From a virus: a stretch of DNA of 60,524 bases. Positions within the stretch are counted from its first letter, which is position 1. Every line of letters starts with the position of its first letter. The translations under genes and the position numbers were made by a program. Under the pieces are notes generated by a model, which was not told the origin of the DNA, ran no database searches, and was given only the letters and a program-made list of their open reading frames with translations. The DNA lies in the IMG/VR virus record IMGVR_UViG_3300037511_000399; one strand, 5' to 3'. Positions 1-60,524 of this stretch are shown one piece after another.

Positions 1-127
1 GCTGCACGAGATGGAAGTCTCACCGTGCAGCTGAACAAGCAGGGTGACGACCCCGCGCGATCCGGTGCCATTTCGAAAGCGGGAGAAGTAACTCCCGCAG
101 TTGGCGCGCCCGGCGTCAGAGCCGCTG
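1..127. repeat. terminal direct repeat identical to 60398-60524 (circular-assembly overlap)
   Basis: Read directly: the first 127 nt (gctgcacgagatggaagtctcacc...gtcagagccgctg) recur exactly as the last 127 nt of the window. Confidence 0.95.
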
Positions 128-585
128 CGATCGATCGCAGCGACAACCGGGCAACCGTCTGCATCGTTGGAGATTGGTCTAGCCAGGACCCGCTGTCCCA
201 AAAAACGCGATGCTTGAACGGGCGAGTCCAGCTAGCCCGCGAAACCGACCACCCCGGGTACAAGAGCGCAGCGCATGCGCGAGTCTCACAGGGTGGGTCC
301 ACTGAGCGGCGCGATGGAAAGCGCTGCGAGGATGGAACGCATGCCGCGGCCGGGCGCGTAATCCCGGCTTCTCTTCGCCCGGCATTGGTGCCGGTGCGCA
401 GCGCGGTACCGGCCGATGGTGATGCACGCTCGGTGACATCGCTGCGATGGTCGGCCGGTACCGCGGCACCTCTAACCGTCGCGCGCGCCTGCTATCTCGA
501 GGCCTCGTTCAGCTTTGCTGACTGCCGCGCGATCGCCGGTGTGCTGCGCATCCGCGCTCGGCGCGCGCATGTCGACGTCGCGACC

Positions 586-939
586 ATGGCGGTGCGCTAC
601 TCCGCGCTCGAGCGCGACAACGACCGCGCACGCTTCGCACGCGAGCTGCCCGCTGGTGATCTCGAGGAATGGACCGCTGCGACCAACCGACTGTGGGCGC
701 AGCTGCGGCAGCTCGCTGCGCGTGCGCTCGCTGGCCGCGCTCCAACGCCCTGCGCGGGCGCGACGCATTGGGGTGGCCCAGCGCTCGGGCCCGATGCTCG
801 TCGCGCCGCGCAAGCCGTGCGAGAGGGGCGCTGGCGTCGCGTTCCGTGCACTGAGCCGGTGGCGAACGCGTTCTATGCCGAGCTGCCGAGCAACGCGGTG
901 ATCGCCGCGTCGGTCGCGGCGGGAGCTGCAAGGCCATGA
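586..939 (+). CDS. hypothetical protein (start uncertain)
   Basis: C-terminal third of ORF 25..939. It starts at ATG 586 and its stop overlaps the next start (ATGA at 936). Upstream of 586 the same frame looks non-coding. Confidence 0.35.
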   Translation: MAVRYSALERDNDRARFARELPAGDLEEWTAATNRLWAQLRQLAARALAGRAPTPCAGATHWGGPALGPDARRAAQAVREGRWRRVPCTEPVANAFYAELPSNAVIAASVAAGAARP

Positions 940-1181
940 GCGCGAGGGGAACGCCGAAGCCGTGCTGTCCTGGCATCGAGCTGGTGCTCGGTCGCGTGCG
1001 CGACAACGACCGCGTCGGCCTGCAGCGGCAGACGATGTTTTCGCTGACGAAGCAGCCGGGGGTTACCGAGCGGCTCGTCATTCGCATGCACAAGTCGCGT
1101 GACCGCACGGCGCCGCACGCGGACTCCACGTTCGTGCTGGTGAACTTCTGCCCGTTCTGCGGCGCGAAGGTGAAGGTATGA
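936..1181 (+). CDS. hypothetical small protein with C-terminal CPFCG motif
   Basis: ORF-track 81 aa with diverse composition. ATGA coupling at both ends. Confidence 0.55.
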   Translation: MSARGTPKPCCPGIELVLGRVRDNDRVGLQRQTMFSLTKQPGVTERLVIRMHKSRDRTAPHADSTFVLVNFCPFCGAKVKV

Positions 1182-1414
1182 GCGCGCGTATCGAAAAGCT
1201 GATCGACCGGTTCGTCAGCTGGTGGCTGCACCGGTGCAAGCATCGCGGCGAACACGTTGCAGCCGACATCGCGGAAGGCGCGTTCGCGAAGCAGGACATG
1301 CAGGTGCAGTATTGCCGCCGCTGCGGAGCCGTTCGCTTCCACAACAGCTGGGGTCCGTTCCCGTGGCGCACGCCGGATCCGGCCTGGTTCCCGCAACACG
1401 GCGGTGAAGCATGA
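1178..1414 (+). CDS. hypothetical Cys/His-containing small protein
   Basis: ORF-track 78 aa (CKHRGEH...CRRCG). Coupled ATGA start and stop. Confidence 0.55.
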   Translation: MSARIEKLIDRFVSWWLHRCKHRGEHVAADIAEGAFAKQDMQVQYCRRCGAVRFHNSWGPFPWRTPDPAWFPQHGGEA

Positions 1415-1542
1415 GCGCGCGCTGGCGTGTGCGTGACGCGCTGATCGTCGTCGGCCCGGCGCTGGTCGTGCTCACTATCGCCACGCTCGCCGCAGGCGCC
1501 GCGGCGACCAGCGCTCTGATGCGCAAGGCGGTCCGGAGATGA
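1411..1542 (+). CDS. small single-pass membrane protein (43 aa)
   Basis: Hand-translated: MSARWRVRDALIVVGPALVVLTIATLAAGAAATSALMRKAVRR. ATGA overlaps at both ends. Too short for the ORF track. Confidence 0.45.
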   Translation: MSARWRVRDALIVVGPALVVLTIATLAAGAAATSALMRKAVRR

Positions 1543-1883
1543 GACCCGGCATGACGCCACGTACGAGGCAGCGCATCGAGCGCACGCTCGAGCTGCTGCA
1601 GGCGCGCGGCCCGCTCGACGTCGACGCGGTTACCGCTGCGCTCGAGCCGTACGCGGGATCGTCGCGCCGGCTGCTGCGGCGCAAGGCAGACGTTGTGCTG
1701 CTGCTGCTGCGCCGGATGGAGCGCGCGGGCCTGGTGCAATGCGAGCGCGTGACGATCAGCGGCGGCAAGCGCTTGCTGCGGTTCAGCCGCGCGACGCCAG
1801 CGAGCAACGGTTTTGGCCAGCAGTCGGGGCCGGGAGGTTCACCGTGTTTGGCACAACTCTCGAGTGTGGAATCAAGGCCGTAA
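1539..1883 (+). CDS. hypothetical protein, possible winged-helix fold
   Basis: ORF-track 114 aa. The pattern LLRRMERAGLV...GGKRLLRF resembles a wHTH recognition helix plus wing. The tail overlaps the next gene. Confidence 0.45.
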   Translation: MRPGMTPRTRQRIERTLELLQARGPLDVDAVTAALEPYAGSSRRLLRRKADVVLLLLRRMERAGLVQCERVTISGGKRLLRFSRATPASNGFGQQSGPGGSPCLAQLSSVESRP

Positions 1884-2413
1884 AGGTTCGCGTGAAGGAT
1901 GTGCAGGGCCGCATCGTGCGGCGCTGTCGCGTCACGCTCGCGCACGAGTTCACGCCGGCGATCGCGCGCGCGCTCGGCAAGGATGCAAAGCCGCTGCTCG
2001 AGGCGTTGCGCGAGGGCTCGATCGAGAAAGCCACGATGCCGATCGATGGCCTTGCTGCCGCGGGTGCGTTCACGGCGCACGGCGGCGGCGTGTCGATCGG
2101 CAAGATGGTCGGCGTCAAGGCCGTTGCGTCGAAGTCGAGTGAGGAAGACTCCGGCCCAACGATTCAGCTCGAGTTCGATTTCCCGTGGGACAAAGACGCG
2201 TGGGTGTTCCTCGGCGAGCACTGCTCGGCGATGGCCGACGTCGTGCTCACCAAGCGGCAGCTCGCGCTCGACCTGCAAGACGAGCAGGACCCGCTGAGCG
2301 ACGCCGCTGCGGCGTTCCACAGGTCGGCAGAGCGCATGGGCGCGAAGGTCAGCATCGAGACCCCCGACGGCAAGACGACGGTTCTGGCCGACCACCGGAA
2401 GAACAAGAACTAG
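1844..2413 (+). CDS. hypothetical protein
   Basis: In frame of ORF 1739..2413. GTG start at 1844, preceded by GGGAGG at 1832-1837. Diverse composition (VFGTTLECGIKAVKVRVKD...). Confidence 0.6.
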   Translation: MFGTTLECGIKAVKVRVKDVQGRIVRRCRVTLAHEFTPAIARALGKDAKPLLEALREGSIEKATMPIDGLAAAGAFTAHGGGVSIGKMVGVKAVASKSSEEDSGPTIQLEFDFPWDKDAWVFLGEHCSAMADVVLTKRQLALDLQDEQDPLSDAAAAFHRSAERMGAKVSIETPDGKTTVLADHRKNKN

Positions 2414-2415
2414 CG

Positions 2416-3492
2416 ATGCCCCGGCGTATGCCCACAGAGCTGATGCGCTCGACTCTCGAGGTCGTGCGCGATGGATTGGCCGGCGACCCCGCGCACGAGT
2501 CCAAGGTGCGCGCGCTCGACAGGGTGATCGCGATGCTCGCGGACGATGGCCCGAGCGACAACCCCAGCGCCGTCCGCATGCGCCGCAAGCGCGCAAGGGA
2601 GAGAGAGCGGGGCGATAGCGGTGACGCCGAAGTGACAAAAGGTGACGTCACAAAGCCCGTCACTGTGACGCAAGGTGTGACGCCCCCAGTGACGCCGATT
2701 GTGACGTCACAAGTGCCTCGCGCGCGCGCGTTCTCAGATCAAGATCTCTCTCAAGATCTTGAGAATTCTGCAGAAAATCAGAAACGTAGTGAGAGATCTG
2801 GATCCGGATCTTCTGCTGTAACCGCGCGCGCGATCGCAGGACTGAGTGACGGTCACAGTGACGCGCCGCGTGACGTTCGTTCGGTTGCCCGTGAAACGCT
2901 CACCGTGCGCGGGCACCTCAAGCTCGAGGGCGCCAGGCTCTATCAGCGGCTGAGCGAGCAGGTCGCCGCCGCAACCGGTGCCGTCGGCTACGACGTCCAG
3001 CGCCACCTGCAGGACTGGGCTTGGATCGGCGAGCAGCCGGCCGAGCAGTGGACGCGCGTGCTGCAGTACATCGCGGCGGATCCGTGGTGCCGGTCGCTCG
3101 AGAACCGCGCGAAGGTCTCGCCGTCGCACATCCGTGGGCGCTGGCCGGTCTACTGCGAGCCGCCGAAGCCGGGCGCTGCACCGCCGCGCCCGGTGACGCG
3201 CGAGGAGCGTGCCGAGCTGTTCAAGCGCTTGCGTGCAGAGCTGCTCGCAGCGCGCGAGCGCAAGGCCGGTTCCGTCGGCTCAGCGCGCAGCGAAGCGGAA
3301 GCCGCGGCGTCTGCAGCCGAGCGTGCGATCGTCGAAGCGTTCGGCCCCGACGCACTCGACCGCATCGACGGTCGCGAGCCGAGCGCAGCGCCCGCGCCGA
3401 AGCCGCCGGTGCGCACGCAGCCGGCGAACGATCCCGAGGCCGACCTAGCGGCCTACCGCGCCGAGCAAGCGGCGCAGCGGAGCGCAGGATGA
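2416..3492 (+). CDS. replication-initiator-like protein carrying an internal ori-like DNA segment
   Basis: In frame of ORF 2185..3492, starting at ATG 2416 just after the upstream TAG. The linker region is encoded by an iteron-rich and A/T-rich stretch, analogous to lambda O/ori. The function is inferred from that architecture only. Confidence 0.45.
   Translation: MPRRMPTELMRSTLEVVRDGLAGDPAHESKVRALDRVIAMLADDGPSDNPSAVRMRRKRARERERGDSGDAEVTKGDVTKPVTVTQGVTPPVTPIVTSQVPRARAFSDQDLSQDLENSAENQKRSERSGSGSSAVTARAIAGLSDGHSDAPRDVRSVARETLTVRGHLKLEGARLYQRLSEQVAAATGAVGYDVQRHLQDWAWIGEQPAEQWTRVLQYIAADPWCRSLENRAKVSPSHIRGRWPVYCEPPKPGAAPPRPVTREERAELFKRLRAELLAARERKAGSVGSARSEAEAAASAAERAIVEAFGPDALDRIDGREPSAAPAPKPPVRTQPANDPEADLAAYRAEQAAQRSAG
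2621..2874. promoter_or_regulatory. candidate origin of replication: GTGAC iterons flanking an A/T-rich GATC cluster
   Basis: GTGAC at 2621, 2632, 2642, 2665, 2677, 2689, 2701, 2846, 2858, 2870. GTCAC at 2647, 2659, 2706, 2852. GTGACGTCAC palindromes at 2642-2651 and 2701-2710. The 2735-2815 segment is visibly A/T-rich, with six GATC sites and the 12-bp palindrome TCAAGATCTTGA at 2751-2762. Confidence 0.5.
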
Positions 3493-3833
3493 GCGACACG
3501 AAAGCCAAGCTGGCCGAGCTCGCCGCGCGTGCCGAGAGCGCAACCTCCGCAGTCGTGCGCCCGACCGATGCCGAGCTCGGGCAGGCGCGCGCGTGGGCCG
3601 AGCGCGTCGGGCATCGCTGGACCCAAAAGGCGAGCATCAGCCAAGAGGACGCCAAGACGGTCGCGCGCGTGCTGTCTTGGATGCTCGCCGAGCGCGGCGT
3701 GTTGCGTCGCGTCAGCGCCGAAGCCGTGCGCCGCTACGAGGGCGCGCCTGATCGCTTGGGCGAAGCGCTCGCGGCGCTCGACGTGTTCGATCAGCCCGGC
3801 GCGCAGCTGCCGCTGCTCGGAAAGGACCGGTGA
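3489..3833 (+). CDS. hypothetical protein (downstream partner of the initiator-like gene)
   Basis: In frame of ORF 3021..3833. ATG 3489 overlaps the upstream TGA. 114 aa: MSDTKAKLAELAARAES... Confidence 0.6.
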   Translation: MSDTKAKLAELAARAESATSAVVRPTDAELGQARAWAERVGHRWTQKASISQEDAKTVARVLSWMLAERGVLRRVSAEAVRRYEGAPDRLGEALAALDVFDQPGAQLPLLGKDR

Positions 3834-4498
3834 CCGTGAAGTCGCACGCCGAAGCGCTGGCGATCCTACAGGGACGCGACACGTGCCCGAAGCGCAAGCG
3901 CGTGCCGAAGCCGCCGGAGCCGGCGTCGTTGCATCCGCACGAGTGCGTGGTGATCGGCGTCGACGCTGGCACCGCATGCTCGGGCGTCAGCACATGGGTG
4001 CGCGGCGTACTCGTCGGCTACGGCGAGATCAAGAACCTGGACCCGGCTGCGATCGACGCCGCCATCGCATCGGCTGAGTTGCTCGGCAGCGTTGCCGGCA
4101 TCCCGCTCGTGATGGTTCATGAGCGGCCGCCACCGGCTCACGTGATCTACGAGGGCCGCGACTCGTCGGGTGTCGTTGGCGCGAACAAGGCCATCGAGTC
4201 GTGGCGTAATGCCTGGGTCCGCGCCGGCTACACGATGCGGCGCTTCATCGGCGTGCAGGTCAACCGCTGGCGCGCAAGGGTGCTCGGACGCGGCTGGGGC
4301 GGCGGAGTGGCGCGCGTTGTCGTGCGCGACCGCGAGCAACAGGTCGCGCGCGTGATAGCAGAGGCCGAGGGCTTGAGCGCGCCGATCGGTCCCGACGCCG
4401 CGCCAGCCATCTGTATCGGCTTCTGGGGAACGCGCGCGGGCGAGGTCGGCAAGGTGCTGGTGCCGACGGCACAGCGCCGGCGACGGAGGTCTGCATGA
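3830..4498 (+). CDS. RuvC-like Holliday junction resolvase (putative)
   Basis: ORF-track 222 aa. The N-terminal motif VVIGVDAGTACSG resembles the RuvC-family catalytic Asp motif, and an acidic residue in VMVHERPP follows. Confidence 0.5.
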   Translation: MTVKSHAEALAILQGRDTCPKRKRVPKPPEPASLHPHECVVIGVDAGTACSGVSTWVRGVLVGYGEIKNLDPAAIDAAIASAELLGSVAGIPLVMVHERPPPAHVIYEGRDSSGVVGANKAIESWRNAWVRAGYTMRRFIGVQVNRWRARVLGRGWGGGVARVVVRDREQQVARVIAEAEGLSAPIGPDAAPAICIGFWGTRAGEVGKVLVPTAQRRRRRSA

Positions 4499-5469
4499 AC
4501 GCGCTCGCGCCGGTCGAGAAGGTCAGCCAGGCCGAGGCGTTGCTCTCGCAAGCGGTCGCCGAGCTCGAGCACGCAACAACGCTCGGCGAGGTGCTCAACG
4601 CTCGCGACGTCGCGCAGGTCGTGCGCGAGTGCCTCGAGCTGCGCGACAAGGGCAGCGCCGCGCACGCGGCCGCATGGGAAACCGTGGTGCTGGCCAACGC
4701 GCGCGCCGGCGACTTCACGCGCCAGCTGCCGAAGGGCAAGCGCGGGCCGAAGACCTCGGAGGTGATTTCCCCCGACGACGGGGAAATCTGCGCGACGAAA
4801 ACCGAGACGCTCGCCGCGCTGAACATCACGAGCCAGGACGCGTCGCGGTTCGAGCGGCTGTCGGAGATTCCGCGCGACGAGCTGCGCGCGCGCATCGAGC
4901 TGGTGAAGCAGGACATCATCGCCGGCAAGCGACCGCGCGACGTCACCGCGGTCACTTCAGCTGTCGGGCACGACGGCGATCAGTTCAGCACGCCGGCGAA
5001 GTACGTCGATCCCGCGCGCAAGCTGATGGGCGGCATCGAGCTCGATCCGTTCACCAACCCCAGCGCGCAGCTCGTGGTCCGAGCCGACCGCTTCTACACG
5101 CGCGAGACCGACGGCTTTGCGCATTCGTGGGCGGCGCGTAGCGTGTGGTTTCAACCGCCGTACTCGCGCGGCGAGATCCAGAGGGCCACCGTGAAGCTGC
5201 GCGAGGAGCTGCCGCGCATCGCCGAGTGCGTCGGGCTCGTCAACAGCGACCCCAGCACGGACTGGTATCAGTCGCTGTTGAACGCGAGCGCGGGCCACTG
5301 TCAGCTGAACCACCGCATCGCGTTCGAGCTCGACGGCACGCCGGTCAAGGGCAACGCGCATCCGCAAGTGATCTTCTACTTCGGCCCGAAGCTGCCCGCC
5401 TTCGCACGCGCGTTCAGCGAGTTCGGTACGATCTGCGTGGTCTACAAGCAGGGGAAGGCTTCGCGATGA
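4495..5469 (+). CDS. phage Dam-like DNA N6-adenine methyltransferase (putative) with extra N-terminal domain
   Basis: ORF-track 324 aa. The C-terminal half has DQFSTPAKYV and FQPPYS, a (D/N)PPY-like motif IV, as in phage Dam-type enzymes. Confidence 0.55.
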   Translation: MNALAPVEKVSQAEALLSQAVAELEHATTLGEVLNARDVAQVVRECLELRDKGSAAHAAAWETVVLANARAGDFTRQLPKGKRGPKTSEVISPDDGEICATKTETLAALNITSQDASRFERLSEIPRDELRARIELVKQDIIAGKRPRDVTAVTSAVGHDGDQFSTPAKYVDPARKLMGGIELDPFTNPSAQLVVRADRFYTRETDGFAHSWAARSVWFQPPYSRGEIQRATVKLREELPRIAECVGLVNSDPSTDWYQSLLNASAGHCQLNHRIAFELDGTPVKGNAHPQVIFYFGPKLPAFARAFSEFGTICVVYKQGKASR

Positions 5470-5699
5470 AAGCTGTGTTCGTGTGGCGTGATGGGAGCAC
5501 CGAGCGCGTCGAGGTCGGTCTGGCGATGCCGCCGCCGCCGCACTGGCAGCTGCCCAAGCTGGTCCGCCGCAACGAAGCGTTTGTCTCGGCGGGGCCCGTC
5601 GAGCCAGCGTCTTTCATCACGCACATTTTCACGCGCGTGACTCGGGGCGATGATTGGGATCGGGTTCCTGTGTACGTCGAGGGCGAGGCGCCGCGGTGA
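5466..5699 (+). CDS. hypothetical protein
   Basis: In frame of ORF 5145..5699. ATG 5466 overlaps the upstream TGA. MKAVFVWRDGSTERVEVGL... Confidence 0.6.
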   Translation: MKAVFVWRDGSTERVEVGLAMPPPPHWQLPKLVRRNEAFVSAGPVEPASFITHIFTRVTRGDDWDRVPVYVEGEAPR

Positions 5700-5881
5700 C
5701 TCTTGTTCCGCTCGCCGAGCGCTACCGACGCGGCGTCTGCCCGCTGTGCGCTGCTGCCGACGGCGAGCCTTGCCGGCGCAGTGCAGTGCTCGCGTTCGGC
5801 CGCTACCGCGGCGCGGTCGAGATGAAACCCGAACAGGTCGTGCACGTCGCGCGGCTGTCGCTGTCGTCGATTTGGAGGTGA
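5696..5881 (+). CDS. small putative zinc-finger protein
   Basis: In frame of ORF 5654..5881. GTGA overlap start at 5696. CPLC...GEPC...H..R pattern. Confidence 0.45.
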   Translation: MTLVPLAERYRRGVCPLCAAADGEPCRRSAVLAFGRYRGAVEMKPEQVVHVARLSLSSIWR

Positions 5882-5884
5882 GCG

Positions 5885-6418
5885 ATGGGCAATCGCGTGT
5901 GGTTCGATACCGAGTTTCTCGAGGACGGGCGCACGATCGAGCTGATCAGCATCGGGCTCGTGCGCGCCGACGGCGCCGTGTACTACGCCGAGACGCCGAA
6001 CGCGCGCGAGCTCGCGAGCTCGACGCCGTGGTTGGCCGAGCATGTGCTGCCGCACTTGCGCGGCGCTCCGCACGACCCCAGCACCGAGGGTAGTTACGTC
6101 GTTCCATCGGAACGGCCGACGACGCGTGCGCGTGCCGACATCGCGCGCGACATCCTCGACTTTGTCGGGAAGTCGCCCGAGTTCTGGGCGTACTTCGCTG
6201 ACTACGACTGGGTGGCACTGTGCCAGCTGTACGGCCGCATGATCGACCTGCCCAAGGGCTGGCCGATGTACTGCCGCGACTTGAAGCAGCTCGCCGACGA
6301 GCGCGGCGCCCGGTTGCCGGCGTTCCGCGACGCAAGCCGGCCGCAGCACGACGCGCTCGCGGACGCGCTCGAGTGCCGAGATCGGCACCTGTGGTTACTC
6401 TGGGAGTCGCGTTCATGA
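5885..6418 (+). CDS. DEDD-type 3'-5' exonuclease (Rv2179c-like exoribonuclease fold, putative)
   Basis: ORF-track 177 aa. The N-terminal FDTEFLEDGRTIELISIGLV...DGAVYYAE matches the DnaQ-like ExoI motif, and HDALADA lies near the C-terminus. Confidence 0.65.
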   Translation: MGNRVWFDTEFLEDGRTIELISIGLVRADGAVYYAETPNARELASSTPWLAEHVLPHLRGAPHDPSTEGSYVVPSERPTTRARADIARDILDFVGKSPEFWAYFADYDWVALCQLYGRMIDLPKGWPMYCRDLKQLADERGARLPAFRDASRPQHDALADALECRDRHLWLLWESRS

Positions 6419-7467
6419 ACCGCCCAACGCTCAAGCAACGTCGTCGCAGCTATCGCATGCATGCAGGCCCGCGCGTGTTCGCGCCGGTCGGCGTCCCCGA
6501 GTCGCTGCTGATGGTGCAGCTCGCGGCCGACCGATTCGGCGGCAATGCGAACGCGGCGAGCAATGCGCTGACTCCGCTCGGCGAGGTCGGCCATGGTCGG
6601 CACGACACGGCGTGCAAGTGCTGCGGCATGCGGGTGTGTGAGAACCGCGTGCGGTCAGTGCAGGCGGCGCTCGCGCAGCCGGCGTTGACGTTCGTGCCGC
6701 TCGCGCCGGGCTGGACCCATCACCGCGGCGGCTCGTTCACGCATCTCAGCAACGCGGTCGTGTGGCCGGTCGACGATGGATCGTGGAACTACTGCGGCCC
6801 CTGCTCGCACGAAGAGCTCGAGCACGCGCGCGCGCGTGACGGGCACGCGCCAACGCGCGACGAAGCCATGGCTCTCGCGCTGGGGTGGGCCAAGGACCCT
6901 CTGTATCCCGGCGGATGGTCGTGCGCTGTCGACAACCTGATCAGACAGGTGGCTGTCCCAAAGAGAGGTGGCGATTGGGATGCATATAGGATCGTTGACG
7001 GCGCAACATCTGCGGCGCGCAGAGGGACGCTGCCGCACGCAATCGCGTGGTGCCGCGGCGACGACAAGGCAGACGCAGCGAAGGCTCAGCCGTCAGCTGA
7101 ACCGAAACCGTCAGCTGAACCGAGCGCGTTGGCCGACGGGACGCTGCCCGATGGCTGGGAGACCTACTGCGGCGACTATCGGACCAAGTGGTTCGACGGG
7201 CCGCTCATCCGCTGGCAGGCCGGCAGGTACCACGTGTGGCGAGACCCGAGGCCGAGTCAGCGAACGGCGATGGTCGACTCGCTCGACGTTGCAATGCTGG
7301 TCGCGCTCGGGTGCGACGTCGTCGTAACCTCGCGTGAGTTTGAGGCGAGCTGGACAGAGAAGCGCGGCGAACACGAGAAGCGCGTCACGGCTCGAGCGAA
7401 CGGACCGAAGGCAGTGCGACTGCTCATCGAGGAGCTGACCGCCAAGCGGTTCGCGAGCGCGGTGTAG
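6415..7467 (+). CDS. hypothetical protein (350 aa)
   Basis: In frame of ORF 6220..7467. ATG 6415 overlaps the upstream TGA. Contains a short in-frame tandem repeat, SAEPKPSAEP. Confidence 0.6.
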   Translation: MNRPTLKQRRRSYRMHAGPRVFAPVGVPESLLMVQLAADRFGGNANAASNALTPLGEVGHGRHDTACKCCGMRVCENRVRSVQAALAQPALTFVPLAPGWTHHRGGSFTHLSNAVVWPVDDGSWNYCGPCSHEELEHARARDGHAPTRDEAMALALGWAKDPLYPGGWSCAVDNLIRQVAVPKRGGDWDAYRIVDGATSAARRGTLPHAIAWCRGDDKADAAKAQPSAEPKPSAEPSALADGTLPDGWETYCGDYRTKWFDGPLIRWQAGRYHVWRDPRPSQRTAMVDSLDVAMLVALGCDVVVTSREFEASWTEKRGEHEKRVTARANGPKAVRLLIEELTAKRFASAV

Positions 7468-7480
7468 AGCGAGGCACAGC

Positions 7481-7828
7481 TTGGCCGACAACGACGAGAG
7501 CAAAGCGCCCGGCTACATCAGGAGCGGGCCCGACACCTGCGACGATGCGCTCGCGCTCGCGAAGGCCAACGCGCGCGGTGCTATGGAAACGATAGCGCGC
7601 ATCATGGCGGCAAAGAAGCCACCGCGGAACGCGTACGCGCAGATCGCAGCGGCTTCGCGCGTGCTTGAGCTGTCAGGCCTCGGGTCGGGCGACGGCATCA
7701 GCTACGACCGGCTGGTAAAGGTGCTGCGCGAGGAGCTGGAACCCGAGCAGGTCAGGCGCATCATGCGGCGGTTCAATGGGGGGCAGGTCATCAGGGCGTC
7801 GAAAAACGCAATGGTTCCGCGGCAATAG
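7481..7828 (+). CDS. hypothetical protein
   Basis: ORF-track 115 aa, TTG start, diverse composition. Confidence 0.5.
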   Translation: MADNDESKAPGYIRSGPDTCDDALALAKANARGAMETIARIMAAKKPPRNAYAQIAAASRVLELSGLGSGDGISYDRLVKVLREELEPEQVRRIMRRFNGGQVIRASKNAMVPRQ

Positions 7829-7868
7829 AAAATAGTCGCGCTCGCAGGTCGTTTTTGAACGGAAATAG

Positions 7869-7935
7869 CTTGCAACGCAGGTCAATCGGGCGCACAGTCT
7901 CCTTTGTCAGCACGGCGCTGACGCAAAAGGGAGAC
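7869..7935 (+). promoter_or_regulatory. promoter-like element copy A (TTGCAA-N17-CACAGT) plus 5'-UTR hairpin covering the SD
   Basis: CTTGCAACGCAGG at 7869-7881. Hairpin 7897-7935 (GTCTCCTTTGTCAGC-ACGGC-GCTGACGCAAAAGGGAGAC) pairs the GGGAGA Shine-Dalgarno. ATG at 7943. Confidence 0.5.
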
Positions 7936-7942
7936 AGAAGCC

Positions 7943-8803
7943 ATGATGAACGCCAGCCTCGCAACCCGGTTCAGCAGCAACGCCCGTCGCAACCAGGTTT
8001 TCAGCAGCACGGGTCTCGCGCTCAGCGAAAACGACCTGATGCGCATCGCCCCGAGCGTGTTCGCGGAGAGCGCGCACGAGTCGCGCAGCGCGCGCTACGC
8101 GCACATCCCGACCGTCGAGGTGCTGCGCGGCCTGGCAGCCGAGGGCTTCCGGCCGTTCTTCGCGGTGCAGGGTAAGTGCCGGGTCGAGGGCAAAGAAAAC
8201 TTCACCAAGCACATGCTCCGCTTCCGGCACGAGTCGGCCATCGCGCGCAGCGGCGCCGACGTCAACGAGGTCATTCTCATCAACAGCCACGACGGCACGA
8301 GCAGCTATCAGATGCTCGCCGGATGCTTTCGCTTCGTGTGCGCCAACGGCCTGATCGCGGGCTCGATCGTCGAGGACATCCGAATCAAGCACAGTGGCCG
8401 CGTCGTGGTCGAGGTCGTCGAGGGCGCGCACCGCATCCTGAGCGGCTTCGCGGAGGTCGACGCGAGCAAAGACGCGTTCAAGTCGCTGCAGCTCACCGCA
8501 GGCGAGCAACAGGCATTCGCGCGCGCTGCGCTCGCGGTCCGCTATCCCGAGGCGCAGGCAGGCGAAACGCCCATCACCGCCGAGCAGGTGATCGCCCCCC
8601 GTCGGTACGAGGACCGCGACGGCTCGCTGTGGGCAACGTTCAACTCCGCGCAAGAGAACCTGACCCAGGGCGGGCTGCGCACGACCGACCGTCGCCGGCG
8701 CACGCACACCCGCGCGGTCAACGGAATCGACGGGAACGTGGCCATCAACCGCGGCCTGTGGGTGCTCGCCGAGGAGATGCGCAAGCTCCGCAACGCGGCC
8801 TAG
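7943..8803 (+). CDS. DUF932-like protein (family common on ICEs, plasmids and prophages)
   Basis: ORF-track 286 aa. Motifs YAHIPT..VL..L and INSHDGTSSY are recalled from the DUF932/pfam06067-type family. Confidence 0.6.
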   Translation: MMNASLATRFSSNARRNQVFSSTGLALSENDLMRIAPSVFAESAHESRSARYAHIPTVEVLRGLAAEGFRPFFAVQGKCRVEGKENFTKHMLRFRHESAIARSGADVNEVILINSHDGTSSYQMLAGCFRFVCANGLIAGSIVEDIRIKHSGRVVVEVVEGAHRILSGFAEVDASKDAFKSLQLTAGEQQAFARAALAVRYPEAQAGETPITAEQVIAPRRYEDRDGSLWATFNSAQENLTQGGLRTTDRRRRTHTRAVNGIDGNVAINRGLWVLAEEMRKLRNAA

Positions 8804-8883
8804 CTCGAAGCTACCGCCGTGGCTCGGGGGCACGGTCCCCGGGCCTAGGCGGGCGCTTGGGGCGCTCGAGGAGACAGGAACCC

Positions 8884-9189
8884 ATGGCGAAGCTGATTAC
8901 GCTCGAGATCAACAGGCGACACGACTCCCGGGGCTTCTGGCTGCGTTGCGCGCTGTTCACGTTTGCTCTGCATTGGTGGCCGCGTTGGCGCGCGATGCCC
9001 GGGCTCTGCATCACGCTGTGGGCAGGGCGCGGAGCGGGCTACGTCAGCACGAAGTGGCGCATCGCCCTGCCGACGCTCTTTCTCGCGGTCAACGCCAAGG
9101 GCGGTCGGCGTTGGCTCTACGCGCCGGCGCGGTTTCGCGCGGGCCTGACCTGGAACGCAAATGAAGTGCCCTACCACTTCGGGAGCTGA
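8884..9189 (+). CDS. hypothetical Trp/Arg-rich, partly hydrophobic protein
   Basis: In frame of ORF 8176..9189. ATG 8884, preceded by GAGGAG at 8868-8873. Confidence 0.5.
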   Translation: MAKLITLEINRRHDSRGFWLRCALFTFALHWWPRWRAMPGLCITLWAGRGAGYVSTKWRIALPTLFLAVNAKGGRRWLYAPARFRAGLTWNANEVPYHFGS

Positions 9190-9201
9190 GCGCAGCATTC
9201 C

Positions 9202-9231
9202 CTTGCACGCAGGTCAATCGCGCGCGAGAGT
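9202..9231 (+). promoter_or_regulatory. promoter-like element copy B (TTGCAC-N17-GAGAGT)
   Basis: CTTGCACGCAGGTCAATCGCGCGC aligns with copies A and C. The ATG at 9240 lies 8 nt after the -10-like hexamer, so the leader is very short or absent. Confidence 0.45.
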
Positions 9232-9239
9232 CGGCAACC

Positions 9240-9548
9240 ATGCGCAAGCCACGCCAGACAGCCGCGGCACTCGCTCGCGAGATGCACGCTGCAGACCCGA
9301 CCCTGACCACCTCGCAGATCGCGGCGGCGCTCTCCGAACGGCTCAAGCGCAAGATCGTGCATCAGCAGGTACAGGACGCATTGCGCGCGGAGTCGAGCAA
9401 GCCGGGCCCCCGAGCTCGCTACGAGCGTCCGGCGCGCTTGATGGCCACCGTCAGCGCGGAGACGCTGGAACGCGTGCAGGCCGAGGCGGACGCCGCAGGG
9501 GTGTCACTGTCGGAATGGGTCGAGAGACGCCTCGGCACGCCGCTGTAG
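9240..9548 (+). CDS. ribbon-helix-helix (CopG-like) DNA-binding protein (putative)
   Basis: ORF-track 102 aa. The C-terminal ATVSAETLERVQAEADAAGVSLSEWVERRL fits the RHH beta-alpha-alpha pattern. Confidence 0.5.
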   Translation: MRKPRQTAAALAREMHAADPTLTTSQIAAALSERLKRKIVHQQVQDALRAESSKPGPRARYERPARLMATVSAETLERVQAEADAAGVSLSEWVERRLGTPL

Positions 9549-9673
9549 CGCGTCAGCCAGGGTGACCCCGCAGGGGGCTGCCGGACCGCTCTGCGCCGAC
9601 ACTCGGTCCTTGGGGGCCAGGGGGCCGATCTGACCGGTCGGAGCGCTCGCATGTCGATTGTGCGCGCAGACCA

Positions 9674-9738
9674 CTTGCAACGCAGGGGAATAGTGCGCTA
9701 CGTTCTCTTTCGTCGGGCACGGCGCCCGGCAGGAGAGC
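9674..9738 (+). promoter_or_regulatory. promoter-like element copy C plus 5'-UTR hairpin covering the SD
   Basis: CTTGCAACGCAGG at 9674-9686. Hairpin 9705-9737 (CTCTTTCGTCGGGC-ACGGC-GCCCGGCAGGAGAG) has the same ACGGC loop as copy A, and the AGGAGAG SD sits in the 3' arm. ATG at 9747. Confidence 0.5.
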
Positions 9739-9746
9739 GAAACCGA

Positions 9747-10022
9747 ATGGCGACCTTCAACCTTCCCGGCGTTGCGGTGTTTCAGGACGATGAAATTGGC
9801 CGCGGCGTCAAGCACGTGATCTCGGTTGTCGAGGTCTATCCCGAGGGGCATCCCTTCACGCGCAAGGGCACGCCGTGCGTCACCCGCGTGTACGTGGGTG
9901 AGGACCCCGCGCGTGGCATTGAGCAGGCGCGCGCGCACGCGCAGCACGTGCTCACCGAGCTGCGCGCCGATCGCGCGGTGGTCTGCCACTCACACGATTA
10001 CGTGGTCGAGGTGGCGTCATGA
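9747..10022 (+). CDS. hypothetical protein
   Basis: In frame of ORF 9651..10022. ATG 9747 after AGGAGAG. MATFNLPGVAVFQDDEIGRG... Confidence 0.6.
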   Translation: MATFNLPGVAVFQDDEIGRGVKHVISVVEVYPEGHPFTRKGTPCVTRVYVGEDPARGIEQARAHAQHVLTELRADRAVVCHSHDYVVEVAS

Positions 10023-10222
10023 ACAAAACCGCGCACCGCGTGCTCGCTCGCGACGTCGACCGGTTCAATCAGGCGCTCGCCCGCGTCAGGCGCTTTGCTG
10101 AAGCCCGCGGCTGGTGGGTCGCCTACGCGGTGGAGCGCGAGGCTACCGAGATCGTCGCCTACCACCCAAACGACCTGAGCAGCGCGCCGTACCGCTTGCG
10201 CGTCGTTGTCGTGCACCCCTGA
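10019..10222 (+). CDS. hypothetical protein
   Basis: ORF-track 67 aa, ATGA-coupled start. Confidence 0.55.
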   Translation: MNKTAHRVLARDVDRFNQALARVRRFAEARGWWVAYAVEREATEIVAYHPNDLSSAPYRLRVVVVHP

Positions 10223-10272
10223 CCGGGCGTGCAGCATTGACGATACCGCGACCGCGTCGCCACGCTTGATGC

Positions 10273-10707
10273 GTGCGCTTCGCGGTCGCGTTTTTGTTGC
10301 TGCTGTCGGCCTGCTCGGTCGACGTGTACACGCCGGAGCGCCCGACAGCCGAGCAGGTCGACGCGGTCGATGCCGCGCTGTGGGTGTGGCAGGGCGAGCT
10401 CGGCGCCGTGCCTGCGTGCTGGGCTGAGCGCGATCGCCTGCGATGGCGTGTGCTCGACCGCGACGGCGTCGACCTTGTGTGCGGCGGAGTCGACACCTAC
10501 GACGGCTGCCACGTGCCGATCGATGGCGCACCCGAGATCGTCGTACTCGACACGCCAAGCGAGAGCTGGCGCCGCACGATCGAGGCGCACGAGCTGGCCC
10601 ACTGGCTACAGCACTGCAGCGGTCGCGTGCCCGAGGGCGACCCCACGCACAGCGATGCCGCGGTATGGCCCCGGCTGGTGAACGAAACGCTAGCCGCGAT
10701 GCGGTAG
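10273..10707 (+). CDS. predicted lipoprotein with HExxH zinc-metalloprotease-type motif
   Basis: ORF-track 144 aa. The N-terminus MRFAVAFLLLLSAC carries a lipobox (L-S-A-C), and HELAH appears near residue 115. Confidence 0.6.
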   Translation: MRFAVAFLLLLSACSVDVYTPERPTAEQVDAVDAALWVWQGELGAVPACWAERDRLRWRVLDRDGVDLVCGGVDTYDGCHVPIDGAPEIVVLDTPSESWRRTIEAHELAHWLQHCSGRVPEGDPTHSDAAVWPRLVNETLAAMR

Positions 10708-10766
10708 AGCGCTTGCCTCGCGTCGTGCGTTGTGGTCAGGCTCCCGAGCGAAGGGAGGTGATCGCA

Positions 10767-10811
10767 ATGCCTAAGAAGAGCAAGGGCGGTAAGGGTAAGA
10801 AGGGCTGCTGA
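10767..10811 (+). CDS. 14-codon mini-ORF MPKKSKGGKGKKGC
   Basis: ATG 10767, preceded by GGGAGGTGA at 10753-10761. The stop abuts the next ATG (TGATG). Confidence 0.35.
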   Translation: MPKKSKGGKGKKGC

Positions 10812-10948
10812 TGCGAGCCCCAGACGAAGAGAGCGACGCCCGCGCGCTCGTTACGTTCCTCGGGACGTTCGTCGCGGTGTTCGCGGTGATAGCACTGACA
10901 GCGTTCGCGCTGTCGGTGCTGTTCGCATGGGTGACGTGCAAGCTATGA
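10811..10948 (+). CDS. small single-pass membrane protein (45 aa)
   Basis: Hand-translated: MRAPDEESDARALVTFLGTFVAVFAVIALTAFALSVLFAWVTCKL. The stop overlaps the next ATG (ATGA at 10945). Confidence 0.45.
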   Translation: MRAPDEESDARALVTFLGTFVAVFAVIALTAFALSVLFAWVTCKL

Positions 10949-11550
10949 CCGACGACGAGCACGATCTCGAGGCGAAGCGCGCGGAGGCCAGCTTTGCAGA
11001 GCATCGCAAGGCGACGCCTCCGCGCGACACGCCGATCGCTGTGCTGCTGAACCGACTGCAGGCCGAGTACGAGGCACACGAGCACGCGGGCGACGATACC
11101 GGCGTTGCGCGGTTGACCGTCGCCGAGCTGCGCGTGCTGCTCGACAACGCAGGCATGGTGCCGCCGCGCGCTGCGCTGCCGGTCGATCACCGCATGCACG
11201 TGATGACGGCCGAGGGCTTCGTGCCGATGCCCCCGCCGTCGCCTGCATCGTTCTACGGTGCGATGGCGCTCTACAGGAGCCACGGCAACGTCGAGGAGCA
11301 TCAGCAAGAGCGCATGCTGCGCGTGCCGAGCGACGATCAGGCCGAGCGCGAGCGAGCGTGGCAGGCAAAGGTGCACGCGCTCGAGAATCAGAACGCGCGG
11401 CTTCAGGATGCGCTCGACCCCGACAAGACGATGGGGCTTTGCGCCGATGTGTGGGACTCAGGACACGCCGCGGGCAGGCGCTCCGTCGTTCCTGGACACG
11501 TCGAGCGCAACCCGTACCGCAAGCAGGGCGAGCCGGAGTCGAAGCAGTGA
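10945..11550 (+). CDS. hypothetical protein
   Basis: In frame of ORF 10927..11550. ATGA-coupled ATG at 10945. Confidence 0.6.
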   Translation: MTDDEHDLEAKRAEASFAEHRKATPPRDTPIAVLLNRLQAEYEAHEHAGDDTGVARLTVAELRVLLDNAGMVPPRAALPVDHRMHVMTAEGFVPMPPPSPASFYGAMALYRSHGNVEEHQQERMLRVPSDDQAERERAWQAKVHALENQNARLQDALDPDKTMGLCADVWDSGHAAGRRSVVPGHVERNPYRKQGEPESKQ

Positions 11551-11810
11551 CGTCGGACCTCGCACTCGGCTTTGTGCTCGGCGCCCTCGCGATGGCGCTG
11601 TGCGCGTGCACGCCGATCCTCTGGCGGATGTGGTGCGAGCGACCGCGGCGCTCGGCGCTCACCCCCGAGCAGCAGAGCGAGCTGTACCTGCAGCACATCG
11701 AGCAGCACATGAACACGATCGGCGGCATCAGCTCGGTGGCGCGCGGAGATCAGCAGGACGAGCACGCACGCGCGCATAGCGAGCTGCTCAGGAGCGGTGG
11801 CGCACGATGA
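11547..11810 (+). CDS. small membrane protein
   Basis: In frame of ORF 11358..11810. GTGA-coupled start. The N-terminus LALGFVLGALAMALCAC is hydrophobic. Confidence 0.5.
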   Translation: MTSDLALGFVLGALAMALCACTPILWRMWCERPRRSALTPEQQSELYLQHIEQHMNTIGGISSVARGDQQDEHARAHSELLRSGGAR

Positions 11811-12007
11811 CCGTCGATCAGCTGATCGCTGTGCTGCGGAGTCTCACGCCCGAGGAGCGCGCGCGGCCCATCGCGTTCGACAGTGGAGTGTGTGAGATCG
11901 AGAGCGTCGAGATGAACGATGGCAAGGGTGTGGGACTGCCGCCGTTCGTTGAGGTGAGCTCGGCGTACTGGGGTGACACCACGAAGGAACGGATTCGCCG
12001 ATGCTGA
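11807..12007 (+). CDS. hypothetical protein
   Basis: ORF-track 66 aa, ATGA-coupled. Confidence 0.55.
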   Translation: MTVDQLIAVLRSLTPEERARPIAFDSGVCEIESVEMNDGKGVGLPPFVEVSSAYWGDTTKERIRRC

Positions 12008-12585
12008 CTCGCCGCACCTTCCTACGCGCGCTGCTCGGTTCAGCTGCAGGCGCAGCGCTGGCGCCCATCGTCGAGCCCGGCGAGCGCGTGCGTCGCTTCT
12101 GGCAGGTGCCGCGCAGCGCGCCGGTGAACGCCCGCGCGCCATTCGCCGGCGCTGAAGCCGAGGGCCGCTCGTTCCGCTTCGCGGAGCCCGTGCGCCTGAT
12201 CGGCGAGCACGGCGCCACGCTGCGGAGTGGTCGCGCGTTCGAGCTGCAGCTTGGCAACGAGCCGCCGCGCACGCTCGCTGGTCGACTGCACGCGATCGAT
12301 GAAATGCGCGCGCTCGGCCTGGTCGAGGATGGCGGCGACCTGCGCGCGCTGCTCGAGCGGCCGGGACCGCTCAGCGCCGACGAGGCGAGGCGCACGCTCG
12401 CAAACGCGGACGCGCTGTTCGGCATCGACGCGGGCTCATATCCGCGCTGGCGTGAGGTGAACTTTTCCGACGTCCCGTCGCTGAAGGAAGCGTTGGACCG
12501 GATCGCTCGCCCTGGGCATCGCTGGGGCCGCTACGATGCCGAGCTCGGCGAGGTGGTTTATGGCGACCCGAGCGACAACGGGTGA
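12001..12585 (+). CDS. Tat-signal (twin-arginine) exported protein, function unknown
   Basis: ORF-track 194 aa. The N-terminus MLTRRTFLRALLGSAAGAALAP matches the S/T-R-R-x-F-L twin-arginine consensus followed by an h-region. Confidence 0.6.
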   Translation: MLTRRTFLRALLGSAAGAALAPIVEPGERVRRFWQVPRSAPVNARAPFAGAEAEGRSFRFAEPVRLIGEHGATLRSGRAFELQLGNEPPRTLAGRLHAIDEMRALGLVEDGGDLRALLERPGPLSADEARRTLANADALFGIDAGSYPRWREVNFSDVPSLKEALDRIARPGHRWGRYDAELGEVVYGDPSDNG

Positions 12586-13268
12586 CCGCGCATGCCTGCC
12601 CGCCTGACTGCGCGTGGTGCGACTACAACCGCGGTGCGCGCTACAGCCAAGCGTTCTGGCTTTGGGCCAGCGACCCGCAGCACGTGACGCACCCGCCCGA
12701 TCGCGACGCCAGTGACGATGCGTGGCGCGCGTGGGCCGCTGAGAATGGCCTCGAGTTCGTGACCGACGACGATCCGGGCGCGTCTGGAAACGGCGCCCCG
12801 CCTGGGGCATCCTCTGTCCACCCCCTGGACAAAAAAGGATCACCGCCCATGCCCCGTATGACCATCGAGGAAGCCCGAAAGATGACCGATCGCGAGGTCG
12901 CGGCGAAGGCCCGCGCTCTCGTGAAGTGGGCCGAGCAGAACGATGCAACGCTCGACATGGCGCACGACGTTCGCACGCTCGTGCTGCTCGCGTACTCCGG
13001 CGTGATTGCCGACGACGATGCCGCGCTCGCGCGCGAGGCCGAGGAAGCTGCGCAGAAGGCCGAGGACGCGCAGATCGAGGCCGAGGCGCAGGAGCTGGCT
13101 CGCAAGCAGAAGGTGGAGCAGCGCGCCGCCGAGCTCGCGCAGGCCAAGCCCGCGGCGACGATCCCCGCGCTCGCGCGCGAGGCCGAGGACGACCTGTCGA
13201 AGGCGAGCACCACGCCGAGCACCACGCCGAGTACCAGCGGCGACGCGCAGCCGAACACCAACACCTGA
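12582..13268 (+). CDS. hypothetical protein with coiled-coil, acidic C-terminal half
   Basis: ORF-track 228 aa, GTGA-coupled start. An alternative internal start lies at MPRMTIEE. Confidence 0.5.
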   Translation: MTAHACPPDCAWCDYNRGARYSQAFWLWASDPQHVTHPPDRDASDDAWRAWAAENGLEFVTDDDPGASGNGAPPGASSVHPLDKKGSPPMPRMTIEEARKMTDREVAAKARALVKWAEQNDATLDMAHDVRTLVLLAYSGVIADDDAALAREAEEAAQKAEDAQIEAEAQELARKQKVEQRAAELAQAKPAATIPALAREAEDDLSKASTTPSTTPSTSGDAQPNTNT

Positions 13269-13282
13269 GCGCGGCTGTGGCC

Positions 13283-13942
13283 ATGGATGACGAGGCTGCG
13301 GATGGGCTCGAGCGTGAGCCGCTCGACCTGAGCGCAGCCGTGGACGGACCGGCGTCGTTGAGCTTCAAGGAGCGGCTAGCGCTGCTCTGCGAGCGCGACG
13401 ACGCCGCGTTCATTTGGCACGACCCCACCGCGCCCGCGTGGCGCGTCGGTCACTTCGCGGTGGTCAAGATGCCGCAAGGCATCGTGCACCAGAACGCAAC
13501 GCGCCCGATGCTGCCGTGGGTCGTGGTCTACGTGCCGAGTCGTACCGTGATCCTCGACTTCGCGACTGAGGAGCGCGCTTGGCAGATGGCCGACGAGATC
13601 AGCGCCGCGTGTGGCCAGCGGCTCGAGGACTACCTCGACGGCGCTTACGACTTCGACGGCGACGACGAGCCCGTGGTGCCGATGACGCTGCGCGATTTCT
13701 TGGCTGCGGTGCCGGATGTGATCGACTGGGCGCGAGACCTCGCGCGACCGGCGCTGAGCCAGGAGCCGCGCGCGGCGGTGTGCGAGCGACCGTTCATGCG
13801 CTTCGCGCCGTGGCTGCAGGCCAAGCGCATGAACATCGCCATGCCCATGGTCGACCTGCCACGCGGTGCGATCGGCGATGAGGGTGCGCAGCAGGAGCGC
13901 GAGCACGAGCGCGTGATGGCACAGATGCGATGGGCATCGTAA
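13283..13942 (+). CDS. hypothetical protein
   Basis: In frame of ORF 12926..13942, ATG 13283, diverse composition. Confidence 0.6.
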   Translation: MDDEAADGLEREPLDLSAAVDGPASLSFKERLALLCERDDAAFIWHDPTAPAWRVGHFAVVKMPQGIVHQNATRPMLPWVVVYVPSRTVILDFATEERAWQMADEISAACGQRLEDYLDGAYDFDGDDEPVVPMTLRDFLAAVPDVIDWARDLARPALSQEPRAAVCERPFMRFAPWLQAKRMNIAMPMVDLPRGAIGDEGAQQEREHERVMAQMRWAS

Positions 13943-13959
13943 GCGAGGAGGCAAACAGC

Positions 13960-14178
13960 ATGGCCGATGCGAACGTAGGGCTTCTGAATCAGCGAGCGGA
14001 CCGACCAGGCAGCGGAGCGCTGCGAGTGCTCGTGCGCGCGATGGAGCGCGCCGAGACGCTGTCCGATGTCGACGCGTGTGCTGCGGCGATGCGGACCGTG
14101 CTCCGCATCAGCGACGAGCACGAGGCCGAGATGCGCCGCCATCAGCAGGGTGCAGTGGGCACGCTGGGCCAGCGGTGA
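13960..14178 (+). CDS. hypothetical protein
   Basis: In frame of ORF 13930..14178. ATG 13960 after GAGGAGG at 13945-13951. Confidence 0.5.
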   Translation: MADANVGLLNQRADRPGSGALRVLVRAMERAETLSDVDACAAAMRTVLRISDEHEAEMRRHQQGAVGTLGQR

Positions 14179-14218
14179 ACCTGCTGCGATGCAGCGGCGA
14201 GCCGAGGGCGTCGTCGAC

Positions 14219-14590
14219 ATGACAACGCTGCACCGCGCCATGGCCGATGCGTGGGGCCGAGAGATCGACAAGCGCGACGCGCTGGACCGCGCAGGCAAGT
14301 GCAGCGTGCGCGTTATCCGTCGGCGCGGCGAGCGCGACGTCGACCATGAGAGCAGCTACGGCTATTTCCTCGAGCACGTCTACAAGGAGGAGCCGGTGTG
14401 CTGCGGAAAGCCAGCGCGCCGTTTCCTCGATGGGCACCAGCCGATCTGTCGGAAGCACTACGACAGCAAGCGCGCCGAGCTCGAGCGCGAGCTGCCGCGG
14501 TACCGCGAGGCGAGCGAGCAGCACGACGGCAAGACCAGCGGTGAGCGCTTGGCAGAGGCGTTCGGCGTTGCGAGGGGCAAGAGAGCATGA
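14219..14590 (+). CDS. hypothetical Cys-containing protein (position compatible with a small terminase, not supported by motifs)
   Basis: In frame of ORF 14066..14590. ATG 14219, with an alternative at 14189. CCGKPARRF...ICRKHY. Confidence 0.5.
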   Translation: MTTLHRAMADAWGREIDKRDALDRAGKCSVRVIRRRGERDVDHESSYGYFLEHVYKEEPVCCGKPARRFLDGHQPICRKHYDSKRAELERELPRYREASEQHDGKTSGERLAEAFGVARGKRA

Positions 14591-14796
14591 CCCCCGAGGA
14601 AGCCGACCGCGCGATCGATCTCATGATGCAGGTCGCATCGATCGCGCTGGAGCGCTATCTGCTATTCCGCGAGCCGTACGAGTACGCCGCCGACGCCGCG
14701 CGCTGCTTCCTTGCGAGTGGAGCGATCCACGGGCCAGCGCCGGCGACGCGCAAGCGCTTGCTGCCGCTCGCCGGCGAGCTGCGCGCGTTCGGATGA
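14587..14796 (+). CDS. hypothetical protein
   Basis: ORF-track 69 aa, ATGA-coupled at both ends, immediately upstream of the large terminase. Confidence 0.55.
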   Translation: MTPEEADRAIDLMMQVASIALERYLLFREPYEYAADAARCFLASGAIHGPAPATRKRLLPLAGELRAFG

Positions 14797-16604
14797 AGCT
14801 GCACACCTATCTCTTCCTCGAGGACCAGCTCGCGGAGCTGGACGAGGAGATCAAGCGCCTGCAGCAAGCGGGCTCCGATCTGCCCGAGGTGCAGAAGGCC
14901 GCGCTGTGGCGCAGCGGTGATCTGCGTTGGAAGCTGCACCCGCACCAGCGCGATGTCTACGACCGGTTCACTGAGTGGAACCTGCGTCGACACACGCCCG
15001 AGTATCGCGCGCACGCCAAGGCGCTGCTGAAGGGCCCGCTGTACAGCTTGTGGGTCGAGGAGATCGCGCGGCGCTTCGGCAAGACGTGGAAATGGCTCGT
15101 CATCCTGTTCGAGTTCTGCATCAAGAACCCGGGCTCGCTGTTTACGTACGCGACCGCTGCGCAGAAGGATATCGGCGGCATCGTGGTGCCGCTCGCCGAA
15201 GCCATCGCGGCCGACGCGCCTGACGACGTGCGCCCCGAGTACCACCCGAGCAAGGGCGAGGTGCACGAGGGGCTGTTCTTCCCCAGCAACGGCAGCGTGA
15301 TCAAGCTGGTCGGCATCGACGTGCGACCGAAGGCGCTGCGCGGTCACTTCAGCGACGGCGTGGTGATCAGCGAAGCGGGCCACGTCGAAGGCCGCGAGCA
15401 GCATCCGCGTGGGCTCGAGGCGACCGTGCGCGGCAAGATCCTGCCGCAGTTTCAGCGCCGACCGCATGCGTTCCTCGCGCTCGAGAGCAGCAGCCCCGAG
15501 GACCCGGCGCACGACTTCCTGCGCGTGTTCCGGCCCGACGCTGAGGTCCGCGGCGCGTACGTCTCGCGCACCATCGACGACAACACCGCGATCACCGACG
15601 AGGAGCGCGAGCAGTACATCGACGAGTCGGGCGGACGCGGTCACCGCATCGCAGAGCGCGAGTATTACAACAAGGTCGAGCGCGATCCGGCGCGTGCCGT
15701 GGTGCCGGAGTTCAACCGCGCAGAGCACGTGCGCAAGCACGAGCGACCGCCGTACGCGCTGTGCGTGACCGCTGCGGACCCCGGCGCGGCGCATCTCTTC
15801 GGCCTGGTGTTCGGCTACTACGACTTTCTCGCTGCGCGCGGCATCGTTGAGTGGAGCTGGGCGAAGGCCAACCCCAGCTATCGCGAGGTCGCGTGCGTGA
15901 TCGCGTGGGCTGAGTGGCGGCTCTGGGGCCGCTGGCCCGACGAGAAGCTCGCGGAGATCCCCGTTGACGATGTGAAACGCCTGGGTTGGAAACAGCTGCT
16001 CGCGAGCACGCCGGCGACGCTCGAGCATTACGCCGAGCTCGCGCGCATGGCTGCTGCGACCGGCGAGGCGCGCGAGCCCGAGCGCTGGCGCAAGTTCGTT
16101 CCGGAAGGGCACTTCGGATTCTGGAACGGCCGCGAATACCAGCAGAACCCGATCGCGCGCGTCAGCGACGTCGACAAGCTGATGATCCGATCGCTGCAGG
16201 CTGAGTACGGCGTGGCGTTCACGCAGACCGCGAAGGATCACGCCATCGTGCAGATCAACAACCTGCGCGATGCCTTCGGCGGCGATCGGATCTCGCTGCT
16301 GCCGACGGCTGGCCCGGTCATCGACCACACCGAAAAGGCGACGAAGAAAGAGGGAACCGACGATTGGGAAGTGCACCCGGTCTATGGCCACTTCGATGCG
16401 CTCGCGGCCGAGGTCTACTTCTGGCGCAACCTCGACCAGCACCGGAACCCGTACCCACCTGCGGCCGCGCTCGCGACCGCGCAGCACTTCGTGCCGCCCC
16501 AGAAGCGCACGCGCACGCCCGAGGAGCGCATGGCGTTCGGCGACGGCAACAGCGGCCGCAAGGTGGTCGGCAGGGCGCGCGGGCTCAAGCGCAGCCGCCG
16601 CTGA
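14793..16604 (+). CDS. terL: terminase large subunit
   Basis: In frame of ORF 14247..16604, ATGA-coupled ATG 14793, 603 aa. Walker-A-like ARRFGKTW, Walker-B-like VVISEAG, and an acidic ADPG... segment in the C-terminal half (nuclease-like). A portal-sized gene follows. Confidence 0.8.
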   Translation: MKLHTYLFLEDQLAELDEEIKRLQQAGSDLPEVQKAALWRSGDLRWKLHPHQRDVYDRFTEWNLRRHTPEYRAHAKALLKGPLYSLWVEEIARRFGKTWKWLVILFEFCIKNPGSLFTYATAAQKDIGGIVVPLAEAIAADAPDDVRPEYHPSKGEVHEGLFFPSNGSVIKLVGIDVRPKALRGHFSDGVVISEAGHVEGREQHPRGLEATVRGKILPQFQRRPHAFLALESSSPEDPAHDFLRVFRPDAEVRGAYVSRTIDDNTAITDEEREQYIDESGGRGHRIAEREYYNKVERDPARAVVPEFNRAEHVRKHERPPYALCVTAADPGAAHLFGLVFGYYDFLAARGIVEWSWAKANPSYREVACVIAWAEWRLWGRWPDEKLAEIPVDDVKRLGWKQLLASTPATLEHYAELARMAAATGEAREPERWRKFVPEGHFGFWNGREYQQNPIARVSDVDKLMIRSLQAEYGVAFTQTAKDHAIVQINNLRDAFGGDRISLLPTAGPVIDHTEKATKKEGTDDWEVHPVYGHFDALAAEVYFWRNLDQHRNPYPPAAALATAQHFVPPQKRTRTPEERMAFGDGNSGRKVVGRARGLKRSRR

Positions 16605-16661
16605 CCCGTTGTGGGCCCGCAAGGGCCCGTGCTAGGTTTTTGGACACCTGGTGTACATCGG

Positions 16662-17096
16662 ATGACCACCGACGCCGAAGCCGAGCAGGCAGCCGCCGAT
16701 GACGCGCTTGCTGCTGCGACCGCCGCCGAAGATGCCGCGGCGGCGGCTCTTGAGCTCGACTGGGATCCGCTCGAGTGGGTGCAGCTCGTCGACCACGCCG
16801 GCGCGGTGAACATCTTTTCGGGCGAGGTGCGACCGCTCGACTGGTACCTGCGGCGTCGCAAGGCGTTGCCCGAGGAGTTCCTTCGGTACCACGATCGCAT
16901 CGCGCGCATGTTCAACGCCGAGCAGTGCCTCCCCGTGTACACGGAATGCTTCCGGCGCTTGCTGATCGCCCTCCGCGGTGAGTCGAGCGGCGCCGCATCG
17001 ATCCGTGACTTCACTGACGAGCTGGTCGCTTTGATCGCTCGATCGAAACTCTCCGCTGGCGTGGAGACAGCCAACCGAGGTGACGCGCCCAACTAG
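16662..17096 (+). CDS. hypothetical protein
   Basis: In frame of ORF 16611..17096, ATG 16662. Confidence 0.55.
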   Translation: MTTDAEAEQAAADDALAAATAAEDAAAAALELDWDPLEWVQLVDHAGAVNIFSGEVRPLDWYLRRRKALPEEFLRYHDRIARMFNAEQCLPVYTECFRRLLIALRGESSGAASIRDFTDELVALIARSKLSAGVETANRGDAPN

Positions 17097-17358
17097 CGCC
17101 GCGCCAGACAGCTGTCGTGCATCTCTTGCCGCCGGCAGCGCTACACCCACGCCAGCGGTCGCTGCCGGCGGCCGTCGTTCTTCGTTGCGCCAAGCGCTGC
17201 GCGAGCGCTTCGGGCACTTCGAGGCGGTCGCCTACAACCATCCGTTCTTGATCCGGGTGGTCGAAAAGGGCGGCCACCCGCTCGAGGACGAGCGTTGGTA
17301 TCGCAATCCCGACGGCTCGCTGTCGATCGTCGTCATGGTCCGCAGGATTGCGGCATGA
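17080..17358 (+). CDS. hypothetical protein (start uncertain)
   Basis: ORF-track 92 aa. The C-terminal two-thirds look genuine (FGHFEAVAYNHPFLIRVVEKGGHPLEDERWYRNPDG). Confidence 0.4.
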   Translation: MTRPTSAAPDSCRASLAAGSATPTPAVAAGGRRSSLRQALRERFGHFEAVAYNHPFLIRVVEKGGHPLEDERWYRNPDGSLSIVVMVRRIAA

Positions 17359-17861
17359 GCTACGCCGACCGTCAGCCCGGCGGGCCGCGCCCGTACCGCA
17401 CGATTCACGAGCTGATCGAGGCAATCGCCGCGCTCGAGAAGCTCGAGGCCGAGAGCGTCGAGAACGCGAGCGGCATCGTCGTCGCACCGCTCACGCCCGA
17501 CGAAGAGCAGCGGCTACGCGAGCATGCCGACCTGATCGCGATGTGCGCGGCGCGCTGCGACGCGATGCTGGGCCGACGCGCGTTCGCGCGCGAGAAGGCG
17601 AACCCGACGCTGCGCTACGTGAACATGTTCGTATGGCGCGCCGAGCAGGTGCTGTTTCATCGCTGGCTCGTCGAGCGGCTCAAGCTGACCCAGCGCGACG
17701 TGAACCGCATCGCCATCGCGCAGGGCTACCAGCAGCACCAATACGACCGGGCGAAGCACCATCAGCGCCCCTCGACACGTGGCGTTGACACTGATGCGTT
17801 CGCCGCGAGCGTGCTCAGCGGCGAGACCAAGCTGACGCCGCACCGTGAGGCGACCGCGTGA
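17355..17861 (+). CDS. hypothetical protein
   Basis: In frame of ORF 17295..17861, ATGA-coupled ATG 17355. Confidence 0.6.
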   Translation: MSYADRQPGGPRPYRTIHELIEAIAALEKLEAESVENASGIVVAPLTPDEEQRLREHADLIAMCAARCDAMLGRRAFAREKANPTLRYVNMFVWRAEQVLFHRWLVERLKLTQRDVNRIAIAQGYQQHQYDRAKHHQRPSTRGVDTDAFAASVLSGETKLTPHREATA

Positions 17862-20206
17862 GCTTCGGTCCTTACATCCCCGAGCTCGGCGGCCAGGCTC
17901 CGCCCGGCATCACCGTCGAGCACGTGCTCGAGGCAGAGCAGCAGCAGCGACAGGTGCAGCCGACGCCGCTGTACTGGGCCGCGCGCGATGCGGTCGAAGT
18001 GATCGGCGTCCTCAAAGAGAAGAAAAAGGCCTATTTCGAGTTCGCGCGCACGCGCGGGTTCATCGATGCCTGGCTCGCGAGCTACTGCCAGCGCCACGGC
18101 CAAGCAGTCGACGATGTGCAGAGCTGGGAGACGCTGAGCGTTGGCTTCGCCGGCGACGACGGCGAGCTGCTCAACTTTCGCGTCAACGAGGTCGCGAGCT
18201 ACGCCGACCAGCTCGTGACGATGGCCATCGGCAACCGGCCCGCGTTCGAGACGTACGCAACCAACGACAACTACGACTCGCTCGCGCAAGCAGAGCCCTC
18301 GGACCGAATCGTCGAGTACGTCTACGCCGACCGCTACGGCGAGCGCAAAGAGCGTCGCGTCATCGATCACGCTGCGTGGTACGCGCAGGGCTACACGTGG
18401 ATGCGCTGGGACCCGACCGCCGGCGAGCAGCTGCCGGCGAAGGAAGTCACGGTCATGCGCACGCTGCCCGATGGCTCGCAGGCGCCCGAGCTCGACCCGA
18501 AGACCGGTCGGCCGGTGACCGAGATGGTGCCGGGCCCGAAAACTGGGCACATCATTCTCAAGGCGCTGTACCCGTGGGATCAGTATTGCGAGCCGCGCAC
18601 CGAGGATCCCGACGATCATCTCTGGCGCACCGCAATCGAACGCCGAAGCCGTCACGAGCTCGCCGGACTGTTCCCCGAGCTCGCAGCGCAGCTCCTCGCT
18701 GTCGACGGTAACGACCCATACAGCATCGAGTCGCTGTTCAGCACGGACCCCGTCAGCTCCAACGCGCAGCGCGACGAGATCCCGGTCGAGCACTTCTATC
18801 ACCTGCCGAGTCCGGCGCTCGACGCTGCGCAGGGCGGCAAGTTCAAGACCGGCCGATACCTCTGCTTTGCTGGCGACATCAAGCTGCTCGACATCCCGTT
18901 GGCCTACCCAACGATTCCGCTGATCGAGTTCAAGCCGTGGCCCTGGGATGGCTGCGCGTTCGGGTACACGCCGATCTACGACATGCTGTCGATCAACACC
19001 GTGATCGATCAGCTGATGTCGGATGGCGCATCGAACCTGACCAACTGGGGTCGGCTCTCGATGGTGATGGACGTCGGGACCACCATCACGGCCGAGGAGC
19101 TCGCCCGCGGTGAGCGGATCTTCACCAAGCCCACGGACACCGATCACCCCAAGTACATCGATCCACCGGCGATCCCGGAGTCCGCGAAGTGGTTCCTCGA
19201 GCAGTGCATCAAGCGGCTGCAGTCTCGCAGCGGCCTGAACGCGGTTACGCGCGGCGACCCCGACAAAAACATCACGTCGGGCACCATGGCCGCGCTCTTC
19301 CACAGCATCGCGATCGAGGCGAACAGCGGTTTGCAGGCAGCTGTCGATCAGCACCGCGAAGCCGTGGCCAACATGATCCTCGTGGTGCTGCAGCGCTTCG
19401 CCGAGCACCCCATGATCTTCGGCATCGCCGGCGGCGATGACCGCGATTACGTCGCGTCGTTCACGAAGTCGGATCTCGAGGGCGTGCGCGGCGTGCGCGT
19501 CAAGACTGCGAACCCCATGAGCCGCACCCAAGCGGGCCGCATGGAAGTCGCGCAGCTGATGCTCAAGATCCCCGGTGCGATCGAGGATCCGGCGCAGCTC
19601 AACGAGACGCTAAACAGCGGAACGCCGACGCCGCTCTACAAGAACGCGCGCCTGCGCCGGCTCCGCATCAAGTACGAAAACGAGCTGCTGCGCGGCGATC
19701 CAAAGAAGGGCCCGCCGCAGGTTCAGCAGAAGGTGGATCCCCCGCCGCCGGAGCTGCCGAATGGCATGCCGTCGGGGCCTGCGCCGATTCCATACCGTTG
19801 GGTGCCTGCGGTGCCGGTCCTGATGACCGACATCCATCCTTTGCACATCGAGAGTCACACCGCAGAGCTCAGCACCAAGCGCGCGCTCGAAGATCCCGCG
19901 TACGCCGACGCGGTGATGGCGCACATCGAGCACCACATGCACATGTGGAAGTCGACGGCGCCTGACTATCTGCAGGCCTTCCACTGCCCGCCGTATCCCG
20001 GCTCGATGGCAGCGCCTGCGCCCGGCGCGCCTGGCTTGCCGCCCGGTGGTGGTGGTCCAGGCGGACCGCCGCACCCCGCGCCCGGTGGTGGCGGTGGCGG
20101 CGGCGCGCACATGCCCGAAGCGCTGCAGCACAAGCAAGGTCCCGACGTGGGCACGCCGATTCCCAAGCCCGCGCAGTCACCGATCGGAACGCCGCAAGCC
20201 GCGTAG
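17858..20206 (+). CDS. portal (head-to-tail connector) protein
   Basis: ORF-track 782 aa, GTGA-coupled. Size and position fit a portal (after the terminase, before the scaffold-like and capsid genes). The C-terminal tail is Gly/Pro-rich. Confidence 0.7.
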   Translation: MSFGPYIPELGGQAPPGITVEHVLEAEQQQRQVQPTPLYWAARDAVEVIGVLKEKKKAYFEFARTRGFIDAWLASYCQRHGQAVDDVQSWETLSVGFAGDDGELLNFRVNEVASYADQLVTMAIGNRPAFETYATNDNYDSLAQAEPSDRIVEYVYADRYGERKERRVIDHAAWYAQGYTWMRWDPTAGEQLPAKEVTVMRTLPDGSQAPELDPKTGRPVTEMVPGPKTGHIILKALYPWDQYCEPRTEDPDDHLWRTAIERRSRHELAGLFPELAAQLLAVDGNDPYSIESLFSTDPVSSNAQRDEIPVEHFYHLPSPALDAAQGGKFKTGRYLCFAGDIKLLDIPLAYPTIPLIEFKPWPWDGCAFGYTPIYDMLSINTVIDQLMSDGASNLTNWGRLSMVMDVGTTITAEELARGERIFTKPTDTDHPKYIDPPAIPESAKWFLEQCIKRLQSRSGLNAVTRGDPDKNITSGTMAALFHSIAIEANSGLQAAVDQHREAVANMILVVLQRFAEHPMIFGIAGGDDRDYVASFTKSDLEGVRGVRVKTANPMSRTQAGRMEVAQLMLKIPGAIEDPAQLNETLNSGTPTPLYKNARLRRLRIKYENELLRGDPKKGPPQVQQKVDPPPPELPNGMPSGPAPIPYRWVPAVPVLMTDIHPLHIESHTAELSTKRALEDPAYADAVMAHIEHHMHMWKSTAPDYLQAFHCPPYPGSMAAPAPGAPGLPPGGGGPGGPPHPAPGGGGGGGAHMPEALQHKQGPDVGTPIPKPAQSPIGTPQAA

Positions 20207-20230
20207 CGCGGCAGCGATAGAGGAGCAGAC

Positions 20231-21703
20231 ATGGCCAACGATGGAGCACCCGCAGCCAGCACCGGCGACGCATCGCCGTCCAACTTCCGTAGCGCGATCT
20301 CGGCGCAGAGCGCTGCGCCTGCTGCGCCGCCACCTGCTGCAGTGCAGCCGCCGGTGCGACCGCCCGTCGCGCCGGCGCCGGTGCAGCCGCCGACGGCAAC
20401 GCAGCAGCCGAACCCGGCGACCGCAGACCCGAACAACGGCCAGCCGTGGCCGGTGCCTGGCGACGCTTCTGCGGCCGACCCCATCACGCAGCAGCTCGCG
20501 GCCGAGGGCCAGGTCAGCGCCGACGAGCTCGCCGCGCAGATGCAGCAGGCGGCCGGACAGCCCGCGGCGCAGACTGGCGCGCTTGAGCAGCTCTATCACG
20601 GCGTCTCGGGCGCAGACATCCTCGCTGCGATCGCAAAGGGAACGCTGCCGCCGCAGCTGCTCGAGCACATCGGCGACGAGTACGAGCTCGACGGCCTCGA
20701 CGGCGCCAAGCAGAAGGTGCGCGGCACGTTCAAGGAGTGGAAGGAAGGCGGCATGCGTCACTCGCGCTTCACGCGCGGCGTGATGGAGCTAGCCGCACAG
20801 CGCAAGGCGATGAACGAGCGGCTGGACCGTGCGAACGCGCTTTTCGCCGACTGGGACAAGCCCGAGGGCTTCGCGAAGGGCGTCGAGCAGCACGGCCTGG
20901 TCGACAACGTGCACGCCTACGTCACGCGCAACTGGGGCACCGAGCAGCAGCCCAACGTGCAGGGCTTCATGGAAAGCATCCAACGGCTCAACGCGTGGCC
21001 GATGTTCGAGCTCGCGGCGTCGCACCACATGGAGCAGTACAGCACGCTGTTCGAAACGTTCGGCGGTGGCCAGGGCGACCCTGCCGATCCCGCGGTGCTG
21101 CAGCGCGATCAGCGTGCGCACGCGATGACCAAGCAGTACCTCGCCGACCAGCGCGCTGCGCAGGCCGCGCGCTTCAAGGCCGAGGCCGCGGAGCGAGCAG
21201 CCAACGCACGCGCGAACAAGATCGAGCGCGATGCCTTGCTGCGCACGCAGCAGCCGCAGCAGCCAACCCAGGTCGACGCGCAGCGCATCACCGGGCTGCA
21301 GCGCAGCTCGCTCGAGGCGTTGGGCATCAACGCCTACAACCCGCAGGGCGCCGACTACCTGCCGATCGCGGGGCAGTACCTGCTCGACAACATGCGCAGC
21401 TACTACTCGATGTGGAAGAGCGGCCTCGAGCAATTCCGCGACGACGCGCACCTGATCGCTGTCGCAGCGGACGCCACGCGCGACGAGCTTCGCATCCGCA
21501 ATCTGCTGCCCGGCGGCGCTCAGCCCCGAGCCGCGGCCGCGCAGCTGCAGCGGACGGCGCAACCCGCGCAGCTGCAGCACCTGCCCGCGCGCCCAACGGC
21601 CGCACCAACCGCCGTCACCGTGCCGGGCCTCGGTGAGATCCCGACCGAGGGCGATCCCGCAGCGTTCCGCACGCGCCTCGACAAGTTCAAGCAGCTTCGA
21701 TAG
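20231..21703 (+). CDS. scaffolding-like protein
   Basis: ORF-track 490 aa. N-terminus Pro/Ala/Gln-rich, C-terminal half helical and charged. Located between portal and capsid. GAGGAG lies upstream. Confidence 0.45.
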   Translation: MANDGAPAASTGDASPSNFRSAISAQSAAPAAPPPAAVQPPVRPPVAPAPVQPPTATQQPNPATADPNNGQPWPVPGDASAADPITQQLAAEGQVSADELAAQMQQAAGQPAAQTGALEQLYHGVSGADILAAIAKGTLPPQLLEHIGDEYELDGLDGAKQKVRGTFKEWKEGGMRHSRFTRGVMELAAQRKAMNERLDRANALFADWDKPEGFAKGVEQHGLVDNVHAYVTRNWGTEQQPNVQGFMESIQRLNAWPMFELAASHHMEQYSTLFETFGGGQGDPADPAVLQRDQRAHAMTKQYLADQRAAQAARFKAEAAERAANARANKIERDALLRTQQPQQPTQVDAQRITGLQRSSLEALGINAYNPQGADYLPIAGQYLLDNMRSYYSMWKSGLEQFRDDAHLIAVAADATRDELRIRNLLPGGAQPRAAAAQLQRTAQPAQLQHLPARPTAAPTAVTVPGLGEIPTEGDPAAFRTRLDKFKQLR

Positions 21704-21705
21704 CG

Positions 21706-22023
21706 ATGCAGCCCGCGCTCGAGCCGCTGCCGTTCTATGGCTCGCTTCGCAAGAGCCATGGACTGACGTGTTCGCAGGTGGCGATCTACGGCTCGATCCT
21801 CGCTCACGCGCGATTGGGTCTCACACCGTCGCAGGCTGAGCTTGGCGAGTTTGCAGGCGTAAACCCCAGGCGATCAAATGTGTGGGACCACATCCGCACG
21901 CTGATGCGTAAGGGGCTGGTGCGCCGCATCCACTGCGCCGGCGGCGTGCGCGGCGAGCCGGCGGGCTCGCAGACCAACCGCTACGTCCCACTCGGACCGG
22001 GAAGCGAGCAGGTGGCCGCCTGA
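21706..22023 (+). CDS. winged-helix DNA-binding protein (LexA-N-terminal-like pattern)
   Basis: ORF-track 105 aa. LTCSQVAIYGSIL...GLTPSQAELGEFAGVNPRRSNVWDHIRTLMRKGLVRR fits a wHTH. Confidence 0.5.
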   Translation: MQPALEPLPFYGSLRKSHGLTCSQVAIYGSILAHARLGLTPSQAELGEFAGVNPRRSNVWDHIRTLMRKGLVRRIHCAGGVRGEPAGSQTNRYVPLGPGSEQVAA

Positions 22024-22232
22024 AAAACAGGACGCTGAACGCGTCTTAGTCGCGTGCGATCTTCGCTGCGCTACCCCGTGCAAGACCCAGTCTCGAACGA
22101 GTGACGACCCTGACGCACTCGCGCCCTGTGTGAGCGGGCGCGAACAAGCGAACGGACAATCCGATCGACGTCGTGGACGGACAACCGAGCGCGAGAGGGC
22201 TCTCAACCCTTTCCCCGTGAGGCTCCACAACC

Positions 22233-23522
22233 ATGACCAGCGCGATCGCTGCGTACCTCACCAAGCGGTACGGCAAGTTCATGAATCCGATGCCGAGCAT
22301 CGACACGCTCGCAAAGGATTTCCCGTTTGTTCCACGCCAGCAGCGTGAAGGTGCATCGTACGACTTCCCGATCCGCCTCGGCTTGCCCGGCGGCGTGACG
22401 TTCGACGACACCAACACTGCCTTCCCGACCAAGTCGCCGATCGCCGCGGTGTTCAAGTCCGCGAGCGTCACCGGCTCGTCGATCCTCGTGCAGGACGACG
22501 TCCCGTACAACGACGTCTTCGCGACGATGAACGGCATCTCTGACGGTGGCGGTCAGGGCGGCGCGTACTTCGACAAGTGGGACGAAGCGACCGAAGGCGT
22601 GATGCTGACCGCGGAGGTCTACCGCGAGATCCAGCTGCTCGCCGGCCCCGGTCCGACCTCGACCGCCGCGGCATCGATCGGCACCGTCTCTGCGTCGGTC
22701 AGCGGCGCCAACTTGGCTGCGCCCCAGGTGGTCAACATCACCAAGTCCACGTGGCGCCCCGGCTTGTTCCAGCGGCTGATCGGCCACCTGTTCGACGTGT
22801 ACCAGTCGGATGGCACCACGCTTCGCGCGTCGGGAGTCACGCTGCAGGCCGTCGTCGACAGCACCAACCGTCTGCAGCTGTTCAAGACGGGCTCCGCGGC
22901 GACGGTCGCCGCGAACGACATCATCCTGCCGGCCAGCTCGATCGACGTCAGCTGCTACGGCATCGAGGCGATCGCCGCGAACACCGGCTCGCTGTTCGGC
23001 ATCGACGCTGGCGTCTACCCGCAGTGGAAGGTGTCGCAGTTCGCCGTGGGCGGCGCGCTGACCCGCGCCAAGATCCTCGGCGCGCTCGCAACGCTGAAGG
23101 CCAAGGGCGTCCGCGATGGCGGCACGCTCTACGTCTCGGCGCCGTGCATGGCTGACCTGATCGAGGAAGCAAACACGTTGGTGCGCTTCACGCCGCAGGC
23201 GGCAGACAAGCCCGACGTTCGCGTGCAGGGCACCTCGCGTGTCGAGTACGCGACGCAGATCGGCTTGGTGGTGGTCAAGACGCACGACTACTTCCAGCAG
23301 GGCCTGGCGTTCTTCAACCCCAACAAGAACGGCGGCATCCGCGTCGGTCAGACCGACAACACGTTCACCAACGGCAAGAACGAGATGTTCTTGCAGGAGC
23401 TCGAGAACAACGCGGGCTCCCGCATCCGGTGCTTCTCGCACCAGGCGCCGCTGCTGCCGCTGCCTCACCAGTGCATGCGGTTCACCGGCATCGTCTCGAC
23501 GTACGACTCTGCTCCGGCCTGA
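22233..23522 (+). CDS. major capsid protein
   Basis: ORF-track 429 aa. Very strong G/C third-position bias, a 209-nt leader upstream, a strong hairpin immediately downstream, and synteny. Confidence 0.7.
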   Translation: MTSAIAAYLTKRYGKFMNPMPSIDTLAKDFPFVPRQQREGASYDFPIRLGLPGGVTFDDTNTAFPTKSPIAAVFKSASVTGSSILVQDDVPYNDVFATMNGISDGGGQGGAYFDKWDEATEGVMLTAEVYREIQLLAGPGPTSTAAASIGTVSASVSGANLAAPQVVNITKSTWRPGLFQRLIGHLFDVYQSDGTTLRASGVTLQAVVDSTNRLQLFKTGSAATVAANDIILPASSIDVSCYGIEAIAANTGSLFGIDAGVYPQWKVSQFAVGGALTRAKILGALATLKAKGVRDGGTLYVSAPCMADLIEEANTLVRFTPQAADKPDVRVQGTSRVEYATQIGLVVVKTHDYFQQGLAFFNPNKNGGIRVGQTDNTFTNGKNEMFLQELENNAGSRIRCFSHQAPLLPLPHQCMRFTGIVSTYDSAPA

Positions 23523-23541
23523 TTCGCGTTCGTTGCCATGC

Positions 23542-23577
23542 GCCCGGCTGTTGGTTTCGGCACCAGCAGCCGGGCGG
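23542..23577 (+). terminator. stem-loop after the capsid gene
   Basis: CGCCCGGCTG at 23542-23551 pairs perfectly with CAGCCGGGCG at 23568-23577, with further pairing inside. No clear T-tract. Confidence 0.5.
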
Positions 23578-23615
23578 TCTCCTAAACCGAGCCGAGCGAG
23601 GAAGCGCGCGAAGCA

Positions 23616-24377
23616 ATGTCGTTCTCGATGCGGCCACAGGGGAACGACGCGCTGGAACGCTACCTCGACGAGGAGCAGCGGCAGCAGGAGCTCGAGCGCC
23701 AGGGTCGCATGGGTCGCGCGGCGAACGCGCCTCCGATGGGCAACAGCACTCTCGGGCTGCCCGCCAATCCGTATCGGGACCCGTCGCCCTCTGATGTCTC
23801 TGAGTCGTTCGGTCCGACGTACGGAGACGCCGGGCGGCCGCGCTCGGCGGTGCCCGATCAGATGCCCAGCGGCGTGACGCCGCCGGCGTACTGGAATGAG
23901 CAGGCGGGCGCGAAGGCGGTCGAGCCTCGGCCGAGCTCGCCGACGAACGCGGCGCCCGGCGCTGCGATGGGGCTGCAGTCGCGACCCGATCCGTTCGGTC
24001 GGCCTGCGCCGCCGATGGGCGCGCCTGCGTTCGCTCCCGGCCCCCCGCAGGGCTCGCCGGTCGGCCCGATGGGCGCTCGCGATCCGCACCTGCCCGACAG
24101 CGTGGGCGCAGCGCAGCCGACGGGGGCAACCGCAGGACTCGCAGCGGCTTCGCCCGCGCTCGCGGTGCTGGGCCAGTACCTCGATCAGAAGCGTCAGCAG
24201 CAGGAGATGAAGCGCCAGGGCGTGCGCGACCTGCAGGCCGACTACGCCGCATCGCTCGGCTTCCCGACCGATCGGCTGCGCGCCGCGCAGATCAACCACG
24301 CGGCCGGCGGGCTGCAGGGCGAGGACCTCTTGCGGTACCTGCTGCCGTTCAACGGCGGCAAGAACCTGATGGGGTGA
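23616..24377 (+). CDS. Pro/Gly-rich virion-associated protein (hypothetical)
   Basis: ORF-track 253 aa, low-complexity middle, within the structural block. Confidence 0.5.
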   Translation: MSFSMRPQGNDALERYLDEEQRQQELERQGRMGRAANAPPMGNSTLGLPANPYRDPSPSDVSESFGPTYGDAGRPRSAVPDQMPSGVTPPAYWNEQAGAKAVEPRPSSPTNAAPGAAMGLQSRPDPFGRPAPPMGAPAFAPGPPQGSPVGPMGARDPHLPDSVGAAQPTGATAGLAAASPALAVLGQYLDQKRQQQEMKRQGVRDLQADYAASLGFPTDRLRAAQINHAAGGLQGEDLLRYLLPFNGGKNLMG

Positions 24378-24380
24378 GCC

Positions 24381-25271
24381 GTGCGCGTCGATGAAATGGT
24401 CGCTGCGGTGCTGCTCAAGGCGAAGCTGAGCAGCAGCGACAACGACTACACCGCAGCGCGCATCCGGCAAGAGCTGACCGACGCGTGCGGCGCCGTGTTC
24501 GGCAAGCCGATCGTGAAGGCGCGCTCCGGCTACTGGCTCAAGCAGCAGGCCTTGGCGTGCGACGGTGAGAAGTTCCGTTTCAGGCTGCCGTATCGCGCGT
24601 TCTCGACTGAGAGCGTGGAGATCGTCAACAGCGCTGGTCGCTACGAGATCATCGGCGACCAGGTCGTGTTCGACGCGCCGCCGAGCAGCGACCTCGACGT
24701 GCTGTTCACCTACTACATCGCGCCGTCGTTGCTCACGCAGGAGCAGACCGCGGGCCTCGTCACCGCGGTCAACGTCGACACTGCCACCGTGATCGTGGCG
24801 GCGTTGCCCTTGAACCGTGTCACCGGCGTTGCGATCGCGACCGGCGACCGGCTCGACATCGTGCATCAGAACGGCTGGCACGAGCTGTCACTGGTCGGCG
24901 AGGTCTGCGCGATCACCGGCAGCGGCCCCTACTCGATCAGCTTCAACGGCGCCGACCTTTCCGACGTCGAGTCAGGAACCACCGGCGACTACGTGCGCGC
25001 GGCGGGCCAGACCGATTGGCCCTGCCTGCACGAGAGCTTCCACCCGGCGCTGTGCACGGTCACCGCGGCGCGGATCTCGCGAGCTCGAGGCGCCTACGCG
25101 CGCGCGGCCGAGCTCGAGAAGGAAGTGAGCGGCGAGGACGGCGACATGGCCCGCTTCATCCGGGTGATCGAGCCGCGCGTGCAGGACGCACCGCGCGTGG
25201 TCGTGCCTCGCAACATCTTGATCCGCCGCGGCCGCTCTCGCCGGCGCAACACCGCCAACACCTTCGGATGA
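24381..25271 (+). CDS. head-tail adaptor / tail-tubular-A-like protein (synteny-based)
   Basis: ORF-track 296 aa. It precedes a roughly 825-aa gene, as gp11 precedes gp12 in T7-like podoviruses. Confidence 0.4.
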   Translation: MRVDEMVAAVLLKAKLSSSDNDYTAARIRQELTDACGAVFGKPIVKARSGYWLKQQALACDGEKFRFRLPYRAFSTESVEIVNSAGRYEIIGDQVVFDAPPSSDLDVLFTYYIAPSLLTQEQTAGLVTAVNVDTATVIVAALPLNRVTGVAIATGDRLDIVHQNGWHELSLVGEVCAITGSGPYSISFNGADLSDVESGTTGDYVRAAGQTDWPCLHESFHPALCTVTAARISRARGAYARAAELEKEVSGEDGDMARFIRVIEPRVQDAPRVVVPRNILIRRGRSRRRNTANTFG

Positions 25272-27745
25272 ACCGCTTTGCCCTACTGCTCACGCTGCTG
25301 CTGCTCGGGTGCCACGTGAAAGAGATCACGGTCAGGCCGCTCGGCATCGTCACGCAGCCGAACAAGTACGGCTGGTATGACGCCGGTGCGCTCAGCGTCG
25401 CCCGCAACGTCATGCTGCGCGACCCTGGCGTGCTGTCGTCGGTGCCGGGGCTTCAGAACCTCCGCGCGAACGCTCTGGCCAACGGCTACACCGCGCGCCA
25501 GCTGTTCGCCGGCGACGCGTACCAGCTCGCGATCGGCGACGACGCCGGAACCTGGAACATGCGTTGGGTGAACGGCGCTGGCGCGACGGCGATCACCAGC
25601 CCCGCGGCGTTCGCGCACAGCTTCAGCACCGGAATCGCGCCGGTCGCTCGGCAGCGCGGGCGCACCATCGTCGGCAGCGCGAACGGGCCGCTGGTGCTCG
25701 ACAGCGAGACTGACACGACGGCAAGGCTCGCGGGGCTTGGGCGGCCGTACATCTATGGTGCGTTCGAGACCGCCACCGGCTGGCTGGCCACCGGCAAGCA
25801 GGTTGGCTACGTCGCGCGCATCCGCCGCGTGCACAGCGACGGCTACGAGACCAACGGGCCGTTCTCGGGACGGTACCTCACCGCGAACGACACGGGCGCG
25901 AGTGAGTACCTGCAGCTGCGCGTCGCGATCGAGAGCAACACGCAGGTTGCTGCCGGCGACATCGTCGAGCTCTACCGCACGCGCGTGCAGACGACGCCGG
26001 CCGAGGTTGGCGACACCTATCTCTTCGTCAAGGCGCAGACCGTCGCTGCGGCGGACGTTGCCAACAAGTACCTAGACATCACCGACGACATTGCGGAGAC
26101 GAGCCTCGGCGACGAGGCGTTGATCGCCCCCGGGCTAGATGGCCCACTCAAGAACCAGGACGCGCCGCCGCTCGCGCGCGACATCGTCGTGCACCAGGAC
26201 CACGTGTTCTATCTGGGCACCACGACGCCGGCGCTGCTCAACGAGTACGTGTCGGGCGCGATGAACAGCCAGGGCTCTGCGCTCACCGGCTCGCAGCGCG
26301 CCACCGGTATTGGTTGGCGAGCGTTCACGGGCACGGTGACGAACGGCAGCGCGACGATCACCGCGATCAGCGGAGCCGACATGGTCGGGCTCGCCGTCGG
26401 GCAGCACGTCTTTCAGGGCGCCAACATCGACGGCTACATTACGGTGGTCGGCGCGACGAGCGTCACGCTGAACAATGCGGCAACCGGCTCTGCGGCCGCG
26501 GCTGCGTGCACAGCAGTCGATCAGATCACAATCAACGGGCACCGGCTGCAGGTCTCGAGCTTTTGGGCGTTCTCCGCGGGCATCGGCGCGCCCGCCGCTT
26601 CTGGCAGCGGCATGGACGCGTTTGCGTTCGTCGCGGACAAGCAGCCGAGCGACAACTACGCGGTCACCGACGTCAGCGGCTTCAAGTTCGCGCTCGGTCG
26701 GCAGTTCGCCTACGAGGGCTCGTTCACCGTTCAGGCGAGCAATGGCAAGAACTACTATCCACCGATCGCCGACTACAGCGCGGCAGCGCAGACCGTCGCG
26801 CCGGATCAGCGACTGAACCGCGTGCACTGGGCCGAGGCCGACAAGCCGGAGGCCACGCCGATCAACAACAAGTTTCTCGTCGGCAACGGCGAGATCTACC
26901 GCGGCGTCAGCGTCGGCGGCGTCGTGCTCGTCTTCTGCAGTGACGGCCTCTGGGTGATCAGCGGCGATGCGAATGGTTGGATCGTCAACCAGAAAGACCC
27001 CACGCTGATCCTCGCCTCGCGCCTCTCGGTGTGCGTGATGGACGAGATTGCGTGGGCGTACACGAACCAGGGCCTGGTCGCGATCAGCGCGAGCGGCGAC
27101 GTCACGCCGATCTCGCGCGGCAAGATCGGTCAGGCCGAGTCGGCGGGCGAGTTCGCGGGCAGCAAGTACGCCGACACCTGGGACACGCGTTTGTGCTGCG
27201 ACGAAGCGCACCACGAAGTGCTCGTCACCACCAATGCCGGTGACGACTACTGGGTCTATAGCGGGCTGACCTCGAGCTTCTGCAAGCGACAGCTGCCCGA
27301 CGATGCAACCGCGATCACGTACTCGCGCGCGCTGACCTCTCTGCTCTACGGCACCGCGACGGCGGGAGGCCCATCGCTGCAGTACCACCTTGTCGACTCG
27401 AGCTCGACGCGGCTTGCGAATGCGTTGGTGAAGTTCCAGCCGCTCGTGGGTGGTGATCCGAGCGCGCAGAAGGATTGGCTCGACCTCGAGCTCGCGTTCG
27501 AGGGTGTCAGCTCGGCGTTGACGCTCGTGCCGCAGCACGGCGGCACGAACTATCTGCCGGTGACGGTGCCGGTCGACGCTGCGGAGTCGCGCGTGCGGCT
27601 GTCGGTGCCGAACAACGCGCCCGCGCAGGATCCGCGCCTGGTGTTCGGCTTCAGCTTCAGCGCCGGCGACACGGCGACGGCGTGGTCATTCCGCATGATG
27701 GCCGCGAGCTACGAGCCGGTGAGCCCGGAACCGAGGCCGCGATGA
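25268..27745 (+). CDS. tail-tubular-B / nozzle-like protein (synteny-based) with lipobox-like N-terminus
   Basis: In frame of ORF 25016..27745, ATGA-coupled ATG 25268, 825 aa. The N-terminus is MNRFALLLTLLLLGC. Confidence 0.45.
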   Translation: MNRFALLLTLLLLGCHVKEITVRPLGIVTQPNKYGWYDAGALSVARNVMLRDPGVLSSVPGLQNLRANALANGYTARQLFAGDAYQLAIGDDAGTWNMRWVNGAGATAITSPAAFAHSFSTGIAPVARQRGRTIVGSANGPLVLDSETDTTARLAGLGRPYIYGAFETATGWLATGKQVGYVARIRRVHSDGYETNGPFSGRYLTANDTGASEYLQLRVAIESNTQVAAGDIVELYRTRVQTTPAEVGDTYLFVKAQTVAAADVANKYLDITDDIAETSLGDEALIAPGLDGPLKNQDAPPLARDIVVHQDHVFYLGTTTPALLNEYVSGAMNSQGSALTGSQRATGIGWRAFTGTVTNGSATITAISGADMVGLAVGQHVFQGANIDGYITVVGATSVTLNNAATGSAAAAACTAVDQITINGHRLQVSSFWAFSAGIGAPAASGSGMDAFAFVADKQPSDNYAVTDVSGFKFALGRQFAYEGSFTVQASNGKNYYPPIADYSAAAQTVAPDQRLNRVHWAEADKPEATPINNKFLVGNGEIYRGVSVGGVVLVFCSDGLWVISGDANGWIVNQKDPTLILASRLSVCVMDEIAWAYTNQGLVAISASGDVTPISRGKIGQAESAGEFAGSKYADTWDTRLCCDEAHHEVLVTTNAGDDYWVYSGLTSSFCKRQLPDDATAITYSRALTSLLYGTATAGGPSLQYHLVDSSSTRLANALVKFQPLVGGDPSAQKDWLDLELAFEGVSSALTLVPQHGGTNYLPVTVPVDAAESRVRLSVPNNAPAQDPRLVFGFSFSAGDTATAWSFRMMAASYEPVSPEPRPR

Positions 27746-28074
27746 CCGCGCAGCGCCCACGCATCCGCGCGCTGACCTCGCGCGACCCTGAGATCAGCGA
27801 CTTCGCGCGCGATGTTCAGCGCGAGTTCGACTCGATCCCGCAGCTGCGGCTCGTGCAGTTCACCGACATCTACGCCGAGCCGCTGCGCGTCGCACTCGAT
27901 CGCGCGCCGGCGATGCTGCTGTGCAGCGTGCGCAAGGACAGCGCGCCCGAGGACGTCATCGGCGTCACGCAGTCGGTGTCGTTCAATGCGACGCCTACCG
28001 GCGTCTCGATTCCCTCGCTCGCGGGCCTGACGCTCGCGACGCGGTACCGGTTCACTTTCCTGGCGGTGGGCTAA
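27742..28074 (+). CDS. small virion-module protein (hypothetical)
   Basis: In frame of ORF 27475..28074, ATGA-coupled. Confidence 0.5.
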   Translation: MTAQRPRIRALTSRDPEISDFARDVQREFDSIPQLRLVQFTDIYAEPLRVALDRAPAMLLCSVRKDSAPEDVIGVTQSVSFNATPTGVSIPSLAGLTLATRYRFTFLAVG

Positions 28075-30633
28075 ATGGGCGCAGACCTTTTCGGACCCAG
28101 CCTTGCGCAGCTGCAGTCTCTCAGCGGCCCGGTCGAGACCTCGTCGGTGCAGGGCCTCGACGGCCAGGTCTACAACTACATCAAGGACTCGAGCACCGGC
28201 GATTGGATCGGTGTTCCGTTCGGCACTGATCCGCAGCTGTTCGCGCGCATGTCGCCCGAAGAACGGATCGTCGCCAGCATGCAGGGCGATGCGAAGCAGA
28301 CTCGCACGCAGAACCAGTCTGCGGCGCTCGCCGGCCTTGCCGATGCAGCGCAGGGGCAGAGCGCGGCAACCGAAACGGCGAACGCTGCCGAAAAGAAAGC
28401 GGTTGGAGGTCTATCGGGCGCGACCACTGCGGCCGCGGCAAACTCGGCCGATGCGCTGCAGCAGCTCAAGCAGGCTGGGCAGGCGGCGAGCTCCAACGAC
28501 CTGAACCTGTTCGGAGCGCAGCAGGGGCTGTACGGCGGCGCGACCGCCGCAGATCAGTCGGCGGTGCAGCAGCTCGGCACCGCGAATCAGAACGCCGACG
28601 CCTATCAGATGTCGCTGCTCGGCGGGCTGCTCGGCCAGGCCGATCAGTACAACGCAGCGGACAAGGCCGCTGCGGACTCGCTCGCCAATAAGGCCGGCGC
28701 GATGCCATGGCAGACCGCGGCTGCGTACGGCCCCGACCTGCAGAGCAGGGCGGGCGCGGCGACCGCGGACCCCGCGGCCATCGCTGCGCAGCGCACCGCT
28801 GCAGATCGGCTGCTCGGGCTCGGCTCCGGCGGTGGCGACCTGCAGAGCCAGGCCGCGCAGTCGCGCGCTGACGCCGGCGACGTCGCGATGCAGCATGATG
28901 CAGCTGCAGGACTCGGCAGCGCCGCGCGCGGCGGCCTGAACACGCAGAGCGCCTACGGCGGCGTGTACGCCGACCCCAACGCCGTCGCGATGCAGACCGA
29001 CGCTGCGCAGCGCTTGGGTCGCGTCGCCGGTGGCGAGCTCAACATCGACAGCGCGCTGGCGCGCAACTACGCCGACCCCAACGCGATCGCGATGCAGAAG
29101 GCGATCGGCAACCGGTACCTCGGGGTTGCCGGCGGCGACATGGATCTGCAGAGCGCGACCGCGGGCGTCAACGCCGACCCCAACGCGGTCGGGGCGCAGC
29201 AGTCGTTCCTCGATCGCTATCTCGCGAACAGCGATCCGAGCATGAGCGCGACCGAGCGTTTCATGATGGAGCAGGCGCGCCAGACCGAAGAGCAGGATCG
29301 GAAGGCGTACCTCGACGCGCGCCTACGAGACCTGCAGGCCCGCGGGATGCGCGGCAGCGGCGACGAGCTCGCCGCGATGCTCGGCGCAGCGTCGACCACG
29401 TCGCAGAACCGCATGATGCAGGATCTCGCCGCGATGGCGAGCGCCGAGCAGCGAGCGGAGCGCGCGCAGGCCGCGGGCACCGGGCTCGCAAGCAGCATGC
29501 GCGCCTCGAGCTTCGGCGAGGGCCTCGACAAGGCGAACGCCGCCGATCAGATGGCGCAGAGCAACCGCAGCACCTCGCTCGACGCGCTGGGGCAGGCGCT
29601 CGGGCTCGCCGGCGACCTGCGCAGCTCGAGCTTTACCGAGGGCGCGACGCGCGCGAACGCAGCCGACCAGACCGCCGCGGGTAACCGCGCCGCGCAGATG
29701 CAGGCGCTCGGCCAGTACGGTGACCAGGCCAACACGCTGCGCGGCGCGAGCTTCGCGGAAGGCGCCACGCGCGCCGGCGGCCTCGACGCGAACGCTGCGC
29801 GCAATCAGAGCACGCAGCTGTCGGCGCTCGGTCAGTACGGCGACGCGGCCAACACGCTGCGCAACAGCGGGTTTGCCGAGCAGATGGCCACGGGCACCGC
29901 CGCCGATCAGATGGCGCTCGGCAACCGCAGCACCTCGCTCGACGCGCTCGGGCAGTACGTCGACCTCGCTGGTCAGATGCGCAATCAGAGCTTCGGCGAG
30001 GCCTCGACCGCGGGCAGCGCGGCCGACGCGATGGATCAGTTCAACCGCTCCGGCTCGATCGCGCAGCAGAACTACAACACGCAGCTGCAGCAGCAGCAGA
30101 CCCAAGAGCTGTGGGACCGCTACGCGCAGGCGACCGGCGTGCAGCTCGGCGCGAACGACGCCGCGTATGGGCGGCTCGCTGGCGTCAACGCGAGCGGTCA
30201 GCAGGCGGCCAACGACGCCGCGGCGCGCGCGCAGACCACGTTCAACGCGCAGACCGGCGCGACCGATGCGGCGATGAAGCGCGGCACCGACCTCGCCCAG
30301 ACGGGCTACAACATCGATCAGAGCGCGTACGACCGCGCCAGCACGGGCGCGAACGCGCAGGCGGCCATGGGGCAGCAGAACGTGCAGAACGCGCAGAACC
30401 TCGCCACCACGCAGATCGCCACCGCCGGCGACGCGTATCAGCGAGAGCAGGATCGCCAGCAGACCGGCAAGGATTACGTCGGCCTCTACACCAACCAGGG
30501 CACGACGGGTCAGCAGTCGACCAACGACGCGAACAAGACACAGCTCGGGCTGCTCGAGAACCAGCAGGCACGCGAGGATCTCAAGGACGACAAGGGGCTG
30601 CTCGGCTTGGGCGGCATGCTGGGGTTCCTCTGA
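28075..30633 (+). CDS. repeat-rich internal-virion/ejection-like protein
   Basis: ORF-track 852 aa, Ala/Gln/Asn/Gly-rich. Carries ADPNA(V/I)AMQ modules and about five tandem ~32-aa SSF.EG...AADQ...NR....ALGQ units. Position matches T7-like internal core proteins. Confidence 0.5.
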   Translation: MGADLFGPSLAQLQSLSGPVETSSVQGLDGQVYNYIKDSSTGDWIGVPFGTDPQLFARMSPEERIVASMQGDAKQTRTQNQSAALAGLADAAQGQSAATETANAAEKKAVGGLSGATTAAAANSADALQQLKQAGQAASSNDLNLFGAQQGLYGGATAADQSAVQQLGTANQNADAYQMSLLGGLLGQADQYNAADKAAADSLANKAGAMPWQTAAAYGPDLQSRAGAATADPAAIAAQRTAADRLLGLGSGGGDLQSQAAQSRADAGDVAMQHDAAAGLGSAARGGLNTQSAYGGVYADPNAVAMQTDAAQRLGRVAGGELNIDSALARNYADPNAIAMQKAIGNRYLGVAGGDMDLQSATAGVNADPNAVGAQQSFLDRYLANSDPSMSATERFMMEQARQTEEQDRKAYLDARLRDLQARGMRGSGDELAAMLGAASTTSQNRMMQDLAAMASAEQRAERAQAAGTGLASSMRASSFGEGLDKANAADQMAQSNRSTSLDALGQALGLAGDLRSSSFTEGATRANAADQTAAGNRAAQMQALGQYGDQANTLRGASFAEGATRAGGLDANAARNQSTQLSALGQYGDAANTLRNSGFAEQMATGTAADQMALGNRSTSLDALGQYVDLAGQMRNQSFGEASTAGSAADAMDQFNRSGSIAQQNYNTQLQQQQTQELWDRYAQATGVQLGANDAAYGRLAGVNASGQQAANDAAARAQTTFNAQTGATDAAMKRGTDLAQTGYNIDQSAYDRASTGANAQAAMGQQNVQNAQNLATTQIATAGDAYQREQDRQQTGKDYVGLYTNQGTTGQQSTNDANKTQLGLLENQQAREDLKDDKGLLGLGGMLGFL

Positions 30634-32390
30634 TGCCGCCGTTCAACCCTTTCGCAGATCCGGACGAGGAAGAGCGCCAGCGCGAGCTGCTCGCGCAGCA
30701 GGCGTCGCCAGCGGCCGCGCCCTACGCGTCGCCCATCCCTCGAGGTGACGAGCCGTCGCTCGGCGCCGGCGCCGAGCCGTCGCCCATCGATCGAGCAATC
30801 AGCGACGCGTCGCCCGTCGACGAGCGACAGCTGCCGCCCGACCCGTCGCCGAAGGCCTCGGCGGACGATTCGCCGAGCTCGCCGCTCGAGCAGCTCGCGC
30901 AGCGCTACGCCAGCCAGGCCATGCAGAGCCCGCAGATGTCACGGCGCGCCGCGCCGCAGCTGCCCGACGTGCCGCTCGCGCCCGAGACGCCGACCTGGGC
31001 GCTGGTCGGCGGCGGGCTGCTCGATCTCGCGCTCAACAAGGGCCGCAACGCGCCGCGCTTCCTCCAAGCGATCGCGAACGGGGGCGACGCGACGCGTTAC
31101 GAGAACTACCGGCGCATGGCCGAGCGCGCGAAGACGCAGAGCGCGCTCGACAACGCCTACGCCGGCGGCGGCCGCTGGAATCAGGCCGTCGACCCCATGA
31201 CGATGGCGGCGCGCCTGCAGGGCCTCGCGCTGTCACAGAAGCGGCTCGGGCTCGCGGGCCAGCGCGAACAGCGCATCGATGAGCAGTGGACCGAGATGAA
31301 CGACCCGAACAGCGCGACCGCCAAGACGTACCGCGAAGCGGCGGTGCGCGGCGGCATCGATCCCAAGACGGTCGACGGGCTGTCGGCGACTGCGGTGCAG
31401 AAACTGTTCCCGACCGTCAACGACTACCTCAAGAACACGGGCGCCGTTGGTCAGGCACGCACTGATCGCGCTGCTGCAACCGCATCGGCGGTCAGCAACG
31501 CCACGCAGCCCAACAAGGAAAGGCTCGCGGGCATCAACGCGAACCTGCGCGACGCCGGCGCGCCCGAGGCCATGGGCGGCCCGATCGATTGGGAAGCCGA
31601 ACACGCCGCGTTCGCGCAGCACTTCCCCGATGGCGTCGTGCCGGTCGAATGGGAGCAGCGGTTCAGCGCGCTGCAGAAGGGTCCAGCCAAGCAGATCCCG
31701 ATGCGGCTCGAGCAGCTCTACAAGGACATGGGAGCCGGGCCACCGCGCGCGGGTGCACCCAAGACGGCGGGCGAGCAGTCCGACCTGGTCGCGCAGTTCG
31801 AGGCCGCAAACCCGGCGCTCGTCGTGGTGCAGCCTGAGACGTACACGCGGATCGCGAGCAACCCGCGGACGCAGACGGCCGTGCAGCAGCAGCTGTCGAC
31901 CGCAACGCGCGCGATCGATGCGAGCAATCGGCTGCAGCAGATCGTCGCCGAGTACGACCGGCTCAGCCCTGCCGACAAAGTGTCGGGCCCCGGCATCGCG
32001 CTGCGCGACGAGTACGACAAGCTGAAGGATGAGCACCAGGGCATCATCTTGAAGATCGCGGGCAGCGGCGGAACCGGTGCCGAGCGCGAGGAGATCAAGG
32101 CGGGCCTTCCCGAGCTGTCCTACCTGGGCGCGCCCAACCCGGTCGCGGGCGCGCGGCTCAAAGGCATCGCCCGCATGCTCCACCTCAACGTCGCCGCCAA
32201 CCTCGCGCCGTACGGCTTGGGCGTGCGCGGCGAGACCGAGGCGCGCCCGATCGCGAAGAAGAAGGCGCCATACAAGCCGACCGACGTCCCGGGCCGCATC
32301 AACTACCGCGGGCCGGTCGGCTCGAGCGGAGGCGGCGCAAAGCCGCTCAGCAAGGACGAGGAAAGCGCGCTCGATAAGGAGCTGTTCTAA
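30633..32390 (+). CDS. internal-virion-like protein
   Basis: In frame of ORF 30111..32390. ATG 30633 overlaps the upstream TGA. 585 aa. Confidence 0.45.
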   Translation: MPPFNPFADPDEEERQRELLAQQASPAAAPYASPIPRGDEPSLGAGAEPSPIDRAISDASPVDERQLPPDPSPKASADDSPSSPLEQLAQRYASQAMQSPQMSRRAAPQLPDVPLAPETPTWALVGGGLLDLALNKGRNAPRFLQAIANGGDATRYENYRRMAERAKTQSALDNAYAGGGRWNQAVDPMTMAARLQGLALSQKRLGLAGQREQRIDEQWTEMNDPNSATAKTYREAAVRGGIDPKTVDGLSATAVQKLFPTVNDYLKNTGAVGQARTDRAAATASAVSNATQPNKERLAGINANLRDAGAPEAMGGPIDWEAEHAAFAQHFPDGVVPVEWEQRFSALQKGPAKQIPMRLEQLYKDMGAGPPRAGAPKTAGEQSDLVAQFEAANPALVVVQPETYTRIASNPRTQTAVQQQLSTATRAIDASNRLQQIVAEYDRLSPADKVSGPGIALRDEYDKLKDEHQGIILKIAGSGGTGAEREEIKAGLPELSYLGAPNPVAGARLKGIARMLHLNVAANLAPYGLGVRGETEARPIAKKKAPYKPTDVPGRINYRGPVGSSGGGAKPLSKDEESALDKELF

Positions 32391-34792
32391 TGCCCGGCCC
32401 CGGTGACTGGTACGACGGCAACGGCGACCCGTTCGAGGCGCCGAAGTACCTGCGCGCGCGCGAAGCGCTCGAGCGCGGCGTCAGCCCCGAGATGCGCGCC
32501 AAGCTCGAGGATGCGATCGGCGAGTACGAGCTGATCCACACCCCGGCCGGACCGAACGGCGAGGACGTTCCCGATCCGCCGAGCCAGCGTGAAGGCGACA
32601 ACGAAGTGCAGGAGCCGCCCGGCCCCGAGGAGCCCGAGCCCGCTGCGCCGCCTGCAGCTGCGCCAGCGCCCGCGCCGAGCTCGCCGCGGCGCACGCCGAT
32701 GCAAACCTTCGTGTCGCGCCCGCGCGACGACTACGGCGGCGTGGGCGCGCTGTTCACCGGTGAGGCCGCGGCGCCGCAGCCCGCGCAGCGCGGTGACACG
32801 CCGTTCGCGATCGGCGCACGCAACCCGTTCAGTCTCGGCGACGATGCCGTAGGCGTCGGCGCGAAGCTCTCGCGCATGCTGCCGTCGTGGCTCGGCGGCA
32901 GCTCGGGCACGGTGCAGCAGAGCCAGCGCAGCTTCGTCGAGCCCGACGACGCGAGCCACGACGTCAGCGTTTACCCGGTCGCGAAGGCCGAGGAGCAGGC
33001 GAACCAGCGCTGGGCCGAGCGTACCGACCCAACGATGTACAACCTCGGCAAGGGCAGCGTTGAGACGCTCGCGACCGCGCCGCTGATGCTGACCGGCGCG
33101 GGCGAAGCTGCGGCGCTGGGCACACGCCTTGGCGTCGCCGGAGCTCAGCAGCTGGCTGCGCGAGCTGCGCCCAGCATCGCCGAGATCGCCGCGGGCGGCG
33201 GCCTGCAGGGCATGGCCAGCGGCGCGCTCGAGGCCGGTGGCGAGAGCGAGGCCCCGACCGCAAGCGGCGTGGCCAACGACATGGCGCGCGGCGGCGTGCG
33301 CGGTGGCGGTGCTGGCTTTGCAACGGCGGGACTGATGGGCGCTGCGCCGCGCGGCGCTGTCGCGGCTGTGCCACTCGGCATTGCTGGCGCGACTTACGGC
33401 GCCGTCGAGTCGGAGGATCCGAGCGTCGGCGGTCGGCTGCTCAACGCTGCCAAGTACGGCGTGGGCGCGGGCGTCGGCGGCTCCGCGCTGCTCGGGCTCG
33501 CCGCGCCCAACGTCTCGCGGAAGGCGCTCGAGGCGCTCGCTGACAGCGGTGCCGGCGCTGCGCCTGTCGGCGCGGGCCTGGTGCGCGATATCGGTAAGAA
33601 GGCTGCTCGACTGCGCGCAGGTGCAGCCGGCGGGTACGGAGCAGAGGTCGACAAGCTCGCGAAGGCAGCGGGCAAGCCGCCCGATGAAGTGATGGAGCAG
33701 CTCGGCAACAACGTCGAGCGCCTCAACATTCACAAGCGGCGCGGCCTGTTCAAGTTCCTGCCGAGCACGCCCGGTGTGTATGCGAAGAACGCCGAGCGAG
33801 TGGTCGAGCGTGTCGGTCCGGAGGTCGACGCGACGCTGCGCGAAGCTGGCGACCAGGGCGTCACGATTCCGCGCGAGGACATCACCAAGCCGCTGCGCGG
33901 CAAGGCGCGCGCGATCAGCGTCGACACCGACGAGGACGCGGCGAAGGTGCGCGCGTTCCGCAAGATGGCGAACCGCGTCGAGAACAAGGATCCGGAGCTG
34001 CTCTCGCCGCGTCGCGTGTTCGACCTGAAAAAGAAGTACGAGCGCGCCGGCGGATACCGCGGCGATCGCAACGCGCCGCTGAGTCTGCAGGCGAAGGCCG
34101 CAGCGAATCGCGAAGCGGCAGGCGTGCCGCGCGCAGCTCTCTACCAGGCGATGCGTGAGCAGGCCTACCGCGGCACGCCCGTCAACAAGCTCGGGCCCGG
34201 TGAGACCGGCACGCTGCAGCGCTTCGAAGGCGCGATGCAGGACTACGGTCCGGCCAACACCGTCAAGATCCTCGCGCACAAGCGCATGGCGCACGGCATG
34301 GGCAACAACCCGGTGCCGCTCAGCGCTTCGCACGGTGGCCTGACTGGCCTGCTGATCCACGGCGCGAACACGATGGGCCGCGACATCGGCGCCAACGCGC
34401 TGCGTGGCGTCGAGCAGATCGCACGCACCGCGCCGGTCGCACCGCCCCTGGCGTTTCCGGCGGCTGCAGGCGCGCTGCTCGGCACCGGCGCTGCTGCGCC
34501 GCCGCAGCGCCCGCAGGTACCGCCGCAAGCGCCTGCGCCTGCTCAGCAGCCGTCGCCCATGCCGTCGGCACCGCTGCGCAATTCGAACAACGCGGCGCCC
34601 CCAGACAACGGCTTGCACCTGCCCGAGAAGCTGCGTGAGGCGGTGCGGAGCAACCCGGGCGCGTTGGGCCCGCAGGCGTCGTCGCTGCAGAGCGCGTTCA
34701 GCACCGGCGACGAAGGCGAGATCGCCGCCGCGATCCAGAAGGCGATGGAGGATCCCGACTTCCGCACTCGCGTGCTGCCGTCGCTGCAGTAG
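32390..34792 (+). CDS. internal-virion-like protein with Gly/Ala-rich hydrophobic segments
   Basis: ORF-track 800 aa, TAATG overlap start. The central segment (GGGAGFATAGLMGAAP...VGAGVGGSALLGLAAP) resembles membrane-inserting ejection proteins. Confidence 0.45.
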   Translation: MPGPGDWYDGNGDPFEAPKYLRAREALERGVSPEMRAKLEDAIGEYELIHTPAGPNGEDVPDPPSQREGDNEVQEPPGPEEPEPAAPPAAAPAPAPSSPRRTPMQTFVSRPRDDYGGVGALFTGEAAAPQPAQRGDTPFAIGARNPFSLGDDAVGVGAKLSRMLPSWLGGSSGTVQQSQRSFVEPDDASHDVSVYPVAKAEEQANQRWAERTDPTMYNLGKGSVETLATAPLMLTGAGEAAALGTRLGVAGAQQLAARAAPSIAEIAAGGGLQGMASGALEAGGESEAPTASGVANDMARGGVRGGGAGFATAGLMGAAPRGAVAAVPLGIAGATYGAVESEDPSVGGRLLNAAKYGVGAGVGGSALLGLAAPNVSRKALEALADSGAGAAPVGAGLVRDIGKKAARLRAGAAGGYGAEVDKLAKAAGKPPDEVMEQLGNNVERLNIHKRRGLFKFLPSTPGVYAKNAERVVERVGPEVDATLREAGDQGVTIPREDITKPLRGKARAISVDTDEDAAKVRAFRKMANRVENKDPELLSPRRVFDLKKKYERAGGYRGDRNAPLSLQAKAAANREAAGVPRAALYQAMREQAYRGTPVNKLGPGETGTLQRFEGAMQDYGPANTVKILAHKRMAHGMGNNPVPLSASHGGLTGLLIHGANTMGRDIGANALRGVEQIARTAPVAPPLAFPAAAGALLGTGAAAPPQRPQVPPQAPAPAQQPSPMPSAPLRNSNNAAPPDNGLHLPEKLREAVRSNPGALGPQASSLQSAFSTGDEGEIAAAIQKAMEDPDFRTRVLPSLQ

Positions 34793-34803
34793 GCTCGCTG
34801 TCG

Positions 34804-34907
34804 GCGCCCGTCGTCTAACACTCCGGGATACCCAAGCCGGACGGCCGCAAGCCGTGGCAGGACACCGTCGGCAGGCGGGAATGGTGGTTCGAGTCCACCC
34901 GGGCGCT
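34804..34907 (+). ncRNA. atypical 104-nt tRNA-like element (canonical T-arm and 7-bp acceptor closure; anticodon unresolved)
   Basis: The 5' GCGCCCG pairs with the 3' CGGGCGC directly after the T-arm GGTGG-TTCGAGT-CCACC. The interior is about 28 nt too long for a standard cloverleaf. The only anticodon-like arm is ACGG-CCGCAAG-CCGT. Confidence 0.35.
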
Positions 34908-34922
34908 GCTTACGTTGCAACG

Positions 34923-34944
34923 CGTCGCTGCTCGAGCAGCGACG
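34923..34944. terminator. perfect 22-bp palindrome between convergent RNA genes (bidirectional terminator candidate)
   Basis: CGTCGCTGCTCGAGCAGCGACG is its own reverse complement. Confidence 0.5.
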
Positions 34945-34950
34945 GCTCGG

Positions 34951-35023
34951 CTCCGGGGGCAGGATTCGAACCTGCGATCTCTCGAGTAACAGTCGAGCGC
35001 AGTACCAGCTGTGCCACCCCGGA
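34951..35023 (-). tRNA. tRNA-Asn (anticodon GUU)
   Basis: The reverse complement folds by hand as follows. Acceptor TCCGGGG/CCCCGGA. Anticodon arm CTCGA-CTGTTAC-TCGAG. T-arm GCAGG-TTCGAAT-CCTGC. Discriminator G. 73 nt. The D-stem has one C-C mismatch. Confidence 0.85.
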
Positions 35024-35059
35024 ATGAGTGAGCAGGCGCGCCGGATCGCTCCGGTGCGC

Positions 35060-35173
35060 CTATCGATTCAGCTGCAGCTGCGACAGGTACGCCTTGCATA
35101 CGATGCAGCGCGAGGCCCCGAACGGAACCTGTGCACCGCATGCCTTGCAGCGTTTGCCCTTCACGAGCAGCAA
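35060..35173 (-). CDS. possible mini zinc-ribbon protein (CxxC-x9-CxxC), start uncertain
   Basis: Tail of ORF 35060..35317: ...KGKRCKACGAQVPFGASRCIVCKAYLSQLQLNR. Only TTG (35173) or GTG (35164) starts are available and no clear SD is present. Confidence 0.3.
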   Translation of the reverse strand: MLLVKGKRCKACGAQVPFGASRCIVCKAYLSQLQLNR

Positions 35174-35267
35174 CGTAACGCGCGCATCGGTTCGGCGCCA
35201 GCGACTCGAACGCTGATTGGCGGGACCAAGGCCCGCAGTCCTGCCGTTGGACGAGCGCCGAAAGTGC

Positions 35268-35789
35268 TCAGTGGCTGCTGACGCGCAGGCTGTTGTCGTC
35301 GGGCCGGTAGATCGCACGCACCGTCGGGCGCTTGTTGCCGAGCTCGTCGGGATAGAAGCAGGCCCGGCTGATGCGCTCGCAGAGACCCGGGATCGTGCGG
35401 CCGGTGTTCTCGTTGATGAGGTTGGTGACCTGCACCTGGCCGAAGCCGTCTTCGCCCTCGACGTAGAGGTCGGCGCACGGGATCGGATCGCTCTCGACGA
35501 AGTTCGGCAGCGCCCGGCCGGCGACGGTCTCAGTCTTCGAATATGGCTCGTTCGGATCGAGGAACACGACCACGATCGTCTTTTTATCGCTCAGCTTCGA
35601 AGTGTCGAGACGCTTGACGATGCGTGCGAGCGAGACCTGGCCTTTGTGCAACTTGCCGAGCCAGCGACCGGCGAGCGAGTCGATTCCCTCGACGTCTTCG
35701 AGCAGCCAGATCGTGTTTTTGTCGGGCTTGTAGCCCTTGCCCTTCTTGTCGGTCTCGGTGTCGTTCGCGTTGTCGTTCTGATCGGTCAT
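35268..35789 (-). CDS. hypothetical 173-aa protein (acidic/Lys-rich N-terminus), no recognised family
   Basis: ORF-track, ATG start, very diverse composition. Visibly more A/T-rich codons than its neighbours. Confidence 0.7.
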   Translation of the reverse strand: MTDQNDNANDTETDKKGKGYKPDKNTIWLLEDVEGIDSLAGRWLGKLHKGQVSLARIVKRLDTSKLSDKKTIVVVFLDPNEPYSKTETVAGRALPNFVESDPIPCADLYVEGEDGFGQVQVTNLINENTGRTIPGLCERISRACFYPDELGNKRPTVRAIYRPDDNSLRVSSH

Positions 35790-35803
35790 GCGTTGCTCCT
35801 GGT

Positions 35804-36133
35804 TCAGCCGGGCCTGCCGGCGATCTTCGTGGGCGGCCTCTGCAGATCGCGCGCCTGCACCTTGTGGTTCAGCTCGTCAACGATGCGCTTGGCCGCGACC
35901 ATCTCGGAGGCCAGCGCGTTGTTCTGCTTCTCGAGCTTGCCGAACAGCTGATCGAAGTGCTTGCGCGCCTCGACGAGCTTTGTCTCGTACTCCGCTTTCG
36001 CAGCGGCGAGGCCCTCGTCGACCTCTCGCGATCGGTCGCGGTGAGCGAGCCATCGGATCCAACAGTCGCGGGCCCCCACCATGAAAATCAGGACGCTGAA
36101 CAGCGCGGCGAGCGACGGCATGATGGCGAGCAT
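35804..36133 (-). CDS. N-terminally anchored coiled-coil membrane protein (109 aa)
   Basis: In frame of ORF 35804..36523, ATG at 36133. MLAIMPSLAALFSVLIFMVGA is followed by a heptad-like charged helix. Confidence 0.6.
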   Translation of the reverse strand: MLAIMPSLAALFSVLIFMVGARDCWIRWLAHRDRSREVDEGLAAAKAEYETKLVEARKHFDQLFGKLEKQNNALASEMVAAKRIVDELNHKVQARDLQRPPTKIAGRPG

Positions 36134-36250
36134 TGGCGCGGGGCTCCTATTGGCCCCGAGCATATCTCCGCCAAAGGGAAATGTCGTGCGTGCATACCTC
36201 GCCGCCGCCCACAGGCCAGCCGACGCGTTGCGCGGGCGGGAGCGCCAGGG

Positions 36251-36745
36251 GTGACCGCGCTGCCGCCTGACAACGACCTCTCCAAGCTCGATCCGGTGTT
36301 CCGTGAGCGCGTCGAAGAGGTTCTGCGCCGGATGCGGGTCGATGGCTTCGACGCCATCGTGTGGGAGGCTCACCGATCGTTCGAGCGCGCCGAGCAGCTC
36401 GCGCGCGTCGGCACCGGCATCGCGAAGTCGATGCACTGCTACGGCCTGGCCGCCGACATCGTGCCCGCCAAGCCGCCGCATTGGGGCCCGCCGGCGACGT
36501 TCTGGGCCGCGCTGCGCCGCCACATCGAGGCTCTCGGTTGCACGTCAGGCATGACGTTCACGCGCCGCCACGCCAAAGGCGACCTCGACCACATGCAGGC
36601 GCTGCCCGCGAGCTGTGATGCGTGGGTTCGCAACGCGACGGCCGCGGAAATCGCCGAGCGCGTCGCGCTCGAGCTCGACGCCACGTCGCCGGACCGACGC
36701 GACACCATCAAGCAGCCGAGCAAGCCGCCCGGGGGCCATGGATGA
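36251..36745 (+). CDS. peptidase M15-type (VanY / L-Ala-D-Glu peptidase-like) endolysin
   Basis: In frame of ORF 35624..36745. GTG 36251 after GGGAG. Motifs SMHCYGLAADI (S-x-H-x-x-G-x-A-x-D) and DLDH. Confidence 0.7.
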   Translation: MTALPPDNDLSKLDPVFRERVEEVLRRMRVDGFDAIVWEAHRSFERAEQLARVGTGIAKSMHCYGLAADIVPAKPPHWGPPATFWAALRRHIEALGCTSGMTFTRRHAKGDLDHMQALPASCDAWVRNATAAEIAERVALELDATSPDRRDTIKQPSKPPGGHG

Positions 36746-37083
36746 TCGGCGACCAGGATGCGATCGAGCGCAGCCAGCTGAAGGCGCTCGAGGCCTCGCT
36801 GCTGGCTCCGCACCAGCCGGCGATCGATCGGACGTCGTTCCGGCTCGGGCCCTGGCTCCGCGAGAACGCGGCGCCGACAGCGGTGCGCGAAGCGCTCGAG
36901 GCCTTCGCTCTCGACGTGTTGCGCAAGGATCGGCTGCTGCGTGGCGTCGGCGCGGTGCCGGAGACCACGCTCGAGCCGACGCCGGTGCACAGTCCACGTG
37001 CAGCGATCGAGCCGCAGTCGGCCGCGCAGCGCTGGCCGCAGACCACAGGCGCCGAGTGGCCACAGCGCAGGGGCTCGCGGTGA
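36742..37083 (+). CDS. hypothetical protein in lysis block
   Basis: In frame of ORF 36622..37083, ATGA-coupled. Confidence 0.5.
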   Translation: MIGDQDAIERSQLKALEASLLAPHQPAIDRTSFRLGPWLRENAAPTAVREALEAFALDVLRKDRLLRGVGAVPETTLEPTPVHSPRAAIEPQSAAQRWPQTTGAEWPQRRGSR

Positions 37084-37088
37084 GCGGT

Positions 37089-37538
37089 ATGCCGCCAGCT
37101 CTGACGATCGAGGATCTCGCTAGCGAGGTTGCGAAGGCGCGCGGCGACGCCGGCGACGTCAAGCGCGCGGTGCTCGGTGATTTGCGCTCAGGCGGACTGC
37201 GCGAGCGCCAGGCCGCGGTCGAGACGAGGCTCAACGAGCAGGACCGACTGACCGAGCATCGGCTCGGCTCGTTCGAGACCTGGTTCAAGCACCTCGATCA
37301 GCGCCAAGCGACCTGCGAGGGCTTGCTGCTCGCAATGCAAGCCCGCAGGCCGAGCAGCGTCGTCGTCGGCGCGCTCGTCTTCGCGGCGCTCGCAGTCGCG
37401 GCCTCGGCGATGTTCGTGGCGCGCGACACCGCGTCGATCTCGCGCGATGCCACGCGCCTCGTCAGCATCGCGATCGAGCAGCGCGCCGAGCAAATCGCTG
37501 ATGAACGCGCCGAAGAGCGTTCGCGTGGGGCTCGGTAA
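37089..37538 (+). CDS. membrane protein with C-terminal TM segment (holin/spanin-type candidate)
   Basis: In frame of ORF 36615..37538. A coiled-coil N-terminus is followed by SSVVVGALVFAALAVAASAMFVA. Confidence 0.45.
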   Translation: MPPALTIEDLASEVAKARGDAGDVKRAVLGDLRSGGLRERQAAVETRLNEQDRLTEHRLGSFETWFKHLDQRQATCEGLLLAMQARRPSSVVVGALVFAALAVAASAMFVARDTASISRDATRLVSIAIEQRAEQIADERAEERSRGAR

Positions 37539-37541
37539 TGC

Positions 37542-38012
37542 ATGGCCGATCAGGAGTCGTTGTCGTTCAGCTTCAGCGCGAGCACGAAGGTGTGGCTGGC
37601 CATCGTGACGATCGTCGGCACGCTCGGGAGCAGCATCTACGCGGTGGTGTCCTGGGTCGGCGCTCGTTCCGACCTGCACACGCAGAGCACGAAGATCGAC
37701 GACAAGCTCGAGTCCGAGCTCAGCGTGTGGGAAGGCGAAAAAGCCGACCTGCGCGAAGCGCTCTGCGTGCAGCGCATCGAGCTGCGCCTGCTCGCTGCCG
37801 CGGTCGTGCGTACGAAGGCCGCAGAAGCCGAGCCCGTTCGCGCACGTCGCGCCGAGACCGCGAGCAGCGCGTACAGCGCATTCATGGACGCCACGCGCGA
37901 CTGGGGCAGCTGCAAGGACAGCGTGCACGTCTCGAACGAGCGGCTGCGCGAGCGGCCGCTCAATGCTGCTTGGCGGCAAACGCTCGGCACACCGCCGCCG
38001 AACAGCGACTGA
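37542..38012 (+). CDS. N-terminal TM plus coiled-coil protein (i-spanin-like candidate)
   Basis: ORF-track 156 aa. VWLAIVTIVGTLGSSIYAVVSWV is followed by a charged helical region. Confidence 0.45.
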   Translation: MADQESLSFSFSASTKVWLAIVTIVGTLGSSIYAVVSWVGARSDLHTQSTKIDDKLESELSVWEGEKADLREALCVQRIELRLLAAAVVRTKAAEAEPVRARRAETASSAYSAFMDATRDWGSCKDSVHVSNERLRERPLNAAWRQTLGTPPPNSD

Positions 38013-38033
38013 TCTGACCCGGAGATTCCACCC

Positions 38034-38447
38034 ATGGCGACCGCAACCGTTCACTTCAGCTGGTTCGAGGATGTCGTCGAGGGCGCCAACTGCGGCTCTG
38101 ACTCGTTCGTCTACGCGTTGACCGCCGCGGGCAGCGCGCCGACGACGGCCAATACGCAGCTGACCGACCTCACGCAGATCAGCTACACGAACCTCAGCTC
38201 GCGCACGACCACGACCAGCTCGAGCTCGCAGTCGAGCGGCACGTACAAGCTGATCCTCGCCGACCTGGTGCTGACCGCGAGCGGCGGTTCAGTCGCGGCG
38301 TTCCGCTATCTCGACCTCTACGACGACACGATGGTCAACGACAAGTTGGTGCTTTGGTACGACTACGGCTCGGCGCTGACGCTCGCGAGCGGCGAGACGC
38401 TGACGATCGACCACGACGGCACCAACGGCGTGTTCACGGTTTCCTGA
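38034..38447 (+). CDS. small beta-rich protein (virion accessory candidate)
   Basis: ORF-track 137 aa, Thr/Ser-rich, strong codon bias. Confidence 0.6.
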   Translation: MATATVHFSWFEDVVEGANCGSDSFVYALTAAGSAPTTANTQLTDLTQISYTNLSSRTTTTSSSSQSSGTYKLILADLVLTASGGSVAAFRYLDLYDDTMVNDKLVLWYDYGSALTLASGETLTIDHDGTNGVFTVS

Positions 38448-38458
38448 AGGAGACGACG

Positions 38459-39007
38459 ATGCCTAAGACCGAGCAGGAAATCGAAGCGCTGTCCGCCACG
38501 ATCGAGGCGGCGCGCAAGCTCTATCACGAGCAGGGCGACGCGTTGCCCGGTGCGAAGCTGCGCGAGCTGCAGGCGCACATCAACGATGCGCAGCGAGCTC
38601 GCGCGCTCGCGATCGCCGACGGCTGCTCACCTTGCCCGAGCTGCAGCGAGCAGCCGGTGGGCATGGTGCAGACCGTGCAGCTCAGCGGGCAGTCGCGGCA
38701 GAGCTACGAGATCGGCTGCGAGCACTGCCTCGATCACCGCGCGCTCGGCCTCGACGTCGAGGGCGCGCGCCGCGCCTGGGAGCGCGGTCCCGGTCACCCG
38801 CAGGGCTGGCGCCCGCCGAAGGGTGGCCGCGAGCTCAAGCGCACGGTGGAAGGCATCGTGACCACGATGCCGAGCGGTCGCGAGATCAACTGGTCGGCCG
38901 AGATGACGCTGAAGCGGCGCGCCCTGCTCGCACGCGAAGCGATCAACGAGTCGGCGACGTTGGATGTCGGCCGGCAGCCCGAAGCGGAGGCGCCCGCGGT
39001 CGAATGA
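38459..39007 (+). CDS. hypothetical Cys-containing protein
   Basis: In frame of ORF 38354..39007. ATG 38459 after AAGGAG. CSPCPSC...CEHC. Confidence 0.6.
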   Translation: MPKTEQEIEALSATIEAARKLYHEQGDALPGAKLRELQAHINDAQRARALAIADGCSPCPSCSEQPVGMVQTVQLSGQSRQSYEIGCEHCLDHRALGLDVEGARRAWERGPGHPQGWRPPKGGRELKRTVEGIVTTMPSGREINWSAEMTLKRRALLAREAINESATLDVGRQPEAEAPAVE

Positions 39008-39507
39008 TCATCCCGCACCGCCGCATCATGCTGGTCGACAAGGGCTACGGCCGCGAGCCGGGGCCCTTGCGATACAGCGGCTTCAACCTGGTGCACCCCG
39101 AGGCTGAGAAGCTGCAGGCGCCGCGGCACCCGCTCGCGCCCAAGGGCTTCGGCTCGCAGGAGCAGAGCCCGCTCACGGTCACGTACTTCGCGCTGTTCTG
39201 GTTCTGGGTGCCCGAGGGCCGGCGCGACGTCTGGCGCGGCAAGAGCCTCGCGGTCGACGTCACGCCCGTCGAGGCCGCGCGCCTCGCCAGCGGCGAGCTC
39301 GAGGAAGTGCGCCGGGACTACACGTTCCCGAAGTCGATGCCGCAGCTCGTCGCCGGGCAGTGGCTCAAGCCGATCTGGGAGCGCATCTGCGTGCAGCGAC
39401 TCGGCGAGCTGCCCGAGGTCTATCGGCAGATGGATGCGCTCACGCTCGGTGACAAGGTCAAGGCGCTCGAGCAGAAGCGCAACGCGATCGAGATCGTGAC
39501 GAGGTAA
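39004..39507 (+). CDS. hypothetical protein
   Basis: In frame of ORF 38632..39507, ATGA-coupled. Confidence 0.6.
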   Translation: MIIPHRRIMLVDKGYGREPGPLRYSGFNLVHPEAEKLQAPRHPLAPKGFGSQEQSPLTVTYFALFWFWVPEGRRDVWRGKSLAVDVTPVEAARLASGELEEVRRDYTFPKSMPQLVAGQWLKPIWERICVQRLGELPEVYRQMDALTLGDKVKALEQKRNAIEIVTR

Positions 39508-39510
39508 CGC

Positions 39511-39981
39511 GTGTCGACCGCCAAACCAGCTTTCAACTCTGCGGGCGCGGCCTTCACCTGCACGATGGCGAGCAAGACGTCGGGGCAGGGCCGACGCTCG
39601 GCCGCGGTCGCGAACAGCACGAACCTCGACCTGGACGTGGACGTCTTCGTGTCGTTGACCCCAGGCACGATCACGTCCCCGGCGGCGTTCTTCGTCTACG
39701 GCTACGGCAGCAACGACGGCACCAACTTCGACACCGGCGGCAGCACCGACGCCGACTACAACACGATCGCCGGCGACGAGAAGCTGCTCGGCATGGTCGC
39801 GATCCTCGCGAACACCACGGCGCGCGGCGGCATGTTCGCGTTCACTGCCGCGCCCGCGTTCCGCAGCGGCCTGCCCTACAGCTTCGGGATCATCATCTCG
39901 CAGACCAACTGCGGAACGTTGAGCAGCACCGAGGGCAACCACATCAAGACGTACACGCGCCGGCAGATCACGATCGCGTGA
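39511..39981 (+). CDS. small beta-rich protein (virion accessory candidate)
   Basis: ORF-track 156 aa, GTG start. Confidence 0.6.
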   Translation: MSTAKPAFNSAGAAFTCTMASKTSGQGRRSAAVANSTNLDLDVDVFVSLTPGTITSPAAFFVYGYGSNDGTNFDTGGSTDADYNTIAGDEKLLGMVAILANTTARGGMFAFTAAPAFRSGLPYSFGIIISQTNCGTLSSTEGNHIKTYTRRQITIA

Positions 39982-39989
39982 GGTCCGCT

Positions 39990-40616
39990 ATGGATATCGA
40001 AGCCGAAGCCACCAAGCCCAGCATGCTCGACGTGCTCTGCCCGATGCCGGACGGGCACGACGAGCAGCGCAGCGGGCCGTGGCACAACCTCGAGCAGTGG
40101 ACGCACCCGGAGATCCCGGCGTGGTTCGCTCGCGCGATCGTCTGGCTCGAGCGCGACCGCGCGATCGTCTCGCGGCTCGCGCGCGCGATGCGCGACCACT
40201 ACGTACCGCTGAGCGCCGACGCGGATGCGGAGCACAACGCATGGCACCGCGTCGAGGCGCGATGGATGCGCGCCGTGCTGGTACTGGCCCGAGGGCTCGC
40301 GAGCGGCAGCAAGTACGCGCTGGGCCTGATCGACGCGATCGACCGGCTGCAGCTGCGCACGATCGCCGGCGAGGAAGTGCTGGTGCGCGAGTGGAACGCG
40401 GCTGAAGCCGCGGCCGCGCAGCAGGCCGACGCGCGCCACGAGAAGACTGGCGATTTCATCGAGCCGATCGAGGCGGCGCGCATCGCCTGCCGTGTGGCGG
40501 CGCTCACGGCCGAGGAGCTGCGGTGCGTCGATGCGTGCGAGGGGCTCGGCGAGCAGTGGCGCGGCGACTTGGTGGATGCGCTGTTCGAGGCCATCGAGAT
40601 TGAAGCGCGGGGCTGA
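39990..40616 (+). CDS. hypothetical protein upstream of the tail fibre (possible assembly factor)
   Basis: In frame of ORF 39978..40616. ATG 39990, with an alternative GTG at 39978. Confidence 0.55.
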   Translation: MDIEAEATKPSMLDVLCPMPDGHDEQRSGPWHNLEQWTHPEIPAWFARAIVWLERDRAIVSRLARAMRDHYVPLSADADAEHNAWHRVEARWMRAVLVLARGLASGSKYALGLIDAIDRLQLRTIAGEEVLVREWNAAEAAAAQQADARHEKTGDFIEPIEAARIACRVAALTAEELRCVDACEGLGEQWRGDLVDALFEAIEIEARG

Positions 40617-40622
40617 GGCGAC

Positions 40623-43600
40623 GTGCCGTCGCTCAACGCCAACAGCTCCGGCACGCTGGCGCTGACCAGCAACCTGCCCGGTCTCGCGTCCAACACGTAC
40701 AACTACACGCTGCGCGTGTTCTTCCGGCTGCTGGGGCTGGCCGACCAGCCCGTGATGACGATCGACGACGCCGGCTCCAACTACTGGCAGTGGTGGACGA
40801 CGGCCGCCGGCGCGCTCGAGATCGACAGCAACACCGGCAACACGGCGCTGCTCACAGGTCTGTCGACGAGCGAGTGGATCGGCATCATTTCGCGGATCGA
40901 CGCCAGCACGTCGCGCACCTGCACGCGGCGAGGCTTGGCAAAGCCCGTGTTCACGAACGCGACCGACGTCCTGGCCGCGAGCGGCATCTGGCTCGCGGGC
41001 TCCGGCTTCAGCGAGCACTGCAACGTGGTCGTGCGCGGCTGGGCCATCTGGGACTCGCAACTCACGGACGCCGAGATGATCGCCGAGCTGCAGCAGCTCG
41101 AGCCCGTCAAGCGCGCGACCCTCTTTCACTACGAGGACTGCGGCGGCGTGATCGCAGCGGCAGGCCGCGACGTGAGCGGGCGCGGGCGCAACTTCACGCG
41201 CGCCGGCACGTGGATCGTGTCGCAGTGGGAGCCGCCGGTACCGCCGAACCGCGACTCGACTCAGCGCATCCTCGATGCTGCTGCGAACGCGTACACGCTG
41301 ACAGCTGCAAGCAAGGGCATCGACCTGGCCGAGCGGTCGGCTGGGCTCACCGCACAGCGCCAGCTCGCCGCTGCGAGCAAGAGCATCGATCTCGCCGAGC
41401 AGTCGGCGGTGCTGAACTATGGGTTCACCTTGCCGGCCTCGAGCGCGGCGCTGAACCTCGCCGAGCGAGATGCAGGCTTGACCGCGCAGCGGACGCTGGC
41501 GGCTGCGAGCAAGAGCATCAACCTGGCCGAGCAGGCGGCGAGCCTGTCGGGAGCGTTCCCTCTCGTCGCGTCGGCGAGCGGTCGTTTCCTCCAAGATCAG
41601 AACGGCGTTCCGTTTCGCATCCAGAGTGAGAGCGCGTGGCTCATGTCGATCTACGGCACGAGCTCGAGCGTCGACAGCTACCTCGACGATCGACTGGCGA
41701 AGGGGTTCAACACCTTCATTTTGATGCCGATCGTCACATCTGACTTCGGTGGTCCCAACAATGCGAATGGTGATGCCCCATTCAGCACAGCCGGGCACTT
41801 CTCGACCACAAACAATGCGTACTGGAATTTCATCGACACCATCATGACCAAGGCGCTGGCGCGCAACATGGTGGTCAAGTTTGCGATGGTGTATCTCGGC
41901 TTCGGCGGCGGCTCGCAGGGCTGGGCGAGCGAGATCACGCAGAGCTACAACGCCGATCCGGTGATGTTCAACTATGGGGTTTTTCTCGCGACCCGCTACG
42001 CGAGCTTTCCCAATGTCATCTGGTACACGTGCGGTGACTACGGCCCTCCGACAGGCGGCACGCTCAGCTTGCGCGTGCAGAAGGTTCGCGACGGCATTCT
42101 CTCCGTGCTGCCGGACGCGATCTTCGGCGCTGAAATGGACAACCCCGACACGATGCCGGGGGACTACACAGATTTCAGCAACCTAGACTGCAACACAGCA
42201 TATGGGTACGGGCCGAGCGGTCGTCCTGATCAGACGTACGACACTGCCGATCGCAGCTGGGGGTATGGAAAGCCCGCGTGGATCGGTGAGCCCGCGTACG
42301 AAGACACAGCGTTTGGAACCGATCCATCGCGCGAAGGCATCCGCGCATCGCAGTGGTGGTCGATCACAGGCGGCATGGTCGCTGGCTGCAGCATGGGCAC
42401 GAAGGGTATCTGGGATTTCGGGCTCTCAGCGTCGGTTGCGTCGCGGCTCGAGACCGACGTTTGCCACGACACCGTCTATCAAAACGACTTCTGGTCAGCG
42501 CTCAAGTGGTACCTGCATGTGCCGAGCGGCAAGACAGAGATCTCGAGCCGCACGCTCTGCTCACAGCCGAGCGCCAACAACTACGAGCACGTCCAGGCGA
42601 GCATGGCCAGCGACGGCAGCTCGCTCGTTGCGTACGTGCCGCCCAACGGCACGGGCACCGTCACATTCACAGTAGACCTGCGCGGCATGGCCGCGGGCAC
42701 GCTGCGCGCGCGCTGGTACAACCCGACCGACGGCACCTACAGCACGACCGGCCTCACCGGCACGTTCGACAACACGCAGAACGCGAAGAGCGTCACGACG
42801 CCAGGCGACAACGGCACGGCACAGGGTGACTGGGCTCTGCTTGTGGACGTGCCGCCCGCTGCGAACGCGTACACGCTGACAGCTGCGAGCAAGAGCATCG
42901 ACCTGGCCGAGCGGTCGGCTGGGCTCACCGCACAGCGCCTGCTGACGGCCGGCAGCGCGGCAAGCAACCTCGCAGAGCAGCCGGCAGGGCTCACGGCGCA
43001 GCGCGTGCTTGCCGCGGTCGCTGCGTCGCTGAACATGGCCGAGCAGGCGGCGGGTCTCACCGCACAGCGCGTGCTCAGCGCCGCGAGCAAGAGCCTCGAC
43101 CTCGCCGCGAACGATGCCGCGCTGCTGTATGGCCTGCAGCTGGTCGCCGCGAGCAAGGGCATCGATCTCTCGGCCAACGACGTCGCGCTGCTGCGCGCGC
43201 TGGTGCTGTCGGTGGACAGCAAGGCGCTCGACCTGGCAGGGCGCGACGCGGCCCTGACCTACTCGTCGCTCCGCACGCTCGTCGCGTCGGCGGCGTCGCT
43301 CAACCTGACCGAGCGCGATGCTGGCCTGCTCCGCACGCTGCTGCTTGCGATCGACAGCAAGGCAATCGATCTCTCCGCGCTGCCGGCTACGCTGGCCTGG
43401 TCGTCGCTGGTGACGTCGGTGGGCGCGGTGCGCGCGTCGCGCTCGAGCTCGCGATCGGTGCAGGTCTCTGGAGACCATCGGCCGCGCTCGGTCGCGCTCA
43501 AGCGTCGGCCGACTTACGCGACAAGCACGCGAGCCCAGCACACGCGCGTGAGCGGCGTTCCTGTCCCTGACTACGCCGTGTTCGGCGCGTTGCCGGCGCA

Positions 43601-44621
43601 CCGCGCGGTGTGGTGCCCCTATGAGCGCCTGACCGGGTACGCCGGCCCGCTTGCACGCGCGACCGACCTGGTTGACGGCCGCCAGACTAGCGTCACAGCG
43701 CCGTCGGGCAACGGCTCTCAAGCTGACCTCGATGCGATCATCGCCTTCGGCGGAGCTCACGCGGTCGGCGTGTCCCTCCTGTACGATCAATCCGGCTACA
43801 GCTACTCGGTGCCGTCGCTCGGCAATGATCTGATGTCGGGCGGCTCCGTCGCCTCCCCGTCCTACCCCGGGCCGCCGGTGTACCCCGGCTATCAGGGCAT
43901 CGACCCCGGAGCGATGCCGCGCATCTATGACCCGGCGCAGGGCGGCATCTCCGCCGCCAACGGCAAGCCCTCGCTGCGCTGCACCGGCAACACCAACACC
44001 ATCCAGGCGACGGGGACCTGCTTTCGGCGGGGCCCCTGCTACGGCTATCCCCCTGAGCCGTGGGACCCGGCGAACAACCTGGGCTTCACCGGCAACCCGG
44101 CGATCACGCTCTGGTGGGTCGGTCAGTGGGTGGACGACGGGCTCGGCAACGGCAGCGCGCGGTACCTCATGGAGCTCGGCGAGTTCTTCGGCCCCTCGCT
44201 GCTCGGCGGGCTCGGTCTCTCCGTGCAGGAGCCGGGGCTCAACCGGCTGTGGATCACCGGCGGCCCTGACAACCCTTCTCCGCCGTTCAGCCGGCACCTG
44301 AAGTTCAACCTGACGGTTCCGTACGGAACGATGCAGCACTACGTCGTGCGGCGCGCGGCAGGCGCGCGCTGGGACCAGACGCAGCTCTGGCAGAACGGCG
44401 TGCTGCAAACCAACGTGGTCGCGGGGTCCGGCAACACCGCAGAGCAGCTCCTGCTGCAGCCCAGCCCGTTCGGCGCCATCGCCCTGATGTGCTCCAGCTA
44501 CGAGCAGCAGTACGCCAACGGCTTTCTGCGCGCTGCCGGCGTATGCGCTCAGGCGCTGACCGACGACCAGCTCACCACGTACCTATTTCCCAACCTCAAC
44601 CGCCTTGCTGGGCTTCCGTAG
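40623..44621 (+). CDS. tail fibre / tailspike with embedded glycoside-hydrolase-like domain
   Basis: ORF-track 1332 aa. The domain order is as follows. An N-terminal jelly-roll-like region comes first. Four ~22-aa repeats (AASKSIDLAERSAGLTAQR..) follow. Next is a ~420-aa insert starting RFLQDQNGVPFRIQSESAWLM and ending ...RARWYNPTDGTYS. Then eight more repeats. A distinct ~370-aa C-terminal domain closes the protein. Confidence 0.65.
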   Translation: MPSLNANSSGTLALTSNLPGLASNTYNYTLRVFFRLLGLADQPVMTIDDAGSNYWQWWTTAAGALEIDSNTGNTALLTGLSTSEWIGIISRIDASTSRTCTRRGLAKPVFTNATDVLAASGIWLAGSGFSEHCNVVVRGWAIWDSQLTDAEMIAELQQLEPVKRATLFHYEDCGGVIAAAGRDVSGRGRNFTRAGTWIVSQWEPPVPPNRDSTQRILDAAANAYTLTAASKGIDLAERSAGLTAQRQLAAASKSIDLAEQSAVLNYGFTLPASSAALNLAERDAGLTAQRTLAAASKSINLAEQAASLSGAFPLVASASGRFLQDQNGVPFRIQSESAWLMSIYGTSSSVDSYLDDRLAKGFNTFILMPIVTSDFGGPNNANGDAPFSTAGHFSTTNNAYWNFIDTIMTKALARNMVVKFAMVYLGFGGGSQGWASEITQSYNADPVMFNYGVFLATRYASFPNVIWYTCGDYGPPTGGTLSLRVQKVRDGILSVLPDAIFGAEMDNPDTMPGDYTDFSNLDCNTAYGYGPSGRPDQTYDTADRSWGYGKPAWIGEPAYEDTAFGTDPSREGIRASQWWSITGGMVAGCSMGTKGIWDFGLSASVASRLETDVCHDTVYQNDFWSALKWYLHVPSGKTEISSRTLCSQPSANNYEHVQASMASDGSSLVAYVPPNGTGTVTFTVDLRGMAAGTLRARWYNPTDGTYSTTGLTGTFDNTQNAKSVTTPGDNGTAQGDWALLVDVPPAANAYTLTAASKSIDLAERSAGLTAQRLLTAGSAASNLAEQPAGLTAQRVLAAVAASLNMAEQAAGLTAQRVLSAASKSLDLAANDAALLYGLQLVAASKGIDLSANDVALLRALVLSVDSKALDLAGRDAALTYSSLRTLVASAASLNLTERDAGLLRTLLLAIDSKAIDLSALPATLAWSSLVTSVGAVRASRSSSRSVQVSGDHRPRSVALKRRPTYATSTRAQHTRVSGVPVPDYAVFGALPAHRAVWCPYERLTGYAGPLARATDLVDGRQTSVTAPSGNGSQADLDAIIAFGGAHAVGVSLLYDQSGYSYSVPSLGNDLMSGGSVASPSYPGPPVYPGYQGIDPGAMPRIYDPAQGGISAANGKPSLRCTGNTNTIQATGTCFRRGPCYGYPPEPWDPANNLGFTGNPAITLWWVGQWVDDGLGNGSARYLMELGEFFGPSLLGGLGLSVQEPGLNRLWITGGPDNPSPPFSRHLKFNLTVPYGTMQHYVVRRAAGARWDQTQLWQNGVLQTNVVAGSGNTAEQLLLQPSPFGAIALMCSSYEQQYANGFLRAAGVCAQALTDDQLTTYLFPNLNRLAGLP
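41280..41361 (+). repeat. 82-bp direct repeat, copy 1 (inside tail-fibre gene)
   Basis: 80 of 82 nt identical to 42858-42939. Confidence 0.9.
42858..42939 (+). repeat. 82-bp direct repeat, copy 2 (inside tail-fibre gene)
   Basis: 80 of 82 nt identical to 41280-41361. Confidence 0.9.
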
Positions 44622-44626
44622 CCACC

Positions 44627-45427
44627 CTACCGCCGGGCGCGCCCACGCGCGAGCCGTCGCGGCTCGAGCAGCGACACGTCGCTGGCCGCTCGAGCAGAAC
44701 CGTCGTTCAGACCAGGTGACGACGCGTCGCTCAGAGCAGCTCGATTCGCTTCTCGCCAGGCCCGGCCCACGATGCCGGTGCCTGGGTAGAGGTCGTCGAG
44801 CTCGTCGCTGGGCAGCAGGCCGAGCTGTTGGAACAGCCAGGCCACGAACGCGAGGGGCTTTCGACCCACCAGCGTCCCGCCGCGGCGTGCCGGGTGAGCG
44901 AACAGCCAGTCCCGGAAGCCAGGCCGCAGCCGTCGCCCCGGCACCACGATCAGCGGCTCCCACAGGTTGTGCTTGCCGTACGTGGCCGGCGCACCGTTGC
45001 CCGGCTTGATCCAGGGCGCGACGTACGCGTCCCGCGGGCAGAGCGGCAGCAGGTGGCGCAGCGAGCGCTCCGACGTCGACAGGGCCCAGCCATCGTACGA
45101 GGCCCTCAGCGACGCGATCAGCGCGACGTGGTCGACCTCGCCGGCGTAGGTCGGCTGGTCTCGGTACATCCACGCCTTGCCGGGGTAGGGCGGATCGGCG
45201 TAGGCCATGCGCAGCGCGGCCGCGGGCGACGCGTCGCTCGGCGCCGGCGTCGGGAACGCGAGCAGGCGCCGCAGCCGGAACGCGGTCTGTCTGCATCCCT
45301 TGGAGCAGAATTCGCTGTCGCGACGGGCGGTCTCAGGGACCGGGCAGTCGCACCAGCGGCAGAGCGGTCGCCGAAGTACTCCGTCGAGCGGTAGCTGTCG
45401 CTGCTCGAGTCGCGACGCGTCGGCCAA
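44627..45427 (-). CDS. DNA methyltransferase (N6-adenine/N4-cytosine class, DPPY motif) with N-terminal zinc-ribbon-like segment
   Basis: In frame of ORF 44627..45823. TTG 45427 lies just after the upstream stop. CRWCDCPV...FCSKGCRQTAFRLRR, then MAYADPPYPG (motif IV) and LYPGTGIVG (motif-I-like). Confidence 0.6.
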   Translation of the reverse strand: MADASRLEQRQLPLDGVLRRPLCRWCDCPVPETARRDSEFCSKGCRQTAFRLRRLLAFPTPAPSDASPAAALRMAYADPPYPGKAWMYRDQPTYAGEVDHVALIASLRASYDGWALSTSERSLRHLLPLCPRDAYVAPWIKPGNGAPATYGKHNLWEPLIVVPGRRLRPGFRDWLFAHPARRGGTLVGRKPLAFVAWLFQQLGLLPSDELDDLYPGTGIVGRAWREANRAALSDASSPGLNDGSARAASDVSLLEPRRLARGRARR

Positions 45428-45429
45428 CG

Positions 45430-45780
45430 TCAGCCCCCAGACGCGTCGCCCGTCGACGAGCTGGGCACGCGGGGGTGGGGCTCTTGCACGCGCGCACCGT
45501 CGACACGCAGCCACTCGTCGACCTCGTGCGCGAGGGCGCCGATCACGAGCTCGCGGATGGCTTCGGCAATGGCTTCGCGGTCCCGCACGAACGACCGCGC
45601 ATAGCGGGCTTGGTGGTTGACTGTCGTCTGCTGGCCCGAGCTCACGTCGCGAACGTTGAGCACGGTGGTGAACACGACGGCATCGCTGCGATCGTCGAGC
45701 GCCACGAGCACGCGCGCGCCGTCGATGCGGAACGCACCAAGCTCGACCGTGGGCAGCAGCACGAAGGTGCGCGCGGTCAT
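45430..45780 (-). CDS. hypothetical protein
   Basis: ORF-track 116 aa. Confidence 0.6.
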   Translation of the reverse strand: MTARTFVLLPTVELGAFRIDGARVLVALDDRSDAVVFTTVLNVRDVSSGQQTTVNHQARYARSFVRDREAIAEAIRELVIGALAHEVDEWLRVDGARVQEPHPRVPSSSTGDASGG

Positions 45781-45899
45781 GGCTTCGGCCTCGTGAGGAA
45801 CGCGAGCAGCGCGATCGCGCCAACGAAGATCAGCACCACGCCGGCAAGCACGCCGGACAGGATGTCGCCCGGCGTGACGACGAAGGTGATGCCGCTCAT
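45777..45899 (-). CDS. small membrane protein (40 aa)
   Basis: In frame of ORF 45777..46091. ATG 45899. MSGITFVVTPGDILSGVLAGVVLIFVGAIALLAFLTRPKP. Coupled overlaps at both ends. Confidence 0.45.
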   Translation of the reverse strand: MSGITFVVTPGDILSGVLAGVVLIFVGAIALLAFLTRPKP

Positions 45900-46510
45900 C
45901 GCTTTTTTCCTGTCTCGCCGGCCGGCACGACCACGCGGAACGGCTGCCGCGCTGCCGCGTCGATCAGCTGTTCGGTGAGCTGCGCGCGGTCGCGCGATTG
46001 GTGCAGCACCAGCTGTATGAGCACCTCGACGAACGGCTCGGTGCCGGTCTCGTACTTGATCAGGAACGCGTGCACGTTCGGATCGCGCCATGCGGCGTCA
46101 TAGAGCGCGAGCATCAACGAGCGGGGCACGTCCTTCGGCGCTCGGCGCTCGAGTCGATCGCGGTTCTTGAATTCGCGATACTGGTCAACCACGCGCTGCG
46201 CGAACGGGCGCACGGCATCGACGATCCGTTGCTCCCGCACCGCTTCGATCTGCGCGCCGTCGAGCAGGCCAGCGCACGCGAGGTCGACGATGTGCTCAAG
46301 CTCGGCCGTCGCAGCAGTCAGCGGCGACTGCGCTTCCCGGATCTTCGCGCGCATCTCGTCGAACACCCGCGGCGGCAGGGTGTTCCAGACGTCGCGCGCG
46401 ACCTTGATGGTGCACAGCTGCGTCACCAGGTCGTAGTCGCCGACCACTTCGCGCTCGAGCATGCGCCCGACCTCGGCCGCGAGCCGTTCGGCAGCTTCGT
46501 TGGGCTTCAT
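45896..46510 (-). CDS. hypothetical protein (204 aa)
   Basis: ORF-track. Its ATG overlaps the integrase stop (ATGA). Confidence 0.65.
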   Translation of the reverse strand: MKPNEAAERLAAEVGRMLEREVVGDYDLVTQLCTIKVARDVWNTLPPRVFDEMRAKIREAQSPLTAATAELEHIVDLACAGLLDGAQIEAVREQRIVDAVRPFAQRVVDQYREFKNRDRLERRAPKDVPRSLMLALYDAAWRDPNVHAFLIKYETGTEPFVEVLIQLVLHQSRDRAQLTEQLIDAAARQPFRVVVPAGETGKKR

Positions 46511-48087
46511 ACCGCTTCCTCCGCGTCGGTGGTCGCAGCCAGGGCGCCGAGCACGAGCTCGGCCAGCGCCACCGCGCGGACGCCCAGCTGGTCGTGGCGG
46601 GCGCCGTCGATCGCGCGGGCGGCTGCCGGAAGGGGCAGCTCGAGCACGGCCGCAGCGAGGCGCTCGGCGTCCTCGCGGAGCACCGCGCCGCGCGCCGCTT
46701 GGACCAGCATGGCGATCGCCAGCCCCTGCAGCTTCGCTGGCCCCACGCCGGCCCCAGGCGCTCCCAACCCCGCGCCAAGACTCAGATCACCAGCCGTTTC
46801 GTAAACCGTAGGTCTCGGGTTCAAATCCCGAAGATGGCTCCGGCCTGATTCAGCAGGCAGATCAGCAGCTTTCGCCGATGCTCGCGCCGAGCTCGGCGCC
46901 GAACCTGGGGCCGGCGTGGGGACGGTGGCCGCCGCAGCGGCGTGCAAGCGGTCGGGCGACAGGTGCGCGTAGCGCTGGGTCACGGTCACGTCGGAGTGGC
47001 CGAGGAAGTCGCGCACTTCCTCGAGCCGCCAGGCGCGTCCCCACGTGCCCATTAGCAGATGCGACGCGCAGGTGTGCCGCAGGTCGTGGAACCGGGCCGC
47101 GCGCACGATGCCGGCGAGCTGCCGGTGCTCGGCCCACCGTGCGTCATCCCACTTGGAGCGCATGCCGCCGGCCCTGGTCGGGAAAACAAGCGACTGAACG
47201 TCATCGCGTTGTTTTGGCGTTCTGAGCTTCTGCAGCCGATCGAGCGCGGCGCGCGCTGGCGCGAGCAGCGGCACCAGGCGGATCTTGCCGTTCTTCGGCG
47301 CCTCGGTCCTCGAGCGCCGGACCATAAGGTGAGGCGTTGCGTGGTCGAGGTAGACGTCGCCCCAGCGCAGGCCCCACAGCTCGCCCTTGCGCAAGCCGGT
47401 GTAGACCGCGACAGCGAACAGCAGCCGATACGGCTCGGGGATCTCCGCGCACTGCAGCAGCGACTCGATCTCGGCCTGGGTCAGGTACGTCCACGGCTCG
47501 CGCGTGTACTGCGCTTTCGGCAGCCGCACGCCGTGCGCGGGGTTCTCGTCGATGTGGCCCGCTTCGACGGCGTCGCGCAGGCACACGCGCAGCGTTGCGA
47601 AGATATGCGCGATCGTGTGCCGGCTCAGCGTGCGCTCGAGCTCGCGCAGACCGCCGCGGCCGTCGTGGCGACGCACACGGCGCAGCACAAGGCTGTGGAC
47701 CCAGGCGCGCAGCTGGCGCGTGCTGATCGCGTCGAGCGGGTCGTCGGCCCAGGGCTCGGCCAGCACGTGCGCGCGCAACCGGGAGCGATCGTCGTCGATC
47801 GAGCGCACCGCGCCGGACAGCTCGCGGACCTCGAGCCACCGCTCGACCCAGTCGCGCAGCGTGATCGCGCCGGATGTGGTGCCGCCGGCGGCGAGCTTGT
47901 CGAGCGCGGCTTGCAGCACGCCCGCGGCCTCGTCGTGGCTGTCGTAGGTGCCGAGCTCGACGCGCTTGCCGCCGATGCGCAGCCGGGCGCGGTGCCGGCC
48001 GTTGCGTTCCTCGATCGATCCCGCGCCCATCGGCCGCTTGTCCGACGAGCCGGCGGGCCGGCGCAAGCTGCTCGGGCGGTCAGCCAT
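46507..48087 (-). CDS. int: tyrosine integrase with long C-terminal extension
   Basis: ORF-track 526 aa. AP2-like N-terminus (RHRARLRIGGKRVELGTY). Catalytic signature TGLRKGE, HDLRHT, LGHSDVTVTQRYAH, with Tyr at about residue 373. About 150 further codons read through a tRNA-like sequence. Confidence 0.85.
   Translation of the reverse strand: MADRPSSLRRPAGSSDKRPMGAGSIEERNGRHRARLRIGGKRVELGTYDSHDEAAGVLQAALDKLAAGGTTSGAITLRDWVERWLEVRELSGAVRSIDDDRSRLRAHVLAEPWADDPLDAISTRQLRAWVHSLVLRRVRRHDGRGGLRELERTLSRHTIAHIFATLRVCLRDAVEAGHIDENPAHGVRLPKAQYTREPWTYLTQAEIESLLQCAEIPEPYRLLFAVAVYTGLRKGELWGLRWGDVYLDHATPHLMVRRSRTEAPKNGKIRLVPLLAPARAALDRLQKLRTPKQRDDVQSLVFPTRAGGMRSKWDDARWAEHRQLAGIVRAARFHDLRHTCASHLLMGTWGRAWRLEEVRDFLGHSDVTVTQRYAHLSPDRLHAAAAATVPTPAPGSAPSSARASAKAADLPAESGRSHLRDLNPRPTVYETAGDLSLGAGLGAPGAGVGPAKLQGLAIAMLVQAARGAVLREDAERLAAAVLELPLPAAARAIDGARHDQLGVRAVALAELVLGALAATTDAEEAV
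46797..46841 (+). mobile_element. attP core candidate: 3' part of a tRNA-Thr(CGU)-like sequence inside the int ORF
   Basis: Anticodon-loop-like TTCGTAA, variable AGGTC, T-arm TCGGG-TTCAAAT-CCCGA, 3' acceptor AGATGGC, then TCC. The 5' half upstream is degenerate, with only 4 of 7 acceptor pairs. Confidence 0.55.
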
Positions 48088-48323
48088 CAGCGATCGCCCT
48101 CAATCAGCAGGTGGCCGAGCCCGGCACGGCGCAGAGCCTTGTTGGCGCGGACCCGAGAGAGATCGTCGACCGGCACCAGGCGCGGGGGGTTGTACTGCGG
48201 CCGCGCGCGCTTGCGCTTACCCGTCGCTGACGCCGGCGGCACAGCTTCGGGGCGCTCGAGCGCCGCGGCGATCCGCTCCAAGGCGGACGCGATGCGGTCG
48301 AGCTCGTTGCGCGCGTTGCTCAC
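48087..48323 (-). CDS. small protein immediately upstream of int (excisionase/directionality-factor candidate)
   Basis: In frame of ORF 48087..48371. GTGA-coupled start at 48323. The stop overlaps the int ATG. The assignment rests on position only. Confidence 0.35.
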   Translation of the reverse strand: MSNARNELDRIASALERIAAALERPEAVPPASATGKRKRARPQYNPPRLVPVDDLSRVRANKALRRAGLGHLLIEGDR

Positions 48324-48661
48324 AAGCACCCCCGTCGCCACGCTGCGATCAGCTCGCGTAGCAGCAGCCACCGCTCGCCGGTCGTCTTTGTTGGTATCAC
48401 TCCGAACCGGGCCCGCGAGCCGAAGTCGGGCAGCCGCTCACCGAGCACGCGGCAGAGCAGGCGGGCGCTTCTAAGCGATGACACACTCGAACCGAGCGCG
48501 TTGCCGCTCGGAACGTGCGTGATATTCCACGACAGACTGACAGGCGCCTTGTTGGCGTCGATGGTGGGCGTGACCGCCCAGACGCCGCGGCGCATCGCCG
48601 GCGTCACCGTGAACGACTCGCCGGTTCTCATTGCAAGCTCGATGGTCGCGCGCGTTCTCAT
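48320..48661 (-). CDS. hypothetical protein
   Basis: In frame of ORF 48320..48826. ATG 48661. MRTRATIELAMRTGESFTVTP... Confidence 0.55.
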   Translation of the reverse strand: MRTRATIELAMRTGESFTVTPAMRRGVWAVTPTIDANKAPVSLSWNITHVPSGNALGSSVSSLRSARLLCRVLGERLPDFGSRARFGVIPTKTTGERWLLLRELIAAWRRGCL

Positions 48662-48960
48662 CGCATCGACCTCAGCACGTGCCGTCCGCGGTCCGTGAGC
48701 CAGCACACATGCGGCCCAGTCGACGACGGCCCGCGCCCGACCAGACCGGCGCGCACCAGGTTGTTGAGCGCGACGACGAACGCGCCGCCGCCGAAGCCGA
48801 TCTCTGCTTGAAGGTCGGTCAGCCACGTTGAGATGTAATCAACCTTGGCCTCGTGCCGTCCCAGCGCTTCCAAGATGCGATGCTCGTAGCGGTCGAGCGT
48901 GAGGCGGCCCCACAGCAGGATCGCGAGCGCGAGTGCGACGAAGGCGACGACGACGATCAC
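48658..48960 (-). CDS. membrane-anchored winged-helix-like protein
   Basis: In frame of ORF 48658..49347. GTGA-coupled start at 48960. N-terminal TM segment VIVVVAFVALALAILLW, then ...ALNNLVRAGLV...WLTDRGRHVL. Confidence 0.5.
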   Translation of the reverse strand: MIVVVAFVALALAILLWGRLTLDRYEHRILEALGRHEAKVDYISTWLTDLQAEIGFGGGAFVVALNNLVRAGLVGRGPSSTGPHVCWLTDRGRHVLRSMR

Positions 48961-49418
48961 GACGCCGCTCCCATCTGCTCGATCACGCGCGCCTCGACGT
49001 CGGCGGGCAGGTTCCACAGCCGTTGGAACCCGCGGCACGGCACCGGCTTCGCGAGCCGTCGCGTGTCCTCGAGTACCCAGCCGACGGGGCCGAACAGCCA
49101 CGGCGAATCGATCGCGTGCGCTGCTTCGGCGACCGACGCGATCGCGCCCCACTTGTGCGCCGCCGCAGTGCCGGTCTCGACCCAGCCGATCAGCTTGGTG
49201 GTCGCGAACACGACGCCGGCAACGGAGTCCTCGGGCAGCTTGCCCACGCCGAGCGTGCGTTTGATGAACGCGAGGCCGTCGTAGTCGTAGTGCTCGCCGG
49301 CGTGCAGGGCGAAGCGCTGGCCGACCAGGTCGACGGGCGGCTTCCACGATCGGTTTTCGACGAGCTTGCCGTGCAGCATCGCGACGTCCCAGGGGCGGTG
49401 AAGTGTGAGCGCGCGCAT
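48957..49418 (-). CDS. ASCH-domain protein (putative)
   Basis: In frame of ORF 48957..49517. ATG 49418. MRALTLHRPWDVAMLHGKLVENRSW resembles the ASCH N-terminal motif. Confidence 0.55.
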   Translation of the reverse strand: MRALTLHRPWDVAMLHGKLVENRSWKPPVDLVGQRFALHAGEHYDYDGLAFIKRTLGVGKLPEDSVAGVVFATTKLIGWVETGTAAAHKWGAIASVAEAAHAIDSPWLFGPVGWVLEDTRRLAKPVPCRGFQRLWNLPADVEARVIEQMGAAS

Positions 49419-49720
49419 CAGCCGTTCCCCGCGCCCGGCTTGGCGGCGTCGAACGCGTCTAAGGCATCGCGTGCAGCGACTTCGTCCTTGCATGCGCTGC
49501 ACCAGTCTCGGCAACAAGCAGCAGCGTGTTCCCAGCAGATCGATTGCTTGAACGACAGGAGCAGCTCGACCTCGCGCTTCAGCTGCGCGTGCTCGGCGAA
49601 CAGGCGAGACAGCAGGCTCATGGTGCTGGTCGCGACGCTGCGCCCGAGTAGCCCGGACACGATCGCCTTCAGCTCATCCTCGCTCAGCACCGGCGCGGGC
49701 TTGGCTTTGGGTGCTGTCAC
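49418..49720 (-). CDS. hypothetical protein
   Basis: In frame of ORF 49418..50260, GTGA-coupled start at 49720. Confidence 0.55.
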   Translation of the reverse strand: MTAPKAKPAPVLSEDELKAIVSGLLGRSVATSTMSLLSRLFAEHAQLKREVELLLSFKQSICWEHAAACCRDWCSACKDEVAARDALDAFDAAKPGAGNG

Positions 49721-49947
49721 GCCTTGCTCGCTTTCCTGCGCCGGTTCAGCGCGCCACGCAGCGCATTGATCACGCGGTCCAGCTTCGCGACCTTCGCTTT
49801 GAGCCGTTCGATCTCGCGACCCGCGCAGACCGGGCACTCGGGTTCCTCGAGGTGGAAAGTCTCGTACGCCCAATAGCGCCCGCACTCGATGCAGCGGCGG
49901 CGCTCGAGCCGGATCGTGGGTGTGGTGTTGCAGAGGTCGTCGCTCAT
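49717..49947 (-). CDS. zinc-ribbon plus coiled-coil small protein
   Basis: In frame of ORF 49717..50232. ATG 49947. CIECG...CPVC, then a helical tail. Confidence 0.55.
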   Translation of the reverse strand: MSDDLCNTTPTIRLERRRCIECGRYWAYETFHLEEPECPVCAGREIERLKAKVAKLDRVINALRGALNRRRKASKA

Positions 49948-50375
49948 CAGAACAGCTCCCCTGCGGCCTTGCGTGCGCGCCGCGTCTGCCGCGCGTTCTT
50001 CGCGTGCTCGTGCCGGTCGAGTCGAAGGTGGCAGCGCTGGCAGAGCGCGAGCAGGTTGCTGTCGGCGTTGTTCGTCGGGTCGTGGTCCAGGTGCGCGACC
50101 GTGAGCACGATGCGAACCGCGCGCGCGCAGTCGGGATCGCCGCCCGCGCAACCGCCGCACGGAGCGTGGTAGGCGAACCGCGCCGGCCGCTTCGGGTCGC
50201 GCAGGACAAGCTCGCCGTTCGCTGCGCAGCAACGCGGCGCGCCCGCTTGGTCGTGCTCATCGCCGCACTGCCCGGTGCACTCGCAGCGGTTGGCTGCGCG
50301 CTCGCGAATGCGCTTGCTGATCGCGGGCCAGTCCCGCGGGTAGAGCGCGCGCTGCGATTCGCGGATCGGGCTCAT
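49947..50375 (-). CDS. HNH endonuclease
   Basis: In frame of ORF 49947..50822. ATG 50375. VAHLDHDPTNNADSNLLALCQRCHLRLD is a classic H-N-H motif. Confidence 0.8.
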   Translation of the reverse strand: MSPIRESQRALYPRDWPAISKRIRERAANRCECTGQCGDEHDQAGAPRCCAANGELVLRDPKRPARFAYHAPCGGCAGGDPDCARAVRIVLTVAHLDHDPTNNADSNLLALCQRCHLRLDRHEHAKNARQTRRARKAAGELF

Positions 50376-51172
50376 GCTGCAGCCTCGAGCGCGTGCGCCT
50401 TGGGGTACGGCAGCGACGCGGGCAGGTGCCGACGTAGGCGCCGATCGAGCGCCCATAGGTATCGGTGATTGCCGCGGTGCCGATACGTACGGCTGACCGC
50501 GCCGATCGCGCGCGTGCACCACGCGCGCCAGTCGCCGTCGGGCTCGGGCGCGCCGTGGCGCAGCAGCAGCTCGACCACGTAGCGCCAGCCGCGGTCGCGC
50601 AGCCGCAGCTTGGACAGCGCGCGCGGGCTCAGCACCGTACCGTCGGGCAGCAGGCGTTGCGTGCTGGGCTTGGTGAGCCCGCGATACGTCGCGTTGGTCG
50701 CCTGGTAGATCGTGCCGAGGTGCCCGGCGAACACCGCTTCGCCATGCGCGTTGGTGCGCTGCCACGGATCGGAGTGCGCGACGATGCCGGCGAAGCCATC
50801 GCGCGCAGCGAGGTCGAAGCACCGCGCCAGAAACCAGCTCTCACCATTGGCCGGCACGTTGTCGAGCAGCACGAAGCGCCCGAGCTCGGCGCGCGCACTC
50901 GCGTCGACCGGCAGCGGACACGACACCTCGAGCGCGGCCTGGCTCGGTGGCTGCGACAGGACGGCGACGCCAACGAGCTCGTCGCGGCGGTACAGGCCGA
51001 AGCGCGCCCGCGCGGCGGGGAACGAGCCCGAGTAGTGATGCTGCTCGACGAACGCGCGCGCGATGCGGTCGGAGTCGATGCGCGCGACATCGTAGAGCGC
51101 GGTGCGGATCGGCTCGCCGGCGGGGCGGTAGCTGTCGCGGCGGTCGCGCCAGCGCTGACAGGCGATCGTCAC
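50372..51172 (-). CDS. Mom-like GNAT-fold DNA-modification protein (putative)
   Basis: In frame of ORF 50372..51235. GTGA-coupled start at 51172. The pattern QHHYSGSFP...FGLY...ELGRFVL...VAHSDP...GHLGTIYQATNATYRGLT parallels the pattern recalled for phage Mu Mom relatives. Confidence 0.45.
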   Translation of the reverse strand: MTIACQRWRDRRDSYRPAGEPIRTALYDVARIDSDRIARAFVEQHHYSGSFPAARARFGLYRRDELVGVAVLSQPPSQAALEVSCPLPVDASARAELGRFVLLDNVPANGESWFLARCFDLAARDGFAGIVAHSDPWQRTNAHGEAVFAGHLGTIYQATNATYRGLTKPSTQRLLPDGTVLSPRALSKLRLRDRGWRYVVELLLRHGAPEPDGDWRAWCTRAIGAVSRTYRHRGNHRYLWALDRRLRRHLPASLPYPKAHALEAAA

Positions 51173-51570
51173 GGCGCGTCGCCCCCTTTCCGAGCGCAAG
51201 CGCAGTCGCTCTTGCGTCCGTGCGTGAGGTCGCACTTCGCGTCGCGCTCGATGAACGCCTCGCGCAGCCGCCGCGTAGCTTCGACGATCGCCGGCTCCGA
51301 CTTGAACGCGCCGCGCAGGTCGGCGCTCAGCAGCACGTCGAGCAACGCCTGCGCGGCTTCGTCAGCTTCGCGCAGGCAACCGGCCTCGAGCGCGTCGGTG
51401 GGCCAGCCCTCGAGCACGTTCCAGCACACCGCGATGCGGCGCGCTGTCAGTCGCTTGGTGTCGCGGTTGTCGCTGCCGTCGCCGCGCCAACGGTCGCCGC
51501 CGATGTCGACAGAGCAACCGCCCTTGCCGGTCGCGGGCGCTGCGTGGATGCGGTGTAGCCGGTCGGTCAC
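51169..51570 (-). CDS. hypothetical protein
   Basis: ORF-track 133 aa. Confidence 0.6.
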   Translation of the reverse strand: MTDRLHRIHAAPATGKGGCSVDIGGDRWRGDGSDNRDTKRLTARRIAVCWNVLEGWPTDALEAGCLREADEAAQALLDVLLSADLRGAFKSEPAIVEATRRLREAFIERDAKCDLTHGRKSDCACARKGGDAP

Positions 51571-51573
51571 CGC

Positions 51574-51825
51574 TCAGCTCTCCTTTGCTGGCGTGACGTA
51601 GTCCGGTTCCCACGCGCCGAGCTGCTCGCCGCGCGATAGAACGGTGACGGCAGCGCAGGGCTTGCCCTCGGGCAGGTCAGCGCTGCAGTTGTCGCAGCAG
51701 TACGAGCCGCGCGACGTGCCGCGCACGGCGCGCATGGTCTCGCCGGCGGCGACGACGTCGGGCAGCTGCGAGATGCGCTCCATCTTGGGCAGGCACTCGA
51801 TGCAGATCAGTTGTCGTGAAGCCAT
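51574..51825 (-). CDS. Cys-rich small protein
   Basis: ORF-track 83 aa. CIEC...CCDNC. Confidence 0.6.
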   Translation of the reverse strand: MASRQLICIECLPKMERISQLPDVVAAGETMRAVRGTSRGSYCCDNCSADLPEGKPCAAVTVLSRGEQLGAWEPDYVTPAKES

Positions 51826-51828
51826 GGC

Positions 51829-52143
51829 TCAGCCGCCCTCCGCGGGTGCGGCGGCGGCGGGAGCGAAGTCGAACGCCGGTATGCCGTCGACAAAGACGGG
51901 CCCGGAGAACAGCCCGTACGCTGCCCAGTTGCAGCCGACGCCGGGCAGGTGCCGGCCGATGCACTCCTGTTCCACGTGGTACTTGCCTTCACGCAGCTTA
52001 GGCAGGTGCTCGGTGAACTCGGTGCGCGTGCGCTCGATCGACATGACGTTATCGCAGGTCGGGCATACGAACTGCCACTTGGTTTGGTCGTCGCCGAAGC
52101 GCTTGCGGCCCTCGGCTTCCCACTCCTCGCGAGTCATCTTCAC
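51829..52143 (-). CDS. hypothetical small conserved-looking protein (CPTC...C..R...C motif)
   Basis: ORF-track 104 aa, diverse composition. Confidence 0.65.
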   Translation of the reverse strand: MKMTREEWEAEGRKRFGDDQTKWQFVCPTCDNVMSIERTRTEFTEHLPKLREGKYHVEQECIGRHLPGVGCNWAAYGLFSGPVFVDGIPAFDFAPAAAAPAEGG

Positions 52144-52146
52144 GGT

Positions 52147-52632
52147 TCAGGTCTCCTTTGCGCGCTCGAGCTCGAGCTGCTTGGCTCGGCGGTAGTGTGG
52201 AAAGCAGTAGTGGCGGTTTGGGCCCATCACGACCGAGCAGCGACCGCAGAGGAACGCGTCGCAGGTCTGGCCCTGCTTCGGACCGCTCAGCTCGAAATCG
52301 CACTGCTTGGTTGCGCGGTCGCCGCACTTACAGCGGTGATCTTTCCGGCCGCGGCTGCACATGAACACGGCGACGGGCCCGGACGCGGCGGTGCGCCCGT
52401 ACAGCAGCCAGTCGATCGACGCGTCGAGCTCGCGCGCGAGCTGCAGCAGGTCGCGGCCCGACAGCGCGCTCGCGTCGGCCTGGTCAGCTTCGATGCGCTC
52501 GAGCACTTCGACGCGCACGCCGGTCAGGCGCGCGAGCTCGGGCAGCGTGATGCCGTTGGGCCACTTGGTGATGTTGATGTGGTGGGTGCGCGCCTTGCGG
52601 ATGCGCGCGCCGATCGTGGTCGGGTCAGCCAT
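52147..52632 (-). CDS. XRE-type HTH fused to a C-terminal Cys-rich (zinc) domain
   Basis: ORF-track 161 aa. IGARIRKAR...ITLPELARLTGVRVEVLERIE, then CSRGRKDHRCKCG...CDAFLCGRC...H. Confidence 0.6.
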   Translation of the reverse strand: MADPTTIGARIRKARTHHINITKWPNGITLPELARLTGVRVEVLERIEADQADASALSGRDLLQLARELDASIDWLLYGRTAASGPVAVFMCSRGRKDHRCKCGDRATKQCDFELSGPKQGQTCDAFLCGRCSVVMGPNRHYCFPHYRRAKQLELERAKET

Positions 52633-52915
52633 CGGAGGCCTCGTCGAGCAGGCGCTGTCGCCGCTCTTCTGCCTCGCGCGCTTCGCGCTCCGCGCGCTGT
52701 TCCGGGGACAGATTCAGCTCCGCGATCAATGCGTCGGCTAGCTCGACCGCAGCGCGCGCTGTCGCGACGGGCTCGTACTGCGCATAGCTTTGGCGACCCA
52801 TCGAGCGCGCCCCGGCATCGGCGGCAAGCAAGCCGGTGAGAGCAGCCATGGCGGCGCGTTCGCGCCGGGTGCCGTGAAAGTGCGCGTCGAGCGCTTCCTT
52901 GAATGGGTAGCTCAT
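52625..52915 (-). CDS. hypothetical protein
   Basis: In frame of ORF 52625..53173, ATG 52915. Confidence 0.55.
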   Translation of the reverse strand: MSYPFKEALDAHFHGTRRERAAMAALTGLLAADAGARSMGRQSYAQYEPVATARAAVELADALIAELNLSPEQRAEREAREAEERRQRLLDEASDG

Positions 52916-53250
52916 CAGCGCTGCTCCCGCATTGCAGCCCGCGCCTCGAGCATCGCGGTCCACAGCGCCATGGGCACGTGCATCGCTGCGCCGGTGACCT
53001 CGGGCACCGCGCGGGCGATCGCGTTGTCGGCCGCGTCGACGAAGGCCTGCGCGTTCGCGGGCAGCGCGGGCGAGGTCCTCGGCGACGCCTCGGGCTCGCG
53101 GTTGCACTGCGTGCAGCGGTACGGCTCGGGCAGGCGCGCTCTGCGGTAGCCGAGCGTGCTGCCGCACACGCACTTGGGGATCGCCAGATAGTCGTAAGCG
53201 TGCGCGTTGGGGTGCTGCGCGTAGTGGCGCACGTAGGGGTCAACGGTCAT
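52915..53250 (-). CDS. hypothetical protein with CxC...CxxC motif
   Basis: In frame of ORF 52915..53385. ATG 53250 after AAGGAGA. Confidence 0.6.
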   Translation of the reverse strand: MTVDPYVRHYAQHPNAHAYDYLAIPKCVCGSTLGYRRARLPEPYRCTQCNREPEASPRTSPALPANAQAFVDAADNAIARAVPEVTGAAMHVPMALWTAMLEARAAMREQR

Positions 53251-53263
53251 GCGCGGTGTCTCC

Positions 53264-54367
53264 TTATGCAGCAGTCGCAGAATCGGTCGCGGGGTCGGCA
53301 TTGCCGGGCTCCTCGTTGGCGTCGCCGGGGTCGTCGCCGGGGTCGCGCTCGAGCTGCGGCTCGAGTCTGGCCATGGCCTCATCAACCACCTTCAGGTGCC
53401 GTTGCCAGCTGGCCTTGTGGTCGGGGCGCTGCTCGCGCTCGACGATGCCGCTCACGGCGTCGCGATAGAGCGTGAGCGTGTCGAGCGGTGCCTTGTCGAT
53501 CGGCTTGCCCTCCCACTGCGGGGCGCCGTCCCACTTCACGTATTTGCTGAACGTCGCGATGCTCACGGTGCGCCGTACCGCGGGCTCGGGCTTCGGCGGC
53601 GGCAGCGCCTGCCGAGGGGCCGCCGGCGCGCCGGTCTGCAGCCACGCGGCGTACGTCTCCGCGAACTTCACGCCGGGCCGCTCGATCACCGCGCCGTCGA
53701 ACTCGGGGCAGCGCGTCTTGCTGATCACCCAGTTGTGCTCGATGTCGATGTCGCCGACGACGTCGAACTCGTACTCGAGGCCCTCGCGCTGGATTGGAGC
53801 AAGTCCGACCTTGCGCGGCTGCGTGATCGTCGTCGTCCTGCCGTTGCGCTGCACCTCGATCTGCTCGAGCACGTACTCCATCTTGGAGCGCATCGTGACG
53901 ATCAGGTGCATGTCGCACGCGGCCATCGCCTCAACGAGCCGGTTGTGCTTCGGCGTGACGTCGCGCCAGGCGGTGAACGAGTTGCCCGACTGCGATTTCT
54001 TCGCGGCCTTGTCGACCTGCTCGAGCGCGCCATCCTTGCCCGACCAGGCGTGAGACAGCGAGTCGATCACCAGCACGCCGTAACCGGCCTTTTGCGCGGC
54101 CTCGATGGCATCGACGTAGGTGTCCGGCGCGAAGCTGTCGAGCTCGAGCACGTCGAAGTCGAGCTGTAGACCACTGCGCGGGTCGGTCATGTCCGCGTAC
54201 TTGCTCGCGGCGCCGTGCTCGGTGTCGATCAGCGCGACGCGCTTGTCACCGGCGATCGTGATCGCCATCAGCAGCGCGGAGTACGTCTTGCCGCTGCCCG
54301 AGGGGCCGATCAGCGCGACGCGGGCCTTGGCCTGGGTGCGAGTTGCTTTCTTGAACGTGAGTGCCAT
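53264..54367 (-). CDS. AAA_24/Sak4-like RecA-fold ATPase with C-terminal extension
   Basis: ORF-track 367 aa. Walker A LIGPSGSGKT, Walker B VLVIDSLS. Sits next to a Gp157-like gene, as in many phage recombination modules. Confidence 0.75.
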   Translation of the reverse strand: MALTFKKATRTQAKARVALIGPSGSGKTYSALLMAITIAGDKRVALIDTEHGAASKYADMTDPRSGLQLDFDVLELDSFAPDTYVDAIEAAQKAGYGVLVIDSLSHAWSGKDGALEQVDKAAKKSQSGNSFTAWRDVTPKHNRLVEAMAACDMHLIVTMRSKMEYVLEQIEVQRNGRTTTITQPRKVGLAPIQREGLEYEFDVVGDIDIEHNWVISKTRCPEFDGAVIERPGVKFAETYAAWLQTGAPAAPRQALPPPKPEPAVRRTVSIATFSKYVKWDGAPQWEGKPIDKAPLDTLTLYRDAVSGIVEREQRPDHKASWQRHLKVVDEAMARLEPQLERDPGDDPGDANEEPGNADPATDSATAA

Positions 54368-54380
54368 CGATCGTTCCCCT

Positions 54381-54929
54381 TCACTTCCAACGCAGGTGGT
54401 TGCCGTACTTGAGCTCTGCGAAGTCGAACCGCTCGCCGGCCTTCAGTCGGCGCGTGACCTCGGCCTTGTCGAGCTCGGTGCGCTCGCGCAGCAGCTCGGC
54501 CGGCACGCGCGCCTTCAGCTCGGAATCGGGCACCGACACGATCAGCGCCGGCGTGCTGTTCTTCTGGATCGCCGCGCCACCGGTGAGGCCGATCGCGCGC
54601 GGAATGCCGAGCGTGATCATCGCCTCGTAAAGACGCTTCTCGAGTCGCTCGACGTTCTGCCGCTTGCGCTTGGCGCGCTGCGCGTAGATCTCGACGAAGT
54701 GCTCGAGGGCGTCGGCCTCGGCCTCGAGGATGAGCGCGACGGCCTTGTACGCCTCGGCTTTGGTGATCAGCGAGTCGGCGTTCTCGTCGAGCGCCTTGCC
54801 GAGTGCGTCGTCGACCTCGCCCTCGGCATCGTCGAGCTGGGCCAGCAGCTTGAGTCCACGCTCGATGATGTCGTTTAGCGTGAGCGGCGGCCGCGCCTGC
54901 TGCTGCTCGGTCTCTTGCTGCTCGGTCAC
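54381..54929 (-). CDS. Gp157-like protein (putative)
   Basis: ORF-track 182 aa. The N-terminal half is a helical coiled coil and the protein ends ...FDFAELKYGNHLRWK. Position next to the Sak4-like ATPase supports the call. Confidence 0.5.
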   Translation of the reverse strand: MTEQQETEQQQARPPLTLNDIIERGLKLLAQLDDAEGEVDDALGKALDENADSLITKAEAYKAVALILEAEADALEHFVEIYAQRAKRKRQNVERLEKRLYEAMITLGIPRAIGLTGGAAIQKNSTPALIVSVPDSELKARVPAELLRERTELDKAEVTRRLKAGERFDFAELKYGNHLRWK

Positions 54930-55204
54930 GACGCGTCACCCGTGGCCGCTGCGGGGAACGGGATCGACTCGTTACGGCTCGGCGCCGACTCCGGCGCGGT
55001 CGCCGGCTTCGGCCCGGCCTTCAGCGCCCGCACGTTGGCGAGCAGCTGTTCGGCGAGCTTCTCGGCGCCGTCGAAGTCGCGAACGCTCGCGTTCAGCGCG
55101 GCCCTGATGTGATCGAGCTGCTCGCGAGCTGCCTTGGTGTGGTGGTCGATGTGCCACCGCTTTTCGATGTCGGCCTTCTGCTGATCGAGGGTGCGTTTTG
55201 CCAT
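54926..55204 (-). CDS. hypothetical protein
   Basis: ORF-track 92 aa. Confidence 0.6.
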   Translation of the reverse strand: MAKRTLDQQKADIEKRWHIDHHTKAAREQLDHIRAALNASVRDFDGAEKLAEQLLANVRALKAGPKPATAPESAPSRNESIPFPAAATGDAS

Positions 55205-55243
55205 GGTGGTTTCCTTTGCTGGCGCTGTGGTGCAGCGCGGTGA

Positions 55244-55528
55244 TCAGAACGGGATGTCGCCGACGTCCTCGACGTGTTCGGGCGTCGGCGGCTTGGGCTG
55301 CTGCGGCTCCGCTGCGATCGAAGCGACGACGGTGCTGAGCAGCTCCTCAGCGCTCGACGCCTCGTGGGTGCGTCCGGCGTCTCCGATGGCTCCGGAGCCG
55401 ACCTCAAACACGGCCCACTTCGTGTCGACAGTGCCGCTGTCGTGGCACCAGGTGCTCACCGAGAGATTGAAGCTGCGCCCCGGCGGCATCGCGTCGCGCA
55501 ATGCGTTGAAGAGCTGTGCATAGGTCAT
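55244..55528 (-). CDS. small protein ending in an SSB-type acidic tip (…EDVGDIPF)
   Basis: ORF-track 94 aa. The C-terminus matches the D-I-P-F tip of bacterial SSB tails. The body does not resemble an OB-fold SSB N-terminus. Confidence 0.6.
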   Translation of the reverse strand: MTYAQLFNALRDAMPPGRSFNLSVSTWCHDSGTVDTKWAVFEVGSGAIGDAGRTHEASSAEELLSTVVASIAAEPQQPKPPTPEHVEDVGDIPF

Positions 55529-55965
55529 CGGCCGAACCTCCGTGCGCGGCGCGGTTGTGCCTCGCCGTCGTCGACATCGAGAATCTTCGCGAGCGTCCGC
55601 TTGAACTCCCTCGCGCGCGCAGCGGCCAGCGCTGCACGCTGCTCGTCGCTCAGCTGCGGATCGTCGACCGCGTCAACGCCGACTGGGTCGTCACCGTCGG
55701 CGCGCGGTGGGTAGAGGGCCTCTCCCGGAATCTCGCCGCGAAGAAATCGCTTGAGCTGCTTGGGGTCGATGGTCGTCACCGTTGTTGATCTCCCGATCCG
55801 CACGCCGCACTTCGCGCTGACAACCGCGCGCCGAAATTCGAGCTCGGCCAGCGTCAGCGCGCCGCACACGTCGCAGGCTGGCCAGTGGCGCAGCATCGCC
55901 GCGCCGCAGAGGCGACACGACGGCGGCGCACAGACCACCGGCAGCTGTGGCAGCGTCGCGCTCAT
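55525..55965 (-). CDS. hypothetical protein with N-terminal CxxC...CxxC
   Basis: In frame of ORF 55525..56052, ATG 55965. Confidence 0.55.
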   Translation of the reverse strand: MSATLPQLPVVCAPPSCRLCGAAMLRHWPACDVCGALTLAELEFRRAVVSAKCGVRIGRSTTVTTIDPKQLKRFLRGEIPGEALYPPRADGDDPVGVDAVDDPQLSDEQRAALAAARAREFKRTLAKILDVDDGEAQPRRARRFGR

Positions 55966-56165
55966 GCTGCGGCCCTCGCGTCGTTGGCGATTCGCGCGTG
56001 CTTGAAGCCGCAGAGCCGGCAGCCGTATTTGCGCTGGCCGTGCTCGAGCCACGTCCAGCAGCGCGAGCCGAACAGCAGCGCGCCGCAGTCGGCGGCGCTG
56101 CAGCGCGAGTAGGCCGGGCCGGTCACGACAGCGAACCAGGCGGCGACGTAGCGGCGGCGGTTCAT
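55962..56165 (-). CDS. hypothetical small Cys-containing protein
   Basis: In frame of ORF 55962..56381, ATG 56165. Confidence 0.5.
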   Translation of the reverse strand: MNRRRYVAAWFAVVTGPAYSRCSAADCGALLFGSRCWTWLEHGQRKYGCRLCGFKHARIANDARAAA

Positions 56166-56788
56166 GATGCCCTCCGCGCGGCTTCTGGCTTGTCGGCCAC
56201 GCGCTGCAGCAACGCCGCGAGCCGCTTGGTGATCCCCTCGAGCTCCGCTTGGGCGGCGTCGCGCTCCGCGGTCAGCTCGCGGATCAACGTGGCTGCTCGC
56301 GAGCTTTGCGCCGAAGCGATGGCCACTGCCTCGTCGCGCTCGGCCACTGCCTTGCGCACGTCGGGCAGCATCGACTCGCACAGCGCGCGCTCGGTCGCGA
56401 GGTCGGCGCGCGCAGCGTCGCGCTCGGCCTCAAGCGCCGTAATGCGGTCGTGCAGCGCGGCGACGCCAGCCGGCGTGATGTCGGGCGGCTCCTGCTCCTC
56501 GGTCGCGCAGGCGCCGCACAGCGCGGTGCGCTCGACCTTGCCGGCGACCACGCGCACGCGCATGCGGCCGGTGTCGCACTCGATCGTCTCGCCGCAGCCG
56601 CAGCGAACGCCGTGCACGGTCACGTCGGAGCCGTACTCGTCGCCGTCGATCTCGCTGCACGCGCAGAGGTCGTGCGTCTCGTAGCTGCCGCGGCAGCCGC
56701 TCACGCTGCCGGTGCCGCGGCAGTCAGGGCACCAGGGACCGCTGTCGCGGTCGGTGTCGAGGGGCTCGTACGTTGTCGCGCTGCTCAT
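56162..56788 (-). CDS. first gene of the leftward early operon: Cys-rich N-terminus plus coiled coil
   Basis: ORF-track 208 aa. The ATG lies 7 nt downstream of a -10-like hexamer. Confidence 0.6.
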   Translation of the reverse strand: MSSATTYEPLDTDRDSGPWCPDCRGTGSVSGCRGSYETHDLCACSEIDGDEYGSDVTVHGVRCGCGETIECDTGRMRVRVVAGKVERTALCGACATEEQEPPDITPAGVAALHDRITALEAERDAARADLATERALCESMLPDVRKAVAERDEAVAIASAQSSRAATLIRELTAERDAAQAELEGITKRLAALLQRVADKPEAARRAS

Positions 56789-56794
56789 GAGGCG

Positions 56795-56844
56795 ACACTA
56801 TGCACCTCTGCAGATGCAGTCAAGCAGTCTGCAGTGATGCAGAC
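56795..56844 (-). promoter_or_regulatory. leftward early promoter (TTGACT-N17-TAGTGT) with two CTGCA/TGCAG operator-like sites
   Basis: On the minus strand the -35 is at 56823-56818 and the -10 at 56800-56795. CTCTGCAGATGCAG (56806-56819) lies in the spacer. The 18-bp palindrome GTCTGCA-GTGA-TGCAGAC (56827-56844) sits just upstream. Confidence 0.5.
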
Positions 56845-57153
56845 GAAAATAAATCGGGAAACCTTGCAGGACTACAGATCGCGCAGATCCGTCGACTGCA
56901 CGTCTGTGCCGACCTTGTGTGACCTGTCGGTCGCGCGCGCATGACCGCGGCGCGGGCGGCGTCGGGGGAAGCCATAGCCAGCGCTGGCGGGTTGTAAGCC
57001 TTTGCCCGCTAGGTGTATTGCAGCTGCGGAGTGGGCGTTCCGACGTCAGAGTGCAGCGCGGCAGCTGATGAGTGGTTGCGCGCACGTGCGAGTGCCACGC
57101 CAGGGCTAGCGGGCCTTGCCCGAGCGTGCGGGCTCAACGTGCGCGCGACATCA

Positions 57154-57447
57154 GTGCGCACCGTGAAGCCGTTCCGCGATCGCAACACGCTTTGGTACAG
57201 CGAGGCGTGCTCCGCGGAATGGGTGCGCGCGTTCTTCGTTCGCGAGATCGCAACGCAGGCGCTCGCGGCCGTAGGCGAGCCGCAGACGTTCGCCGCGGTG
57301 GAAGCGCTGAGCTCGTCGATCAGGCGCTATGCGCGCGGCGTCGCGACTTTGGAGCGGCCGGCGGCGGTGAGGACGCGGGCGCGGTCAGCTTCGGCAATTC
57401 TGCCAATCGTGCAGCAGCAGCTGCCTGCGCCTTCCGATCCTCTCTAA
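57154..57447 (+). CDS. possible ORF convergent with, and overlapping, the repressor 3' end
   Basis: In frame of ORF 57013..57447, GTG 57154. The first ~60 codons have high G/C third positions (VRTVKPFRDRNTLWYSEACSAEWVRAFFVREI...). It overlaps 57320-57447 of the minus-strand gene. Confidence 0.3.
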   Translation: MRTVKPFRDRNTLWYSEACSAEWVRAFFVREIATQALAAVGEPQTFAAVEALSSSIRRYARGVATLERPAAVRTRARSASAILPIVQQQLPAPSDPL

Positions 57448-57765
57448 TCGCGATCAGCATCGACAGCCGGTCGAGCTTCGTCGCGGTCGTTTCCATCACG
57501 CGATCGAGCAACTCGCGCTCGTCGGCGGTCTCTGGATCGGGTGCGTCGTCGCGGTCGCTGCCGGTGAGCTCGTCGAACGAGTGACCGAGCCGCTTGGCGA
57601 TCTTCACGAGCGTGTCAGCGGCCGGCAGCGTGCGCCCCTTCTCGAGTCGCCATAGCGTGGTGGGGTCGATGCCGCACTCGCGGGCGAGCTTGCGCTGCGT
57701 GAGCTTCGGTTTTTGTTCGGCGCGCCAGAGCCGGACGCGCGCACCAATGACTGACGTGTCATCCA
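57320..57765 (-). CDS. XRE/cI-type HTH repressor
   Basis: In frame of ORF 57320..57814, ATG 57765. IGARVRLWRAEQKPKLTQRKLARECGIDPTTLWRLEKGRTLP is a classic HTH_XRE. Divergent from a Cro-like gene. Confidence 0.7.
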
Positions 57766-57842
57766 TAGTCTTACCCCGCCGTACTGCTTTGAAACCAGTA
57801 CCAGCGCTCTGCATGTCTGCCTAGGCCCCTAATCGGCACCGT

Positions 57843-57883
57843 TTGACTTGCTCTGCATCGATGCAGTATGCAACAGTGCAGAG
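57843..57883 (+). promoter_or_regulatory. rightward early promoter (TTGACT-N17/18-GTATGCA) with operator palindrome
   Basis: TTGACT at 57843-57848. Perfect 14-bp palindrome CTGCATCGATGCAG at 57853-57866 in the spacer. An inverted CTCTGCA / TGCAGAG pair at 57851-57857 and 57877-57883. Confidence 0.5.
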
Positions 57884-57886
57884 CAA

Positions 57887-58216
57887 ATGGTCCGGCGCCC
57901 TTCCAAACTCCTCGGCGAGCGGCTGCGCAAGCTCCGCGCGCGCCTCAAGAACCCCGACGGCTCGCCCGTCACGCAAGCGCAGGTCGCTGCGCGCTGCGGG
58001 TGGAGCGCTGACAAGCAGTGGCGGTACGAGGACGGCCGCAACGTCCCGAGCGCCGAGCGCCAGGTGAAGCTGGCAAAGGTGCTCGGGACCACCGTCGAGG
58101 AGCTGCAGGCGGACAACTCGCTGATCGATGCGCTGCCGCTGCCCGACAAGGACAGCGACGACGGCGAGTCGAACGAAGATGAGACCGCGCGCGCCGTGCA
58201 CTCGGGTGCCGCGTGA
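57887..58216 (+). CDS. Cro-like XRE HTH protein
   Basis: In frame of ORF 57848..58216, ATG 57887. LGERLRKLRARL...VTQAQVAARCGWSADKQWRYEDGRNVPS. Confidence 0.65.
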   Translation: MVRRPSKLLGERLRKLRARLKNPDGSPVTQAQVAARCGWSADKQWRYEDGRNVPSAERQVKLAKVLGTTVEELQADNSLIDALPLPDKDSDDGESNEDETARAVHSGAA

Positions 58217-58347
58217 TTGCTTGCGCTGAAGGTACTGCGGTCGCCGGACTGCACGACTCGGCCGACCATGCGCTAACGCTGGCGCGCTCGCAAGACTGCG
58301 CGGGCGAGCAGCGGCCTACAGCTGAACCAGACACGGGAGCGTGACCG

Positions 58348-58677
58348 ATGGCCGACCTCGAGCCCAAGGCAGACGTGCGCGCGGGTAGCAACTTGCCCGC
58401 GAGCAACGGCGCGAGCGCCCCACAGCTGAACGTTGCGCTGCTCACGCTCGAGGCCGCGCACGAGCTGCACAAGGACTCGCCGCGCGCCTGCGTCGTCTAC
58501 GGCGACTTTCGGCAGCGCGTGCACGACCTGCGGCGGCTATCCGCGCTGCTCGACGCAAACCGCGAGCTGCGCACGTTCTGCCCCGACGTGCTCGACCTCG
58601 CCGACGAGCTCGTACGCATCGGGGCGCTCGCCATCGCGAAGGCCGCCGAAGCCGATCGGAGCCCCAGCGATGGCTGA
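58348..58677 (+). CDS. hypothetical protein
   Basis: ORF-track 109 aa. Confidence 0.6.
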   Translation: MADLEPKADVRAGSNLPASNGASAPQLNVALLTLEAAHELHKDSPRACVVYGDFRQRVHDLRRLSALLDANRELRTFCPDVLDLADELVRIGALAIAKAAEADRSPSDG

Positions 58678-58867
58678 CGCGCGCAACGCAGCCGCCGAGC
58701 CCGCCGTGCACGCGTTCGCGTTCGCTGCAGCGATCGACCCCGACGACTGCCCCACCGTCGTAGCGCCGTACCCCGGTGCACGCGTGTGCGGTGCGCTGTG
58801 GTGCACTGCTGTCGCTGAGCGCGGCACTGACCGCTGCAAGCGGCACGGCTCGGAGCGCTCGCGATGA
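58670..58867 (+). CDS. hypothetical small Cys-containing protein
   Basis: In frame of ORF 58433..58867, ATG 58670. Confidence 0.5.
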   Translation: MADARNAAAEPAVHAFAFAAAIDPDDCPTVVAPYPGARVCGALWCTAVAERGTDRCKRHGSERSR

Positions 58868-58971
58868 TCGCCGGCGCGCTCATCCTGTCCGCGTGCATCG
58901 TCGCGCCGACGCTCGTCGGCGTCGGGCTGATCGTGATGCTGTGCTCGATATTCGGAAAGGGGCGCGTATGA
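58864..58971 (+). CDS. tiny membrane protein (35 aa)
   Basis: Hand-translated: MIAGALILSACIVAPTLVGVGLIVMLCSIFGKGRV. ATGA overlaps at both ends. Confidence 0.45.
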   Translation: MIAGALILSACIVAPTLVGVGLIVMLCSIFGKGRV

Positions 58972-59126
58972 CGCGCAAGCGCCTCGAGCTGCAGCCCGAT
59001 CGGCTTCGCCCGCGCGAGATCAGCAAGCGCGAGGACCTCGCGTTCGCGCTCGTTGTCACCGAGCTCGAGCTGACGCCAACCGAGGCAGCTGTCTACCTCG
59101 ATCACATCGAAAGGACGCCGCGATGA
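58968..59126 (+). CDS. hypothetical small protein (52 aa)
   Basis: In frame of ORF 58776..59126, ATGA-coupled. Confidence 0.5.
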   Translation: MTRKRLELQPDRLRPREISKREDLAFALVVTELELTPTEAAVYLDHIERTPR

Positions 59127-59344
59127 TCTGCATCCAAGTCGCTGATCTGCTCGCACTCGGCACTCTCGTCGCGGCAGCGTCGCTGCTCGCCGGCTTCTGC
59201 TGCGCGCTGCGCATCGCGGACCGGCTCGAGCACCAGCTCGCCAAGGAAACGGAGCGCGCCGACGAGTGGGAGACCGCGGCCGGTCAGTGGATGTCGCTGG
59301 CGCGCCAGCGCTCGTGCGCGCGTCGGGAGGTGGCTCGTGCGTGA
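59123..59344 (+). CDS. small membrane protein
   Basis: ORF-track 73 aa. LLALGTLVAAASLLAGFCCAL. Confidence 0.55.
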   Translation: MICIQVADLLALGTLVAAASLLAGFCCALRIADRLEHQLAKETERADEWETAAGQWMSLARQRSCARREVARA

Positions 59345-59483
59345 CGAAACCATCATCGCGCTCGCGTGCGAAGCGTGCGCGGCCATCGTTGGCGTTGGCG
59401 GCGCGTGGGCTACTCGTGGCGACGGCCTCAGCGCGCTGCTGATCGCGCGCGCGGCGGCCTTCATCGCTGTGGGGCATTGCTGA
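59337..59483 (+). CDS. tiny membrane protein (48 aa)
   Basis: GTG 59337 after GGGAGG at 59325-59330. Hand-translated: VRDETIIALACEACAAIVGVGGAWATRGDGLSALLIARAAAFIAVGHC. Confidence 0.45.
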   Translation: MRDETIIALACEACAAIVGVGGAWATRGDGLSALLIARAAAFIAVGHC

Positions 59484-59855
59484 TGCGTGAACCGACCGCG
59501 CTGCAGTGGTCCACGCTCGCCGCGTTCATCGCCGGCGTGCTGCTGGTCTGCGCCTCCGCGATCGGCGGCGCTCAAAACGTCGAGGGCCAGGAAACAAGGC
59601 TCTCTAGTACCCGAACGCAAACGAGTGAGCCCGAAAGACCCACAGGCGATCGAGCGGGCCCGCGATCGCTGGTTGAAGCTCTTAGGCGTTCGCCCTCGAC
59701 GACTGACGTTGGCCGCGGTCACCCCCCGCGTGCCGCAACGACCGCGAGTCGAAGCCGAAGCTCGGCGCCGCTACGTGCCCAAGTCACCGCCCCCCCCGGT
59801 GACGCGCGTGTCGGCGCCGAGCTCGTCGCGGTTCGCATCAACCCCGAGGAGACCC

Positions 59856-60215
59856 ATGCTGCTGACCGATCACCAAACGAACGAAGCGAATCGCGGGCTC
59901 GAGATCGAGCCGGACGAGCGCGACCCGCAGAACGGCAACGCGAGCCACGTCTACAAGCTGCGCTGCAAGGACGGCCCGGAGTACGAACCGATTCGGTTCC
60001 AGCACGGGCCGATCAAGGAAGTCGGGCAGAACGGCGTGACGAACGAGGCGCTGCTCGCGATCGTGATCGATCGTCTGCGCGGGTTTCAGTCGAGCCCGTT
60101 CAGCTGTCGGGAGAACGCCATCGCGCTGACGAAGATCGAGGAAGCGCTGCATTGGCTGCACTCGCGGACGCGAGCTCGCGAGCAGCGCGGAGTCGAGGGA
60201 ACGAACGTCGCCTAG
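59856..60215 (+). CDS. conserved-looking phage protein (119 aa), function unknown
   Basis: In frame of ORF 59487..60215. ATG 59856 after GAGGAG at 59846-59851. Strong codon bias. [56 protein letters not shown]. The start could lie upstream. Confidence 0.65.
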
Positions 60216-60304
60216 GCAGCATCGCGCAAAGCTACCGGGCACCCGCGGCCTCATCGGTTGGACGGTCCAACCGCCGCGCGGGCTCGAGTGGGAACAGCAA
60301 GGCC

Positions 60305-60339
60305 CCCGCGGTCGACGCCGAGAGACCGTCGGCCGCGGG
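60305..60339 (+). terminator. 13-bp-stem hairpin downstream of the last rightward early gene
   Basis: CCCGCGGTCGACG (60305-60317) pairs with CGTCGGCCGCGGG (60327-60339) with one mismatch and a 9-nt loop. No T-tract. Confidence 0.4.
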
Positions 60340-60397
60340 CGCCGAGCTCTACACAGGGGCGAAGTCTGCCCCCTTGCTGCCGCGCCGGACGGCTGGG

Positions 60398-60524
60398 GCT
60401 GCACGAGATGGAAGTCTCACCGTGCAGCTGAACAAGCAGGGTGACGACCCCGCGCGATCCGGTGCCATTTCGAAAGCGGGAGAAGTAACTCCCGCAGTTG
60501 GCGCGCCCGGCGTCAGAGCCGCTG
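60398..60524. repeat. second copy of the 127-bp terminal direct repeat
   Basis: Exact match to 1-127. Confidence 0.95.

Follow-up and report, generated by a model that had tools for sequence, protein, structure and literature searches.

The locus described here raises the question of what purpose is served by a promoter-like sequence that recurs three times in an accessory region of small ORFs without assigned function, and that is twice accompanied by a hairpin pairing with the Shine-Dalgarno (SD) sequence of the next gene. The window, by which we mean the whole 60,524-nt stretch of viral DNA that was analyzed, comes from a temperate phage with an integrase. Direct reading and pattern searches showed exactly three copies of CTTGCA(A)CGCAGGnnAATnnnGCGC, at 7869, 9202 and 9674, in agreement with the original prediction of one motif recurring in intergenic gaps. 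TTGCA(A)CGCAGG..AAT sites are likewise restricted to 7869–7893 (copy A), 9202–9225 (copy B) and 9674–9698 (copy C), all on the + strand and all between + strand ORFs. Copies A and B are identical at 18 of 19 nt (ACGCAGGTCAATCGSGCGC; blastn-short within the window, E=0.005). Copies A and C share 75% identity over 56 nt, which include a 20-nt upstream box, GCGCTCGCAKGTCGWTTKTG, at 7838 and 9643 that the original prediction did not contain. The 9-mer GCACGGCGC is common on its own, with 11 copies in the window.

The core of copy A (7869–7898, +) consists of a −35 hexamer TTGCAA (7870–7875), a 17-nt spacer and a −10 hexamer CACAGT (7893–7898), with a predicted transcription start at G7906. Its spacer contains the conserved ACGCAGGTCAATCGGGCG, a putative operator. 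The upstream box (7838–7857, +; GCGCTCGCAGGTCGTTTTTG), which is shared with 9643–9662 and conserved in the related contig L179, contains another CGCAGGTC repeat, at a distance of 33 bp upstream from the one in the spacer, and is followed by an A/T-rich, UP-like tract. Copy B (9202–9231, +) has TTGCAC at 9203–9208, the 17-nt spacer GCAGGTCAATCGCGCGC, GAGAGT at 9226–9231 and one clear repeat only. In copy C (9674–9704, +), TTGCAA (9675–9680) is followed by a spacer with CGCAGGGGAATAGTGCGC, and the upstream box (9643–9662, +; GCGCTCGCATGTCGATTGTG) again lies 33 bp upstream of the spacer repeat. The best −10 of copy C, TACGTT (9699–9704), requires an 18-nt spacer and predicts a start at G9712; the 17-nt spacer originally assigned to all copies therefore holds for A and B but not for C. 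The A+T content upstream of the −35 is 61% in copy A and 39% in copy C (genome, 31%).

The hexamers in the window are weak (4/6 and 3/6 matches to consensus), and all three copies fail a standard sigma-70 consensus scan; promoters A–C may need an activator or be nearly silent. Comparison with related phages supports the promoter-like character of the elements, which are positional homologues of good sigma-70 promoters. Upstream of the DUF932 gene in L180, L185, L187, L188, L190, L189 and L191, we found near-consensus sigma-70 promoters of the form TTGACN-16/17-TAnnnT, of which some have an extended −10; downstream of them come a pyrimidine tract, then a GTC(A/G)G hairpin and an SD. The layout of these hairpins is that of the window, while their sequence is different. 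A sigma-54 promoter (TGGCAC-N5-TTGC; GG at −24, GC at −12) was rejected because the spacing fits copy A only; by direct reading, the dinucleotide 11 nt before TTGC is GG in copy A, AG in copy B and GC in copy C. No match to LexA or CIRCE-like boxes was seen on reading the sequence.

Both hairpins have two tiers. Hairpin A occupies the predicted interval (7897–7935, +), with an outer stem (7897–7905/7927–7935) that pairs the anti-SD GUCUCCUUU with AAGGGAGAC, and an inner stem (7906–7911/7917–7922) that carries the loop ACGGC at 7912–7916. Its folding energy is −21.4 kcal/mol (z=−3.6), and 0/200 shuffles folded as well. Hairpin C is slightly longer than the predicted 9705–9737: it extends over 9701–9739 (+), with an outer stem 9701–9709/9731–9739 (CGUUCUCUU with AGGAGAGCG), an inner stem 9712–9718/9724–9730 and the loop ACGGC at 9719–9723, and folds at −25.4 kcal/mol (z=−2.2; 9/200 shuffles as good). 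Folding bore out two further points of the original prediction, namely that the ACGGC pentaloop is closed by G-C pairs in both hairpins (C-G and G-C closures) and that the SD lies in the 3′ arm of each (GGGAGAC in A, AGGAGAG in C). Apart from A and C, no hairpin in the window combines an ACGGC loop with a stem of 5 bp or more; about 0.3 such apexes per window are expected by chance, at the rate found in about 1.25 Mb of unselected GC-rich loci. Pairing of the SD alone is not unusual in this 68.6% GC genome, as copy A, with a predicted SD pairing probability of 0.75, ranks only about 10th of 76 gene starts. A check against Rfam agrees with the earlier failure to recognize the motif, since no known RNA family matches: at the gathering threshold, the 4227 models match only a tRNA in the window, and at E up to 10 the region 7700–9900 gives only chance snoRNA and miRNA matches.

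Copy A serves a gene for a 286-aa protein (7943–8803, +; phrog_12094), whose DUF932-like assignment is confirmed by a match to PF06067 (E=7e-45). A long GC-rich stem-loop follows just after its stop codon (8803–8863, +; 11-bp core 8821–8845, loop ACG). The segment 8800–8890 folds at −53.8 kcal/mol (z=−3.75), and the stem-loop is kept in L180, L184, L185 and L187 with a compensatory change in 6 of 19 pairs; it is a conserved 3′ element of the DUF932 gene cassette and has no U-tract. The next ORF (8884–9189, +; 101 aa) has no family match, and its SD context, GGAGACAGGAACCCATG, resembles that of the DUF932 gene. Behind copy B, which has no hairpin downstream, lies a 102-aa ORF (9240–9548, +) with a C-terminal ribbon-helix-helix-like segment (LMATVSAETLERVQAEADAAGVSLSEWVERRL). 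Its NikA-like Pfam match is below cutoff (E=0.008), a PDB sequence search found no relative, and the single-sequence AF2 model (pLDDT 71; helices 73–85 and 90–98) is too weak for a fold search. The predicted start of copy B falls 0–4 nt before ATG 9240 (about 9236–9240), so that the mRNA would be leaderless or nearly so; no SD precedes this ATG, and P0121, the only homologue, retains the N-terminus. Copy C serves a 91-aa ORF (9747–10022, +), the first gene of an accessory block that continues with a 67-aa ORF, a 144-aa HExxH lipoprotein-like ORF and others. The hairpins are thus located as originally described, upstream of the DUF932 gene and of an accessory block.

The spacing between promoter and hairpin bears on which transcripts can contain the SD-sequestering stem. 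In an unbiased best-match scan, the first base of the inner stem lies 5–7 nt after the −10 in 12/14 cassettes and the ATG lies 16–22 nt after the hairpin, also in 12/14, with A/T-rich upstream tracts. The inner stem therefore begins at the expected transcription start, which places the anti-SD arm upstream of the start. In the window, the 5′ arm of the outer stem (7897–7905; 9701–9709) shares bases with the −10 hexamer and with the 7 nt that precede the predicted start, and in predicted folds RNAs starting at G7906 or G9712 keep the inner hairpin only, with the SD unpaired. The outer stem had been proposed as a 5′-UTR feature of the adjacent promoter; this proposal is not supported as it stood, because transcripts from the predicted start would carry only the inner hairpin and a free SD. 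The conserved hairpin thus probably begins the message, and occlusion of the SD is possible on read-through transcripts only. One exception to this geometry is L224, where the same hairpin is found 24 nt downstream of the −10 instead of at +1.

Comparison with relatives indicates that the element is functional. Between the window and L179, the DUF932 proteins are 72% identical and the DNA is 77.6% identical over 1378 nt, while the block 7878–7917 is 100% identical, a difference that we count as a sign of selection. The single L179 change in the outer stem converts U.G to U-A. The hairpins of the relatives fold with z-scores of −1.3 to −5.1. We used a homology-based (A2) and a loop-anchored (A3) alignment with explicit structures supplied. 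In the loop-anchored alignment, 92% of cells pair, compared with 64% in shuffles (0/500) and 29–45% with partners slid; in the homology-based alignment, 98% are paired, with 2 compensatory pairs, although covariation counts are inflated by relatedness and, in the loop-anchored alignment, by register shifts. With a plain MAFFT alignment, in which indels put the stems out of register, RNAalifold failed to recover them. Compensatory and G.U changes in the relatives agree with the original view of differing stems with a conserved structure, and the G.U pairs in hairpin C, L180 and L190 keep pairing on + strand RNA only. The conserved loop, on the other hand, is not general: unbiased DUF932 relatives have ACGGC, ACGGA (L188 and L190, apex GGC-ACGGA-GCC), GCGAU, GUUGU, GAAUG and larger loops.

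Explicit hairpin scans of all loci examined also listed exact copies of the hairpin as conserved islands in unrelated phage contigs (L193, L201/L208, L209 and L224), within promoter-proximal leaders that differ in other respects; this set was retrieved with loop-containing queries, is biased and says nothing on loop conservation. L209 has the same −10-to-SD cassette ahead of a different gene. In L193, L201/L208 and L224, the hairpin precedes unrelated small genes, and that of L224 is the inner hairpin of copy C, present in a 5′-UTR. A tblastx comparison of L193, L201, L208 and L209 with the window gave GC-rich noise only and no real homology. The exact conservation of the 17-mer in unrelated phages, loop included, is more than a purely structural stabilizer needs. 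Two other relatives, L191 and L001, each have their own repeated intergenic hairpin cassette in five copies.

Outside these loci, searches were largely negative. The INPHARED phage collection gave no nucleotide match for 7400–10100 (distant mode) or 14000–38000 (near mode), and IMG/VR scans found neither the full promoter pattern nor relatives of the 91-aa and 102-aa ORFs. Scans of genomes and metagenome contigs with DUF932 returned only relatives of at most 66% identity, mostly ICE-type and without the cassette; in its place they have a terminator-like hairpin and a pyrimidine-rich leader. Nine contigs carrying this DUF932 protein represent 2 distinct places, both identical to the window and thus without variation. 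The 12 IMG/VR matches of CGCAGGTCAATCGNGCGC include none in a promoter-like context and were taken as chance; the 4 matches of the L188-type 16-mer are all in unrelated or coding contexts. A literal sequence search of the paper library gave no match.

From these results we conclude that the promoter-hairpin unit is a real regulatory cassette in a temperate phage. How it works can be said with less confidence, and we put it at somewhat better than an even chance that the three copies are host-RNA-polymerase (sigma-70 type) promoters arranged as compact operator/+1-hairpin/SD cassettes, which would provide expression from the gene's own promoter and insulation from read-through. The proposed layout comprises an A/T-rich tract, the −35 TTGCAA, a 17–18-nt spacer, a weak −10 (nAnnGT or TAnnTT) and 7 nt, followed in A and C by a G that opens the GC-rich stem-loop and, 16–20 nt later, by the start codon. 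Local transcripts from A and C would open directly with the inner hairpin, with zero unpaired 5′ nucleotides (5′-GUCAGC-ACGGC-GCUGAC or GUCGGGC-ACGGC-GCCCGGC), and would be translated because their SD is free. RppH and RNase E require at least 2 unpaired 5′ nucleotides, and a 5′-terminal stem-loop blocks RppH (PMC8833179); the terminal hairpin may shield local transcripts from RppH and from 5′-end-dependent RNase E attack. Between the −10 and the start, a pyrimidine tract (CUCCUUU, CUCUUU) is complementary to the SD; this tract would exist only in read-through transcripts, which would form the full two-tier hairpin and block ribosome binding. In that case, the DUF932 gene and the 91-aa gene would each depend chiefly on the regulated promoter in front of it and be insulated from operon transcription arriving from upstream. 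Such insulation is not universal: the predicted occlusion of the SD in the hairpin applies to A, C, L179, L185, L187, L189 and L209, but the SD of L180 is not part of the stem, and those of L188 and L190 adjoin it or lie just 3′ of it.

The conserved spacer and the upstream CGCAGGTC repeat look like a phage-specific operator on sequence grounds. According to our proposal, the operator would consist of the −35/spacer block CTTGCAACGCAGGTCAAT and the second CGCAGGTC repeat 33 bp upstream, and a single DNA-binding protein acting there would regulate the three units jointly. A weak candidate for this regulator, acting via the operator CGCAGGTCAAT, is the ribbon-helix-helix-like protein encoded behind copy B (9240–9548); it would autoregulate from a leaderless or near-leaderless mRNA. 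Operators differ by phage: L188 and L190 have the palindrome TTACTTGACTCAAGTAA over the −35, repeated 2–3 times, and L185 has a palindrome upstream of the promoter. The phage immunity repressor was rejected as the controller, because its operators in the window, near 57850 and 56800, have a different motif, CTGCA-N-TGCAG.

Similar arrangements are known from phage T4: PMC3014915, which cites McPheeters et al. 1986, describes a promoter within the 5′ arm of a hairpin that sequesters the ribosome-binding site for the genes e (lysozyme), soc, 49 and I-TevI. [quoted passage not shown] The −10 overlaps the 5′ arm, and the inner stem begins 5–7 nt after the −10 in 12/14 cassettes (predicted starts); short transcripts free of the inhibitory structure are represented by the predicted folds from G7906 and G9712. 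Unlike the late, gp55-dependent T4 promoter (TATAAATA) of a lytic myovirus, the window has a sigma-70-like TTGCAA...CACAGT with a phage-specific operator in a temperate phage, retains the inner stem-loop at the very 5′ end of the short transcript (predicted starts), and repeats the cassette within the genome. We read the window cassette as a GC-rich version of what has been described in phage T4.

The PeSL (promoter-early stem-loop) cassettes of T4-type phages have strong consensus promoters, about 50 copies and stem-loops shown to be terminators (PMC2839356, PMC4122927). They share with the window a repeated intergenic A/T-rich tract with a sigma-70-like promoter, a stem-loop that overlaps or follows the −10, an SD and a small function-unassigned gene in a variable region, and the same cassette stands before different genes. 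In the window, the A/T-rich tract (A+T 61% in A, 39% in C) and promoter occur in three weak copies, and a stem-loop with SD and start codon 3′ of it is present at A and C but not at B. The PeSLs, in contrast, occur in many copies in hyperplastic regions of T4-type myoviruses; the window has three, in a temperate phage with an integrase that differs in phage type and GC content, and its stem-loops pair with the SD, lack a U-tract, give no terminator-scan match and are joined to an operator-like conserved spacer. The SAS/ESAS of Cluster K mycobacteriophages combine a conserved, phage-specific sequence at the SD of several genes with a preceding inverted repeat, a variable spacer and one orientation (PMC3203893). 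L191 (hairpin CGTTGCAACCG plus GAAAGGACCTCG, five copies) and L001 closely resemble them. However, SAS/ESAS are not tied to promoters and number 10–20 per genome in actinobacteriophages, whereas the window has two hairpins, both fixed to a promoter.

Stem-loops at the 5′ end are known to stabilize bacterial mRNAs, as in the ompA leader. The window shares with these a stem-loop without unpaired 5′ nucleotides at the predicted +1; they are single-gene features, not conserved in sequence across genomes, whereas the exact 17–19-nt hairpin of the window recurs in unrelated phages. Lambda nut sites consist of boxA and a hairpin, boxB, to which N binds. The window is similar in having, near a promoter, a pyrimidine-rich stretch (CUCUUU) ahead of a short hairpin whose pentaloop is conserved, with two copies per phage. 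It does not qualify as a nut site, however: the loop is ACGGC and not GNRA-like GAAAA, the predicted start lies downstream of the boxA-like CUCUUU, and no terminators were identified farther downstream. A non-exhaustive search of ORFs against families found no N-like antiterminator. A CRISPR-repeat mimic was rejected, as Rfam gave no CRISPR-DR match, and we know of no repeat with similarity to it.

The same observations can be read in other ways. The apex GC-ACGGC-GC, identical on two different stems in the window, the GGC-ACGGA-GCC of L188 and L190, the exact hairpin islands in unrelated contigs and the SD within the 3′ arm in the seven cases named above would suit a cis-regulatory 5′-UTR RNA, in which binding of a protein or small RNA to the ACGGC loop switches the SD-sequestering stem between open and closed and thereby governs translation of the DUF932 gene and the accessory block. 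We think this unlikely, since loops differ in the unbiased DUF932 set (GCGAU, GUUGU, GAAUG and long ones), the additional ACGGC cases come from biased, loop-containing queries, and the sequestering 5′ arm lies upstream of the predicted start in 12/14 cassettes. No complementary loop, candidate binder or Rfam match was found for such an RNA, and a CsrA/RsmA binding hairpin (A(N)GGA) was rejected because the ACGGC loops of the window lack the required GGA; ACGGA is present in L188 and L190 only. We regard as equally tentative the suggestion that the GUC(A/G)G(G)C-ACGGC-GC(C)YGRC stem-loop is a new, horizontally spread phage leader-RNA motif, whose sequence, loop included, is recognized by a host or phage factor; it would explain the exact 17–19-nt hairpin island in A, C, L179, L193, L201/L208, L209 and L224 despite differing surroundings. 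The motif might serve to protect the 5′ end, to recruit a translation or anti-decay factor, or to modify RNA polymerase.

If the inverted repeat GTCAGC-N5-GCTGAC, from +1 to +17, were instead a double-stranded DNA operator at which a dimeric repressor blocks the promoter, the RNA fold would be incidental. Exact conservation of the whole 17-mer, its centre included, in unrelated phages, its position over the start site, typical of repressor operators, and the fact that palindromic half-sites also 'covary' fit this reading. It is nonetheless quite improbable, because T:G positions in C, L180 and L190 keep G.U pairing in RNA and break DNA symmetry, loops vary from 5 to 11 nt on stems of 6–8 bp with bulges, the flanks and the SD form a second stem, and no shared repressor gene was seen among the contigs. 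That the cassettes are mainly mobile recombination modules like PeSLs, which shuffle, duplicate or excise accessory genes, is possible although somewhat doubtful, and such a role can coexist with a regulatory one. Copies A and C form direct repeats (56 nt, 75%, plus homologous hairpins) and enclose a 1.8-kb block with three small genes, the same cassette or hairpin stands before different genes in L209, L193, L201/L208 and L224, L191 and L001 each have their own five-copy cassettes, and PeSLs offer a precedent. Yet the breakpoints of the window/L179 mosaic lie at gene borders and not visibly at cassettes, three copies are few, 75% identity is low for homologous recombination, and no circles or deletion variants were seen, the 9 DUF932-identical contigs representing 2 places that both match the window. 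Intrinsic terminators or attenuators acting on transcription from upstream are very improbable: the hairpins are GC-rich stem-loops in intergenic gaps, and PeSL stem-loops do act as terminators, but no U-tract follows (GCAAAAGGG after A, AGGAGAG after C), a scan found none on the + strand, and the next gene has its SD in the 3′ arm.

If the preferred reading of self-contained promoter cassettes is correct, temperate phages of GC-rich Proteobacteria would give accessory genes their own expression via portable promoter/operator/+1 hairpin/SD cassettes. These genes (DUF932, small ORFans, possibly with anti-defence or lysogenic-conversion roles) would be insulated from operon read-through, and a principle documented to date for lytic T4-type phages would apply more widely. 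The candidate RNA motif, absent from Rfam, has about a dozen examples. Such cassettes would mark independently regulated morons and aid the annotation of starts, as for the probable leaderless regulator gene behind copy B.

A pattern search found CTTGCA(A)CGCAGGnnAATnnnGCGC at only three places in the window (7869, 9202 and 9674; copies A, B and C), all intergenic and all on the plus strand, which bears out the original prediction of three copies of one promoter-like element. The 9-mer GCACGGCGC by itself is frequent in the window. Copies A and B are identical at 18 of 19 nt. Copies A and C share 75% identity over 56 nt, and their likeness extends to an upstream box (7838–7857 and 9643–9662) in which CGCAGGTC or CGCATGTC occurs once more, 33 bp 5' of the spacer repeat. 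A standard sigma-70 consensus scan returned no promoter at the three copies, and their promoter strength is doubtful.

The window is a metagenomic contig (JGI 3300037510) of 60.5 kb and 68.6% G+C from a temperate phage, with a portal gene (17858–20206), a major head gene (22233–23522), an integrase gene (46507–48087, minus strand), a Sak4-like recombinase and a CI/Cro-like switch (57320–58216). The three copies sit within a plus-strand series of small accessory genes, in the order Dam methylase, Rv2179c-like exonuclease, 350-aa ORF, 115-aa ORF, DUF932 (behind copy A) and then ORFs of 101, 102 (behind copy B), 91 (behind copy C), 67 and 144 aa. The 144-aa ORF (10273–10707) combines a signal of the lipoprotein type (LLLLSAC) with an HExxH motif (HELAH); no family match was found for it, and it may be a secreted metallopeptidase-like moron. 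The initiation regions of DUF932 (7929–7945, GGGAGACAGAAGCCATG) and of the following ORF (8870–8886, GGAGACAGGAACCCATG) are near-repeats, and a GGAGAYA-type Shine-Dalgarno (SD) context is common to relatives; together these hint at a start-associated sequence.

Folding compared with shuffled sequences reproduced the two hairpins with an ACGGC loop as described, hairpin A (7897–7935) at −21.4 kcal/mol (z = −3.6) and hairpin C (9701–9739) at −25.4 kcal/mol (z = −2.2). Both have an inner stem-loop and an outer stem that pairs an anti-SD arm with the SD. No other hairpin in the window combines this loop with a stem of 5 bp or longer, and about 0.3 would be expected by chance at the rate of unselected GC-rich loci; folding gave no hairpin at copy B. 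The proposed occlusion of the SD is predicted by the folds, but SD pairing per se is no outlier in this genome. The motif, unrecognised at the outset, is indeed without a known Rfam family: at the gathering threshold the window gave only a tRNA match, the phage Asn-GTT gene (34949–35023, minus strand), and at E up to 10 the region 7700–9900 gave only chance matches. A second phage tRNA gene, Gln-TTG, lies at 35189–35261 on the minus strand. A terminator scan found no plus-strand terminator in the window, and none is predicted before copy A.

No close relative of the window was found in the public phage collection or IMG/VR. A large protein collection contained DUF932 proteins of 66–77% identity, and comparison of their contigs (numbered L) gave a set of about ten independent cassettes, the units of promoter, hairpin and SD ahead of a gene. 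L179 is syntenic with the window (Dam, exonuclease, DUF932) and 77.6% identical to it in DNA over 1378 nt. Positions 7878–7917, comprising the spacer, the −10 and the 5' half of the hairpin, are 100% identical in L179, a level of conservation that no other 40 nt of this alignment reach, and the outer stem has one change only, from a U·G pair to U-A. At the same position 5' of DUF932, L180/181, L185/186, L187, L188, L190, L189 and L191 have much better sigma-70 promoters (for example, TTGACG-17-TATGTT, TTGACT-16-TGgTATGCT and TTGACA-17-GAGGGT), which lead into a pyrimidine tract, then a hairpin that begins GTC(A/G)G and finally an SD arm rich in purines. In sequence these cassettes are unlike the window, and their hairpin folds have z-scores of −1.3 to −5.1. 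The loop, which the original prediction took to be conserved, is the same ACGGC in the window and L179, but elsewhere in this unbiased DUF932 set it is ACGGA (L188, L190), GCGAU, GUUGU, GAAUG or longer. The cassette is absent from L184, L183, L001 and ICE-type DUF932 genes (about 55% identity). L180 also has an array of eight tRNA genes (7006–7775) about 2 kb 3' of its DUF932 cassette.

An exact IMG/VR scan for GTCAGCACGGCGCTGAC gave 20 loci, at least 12 of them inside long ORFs (coding, for example, VSTALT). Three independent cases are intergenic with adjoining promoters: L209 (TTGCAA-17-CATAGT-ctctctt-hairpin-...GGGAGAC-ATG), whose −10-to-SD stretch is homologous to that of copy A but which has a different, 62-aa gene behind it; L193 (CTTGAC-17-CTACAA-gggagag-hairpin); and L201/L208 (TTGACA...CCTAAT-aat-GGGGTCAGC...GCTGACCCC). 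The C-type hairpin GTCGGGCACGGCGCCCGRC had one exact match, in L224, where it lies in the 5'-UTR after TTGACA-17-TATGAT, ahead of a very acidic protein. This 131-aa protein (12479–12874) of an unrelated phage has an extremely acidic N-terminus (MSVEDMDESWDEEEDEYEDEWEEE...), and its composition is that expected of a DNA-mimic anti-restriction protein. Because the flanks of L193, L201 and L224 are unrelated, the hairpin is a conserved island, which keeps alive the possibility that it is recognised sequence-specifically. L193, L201/L208, L209 and L224 were retrieved with loop-containing queries, and loop conservation cannot be gauged from them.

In a homology-based alignment of the inner stem (seven sequences), 98% of the cells were paired, compared with 24–51% for slid partners; two pairs showed compensatory change, and 13 of 500 shuffles were as good. 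A loop-anchored alignment (11 sequences) had 92% of cells paired, compared with 64% in shuffles (0 of 500 as good) and 29–45% for slid partners, although part of this signal arises where 6-bp and 7-bp versions of one stem are out of register with each other, and independent covariation is therefore overstated. The original proposal of conserved stems is supported, with compensatory and G·U changes. The symmetry might instead reflect a palindrome in duplex DNA, but the U·G pairs in hairpin C, L180 and L190 preserve pairing in the plus-strand RNA only, which argues against this explanation.

The key result is the geometry of the cassettes. The inner stem begins with G in every cassette, and when 14 cassettes were scanned for the best sigma-70-like match with the hairpin ignored, this G lay 5–7 nt past the −10 hexamer in 12 of them. 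L201 has an extended stem that begins after 3 nt, with GTCAGC following after 7 nt, and in L224 the hairpin begins 24 nt past the −10. The start codon is 16–22 nt 3' of the hairpin in 12 of the 14, and an A/T-rich tract lies 5' of the −35. This spacing suggests that the inner-stem G is the place where transcription should start. The anti-SD arms (7897–7905 and 9701–9709) overlap the −10 and the next 7 nt, so that with a start at this G the arm would be missing from the RNA of the adjacent promoter. For RNAs from G7906 or G9712 the predicted structure is just the inner hairpin and the SD is unpaired, and the full SD-sequestering hairpin would be possible only on transcripts entering from upstream. 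Hence the SD-hiding 5'-UTR hairpin first proposed is retained as a predicted fold, but its anti-SD arm lies upstream of the predicted start. RppH is blocked by a base-paired 5' end, and both RppH and RNase E need at least two unpaired 5' nucleotides (PMC8833179).

The same logic is documented for T4 e, soc, 49 and I-TevI, in which the SD is hidden only on upstream-derived transcripts (PMC3014915), and this promoter-in-hairpin translational control is among the closest known systems; the window element would work like that of T4. The element also looks like the PeSL promoter/stem-loop cassettes of T4-type phages (PMC2839356) and, more loosely, like the SAS/ESAS of Cluster K mycobacteriophages (PMC3203893). 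However, its promoter class differs, its copies are few and terminator features are lacking, and it is therefore not a member of any of these groups; it is a variation on the known T4/PeSL-type design. The closer resemblance to SAS/ESAS is in L191 and L001. L191 has five 5'-UTR hairpins (5060–5100, 5940–5965, 6410–6435, 8515–8540 and 9450–9495) with differing stems, a conserved palindromic centre CGTTGCAACCG and, 12–16 nt later, a conserved SD box GAAAGGACCTCG; the centre contains TTGCAAC, also found in the −35 block of the window. In L001, which is the nearest relative in IMG/VR (66% identity in DUF932), five intergenic elements (2979–3035, 3515–3560, 3895–3950, 4850–4895 and 6066–6110) run from GTTGC through a hairpin (TGCCC...GGGCA) and TAGC to a conserved GGAGATAG SD context.

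The conserved −35/spacer block and upstream repeat are confined to the window and L179, and other relatives have motifs of their own. In L188 and L190 a perfect palindrome, TTACTTGACTCAAGTAA, covers the −35 at two to three promoters each; in the form TTACTTGA(C/T)TCAAGTAA it lies at 3922–3938 and 5512–5525 in L188 and at 4921–4937, 6612–6627 and 10806–10818 in L190, and it is a putative phage-specific operator, the counterpart of the CTTGCAACGCAGG block of the window. L185 has a palindrome 5' of its promoter. Such phage-by-phage motifs would fit a phage-specific DNA-binding regulator. The low-confidence candidate is the 102-aa product of the copy-B gene (9240–9548), which would bind CGCAGGTCAAT-containing DNA and act on the three promoters. 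Its C-terminus is ribbon-helix-helix-like (a sub-threshold NikA-like match); its AlphaFold model gave no clear fold support, no relative was found in the PDB, and it has one homologue only, P0121 (91%), encoded on a 7.9-kb Logan contig. No SD precedes this gene, and its predicted transcription start is 0–4 nt before the ATG. An immunity operator was rejected as an identity for the window element, since the immunity motif differs (CTGCA-N-TGCAG, near 57850 and 56800). The immunity region encodes a CI-like XRE repressor (57320–57814, minus strand) and a Cro-like XRE protein (57848–58216, plus strand), with a promoter TTGACT-17-TATGCA and repeated CTGCA-N2-4-TGCAG operators at the switch (57845–57890) and about 1 kb off (56800–56850), adjoining a 208-aa gene; some 500 bp (56790–57320) are without a convincing gene.

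Directly after the DUF932 stop, the window has a very stable stem-loop (8803–8863) with an 11-bp GC core, an ACG loop and no U-tract, which is kept with compensatory changes in L179, L180, L184, L185 and L187 and probably serves the DUF932 unit as a 3' stabiliser or atypical terminator. With this conserved structure, DUF932 looks like a self-contained unit of promoter, gene and 3' hairpin, much as in a moron. In phage-treated Variovorax communities, non-synonymous and start-codon mutations arose repeatedly in a DUF932 gene carried by an integrated plasmid, an observation that suggests an interplay between DUF932 proteins and phage infection (bioRxiv 10.1101/2025.06.20.660599).

Follow-up and report, generated by a model that had tools for sequence, protein, structure and literature searches.

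What is encoded by the minus-strand block that separates the virion genes from the lysis genes of this phage, and is it a recent foreign addition? The window, the whole stretch of DNA analysed here, comprises 60,524 nt (IMGVR_UViG_3300037511_000399), and the block occupies the region 34,951-36,133 on the minus strand. The window represents a novel temperate phage with a tyrosine integrase (PF00589, 91 bits). The block is convergent with the last large virion gene and divergent from the endolysin gene; the genes of 852, 585 and 800 aa are called ejection proteins from gene order and composition only. The initial annotation had described a separate minus-strand unit, which is borne out by the plus-strand genes on both sides (32390-34792 and 36251-36745), and the 109-aa and 173-aa genes, the tRNA-Asn, the palindrome and the 34-37-aa ORF are all real at the coordinates it had given. 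The tRNA-Gln-like cloverleaf, the hairpin at 35034-35061 and the degenerate tRNA-like element had been overlooked. The features are as follows.

36159-36187, minus strand: sigma-70-like promoter candidate (-35 ACGACA at 36187-36182, 17-nt spacer, -10 TATGCT at 36164-36159)
35804-36133, minus strand: 109-aa gene, first of a conserved pair, with AGGAG 10 nt upstream of ATG
35268-35789, minus strand: 173-aa gene, second of the conserved pair, with AGGAG 6 nt upstream of ATG
35189-35261, minus strand: tRNA-Gln(UUG)-like cloverleaf, reported by ARAGORN alone, at default settings
35060-35173, minus strand: zinc-ribbon-like ORF of 34-37 aa, CxxC-x10-CxxC
35034-35061, minus strand: G+C-rich hairpin in the gap between the zinc-ribbon-like ORF and tRNA-Asn
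34951-35023, minus strand: tRNA-Asn(GUU), by ARAGORN and Rfam (RF00005, 65.4 bits, E = 5.6e-12)
34923-34944, no strand: perfect 22-bp palindrome in the gap where the two units converge
34803-34909, plus strand: degenerate tRNA-like element, found by ARAGORN with a relaxed threshold and intron mode only

The block consists of two parts of different age, an old gene pair and a phage-specific island with the tRNA and zinc-ribbon elements. The initial annotation had taken it for a single A/T-rich cassette whose codons are less biased towards G/C than those on either side. The compositional trough exists, being the second-lowest 600-nt G+C minimum in the window (0.613 versus 0.686 ± 0.026), but the codon usage is native: GC3 is 0.88 in both protein genes and equals the genome mean (0.880 ± 0.023 in the 25 genes of the reference set). 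AAC:AAT stands at 14:0 and CAG:CAA at 8:0. The G+C deficit is found at codon positions 1 and 2 (0.54 and 0.49 versus 0.595 ± 0.041 in the reference). Thus, the low G+C content of the pair results from amino-acid composition and not from codon usage. Both protein genes have a coding signature (GC3 0.88) as well as homologues elsewhere.

The 173-aa protein had been left without a placeable motif, and AlphaFold, Foldseek and profile searches likewise yielded no known family or fold. AlphaFold2 predicts a compact α/β domain preceded by ~20 disordered residues at the N-terminus (pLDDT 89.1, pTM 0.81, 5/5 models in agreement). Foldseek comparison of two AlphaFold models with PDB and BFVD revealed nothing significant (best E = 0.029, TM ≤ 0.28), including the top entries, which were InvG secretin chains, and a profile search of PDB sequences with the family was empty. 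Pfam, PHROGs, NCBIfam and PADLOC gave nothing significant or consistent for the three ORFs, 14 family members and eight anchor homologues, and no PADLOC-DB defence profile matched any of the three ORFs at E ≤ 1. In keeping with the initial view of the block, neither protein of the pair shows significant homology to tail, assembly or spanin families. The members of the 173-aa family share an aromatic-x-P-x3-T motif and a Q/P-rich tail, and a signal peptide or lipobox is absent from all 14 of them; the family alignment (A2) was too diverse to scan for patterns.

Homologues of this protein are rare. Besides itself, three were found in 5.8 billion clusters, and a search of 1.84 billion proteins produced 13 representative matches, 12 of them credible. 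P0015, a repetitive unrelated protein of 960 aa with five matched stretches, was judged a spurious member. The 173-aa protein gave only noise (E at least 2) in a tblastn search of 50,697 phage records, and the sole blastn match of the region was tRNA-Asn in cyanophages. No relatives of the family were found in GTDB representative genomes, IMG/VR or JGI metagenome contigs. A check for the pair outside phages found none beyond one small clade, all uncultured phages of high G+C, in which its distribution tracks phage relatedness. By the evidence of these searches, the 173-aa family is undescribed and has relatives only inside one phage clade. Most genes in this genome are likewise unannotated; with the phage also uncultured, the practical value of the block is limited for now.

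The 109-aa protein contains an N-terminal hydrophobic anchor (residues about 1-20) followed by a coiled-coil-like C-terminal helix. Its description as a membrane-anchored coiled-coil protein is therefore accurate, with a single N-terminal hydrophobic segment (Kyte-Doolittle 2.43 for residues 1-19) and a heptad-rich remainder (hydrophobic a/d occupancy 0.88). All eight homologues have no K/R before the anchor and two to six K/R after it, and this bias predicts a protein with the N-terminus outside and the coiled coil in the cytoplasm. A weak match to ATP synthase subunit b in NCBIfam (E = 7e-4) was far under the cut-off. A comparison of the 109-aa protein with both membrane proteins from the lysis cassette found no paralogy.

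In seven of eight lineages, the membrane/coiled-coil gene is located directly 5' of the family gene; the exception is L008, where it stands four genes ahead. Architectural homologues directly upstream of the family gene were identified in L001, L003, L009, L010, L011 and L014. The loci occupy three junctions. In the window, L001, L003, L009 and L010, the pair is positioned between virion and lysis genes on the opposite strand, and the proteins of these four relatives are only 31-63% identical. In L011-L014, it is located upstream of TerL, in line with the late genes, and in L008 the family gene belongs to a block of small genes that separates TerL from portal. Genes overlap tightly in the second group. 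In L013 and L014, 4-nt overlaps chain the family gene to the gene after it, TerL and portal; in L013, where the gene after it encodes 145 aa, the four form an operon. The gene for the membrane protein, in turn, overlaps the preceding gene's stop codon in L011 and L014. GroES-like and TerS-like genes, which were our impressions in L011, had no Pfam support. The family diverges faster than structural genes, at 26-31% identity compared with 47-49% for TerL and 45-48% for portal.

Because the pair is found at three different junctions among relatives, including the chained arrangement with terminase and portal, it appears to behave as an accessory module that is mobile yet has long been kept, inherited and moved within the clade, and not as a recent foreign acquisition. 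All related loci were found via the family protein itself, and the retention is described for these loci. A TerL-based search for an unbiased clade set returned only distant TerL relatives (25-40% identity), none of them with the family; those at 29-40% identity lack it within ±10 kb. The pair illustrates well how an accessory module can be old in its clade and yet move between junctions.

The spacer at 36134-36250 contains the sigma-70-like candidate, which falls inside a direct repeat, GAGrTATGCwC (36200-36190 and 36168-36158), present at only these two sites in the whole window. The arrangement ACGACA-17-TATGCT is also found in L003, and L001 has TAGACT-17-TATGCT, so that nnGACa-17-TATGCT is kept. 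The candidate matches eight of 12 consensus positions, which is under the threshold of the scan tool (none was reported). L009 and L010 have a common non-coding block of ~45 nt despite proteins only 39% identical. Folds of the 5'-UTR upstream of the module were no better than those of shuffled sequence. We infer that 36159-36187 may be the module's own promoter.

For the function of the pair, we tentatively prefer a membrane-tethered complex on the cytoplasmic side that would serve in exclusion or as a gatekeeper. The unit would be transcribed leftward from a host-type promoter of its own in the 36134-36250 spacer. The 109-aa protein would insert so that the N-terminus faces outward and the coiled coil lies in the cytoplasm, as the charge distribution in the eight homologues predicts. 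It may then oligomerise and hold the 173-aa protein, which has no signal peptide, at the inner membrane face, a step suggested by gene linkage only. By analogy to P22 SieA, the complex could act as a membrane gatekeeper, most likely excluding DNA entry by related phages, and the tRNAs may be carried on the same transcript and freed by processing. The fuller proposal of a two-component system, in which an anchor and a soluble protein of new fold block competitor genome entry or counter host defence and are kept and shuffled clade-wide, is more doubtful. tRNA genes are mainly useful in lytic growth, and the same-strand tRNAs were counted against the exclusion reading.

In P22, sieA is encoded on the opposite strand directly after the ejection genes 7-20-16 and before the tailspike gene, with its own promoter (PMC10883804). 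The block described here resembles it in being opposite-strand, in encoding an inner-membrane protein and in following directly on the last large virion gene of ejection type in a temperate phage, ahead of the tailspike gene. In contrast to SieA, which is one protein of ~162 aa with three membrane spans, the pair combines a one-span anchor with a soluble 173-aa partner, and in some relatives it is in line with the packaging genes. The pair has no similarity to SieA or other exclusion or defence proteins. The window portal and the 800-aa protein show no similarity to P22 portal and gp16, and the comparison with P22 is therefore positional only.

The initial annotation had considered the position, orientation and insulation of the block typical of lysogen-expressed genes. 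This holds for the separate unit, the promoter candidate, the far-end hairpins and the variable junctions, but not for the L011-L014 loci with their in-line overlaps. The overlaps in L011, L013 and L014 suggest that the pair is co-expressed there with packaging genes, which is a misfit with lysogen-only exclusion. As judged from gene layout, the in-line overlaps in L011-L014 speak against the family in general being expressed only in lysogens.

Late-gene co-expression in L013 and L014 suits a role in the lytic cycle, and a close rival of exclusion is an accessory of lysis timing or of an envelope step that modulates the holin or endolysin. The pair abuts the lysis cassette in five lineages whatever the type of endolysin (M15 in the window, L003 and L009, weak CHAP-like in L001, Amidase_2 in L010), other lineages have it just upstream of the packaging genes, which is the P22-type site of lysis genes, and three members show weak matches (E = 0.008-0.05), each to a different Rz-like spanin PHROG. 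However, the pair is opposite in strand to the lysis genes and has its own spacer, and two bitopic membrane proteins (37089-37538 and 37542-38012) already lie beside the endolysin. Holin, antiholin and spanin families have no significant similarity to the pair, and a recognisable endolysin is absent from the 1.9 kb upstream in L011. We consider this role unlikely, though worth serious attention. The T4 antiholins RI and RIII, one membrane-associated and one cytoplasmic, are small proteins that modulate the holin system. Like the pair, they are accessory proteins whose genes lie away from those for holin and endolysin, but they have no homology to it, and nothing in this analysis linked the pair to a holin. 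If exclusion, anti-defence or lysis control proves true, the pair would add a new fold and an anchor/soluble-effector architecture to the membrane-level tools of phages.

A slightly less probable role is another membrane function of the lytic cycle, such as a head assembly or packaging step, or host takeover, for example of cell division. The tight TerL/portal operon in L013 and the family gene between TerL and portal in L008 are consistent with it, as are the conserved motif and Q/P-rich tail of the family and the predicted N-out/C-in anchor with a cytoplasmic coiled coil, an architecture that ATP synthase subunit b also has. Essential morphogenetic genes, however, seldom switch position and strand among close relatives, as this pair does, and the faster divergence of the family and its absence near TerL in distant relatives also count against this role.

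Taken literally, the initial annotation describes a recent horizontal moron of foreign composition with prophage-only expression, for which the opposite strand, the local G+C trough, the flanking hairpins and the temperate lifestyle could be cited. Morons, reportedly defined by Hendrix and colleagues, include lambda bor and lom and HK97 gp15 among the lambdoid phages. The block shares with them an autonomous small unit at a module junction, a promoter candidate, hairpins as possible terminators and a variable position. It differs from them in native synonymous codons (GC3 equal to the genome mean), occupation of the same site in the diverged L001, L003, L009 and L010 (down to 31% protein identity) and restriction to a single phage clade, with no homologue in other phage lineages, GTDB representative genomes or IMG/VR, and this combination argues that the pair is not a recent foreign addition. 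The in-line arrangement in L011-L014 is likewise contrary to prophage-only expression. For the two protein genes, the moron description is thus contradicted and very improbable; absence from the junction in relatives was observed for the tRNA/zinc-ribbon island and not for the pair. Strand inversion and low G+C alone are no sign of recent horizontal acquisition.

The weakest alternative, a two-component spanin in which the 109-aa protein would be the i-spanin and its 173-aa partner the o-spanin, resembles Rz/Rz1 in a small coiled-coil protein with an N-terminal span followed by a second gene beside the endolysin, and it would fill the place of a lipobox o-spanin otherwise missing near the cassette (no credible lipoprotein ORF in a 30-42 kb scan), but it is effectively refuted because the export signal is missing throughout the 173-aa family, and it also conflicts with the charge bias, which predicts a cytoplasmic coiled coil, the reverse of Rz, with the strand opposite to the lysis genes, with a 173-aa size and predicted fold unlike an o-spanin, and with Rz-like PHROG matches that are sub-threshold (best E = 0.0084, no PHROG common to more than one member).

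The tRNA/zinc-ribbon island is missing from L001, L003 and L009 and is a lineage-specific recent insertion between the pair and a probable ancestral terminator hairpin. That hairpin is the perfect 22-bp palindrome, present as initially reported (-20 kcal/mol, z = -2.4, without a U-tract). The same convergent gene gap in L003 has a related hairpin, ACGCGTCGCTG...CTCGAGC, and that in L009 a different one; the palindrome is probably an ancestral bidirectional terminator. The hairpin inside the island (35061-35034) is more stable, with -23 kcal/mol and z = -4.9 (0/200 shuffles as stable), and also has no U-tract. The zinc-ribbon-like ORF exists where the initial annotation had placed it, but its spacing is CxxC-x10-CxxC and not x9. 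Its match to Pfam DZR (PF12773; E = 0.002, 18.6 bits) is below the 27.3-bit cut-off, its GC3 is 0.79 and a clear ribosome-binding site was not seen, and its status as a real gene is uncertain. At the equivalent position, L010 has a ~90-aa ORF with a double CxxC, which shows no BLAST similarity to the ORF of the window.

The initial call of tRNA-Asn(GUU) is confirmed by the RF00005 score of 65.4 bits, against a threshold of 29, and by the GTT anticodon in ARAGORN. The tRNA-Gln-like element begins 6 nt past the stop codon of the 173-aa gene and has a 7-bp acceptor stem with U1-A72, the T-loop TTCGAGT and the anticodon loop CCUUGGU, with C33 and G37 and no U33. A 116-nt search gave no RF00005 match to it even at E ≤ 10, and it could be an unusual tRNA or one in decay. 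The element at 34803-34909, which has no Rfam tRNA or tmRNA support, has an 8-bp acceptor stem and the T-arm GGTGG-TTCGAGT-CCACC and lacks a credible anticodon arm (folding z = +0.6). A canonical tRNA-Asn(GUU) placed between modules is a feature shared with phage-borne tRNA genes, from which the block differs in the accompanying U33-less tRNA-Gln-like element and opposite-strand degenerate remnant. The presence of these two beside tRNA-Asn suggests a decaying tRNA cluster.

The block between the virion and lysis genes contains all the features that the initial annotation had placed there, namely two minus-strand ORFs, tRNA-Asn, a zinc-ribbon ORF and a palindrome.

Features of the block and its flanks
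32390-34792, plus strand: 800-aa virion gene flanking the pair
34803-34909, plus strand: degenerate tRNA-like remnant that immediately follows the stop of the 800-aa gene
34923-34944: perfect 22-bp palindrome
34951-35261, minus strand: putatively inserted segment with the tRNA-Gln-like element, the zinc-ribbon ORF, a strong hairpin and a solid tRNA-Asn(GUU) (65.4 bits)
35261-35189, minus strand: tRNA-Gln(UUG)-like cloverleaf (ARAGORN)
35789-35268, minus strand: 173-aa ORF with a good ribosome-binding site
36133-35804, minus strand: 109-aa ORF (membrane anchor) with a good ribosome-binding site
36251 (GTG start), plus strand: endolysin gene (PHROG 465, E = 1.3e-6; weak Peptidase_M15_4 match)

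The endolysin orthologue in the related phage locus L009 has a precomputed M15_4 match. The zinc-ribbon ORF shows CxxC-x10-CxxC spacing instead of the proposed x9 and falls below Pfam thresholds. The block is A/T-richer, as claimed, with the second lowest G+C trough in the window (0.613 versus 0.686 ± 0.026). The less G/C-biased codon usage was not borne out, with a GC3 of 0.88 in both genes against 0.880 ± 0.023 in 25 reference genes, and synonymous choices of 14:0 (AAC:AAT) and 8:0 (CAG:CAA). The G+C deficit of the pair is confined to codon positions 1 and 2, and its low G+C reflects an amino-acid composition rich in K/D/N/E/T.

Loci of related phages (L001, L003, L008-L014) carry the pair in two main arrangements and one variant. 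The first, seen in the window, L001, L003, L009 and L010, places the pair on the opposite strand, convergent with a ~730-800-aa virion gene and divergent from the lysis cassette, whose endolysin type differs by lineage (M15, weak CHAP-like or Amidase_2). In the second, that of L011-L014, the pair has the same orientation as a 145-175-aa gene, TerL and portal and immediately precedes them; the latter two share 47-49% and 45-48% identity, respectively, with those of the window. Here, 4-nt overlaps link the 173-aa family gene to the next gene, TerL and portal in a continuous chain (L013, L014), and the anchor gene overlaps the stop codon of the upstream gene (L011, L014). In the variant, L008, the 173-aa family gene lies within a small-gene block between TerL and portal. 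Family identity to the window drops with phage relatedness (63% in L003, ~51% in L001, 31-37% in L009/L010 and 26-31% in L008, L011 and L013) and stays below the values for TerL and portal. Searches of GTDB representative genomes and IMG/VR did not recover the family, which more distant TerL relatives also lack. All related loci were found via the 173-aa family protein itself, and the sample is silent on clade members lacking the pair. By these comparisons, the pair is inherited vertically and confined to this clade, evolves fast and shifts position, as an old accessory module does. The proposed horizontal acquisition as a foreign moron conflicts with the native codon usage and with the synteny kept in relatives.

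The 173-aa protein has three homologues (52-63% identity) among 5.8 billion clusters, and exhaustively searching 1.84 billion representatives with a profile returned 13 proteins, 12 of them 160-198 aa long; the thirteenth, a repetitive protein, was rejected as spurious. Family members gave no matches in Pfam, PHROGs, NCBIfam or PADLOC, and the family profile found nothing among PDB sequences. AlphaFold2 with a 14-sequence alignment (pLDDT 89.1, pTM 0.81, all five models in agreement) predicted a ~20-residue disordered tail followed by a compact α/β domain, for which Foldseek detected no significant match in PDB and BFVD (best E = 0.029, TM ≤ 0.28). The family is undescribed, and its fold probably is as well. 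Few alignment columns are conserved (P22, G135 and L136 invariant; T26, V73, V119, G130 and C144 nearly so) and no catalytic-looking motif is kept in distant members; we infer that the role is one of binding or structure and not enzymatic.

Directly upstream of the family gene, the window, L001, L003, L009, L010, L011/L012 and L013/L014 encode a 93-137-aa partner on the same strand; in L008 it lies four genes upstream. In the partner, a single hydrophobic segment at the N-terminus is followed by a helical sequence rich in heptads. Since all eight partners lack K/R ahead of the anchor and carry 2-6 within the next 15 residues, the positive-inside rule predicts a cytoplasmic coiled coil. The 173-aa protein has no signal sequence and on this basis must be cytoplasmic too, so that the partner would tether it at the cytoplasmic membrane face.

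Upstream of the anchor gene, ACGACA-17 nt-TATGCT (36187-36159) represents a candidate promoter, which is identical in L003 and reads TAGACT-17-TATGCT in L001; it matches only 8 of 12 consensus positions. A promoter scan tool reported none in this upstream region. The candidate is surrounded by a direct repeat, GAGrTATGCwC (36158-36168 and 36190-36200, minus strand, 32 nt apart), which occurs only at these two sites within the window; L003 conserves the repeat, and a regulator may bind there. L009 (7650-7713) and L010 (7604-7667), whose proteins are only 39% identical, share a nearly identical ~45-nt non-coding block upstream of the pair, GACACCC(C)GCGACTTTCGGCCG...GGCAAGGTG with a GGCCGA/TCGGCC inverted repeat, probably an operator or promoter. 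These elements point to a dedicated, constrained control region.

The block belongs to a familiar kind, a phage accessory cassette of undefined function accompanied by phage tRNAs. We tentatively propose that the pair forms a complex tethered at the cytoplasmic membrane face and serves in exclusion or as a gatekeeper. Position is the chief argument for this: in P22, the opposite-strand gene sieA, with its own promoter, immediately follows the ejection genes 7-20-16 and precedes the tailspike gene; accessory behaviour and fast divergence also fit. What speaks most against it is that the pair in L011-L014 forms an in-line, overlapping series with TerL and portal, which implies expression during lytic growth; the same-strand tRNAs likewise point to this. 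The rivals, ranked by estimate, begin with a lysis-timing accessory, a somewhat less probable reading that the repeated adjacency of the pair to lysis genes favours. Another lytic-cycle membrane function is slightly less probable again, and a literal recent moron, contradicted by codon usage and synteny, is very improbable. A spanin pair is the least credible, with no lipoprotein signal and a reversed predicted topology.

The anchor and 173-aa pair is a better target than the tRNA island. The tRNA-Gln-like element begins 6 nt past the stop of the 173-aa gene; its T-arm is normal and it has U1-A72, but its anticodon loop carries C33 and G37. The Rfam tRNA model gave no match to it in a 116-nt search even at E ≤ 10; the element may be a phage tRNA in decay, or functional but unusual. 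Across the palindrome from the island, the acceptor stem of the remnant is a perfect 8 bp and its T-arm canonical, but it has no credible anticodon arm. In L001, L003 and L009, only 3-78 nt, with no tRNA, separate the 173-aa family gene from the convergent virion gene. Because L003 retains a related hairpin (ACGCGTCGCTG...CTCGAGC), we read the palindrome as a putative ancestral terminator between convergent units; segment 34951-35261 would then be a later insertion upstream of it, within the transcription unit of the module. At the equivalent place, L010 has a ~90-aa ORF with a double CxxC and no detectable similarity to the zinc-ribbon ORF.

In the lysis cassette (36251-38012, plus strand) and its L001, L009 and L010 equivalents, the endolysin type swaps (M15, weak CHAP-like, Amidase_2). 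Two bitopic coiled-coil membrane proteins, one C-terminally and one N-terminally anchored, are kept in the window, L001 and L009; the L010 cassette differs from this set. No lipobox o-spanin ORF was found at the cassette, so that its predicted genes leave an outer-membrane lysis step, if any, without explanation.

The window (about 60.5 kb, G+C 68.6%) encodes a portal (PHROG 156), major head protein, terminase large subunit, tyrosine integrase (PF00589, 91 bits) and a 1332-aa tailspike-like protein that includes an apiosidase-like domain. Contigs of 60,531-60,551 bp (L004-L007) with sequence 100% identical to the window come from an NCBI MAG (GCA_036263075.1), from a metagenome of JGI and from several SRA assemblies, so that the window probably spans the whole genome of a temperate phage; this genome is probably circular and complete and was binned into a MAG. 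The portal matched one record at 22% identity, and this phage is far from any cultured one. Most window genes have no Pfam or PHROG match; unannotated genes are the rule, and the whole genome is similarly dark. The tailspike-like gene (40623-44621, plus strand) combines apiosidase-like (GH140-type) and collagen-binding-like domains with an internal 86-nt repeat (41280-41365 and 42858-42943, 96.5% identity); the deepest G+C trough in the window (41608-42207, 0.582) also falls within it. A protein encoded at 12001-12585 (plus strand) has a twin-arginine export signal (MLTRRTFLRA...), and its counterpart in L008 (2286-2669) gives a weak TAT_signal Pfam match.

Follow-up and report, generated by a model that had tools for sequence, protein, structure and literature searches.

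A proposed attP site within the integrase gene of an uncultured phage of Polyangiales-type Myxococcota and the predicted truncation of its integrase upon integration

The DNA analyzed here, a stretch of 60,524 nucleotides (the window; IMG/VR record IMGVR_UViG_3300037511_000399), is best explained, with a probability of roughly 80%, as belonging to a temperate phage of Polyangiales-type Myxococcota which carries its attachment site attP inside the 3' third of its integrase gene int, with integration truncating the integrase and the state of the gene helping to set the direction of recombination. As the core of this site, 46 bp would reproduce the 3' portion of the tRNA-Thr(CGU) gene of the host, and two mutually inverted pairs of the heptamer GGCCCCA would flank them. 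At the same time, the attP DNA would encode a disordered linker rich in Pro, Ala and Gly that tethers a four-helix domain to the catalytic domain. A host clade and an exact integration site can in this way be proposed for an uncultured 60-kb soil phage.

The window probably represents a temperate phage genome in its circular, episomal form, with Polyangiales-type Myxococcota as hosts. An identical Int protein is encoded on contigs that are circular permutations with differing break points (60531, 60538 and 60551 bp), the genome features portal and endolysin genes as well as a divergent pair of HTH repressor-like genes, and the contig was binned with a Polyangiales MAG. A search of GenBank phages with the DNA of the int region gave no match, and the best 25 matches listed for Int among GenBank phage proteins were integrases about 28-30% identical in the catalytic part, Mx8 not being among them.

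The gene int (46507-48087, minus strand) encodes the full-length, episomal, attP-form tyrosine integrase of 526 aa, which matches PHROG 1 (integrase, E 2e-65) and Phage_integrase of Pfam (PF00589, residues 201-378, E 1e-25). The latter match delimits the catalytic domain (46954-47487, minus strand; Tyr373 codon at 46969-46971), and R233, H334, R337, H364 and Y373 showed no variation across 51 homologues. In the AF2 model, a small N-terminal sheet-plus-helix domain is followed by the core-binding and the catalytic domain, the last of which ends at about residue 387. The N-terminal part consists of strands 23-28, 31-38 and 41-48 and a helix 51-66 (pLDDT about 90), and PF26003 (Integrase_N_phage) is annotated in relatives; the predicted fold suggests that this three-stranded sheet plus helix (residues 23-66; 47890-48021, minus strand) may function in binding of arm-site DNA. 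As stated in the first-pass annotation, the reading frame runs about 150 codons past the recombinase signature, with RYAH at residues 372-375 and 151 codons remaining 3' of it. The stop codon TGA overlaps the ATG start of the next gene (ATGA at 46507-46510, minus strand; TCAT on the plus strand), which encodes 204 aa (45896-46510, minus strand) and has no assigned function, as neither a Pfam match nor a significant PHROG match was obtained. The overlap itself is real, but its earlier use as an argument for translation of the extension did not hold, since it is absent from the 84%-identical relative L016.

The attP core comprises 46 nt at 46796-46841, the plus strand of which (GTTTCGTAAACCGTAGGTCTCGGGTTCAAATCCCGAAGATGGCTCC) equals positions 29-74 of tRNA-Thr(CGU), from the anticodon loop to the 3' end. 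Its elements follow in the order anticodon loop TTCGTAA, T-arm TCGGG/TTCAAAT/CCCGA, acceptor AGATGGC and TCC, and int reads it antisense as codons 416-431 (peptide SHLRDLNPRPTVYE). This antisense tRNA part had been recognized before, together with the suggestion to look for host tRNA-Thr genes that carry it. The search returned complete tRNA-Thr(CGU) genes identical to the core at 46 of 46 positions in nine metagenome contigs and two MAGs, one assigned to the Polyangiales and one to a 'delta proteobacterium'; the tRNA genes of loci L004 and L005 are among the exact matches. The site in the delta-proteobacterial MAG looks unoccupied, as no integrase lies within 8 kb. [quoted passage not shown] It is hardly conceivable that the resemblance to a tRNA arose by chance or by transduction of a fragment, with the true attP lying elsewhere in the genome. 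ARAGORN called no tRNA at this position and the Rfam tRNA model aligned weakly and below threshold (19.4 bits, E 0.29), a score to be expected because the core is a tRNA fragment. Against an accidental origin stand the complete identity, the flanking arm-type repeats, the T-arm-like fragments that follow the RY codon by 73-156 nt in 21 of 26 related loci (those with the int motif located), and the junctions of relatives, which coincide exactly with the fragment.

The core is flanked by candidate arm-type sites on both sides. On the P arm (46739-46758), GGCCCCA occurs at 46739-46745 and 46750-46756, 11 bp apart; on the P' arm (46904-46923), the repeat scan located TGGGGCC at 46906-46912 and TGGGGAC at 46917-46923. 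Together they build a perfect inverted repeat of 18 bp around the core (left arm 46741-46758, right arm 46904-46921), a length reached at none of 270 control positions, and three of the nine copies of GGCCCCA in the 60.5-kb genome are clustered within 174 bp at attP. A layout of two plus two units with 11-bp spacing recurs in at least six relatives, the units of which differ in sequence: CTGGCCGGA in phage L028, and otherwise ATTGGCCCA, TGTCNGC, TCTCCCC or a GCACCAC-type unit. Such a layout, kept with differing units, matches the expectation for arm-type integrase sites, and the pattern suggests that Int binds the GGCCCCA units. The positions of the core and of the flanking repeats therefore place the whole proposed attP (46739-46923) within int codons 389-450, that is, in the linker. 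The DNA of the P' arm encodes PTPAPG (codons 389-395) and that of the P arm PGAGVGP (codons 444-450); the conserved 'peptide motifs' of the linker, GPTxAP and GAxVGP, are in reality a DNA inverted repeat. The linker is predicted to be disordered (pLDDT <50 at residues 399-447, AF2), its GC3 amounts to 0.565 compared to 0.88-0.93 elsewhere in int, and its dN/dS is 0.57. A 12-nt direct repeat adjoining the core (CAGATCACCAGC/CAGATCAGCAGC) was no better than many similar chance repeats nearby and was discarded, and a scan for promoters and terminators around attP gave nothing over background.

As the proposed attP lies wholly inside int, integration should remove the conserved tail domain from Int. 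The crossover may take place in the symmetric T-arm, with TTCAAAT serving as the overlap. Recombination of attP with attB would rebuild the tRNA gene from a host 5' part and a phage 3' part, giving a predicted attL of ...GTGGTAGAGCAACG + core + GGCCTGATTCAGC and a predicted attR of ...CAGATCACCAGCC + core + non-phage sequence. After integration, int would run from the core into the antisense 5' half of the tRNA gene, the D-loop of which (TTAGCTCAG) would supply the stop TAA. The hybrid attL translates into an Int of 437 aa ending in ...TVYETVALPLS before this stop. Prophage Int would hence consist of residues 1-431 plus VALPLS and keep the putative arm-binding, the core-binding and the catalytic domain, while the C-terminal domain would be gone. 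The sequence of this domain and the four downstream operon genes would be moved to attR and severed from the int promoter. After integration, the 204-aa downstream gene would no longer belong to the int operon. A swap of the last ~100 codons had been foreseen in the first-pass annotation, and its size can now be given as 95 codons (432-526) exchanged for 6.

The predicted products can be compared with related integrases that are found integrated. Those at the same tRNA-Thr, L004 (43% identity) and L008, end exactly as predicted for the prophage form. For other targets, a phage contig with a 519-aa Int (L020) carries 47 nt of tRNA-Gly(CCC), a 448-aa relative (L018) terminates inside a full tRNA-Gly, and the integrases of L031 and L041 terminate in tRNA-Arg. 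Locus L101 and the phage contig L102 share 100% identity from int codon 403 on, and their divergence 4 nt beyond the tRNA fragment marks L101 as an attR junction. The proposed search for prophage junctions was therefore productive for relatives, in which attL-type and attR-type junctions both fall precisely at the tRNA fragment, but not for this phage: the genome and metagenome scans found neither an attL/attR junction nor a lysogen of it, the attL-specific metagenome pattern (tRNA 5' side + core + GGCC) had no match, and the core-only metagenome scan gave 10 loci, none of which joined the core to the arms of this phage. These scans would fit a phage with a disused int-attP module, being episomal or effectively lytic and preserving the tRNA match as a relic, as would the fact that the exact Int occurs on six contigs, all of the 50-200 kb class and, where a length is given, of about 60.5 kb and of circular type. 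Nevertheless, such a relic is improbable in view of a core identical at all 46 positions and without synonymous changes relative to L016, the perfect inverted repeat, the purifying selection on int, the repressor-like gene pair, and the very close kin of other family members that were found integrated.

The part of Int predicted to be lost forms a C-terminal four-helix domain (residues 450-526; 46510-46740, minus strand), with a pLDDT of about 90 in the model of the full Int and 86 when modelled alone. Codons 451-526 feature a dN/dS of 0.17 (13 synonymous and 6 nonsynonymous changes), compared to 0.15 in the N-terminal part, and a GC3 of 0.91. The extension past the catalytic domain, for which translation had been claimed earlier, is translated as judged from this purifying selection, the coding-type GC3, its conservation and the confident predicted fold, and not from the ATGA overlap. 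It is very improbable that the domain is instead a separate small protein from an internal start, with Int ending or being processed upstream and the long frame being a by-product of high G+C. Many database entries of the domain are indeed short ORFs of 60-190 aa, and spurious long ORFs are common in this DNA of 70% G+C. Still, the relatives examined show no intervening stop and keep the frame of the tail domain across differing linker lengths and tRNA cores, and the short entries either start within the linker or within the peptide derived from the tRNA, or equal the C-terminal sequences of long forms. For example, P0121 is the end of P0063, and P0123 equals P0094 after the core and lies on the contig recognized as an attR junction; such starts and identities fit orphan or partial genes.

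The C-terminal domain is previously undescribed, and no relative with a known function could be detected. The Pfam search gave no family and only scattered weak matches, a sequence profile search of the PDB returned designed helical proteins only (E>0.04), and Foldseek against the PDB found nothing below E 4.8. The domain is carried by 45 of the 120 homologues listed, and 745 cluster representatives match its profile; the earlier remark that the arrangement is, apart from Mx8, rare does not apply to this lineage. The Mx8 arrangement is usually cited as a single case. Here, it emerges as a general design of the integrase lineage, in which the attP layout and the C-terminal domain are conserved. 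Its members target many different tRNAs (Thr, Gly, Arg, Lys and others), and across them the domain is kept directly 3' of attP. For annotation, prophage integrases of ~430-450 aa and the short ORFs labelled 'hypothetical' at the opposite end of the prophage are the halves of a single gene. Compact int-attP cassettes of this kind are used in integration vectors based on Mx8, and new cassettes with other tRNA targets could widen the genetic tools for myxobacteria.

In Mx8, int acquires a new 3' end through integration, which alters the specificity of Int without inactivating it (review PMC6070905; the Islander paper likewise on the new 3' end). By analogy with Mx8, the full-length Int, produced from circular DNA only, would be the efficient integrase, and the truncated prophage Int would show altered or reduced activity with excision still being possible. 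Since the two forms would differ in this respect, the state of the int gene would help to set the direction of recombination; the effect of the C-terminal swap on enzyme activity is inferred from this parallel. Functional data from Mx8 can be transferred as an analogy only, because the C-terminal domain is unlike the C-terminal segment of Mx8 IntP, to which its profile showed no significant match. More tentatively, and with clearly less confidence, the four-helix domain might report the state of the genome throughout a large family of Myxococcota phage integrases in which the complete attP, core and four arm sites together, also codes for the disordered linker: it may be needed for the integrative synapsis, possibly by bridging protomers or arm-bound N-domains, its loss would leave an excision-only Int, and the orphan domain ORF at attR might act in trans. 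If true, directionality would be written in gene topology and not left to an excisionase alone. It is rather unlikely that attP within int and the truncation are real while the swap is devoid of regulatory meaning, with the domain serving elsewhere, e.g., in stability or in an interaction during lytic growth, or with the prophage form being equivalent. This would agree with 20 of the 120 listed homologues, which stop ≤45 residues after RYAH, and with L023, in which the tRNA fragment lies just past the int stop, so that the recombinase works without a tail; moreover, the domain has no recognizable function. Nevertheless, the purifying selection on the domain is as strong as on the N-terminal domain, its place right behind attP is kept across many tRNA targets, and functional effects of the swap were reported for Mx8.

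The phage thus probably features the IntP/IntX arrangement already known from Mx8 in a distantly related integrase. Both are tyrosine integrases of Myxococcota phages with an antisense tRNA core in int, and the parallel drawn in the first reading is borne out by position: the tRNA 3' end lies at about codon 416 of 533 in the Mx8 sequence and at codon 416 of 526 here, in each case about 40 codons past the catalytic Tyr and followed by about 100 further codons. The alignment to IntP that had been suggested gave 27% identity over residues 53-307 (BLASTP, E 2e-13), but the catalytic and C-terminal parts were not alignable. With similarity limited to this section, Int is therefore to be seen as working like Mx8 IntP and not as a close member of its family. 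Mx8 further differs in its target, reported as tRNA-Asp in contrast to tRNA-Thr(CGU), and the repeat scan detected no tandem sites arranged as an inverted repeat around its core. This phage, in turn, has no detectable homologue of Mx8 Uoi, and no excisionase was found by Pfam, PHROG or comparison with Uoi. A small ORF upstream of int (48087-48371, minus strand; 78-94 aa), whose stop overlaps the int start, is compatible with an excisionase by position only; it had no Pfam match, only weak PHROG matches of unknown function and no likeness to Uoi, and was rejected as a candidate.

[quoted passage not shown] In lambda-type systems, attP lies outside int and the enzyme is unaltered by integration, whereas the arm sites described here form a symmetric inverted pair of two plus two units and are coding sequence. 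In mycobacteriophages BPs, Brujita and Charlie, attP lies in the repressor gene, and integration removes a C-terminal degradation tag and thereby changes repressor behavior; here, by contrast, the affected gene is the integrase and the part to be lost is a folded domain of 75 residues. In the 'suicidal' integrases of the SSV type, known from viruses and plasmids of archaea, attP is likewise part of the int ORF, so that the gene is altered upon integration (review PMC8371274). There, the N-terminal part is separated from the catalytic part and the gene is inactivated, and the review describes this suicidal type as exclusive to archaea. The split predicted for the present gene differs, as it falls at codon ~416-431 behind the catalytic domain and leaves all catalytic residues in one ORF.

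The attP candidate that the first-pass annotation had noted within the tyrosine integrase gene int (46507..48087, minus strand; 526 aa) is a real feature, and the interpretation given there is essentially right. An attP inside int is an already known arrangement, with the phage Mx8 as its textbook case; new here are the family-wide picture, the arm sites embedded in int and a previously undescribed C-terminal domain. Residues 201-378 of the ORF product match Pfam Phage_integrase (E 1e-25), and RYAH lies at residues 372-375, leaving 151 codons beyond the catalytic tyrosine, in line with the approximately 150 noted there. The ORF coordinates also reproduce the ATGA overlap of the int stop with the start of the next gene (46507-46510, minus strand), but as proof of translation this overlap is weak evidence by itself because it is not kept in L016, a locus with an 84%-identical relative.

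Translation of the tail is shown by a region-wise comparison of int with this relative on L016 together with structure prediction. The C-terminal domain (codons 451-526) features a dN/dS of 0.17 from 13 synonymous and 6 nonsynonymous changes, with GC3 0.91 and GC2 0.50, next to a dN/dS of 0.15 and GC3 0.93 in the N-terminal part (codons 20-200) and a dN/dS of 0.57 in the linker (codons 379-415). Codons 416-432, the tRNA-like core, show zero synonymous changes, so that dN/dS is undefined, and are constrained as DNA. Likewise, the composition of codons 389-450, the attP (GC3 0.565, GC2 0.71), is shaped by DNA function and not by codon usage. The AlphaFold2 model of Int, based on 51 homologues, is confident (mean pLDDT 83.5) and comprises an N-terminal three-stranded sheet plus helix (residues 23-66), the recombinase body up to residue 387, a segment with pLDDT below 50 (399-447) and a four-helix domain (450-525, pLDDT around 90), which adopts the same fold when modelled alone (pLDDT 86). 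No relative of this domain was found in Pfam, PDB sequences or, by Foldseek, PDB structures. Some related integrases stop ahead of attP; thus, the recombinase fold does not need the tail.

The core GTTTCGTAAACCGTAGGTCTCGGGTTCAAATCCCGAAGATGGCTCC (46796-46841, plus strand) includes the CGT anticodon loop, variable loop, T-arm, acceptor 3' strand and TCC, and on the int strand forms codons 416-431, SHLRDLNPRPTVYE. ARAGORN called no tRNA at this position and the Rfam tRNA model scored only 19.4 bits, since the segment is a tRNA 3' fragment. A 39-nt pattern from it, scanned against one genome per species for 185,579 species, matched two loci, both complete tRNA-Thr(CGU) genes: one in a Polyangiales MAG (L004), the other in an 'uncultured delta proteobacterium' (L005), on a contig of 1.78 Mb. 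The window is identical to both genes over exactly 46 nt (tRNA positions 29-74), with sharp limits on both sides, and the core is thus the 3' end of a real host tRNA-Thr(CGU), as had been supposed. The L005 gene looks like an empty attB, because no integrase occurs within the 8 kb examined. In metagenomes, the exact core was present in ten loci, nine full tRNA genes and one other element. Downstream of a 38%-identical integrase, at a distance of about 590 nt, one metagenome contig (L007; 3026-3071, 3660-4400) has the same 46-nt core without a tRNA 5' half. Its int strand is the tRNA sense strand, a relative orientation opposite to that of the window integrase family, and it may represent another element type with the same attB.

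The core is flanked by an 18-bp perfect inverted repeat (46741-46758, CCCCACGCCGGCCCCAGG, and 46904-46921), whereas none of 270 control positions of the same geometry had a repeat as long, the longest measuring 13 bp. Each arm holds a pair of 7-nt units at 11-bp spacing, namely GGCCCCA on the left (46739 and 46750), and TGGGGCC at 46906 and TGGGGAC at 46917 on the right; of the nine exact GGCCCCA copies across the 60.5 kb of the window, three fall within 174 bp at attP. Relatives with other cores feature the same 2+2 layout at equal distances with differing units (L017, GGCCCCA; L028, CTGGCCGGA; L043, ATTGGCCCA; L045, TGTCNGC; L025, TCTCCCC; L102, a GCACCAC-type unit). As the geometry is fixed while unit sequences vary from phage to phage, these units are candidate arm-type sites that Int would bind. 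The inverted repeat also explains two 'conserved peptide motifs' of the linker, GPTxAP and GAxVGP, which are mutual reverse complements in shifted frames. The interval proposed as attP (46739-46923, int codons 389-450) mostly overlaps the low-confidence segment of the model. In addition, a direct repeat, CAGATCACCAGC / CAGATCAGCAGC, lies directly left of the core (46783-46794) and 17 nt right of it (46858-46869); it does not exceed other chance repeats nearby in strength, but its position is suggestive.

Joining the host tRNA 5' half, core and phage right arm into a predicted attL yields a prophage-form Int of 437 aa, i.e., residues 1-431, VALPLS and a stop, the TAA being provided by the D-loop sequence TTAGCTCAG, which is universal, read antisense. 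In L004, the tRNA is followed directly on its 3' side by a related integrase (43% identity across the 243 residues that the contig contains), which runs into the tRNA and ends in ...SHLRDLNPRPTVYETVALPLS*; a third integrase, on metagenome contig L008, shares this ending. Both thus end as predicted, showing that the truncated product exists in relatives at the same tRNA site.

Attachment sites of this kind are characteristic of the family. In 21 of the 26 related loci with a located int motif, the RY codon is followed at 73-156 nt by a T-arm-like element antisense to int (at 105-156 nt in 18 of the 21), with several kinds of anticodon loop. The C-terminal domain is present in 45 of the 120 homologues listed, and many shorter ones terminate inside a tRNA-derived peptide. 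A phage contig with a terminase (L020), whose 519-aa Int includes 47 nt of tRNA-Gly(CCC), and a long MAG contig (L018), where a 448-aa relative ends inside a complete tRNA-Gly beside cellular genes, are a matched pair; the integrases of L031 and L041 end in tRNA-Arg(TCT). On the other side, from int codon 403 onward, the 1.5-kb contig L101 matches the 60.8-kb phage contig L102 at 100% identity; the two diverge 4 nt past the tRNA fragment, which marks L101 as an attR junction. Both attL-type and attR-type junctions are thereby shown for related integrases; for the window phage itself no junction was found and an attL-specific metagenome scan was empty. We infer that it integrates at the core, with the crossover in or near the symmetric T-arm.

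A profile of the C-terminal domain matches 745 cluster representatives, the best matches being mostly 60-190 aa long ORFs whose start lies in the linker or the tRNA-derived peptide; they represent either partial genes or attR-side orphan fragments. Hundreds of such database ORFs (P0121-P0264 listed) comprise little beyond this domain, many starting with a tRNA-derived peptide; at least one of them, P0123 (L101:496-1074), is an attR-side orphan whose reading frame enters from host DNA. An ARAGORN 'tRNA-His(GTG)' inside a relative's int downstream of the core (L101:797-875, L102:3810-3888, plus strand) lies on the sense strand and overlaps the downstream arm repeat; given the high G+C content of this DNA, the call is probably a false positive.

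The postulated parallel to Mx8 holds for the arrangement, as the 533-aa Mx8 int (L003:5208-6809) carries a tRNA T-arm and acceptor antisense at about codon 416. The proteins are distant, with 27% identity over residues 53-307 and no match between the C-terminal domain and the Mx8 tail; the inverted arm repeat, too, is absent from Mx8. Mx8 integration gives int a new 3' end and changes Int specificity without inactivation (review, PMC6070905), and the Islander paper describes Mx8 and SSV integrases as reaching across attP. In contrast to the window Int, archaeal SSV-type integrase genes are split before the catalytic part and inactivated (PMC8371274). By analogy with Mx8, loss of the C-terminal domain upon integration would alter Int activity, the full-length form integrating efficiently and the truncated form still being able to excise. 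Integration would also separate the four genes that follow attP downstream (45896-46510 and beyond) from the int operon. L016 (7554-9228) has the same int and upstream genes as the window with entirely different downstream cargo (PadR-like, DUF3307, endonuclease VII, SpoU methylase), which marks the attP-distal side of int as a gene swap point.

NCBI annotates the window Int under 'Polyangiales bacterium'. As contigs of 60531, 60538 and 60551 bp from other assemblies carry this Int and differ in break points, the window represents the complete genome of a phage, circularly permuted and in episomal form; the encoded portal protein and endolysin confirm it as a phage. It also encodes tRNA-Asn(GTT) and tRNA-Gln(TTG) about 170 bp apart (34949-35261, minus strand; ARAGORN). 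Convergent with the int operon, a gene at 40623-44621 (plus strand) encodes a 1332-aa protein, probably a tail fibre or depolymerase, with Pfam Apiosidase and weak collagen-binding matches and numerous LTAASKSIDLAERSAGLTAQR-type internal repeats. The regions around 57320-58090 (L001:1-768) and 50372-51172 (L001:6916-7716) belong to the operon that contains int: a divergent HTH (HTH_3/HTH_31) gene pair at its head is likely the immunity switch, and further along the operon Mom-like (PF25680), Sipho_Gp157 and AAA_24/Sak4-like genes are found.
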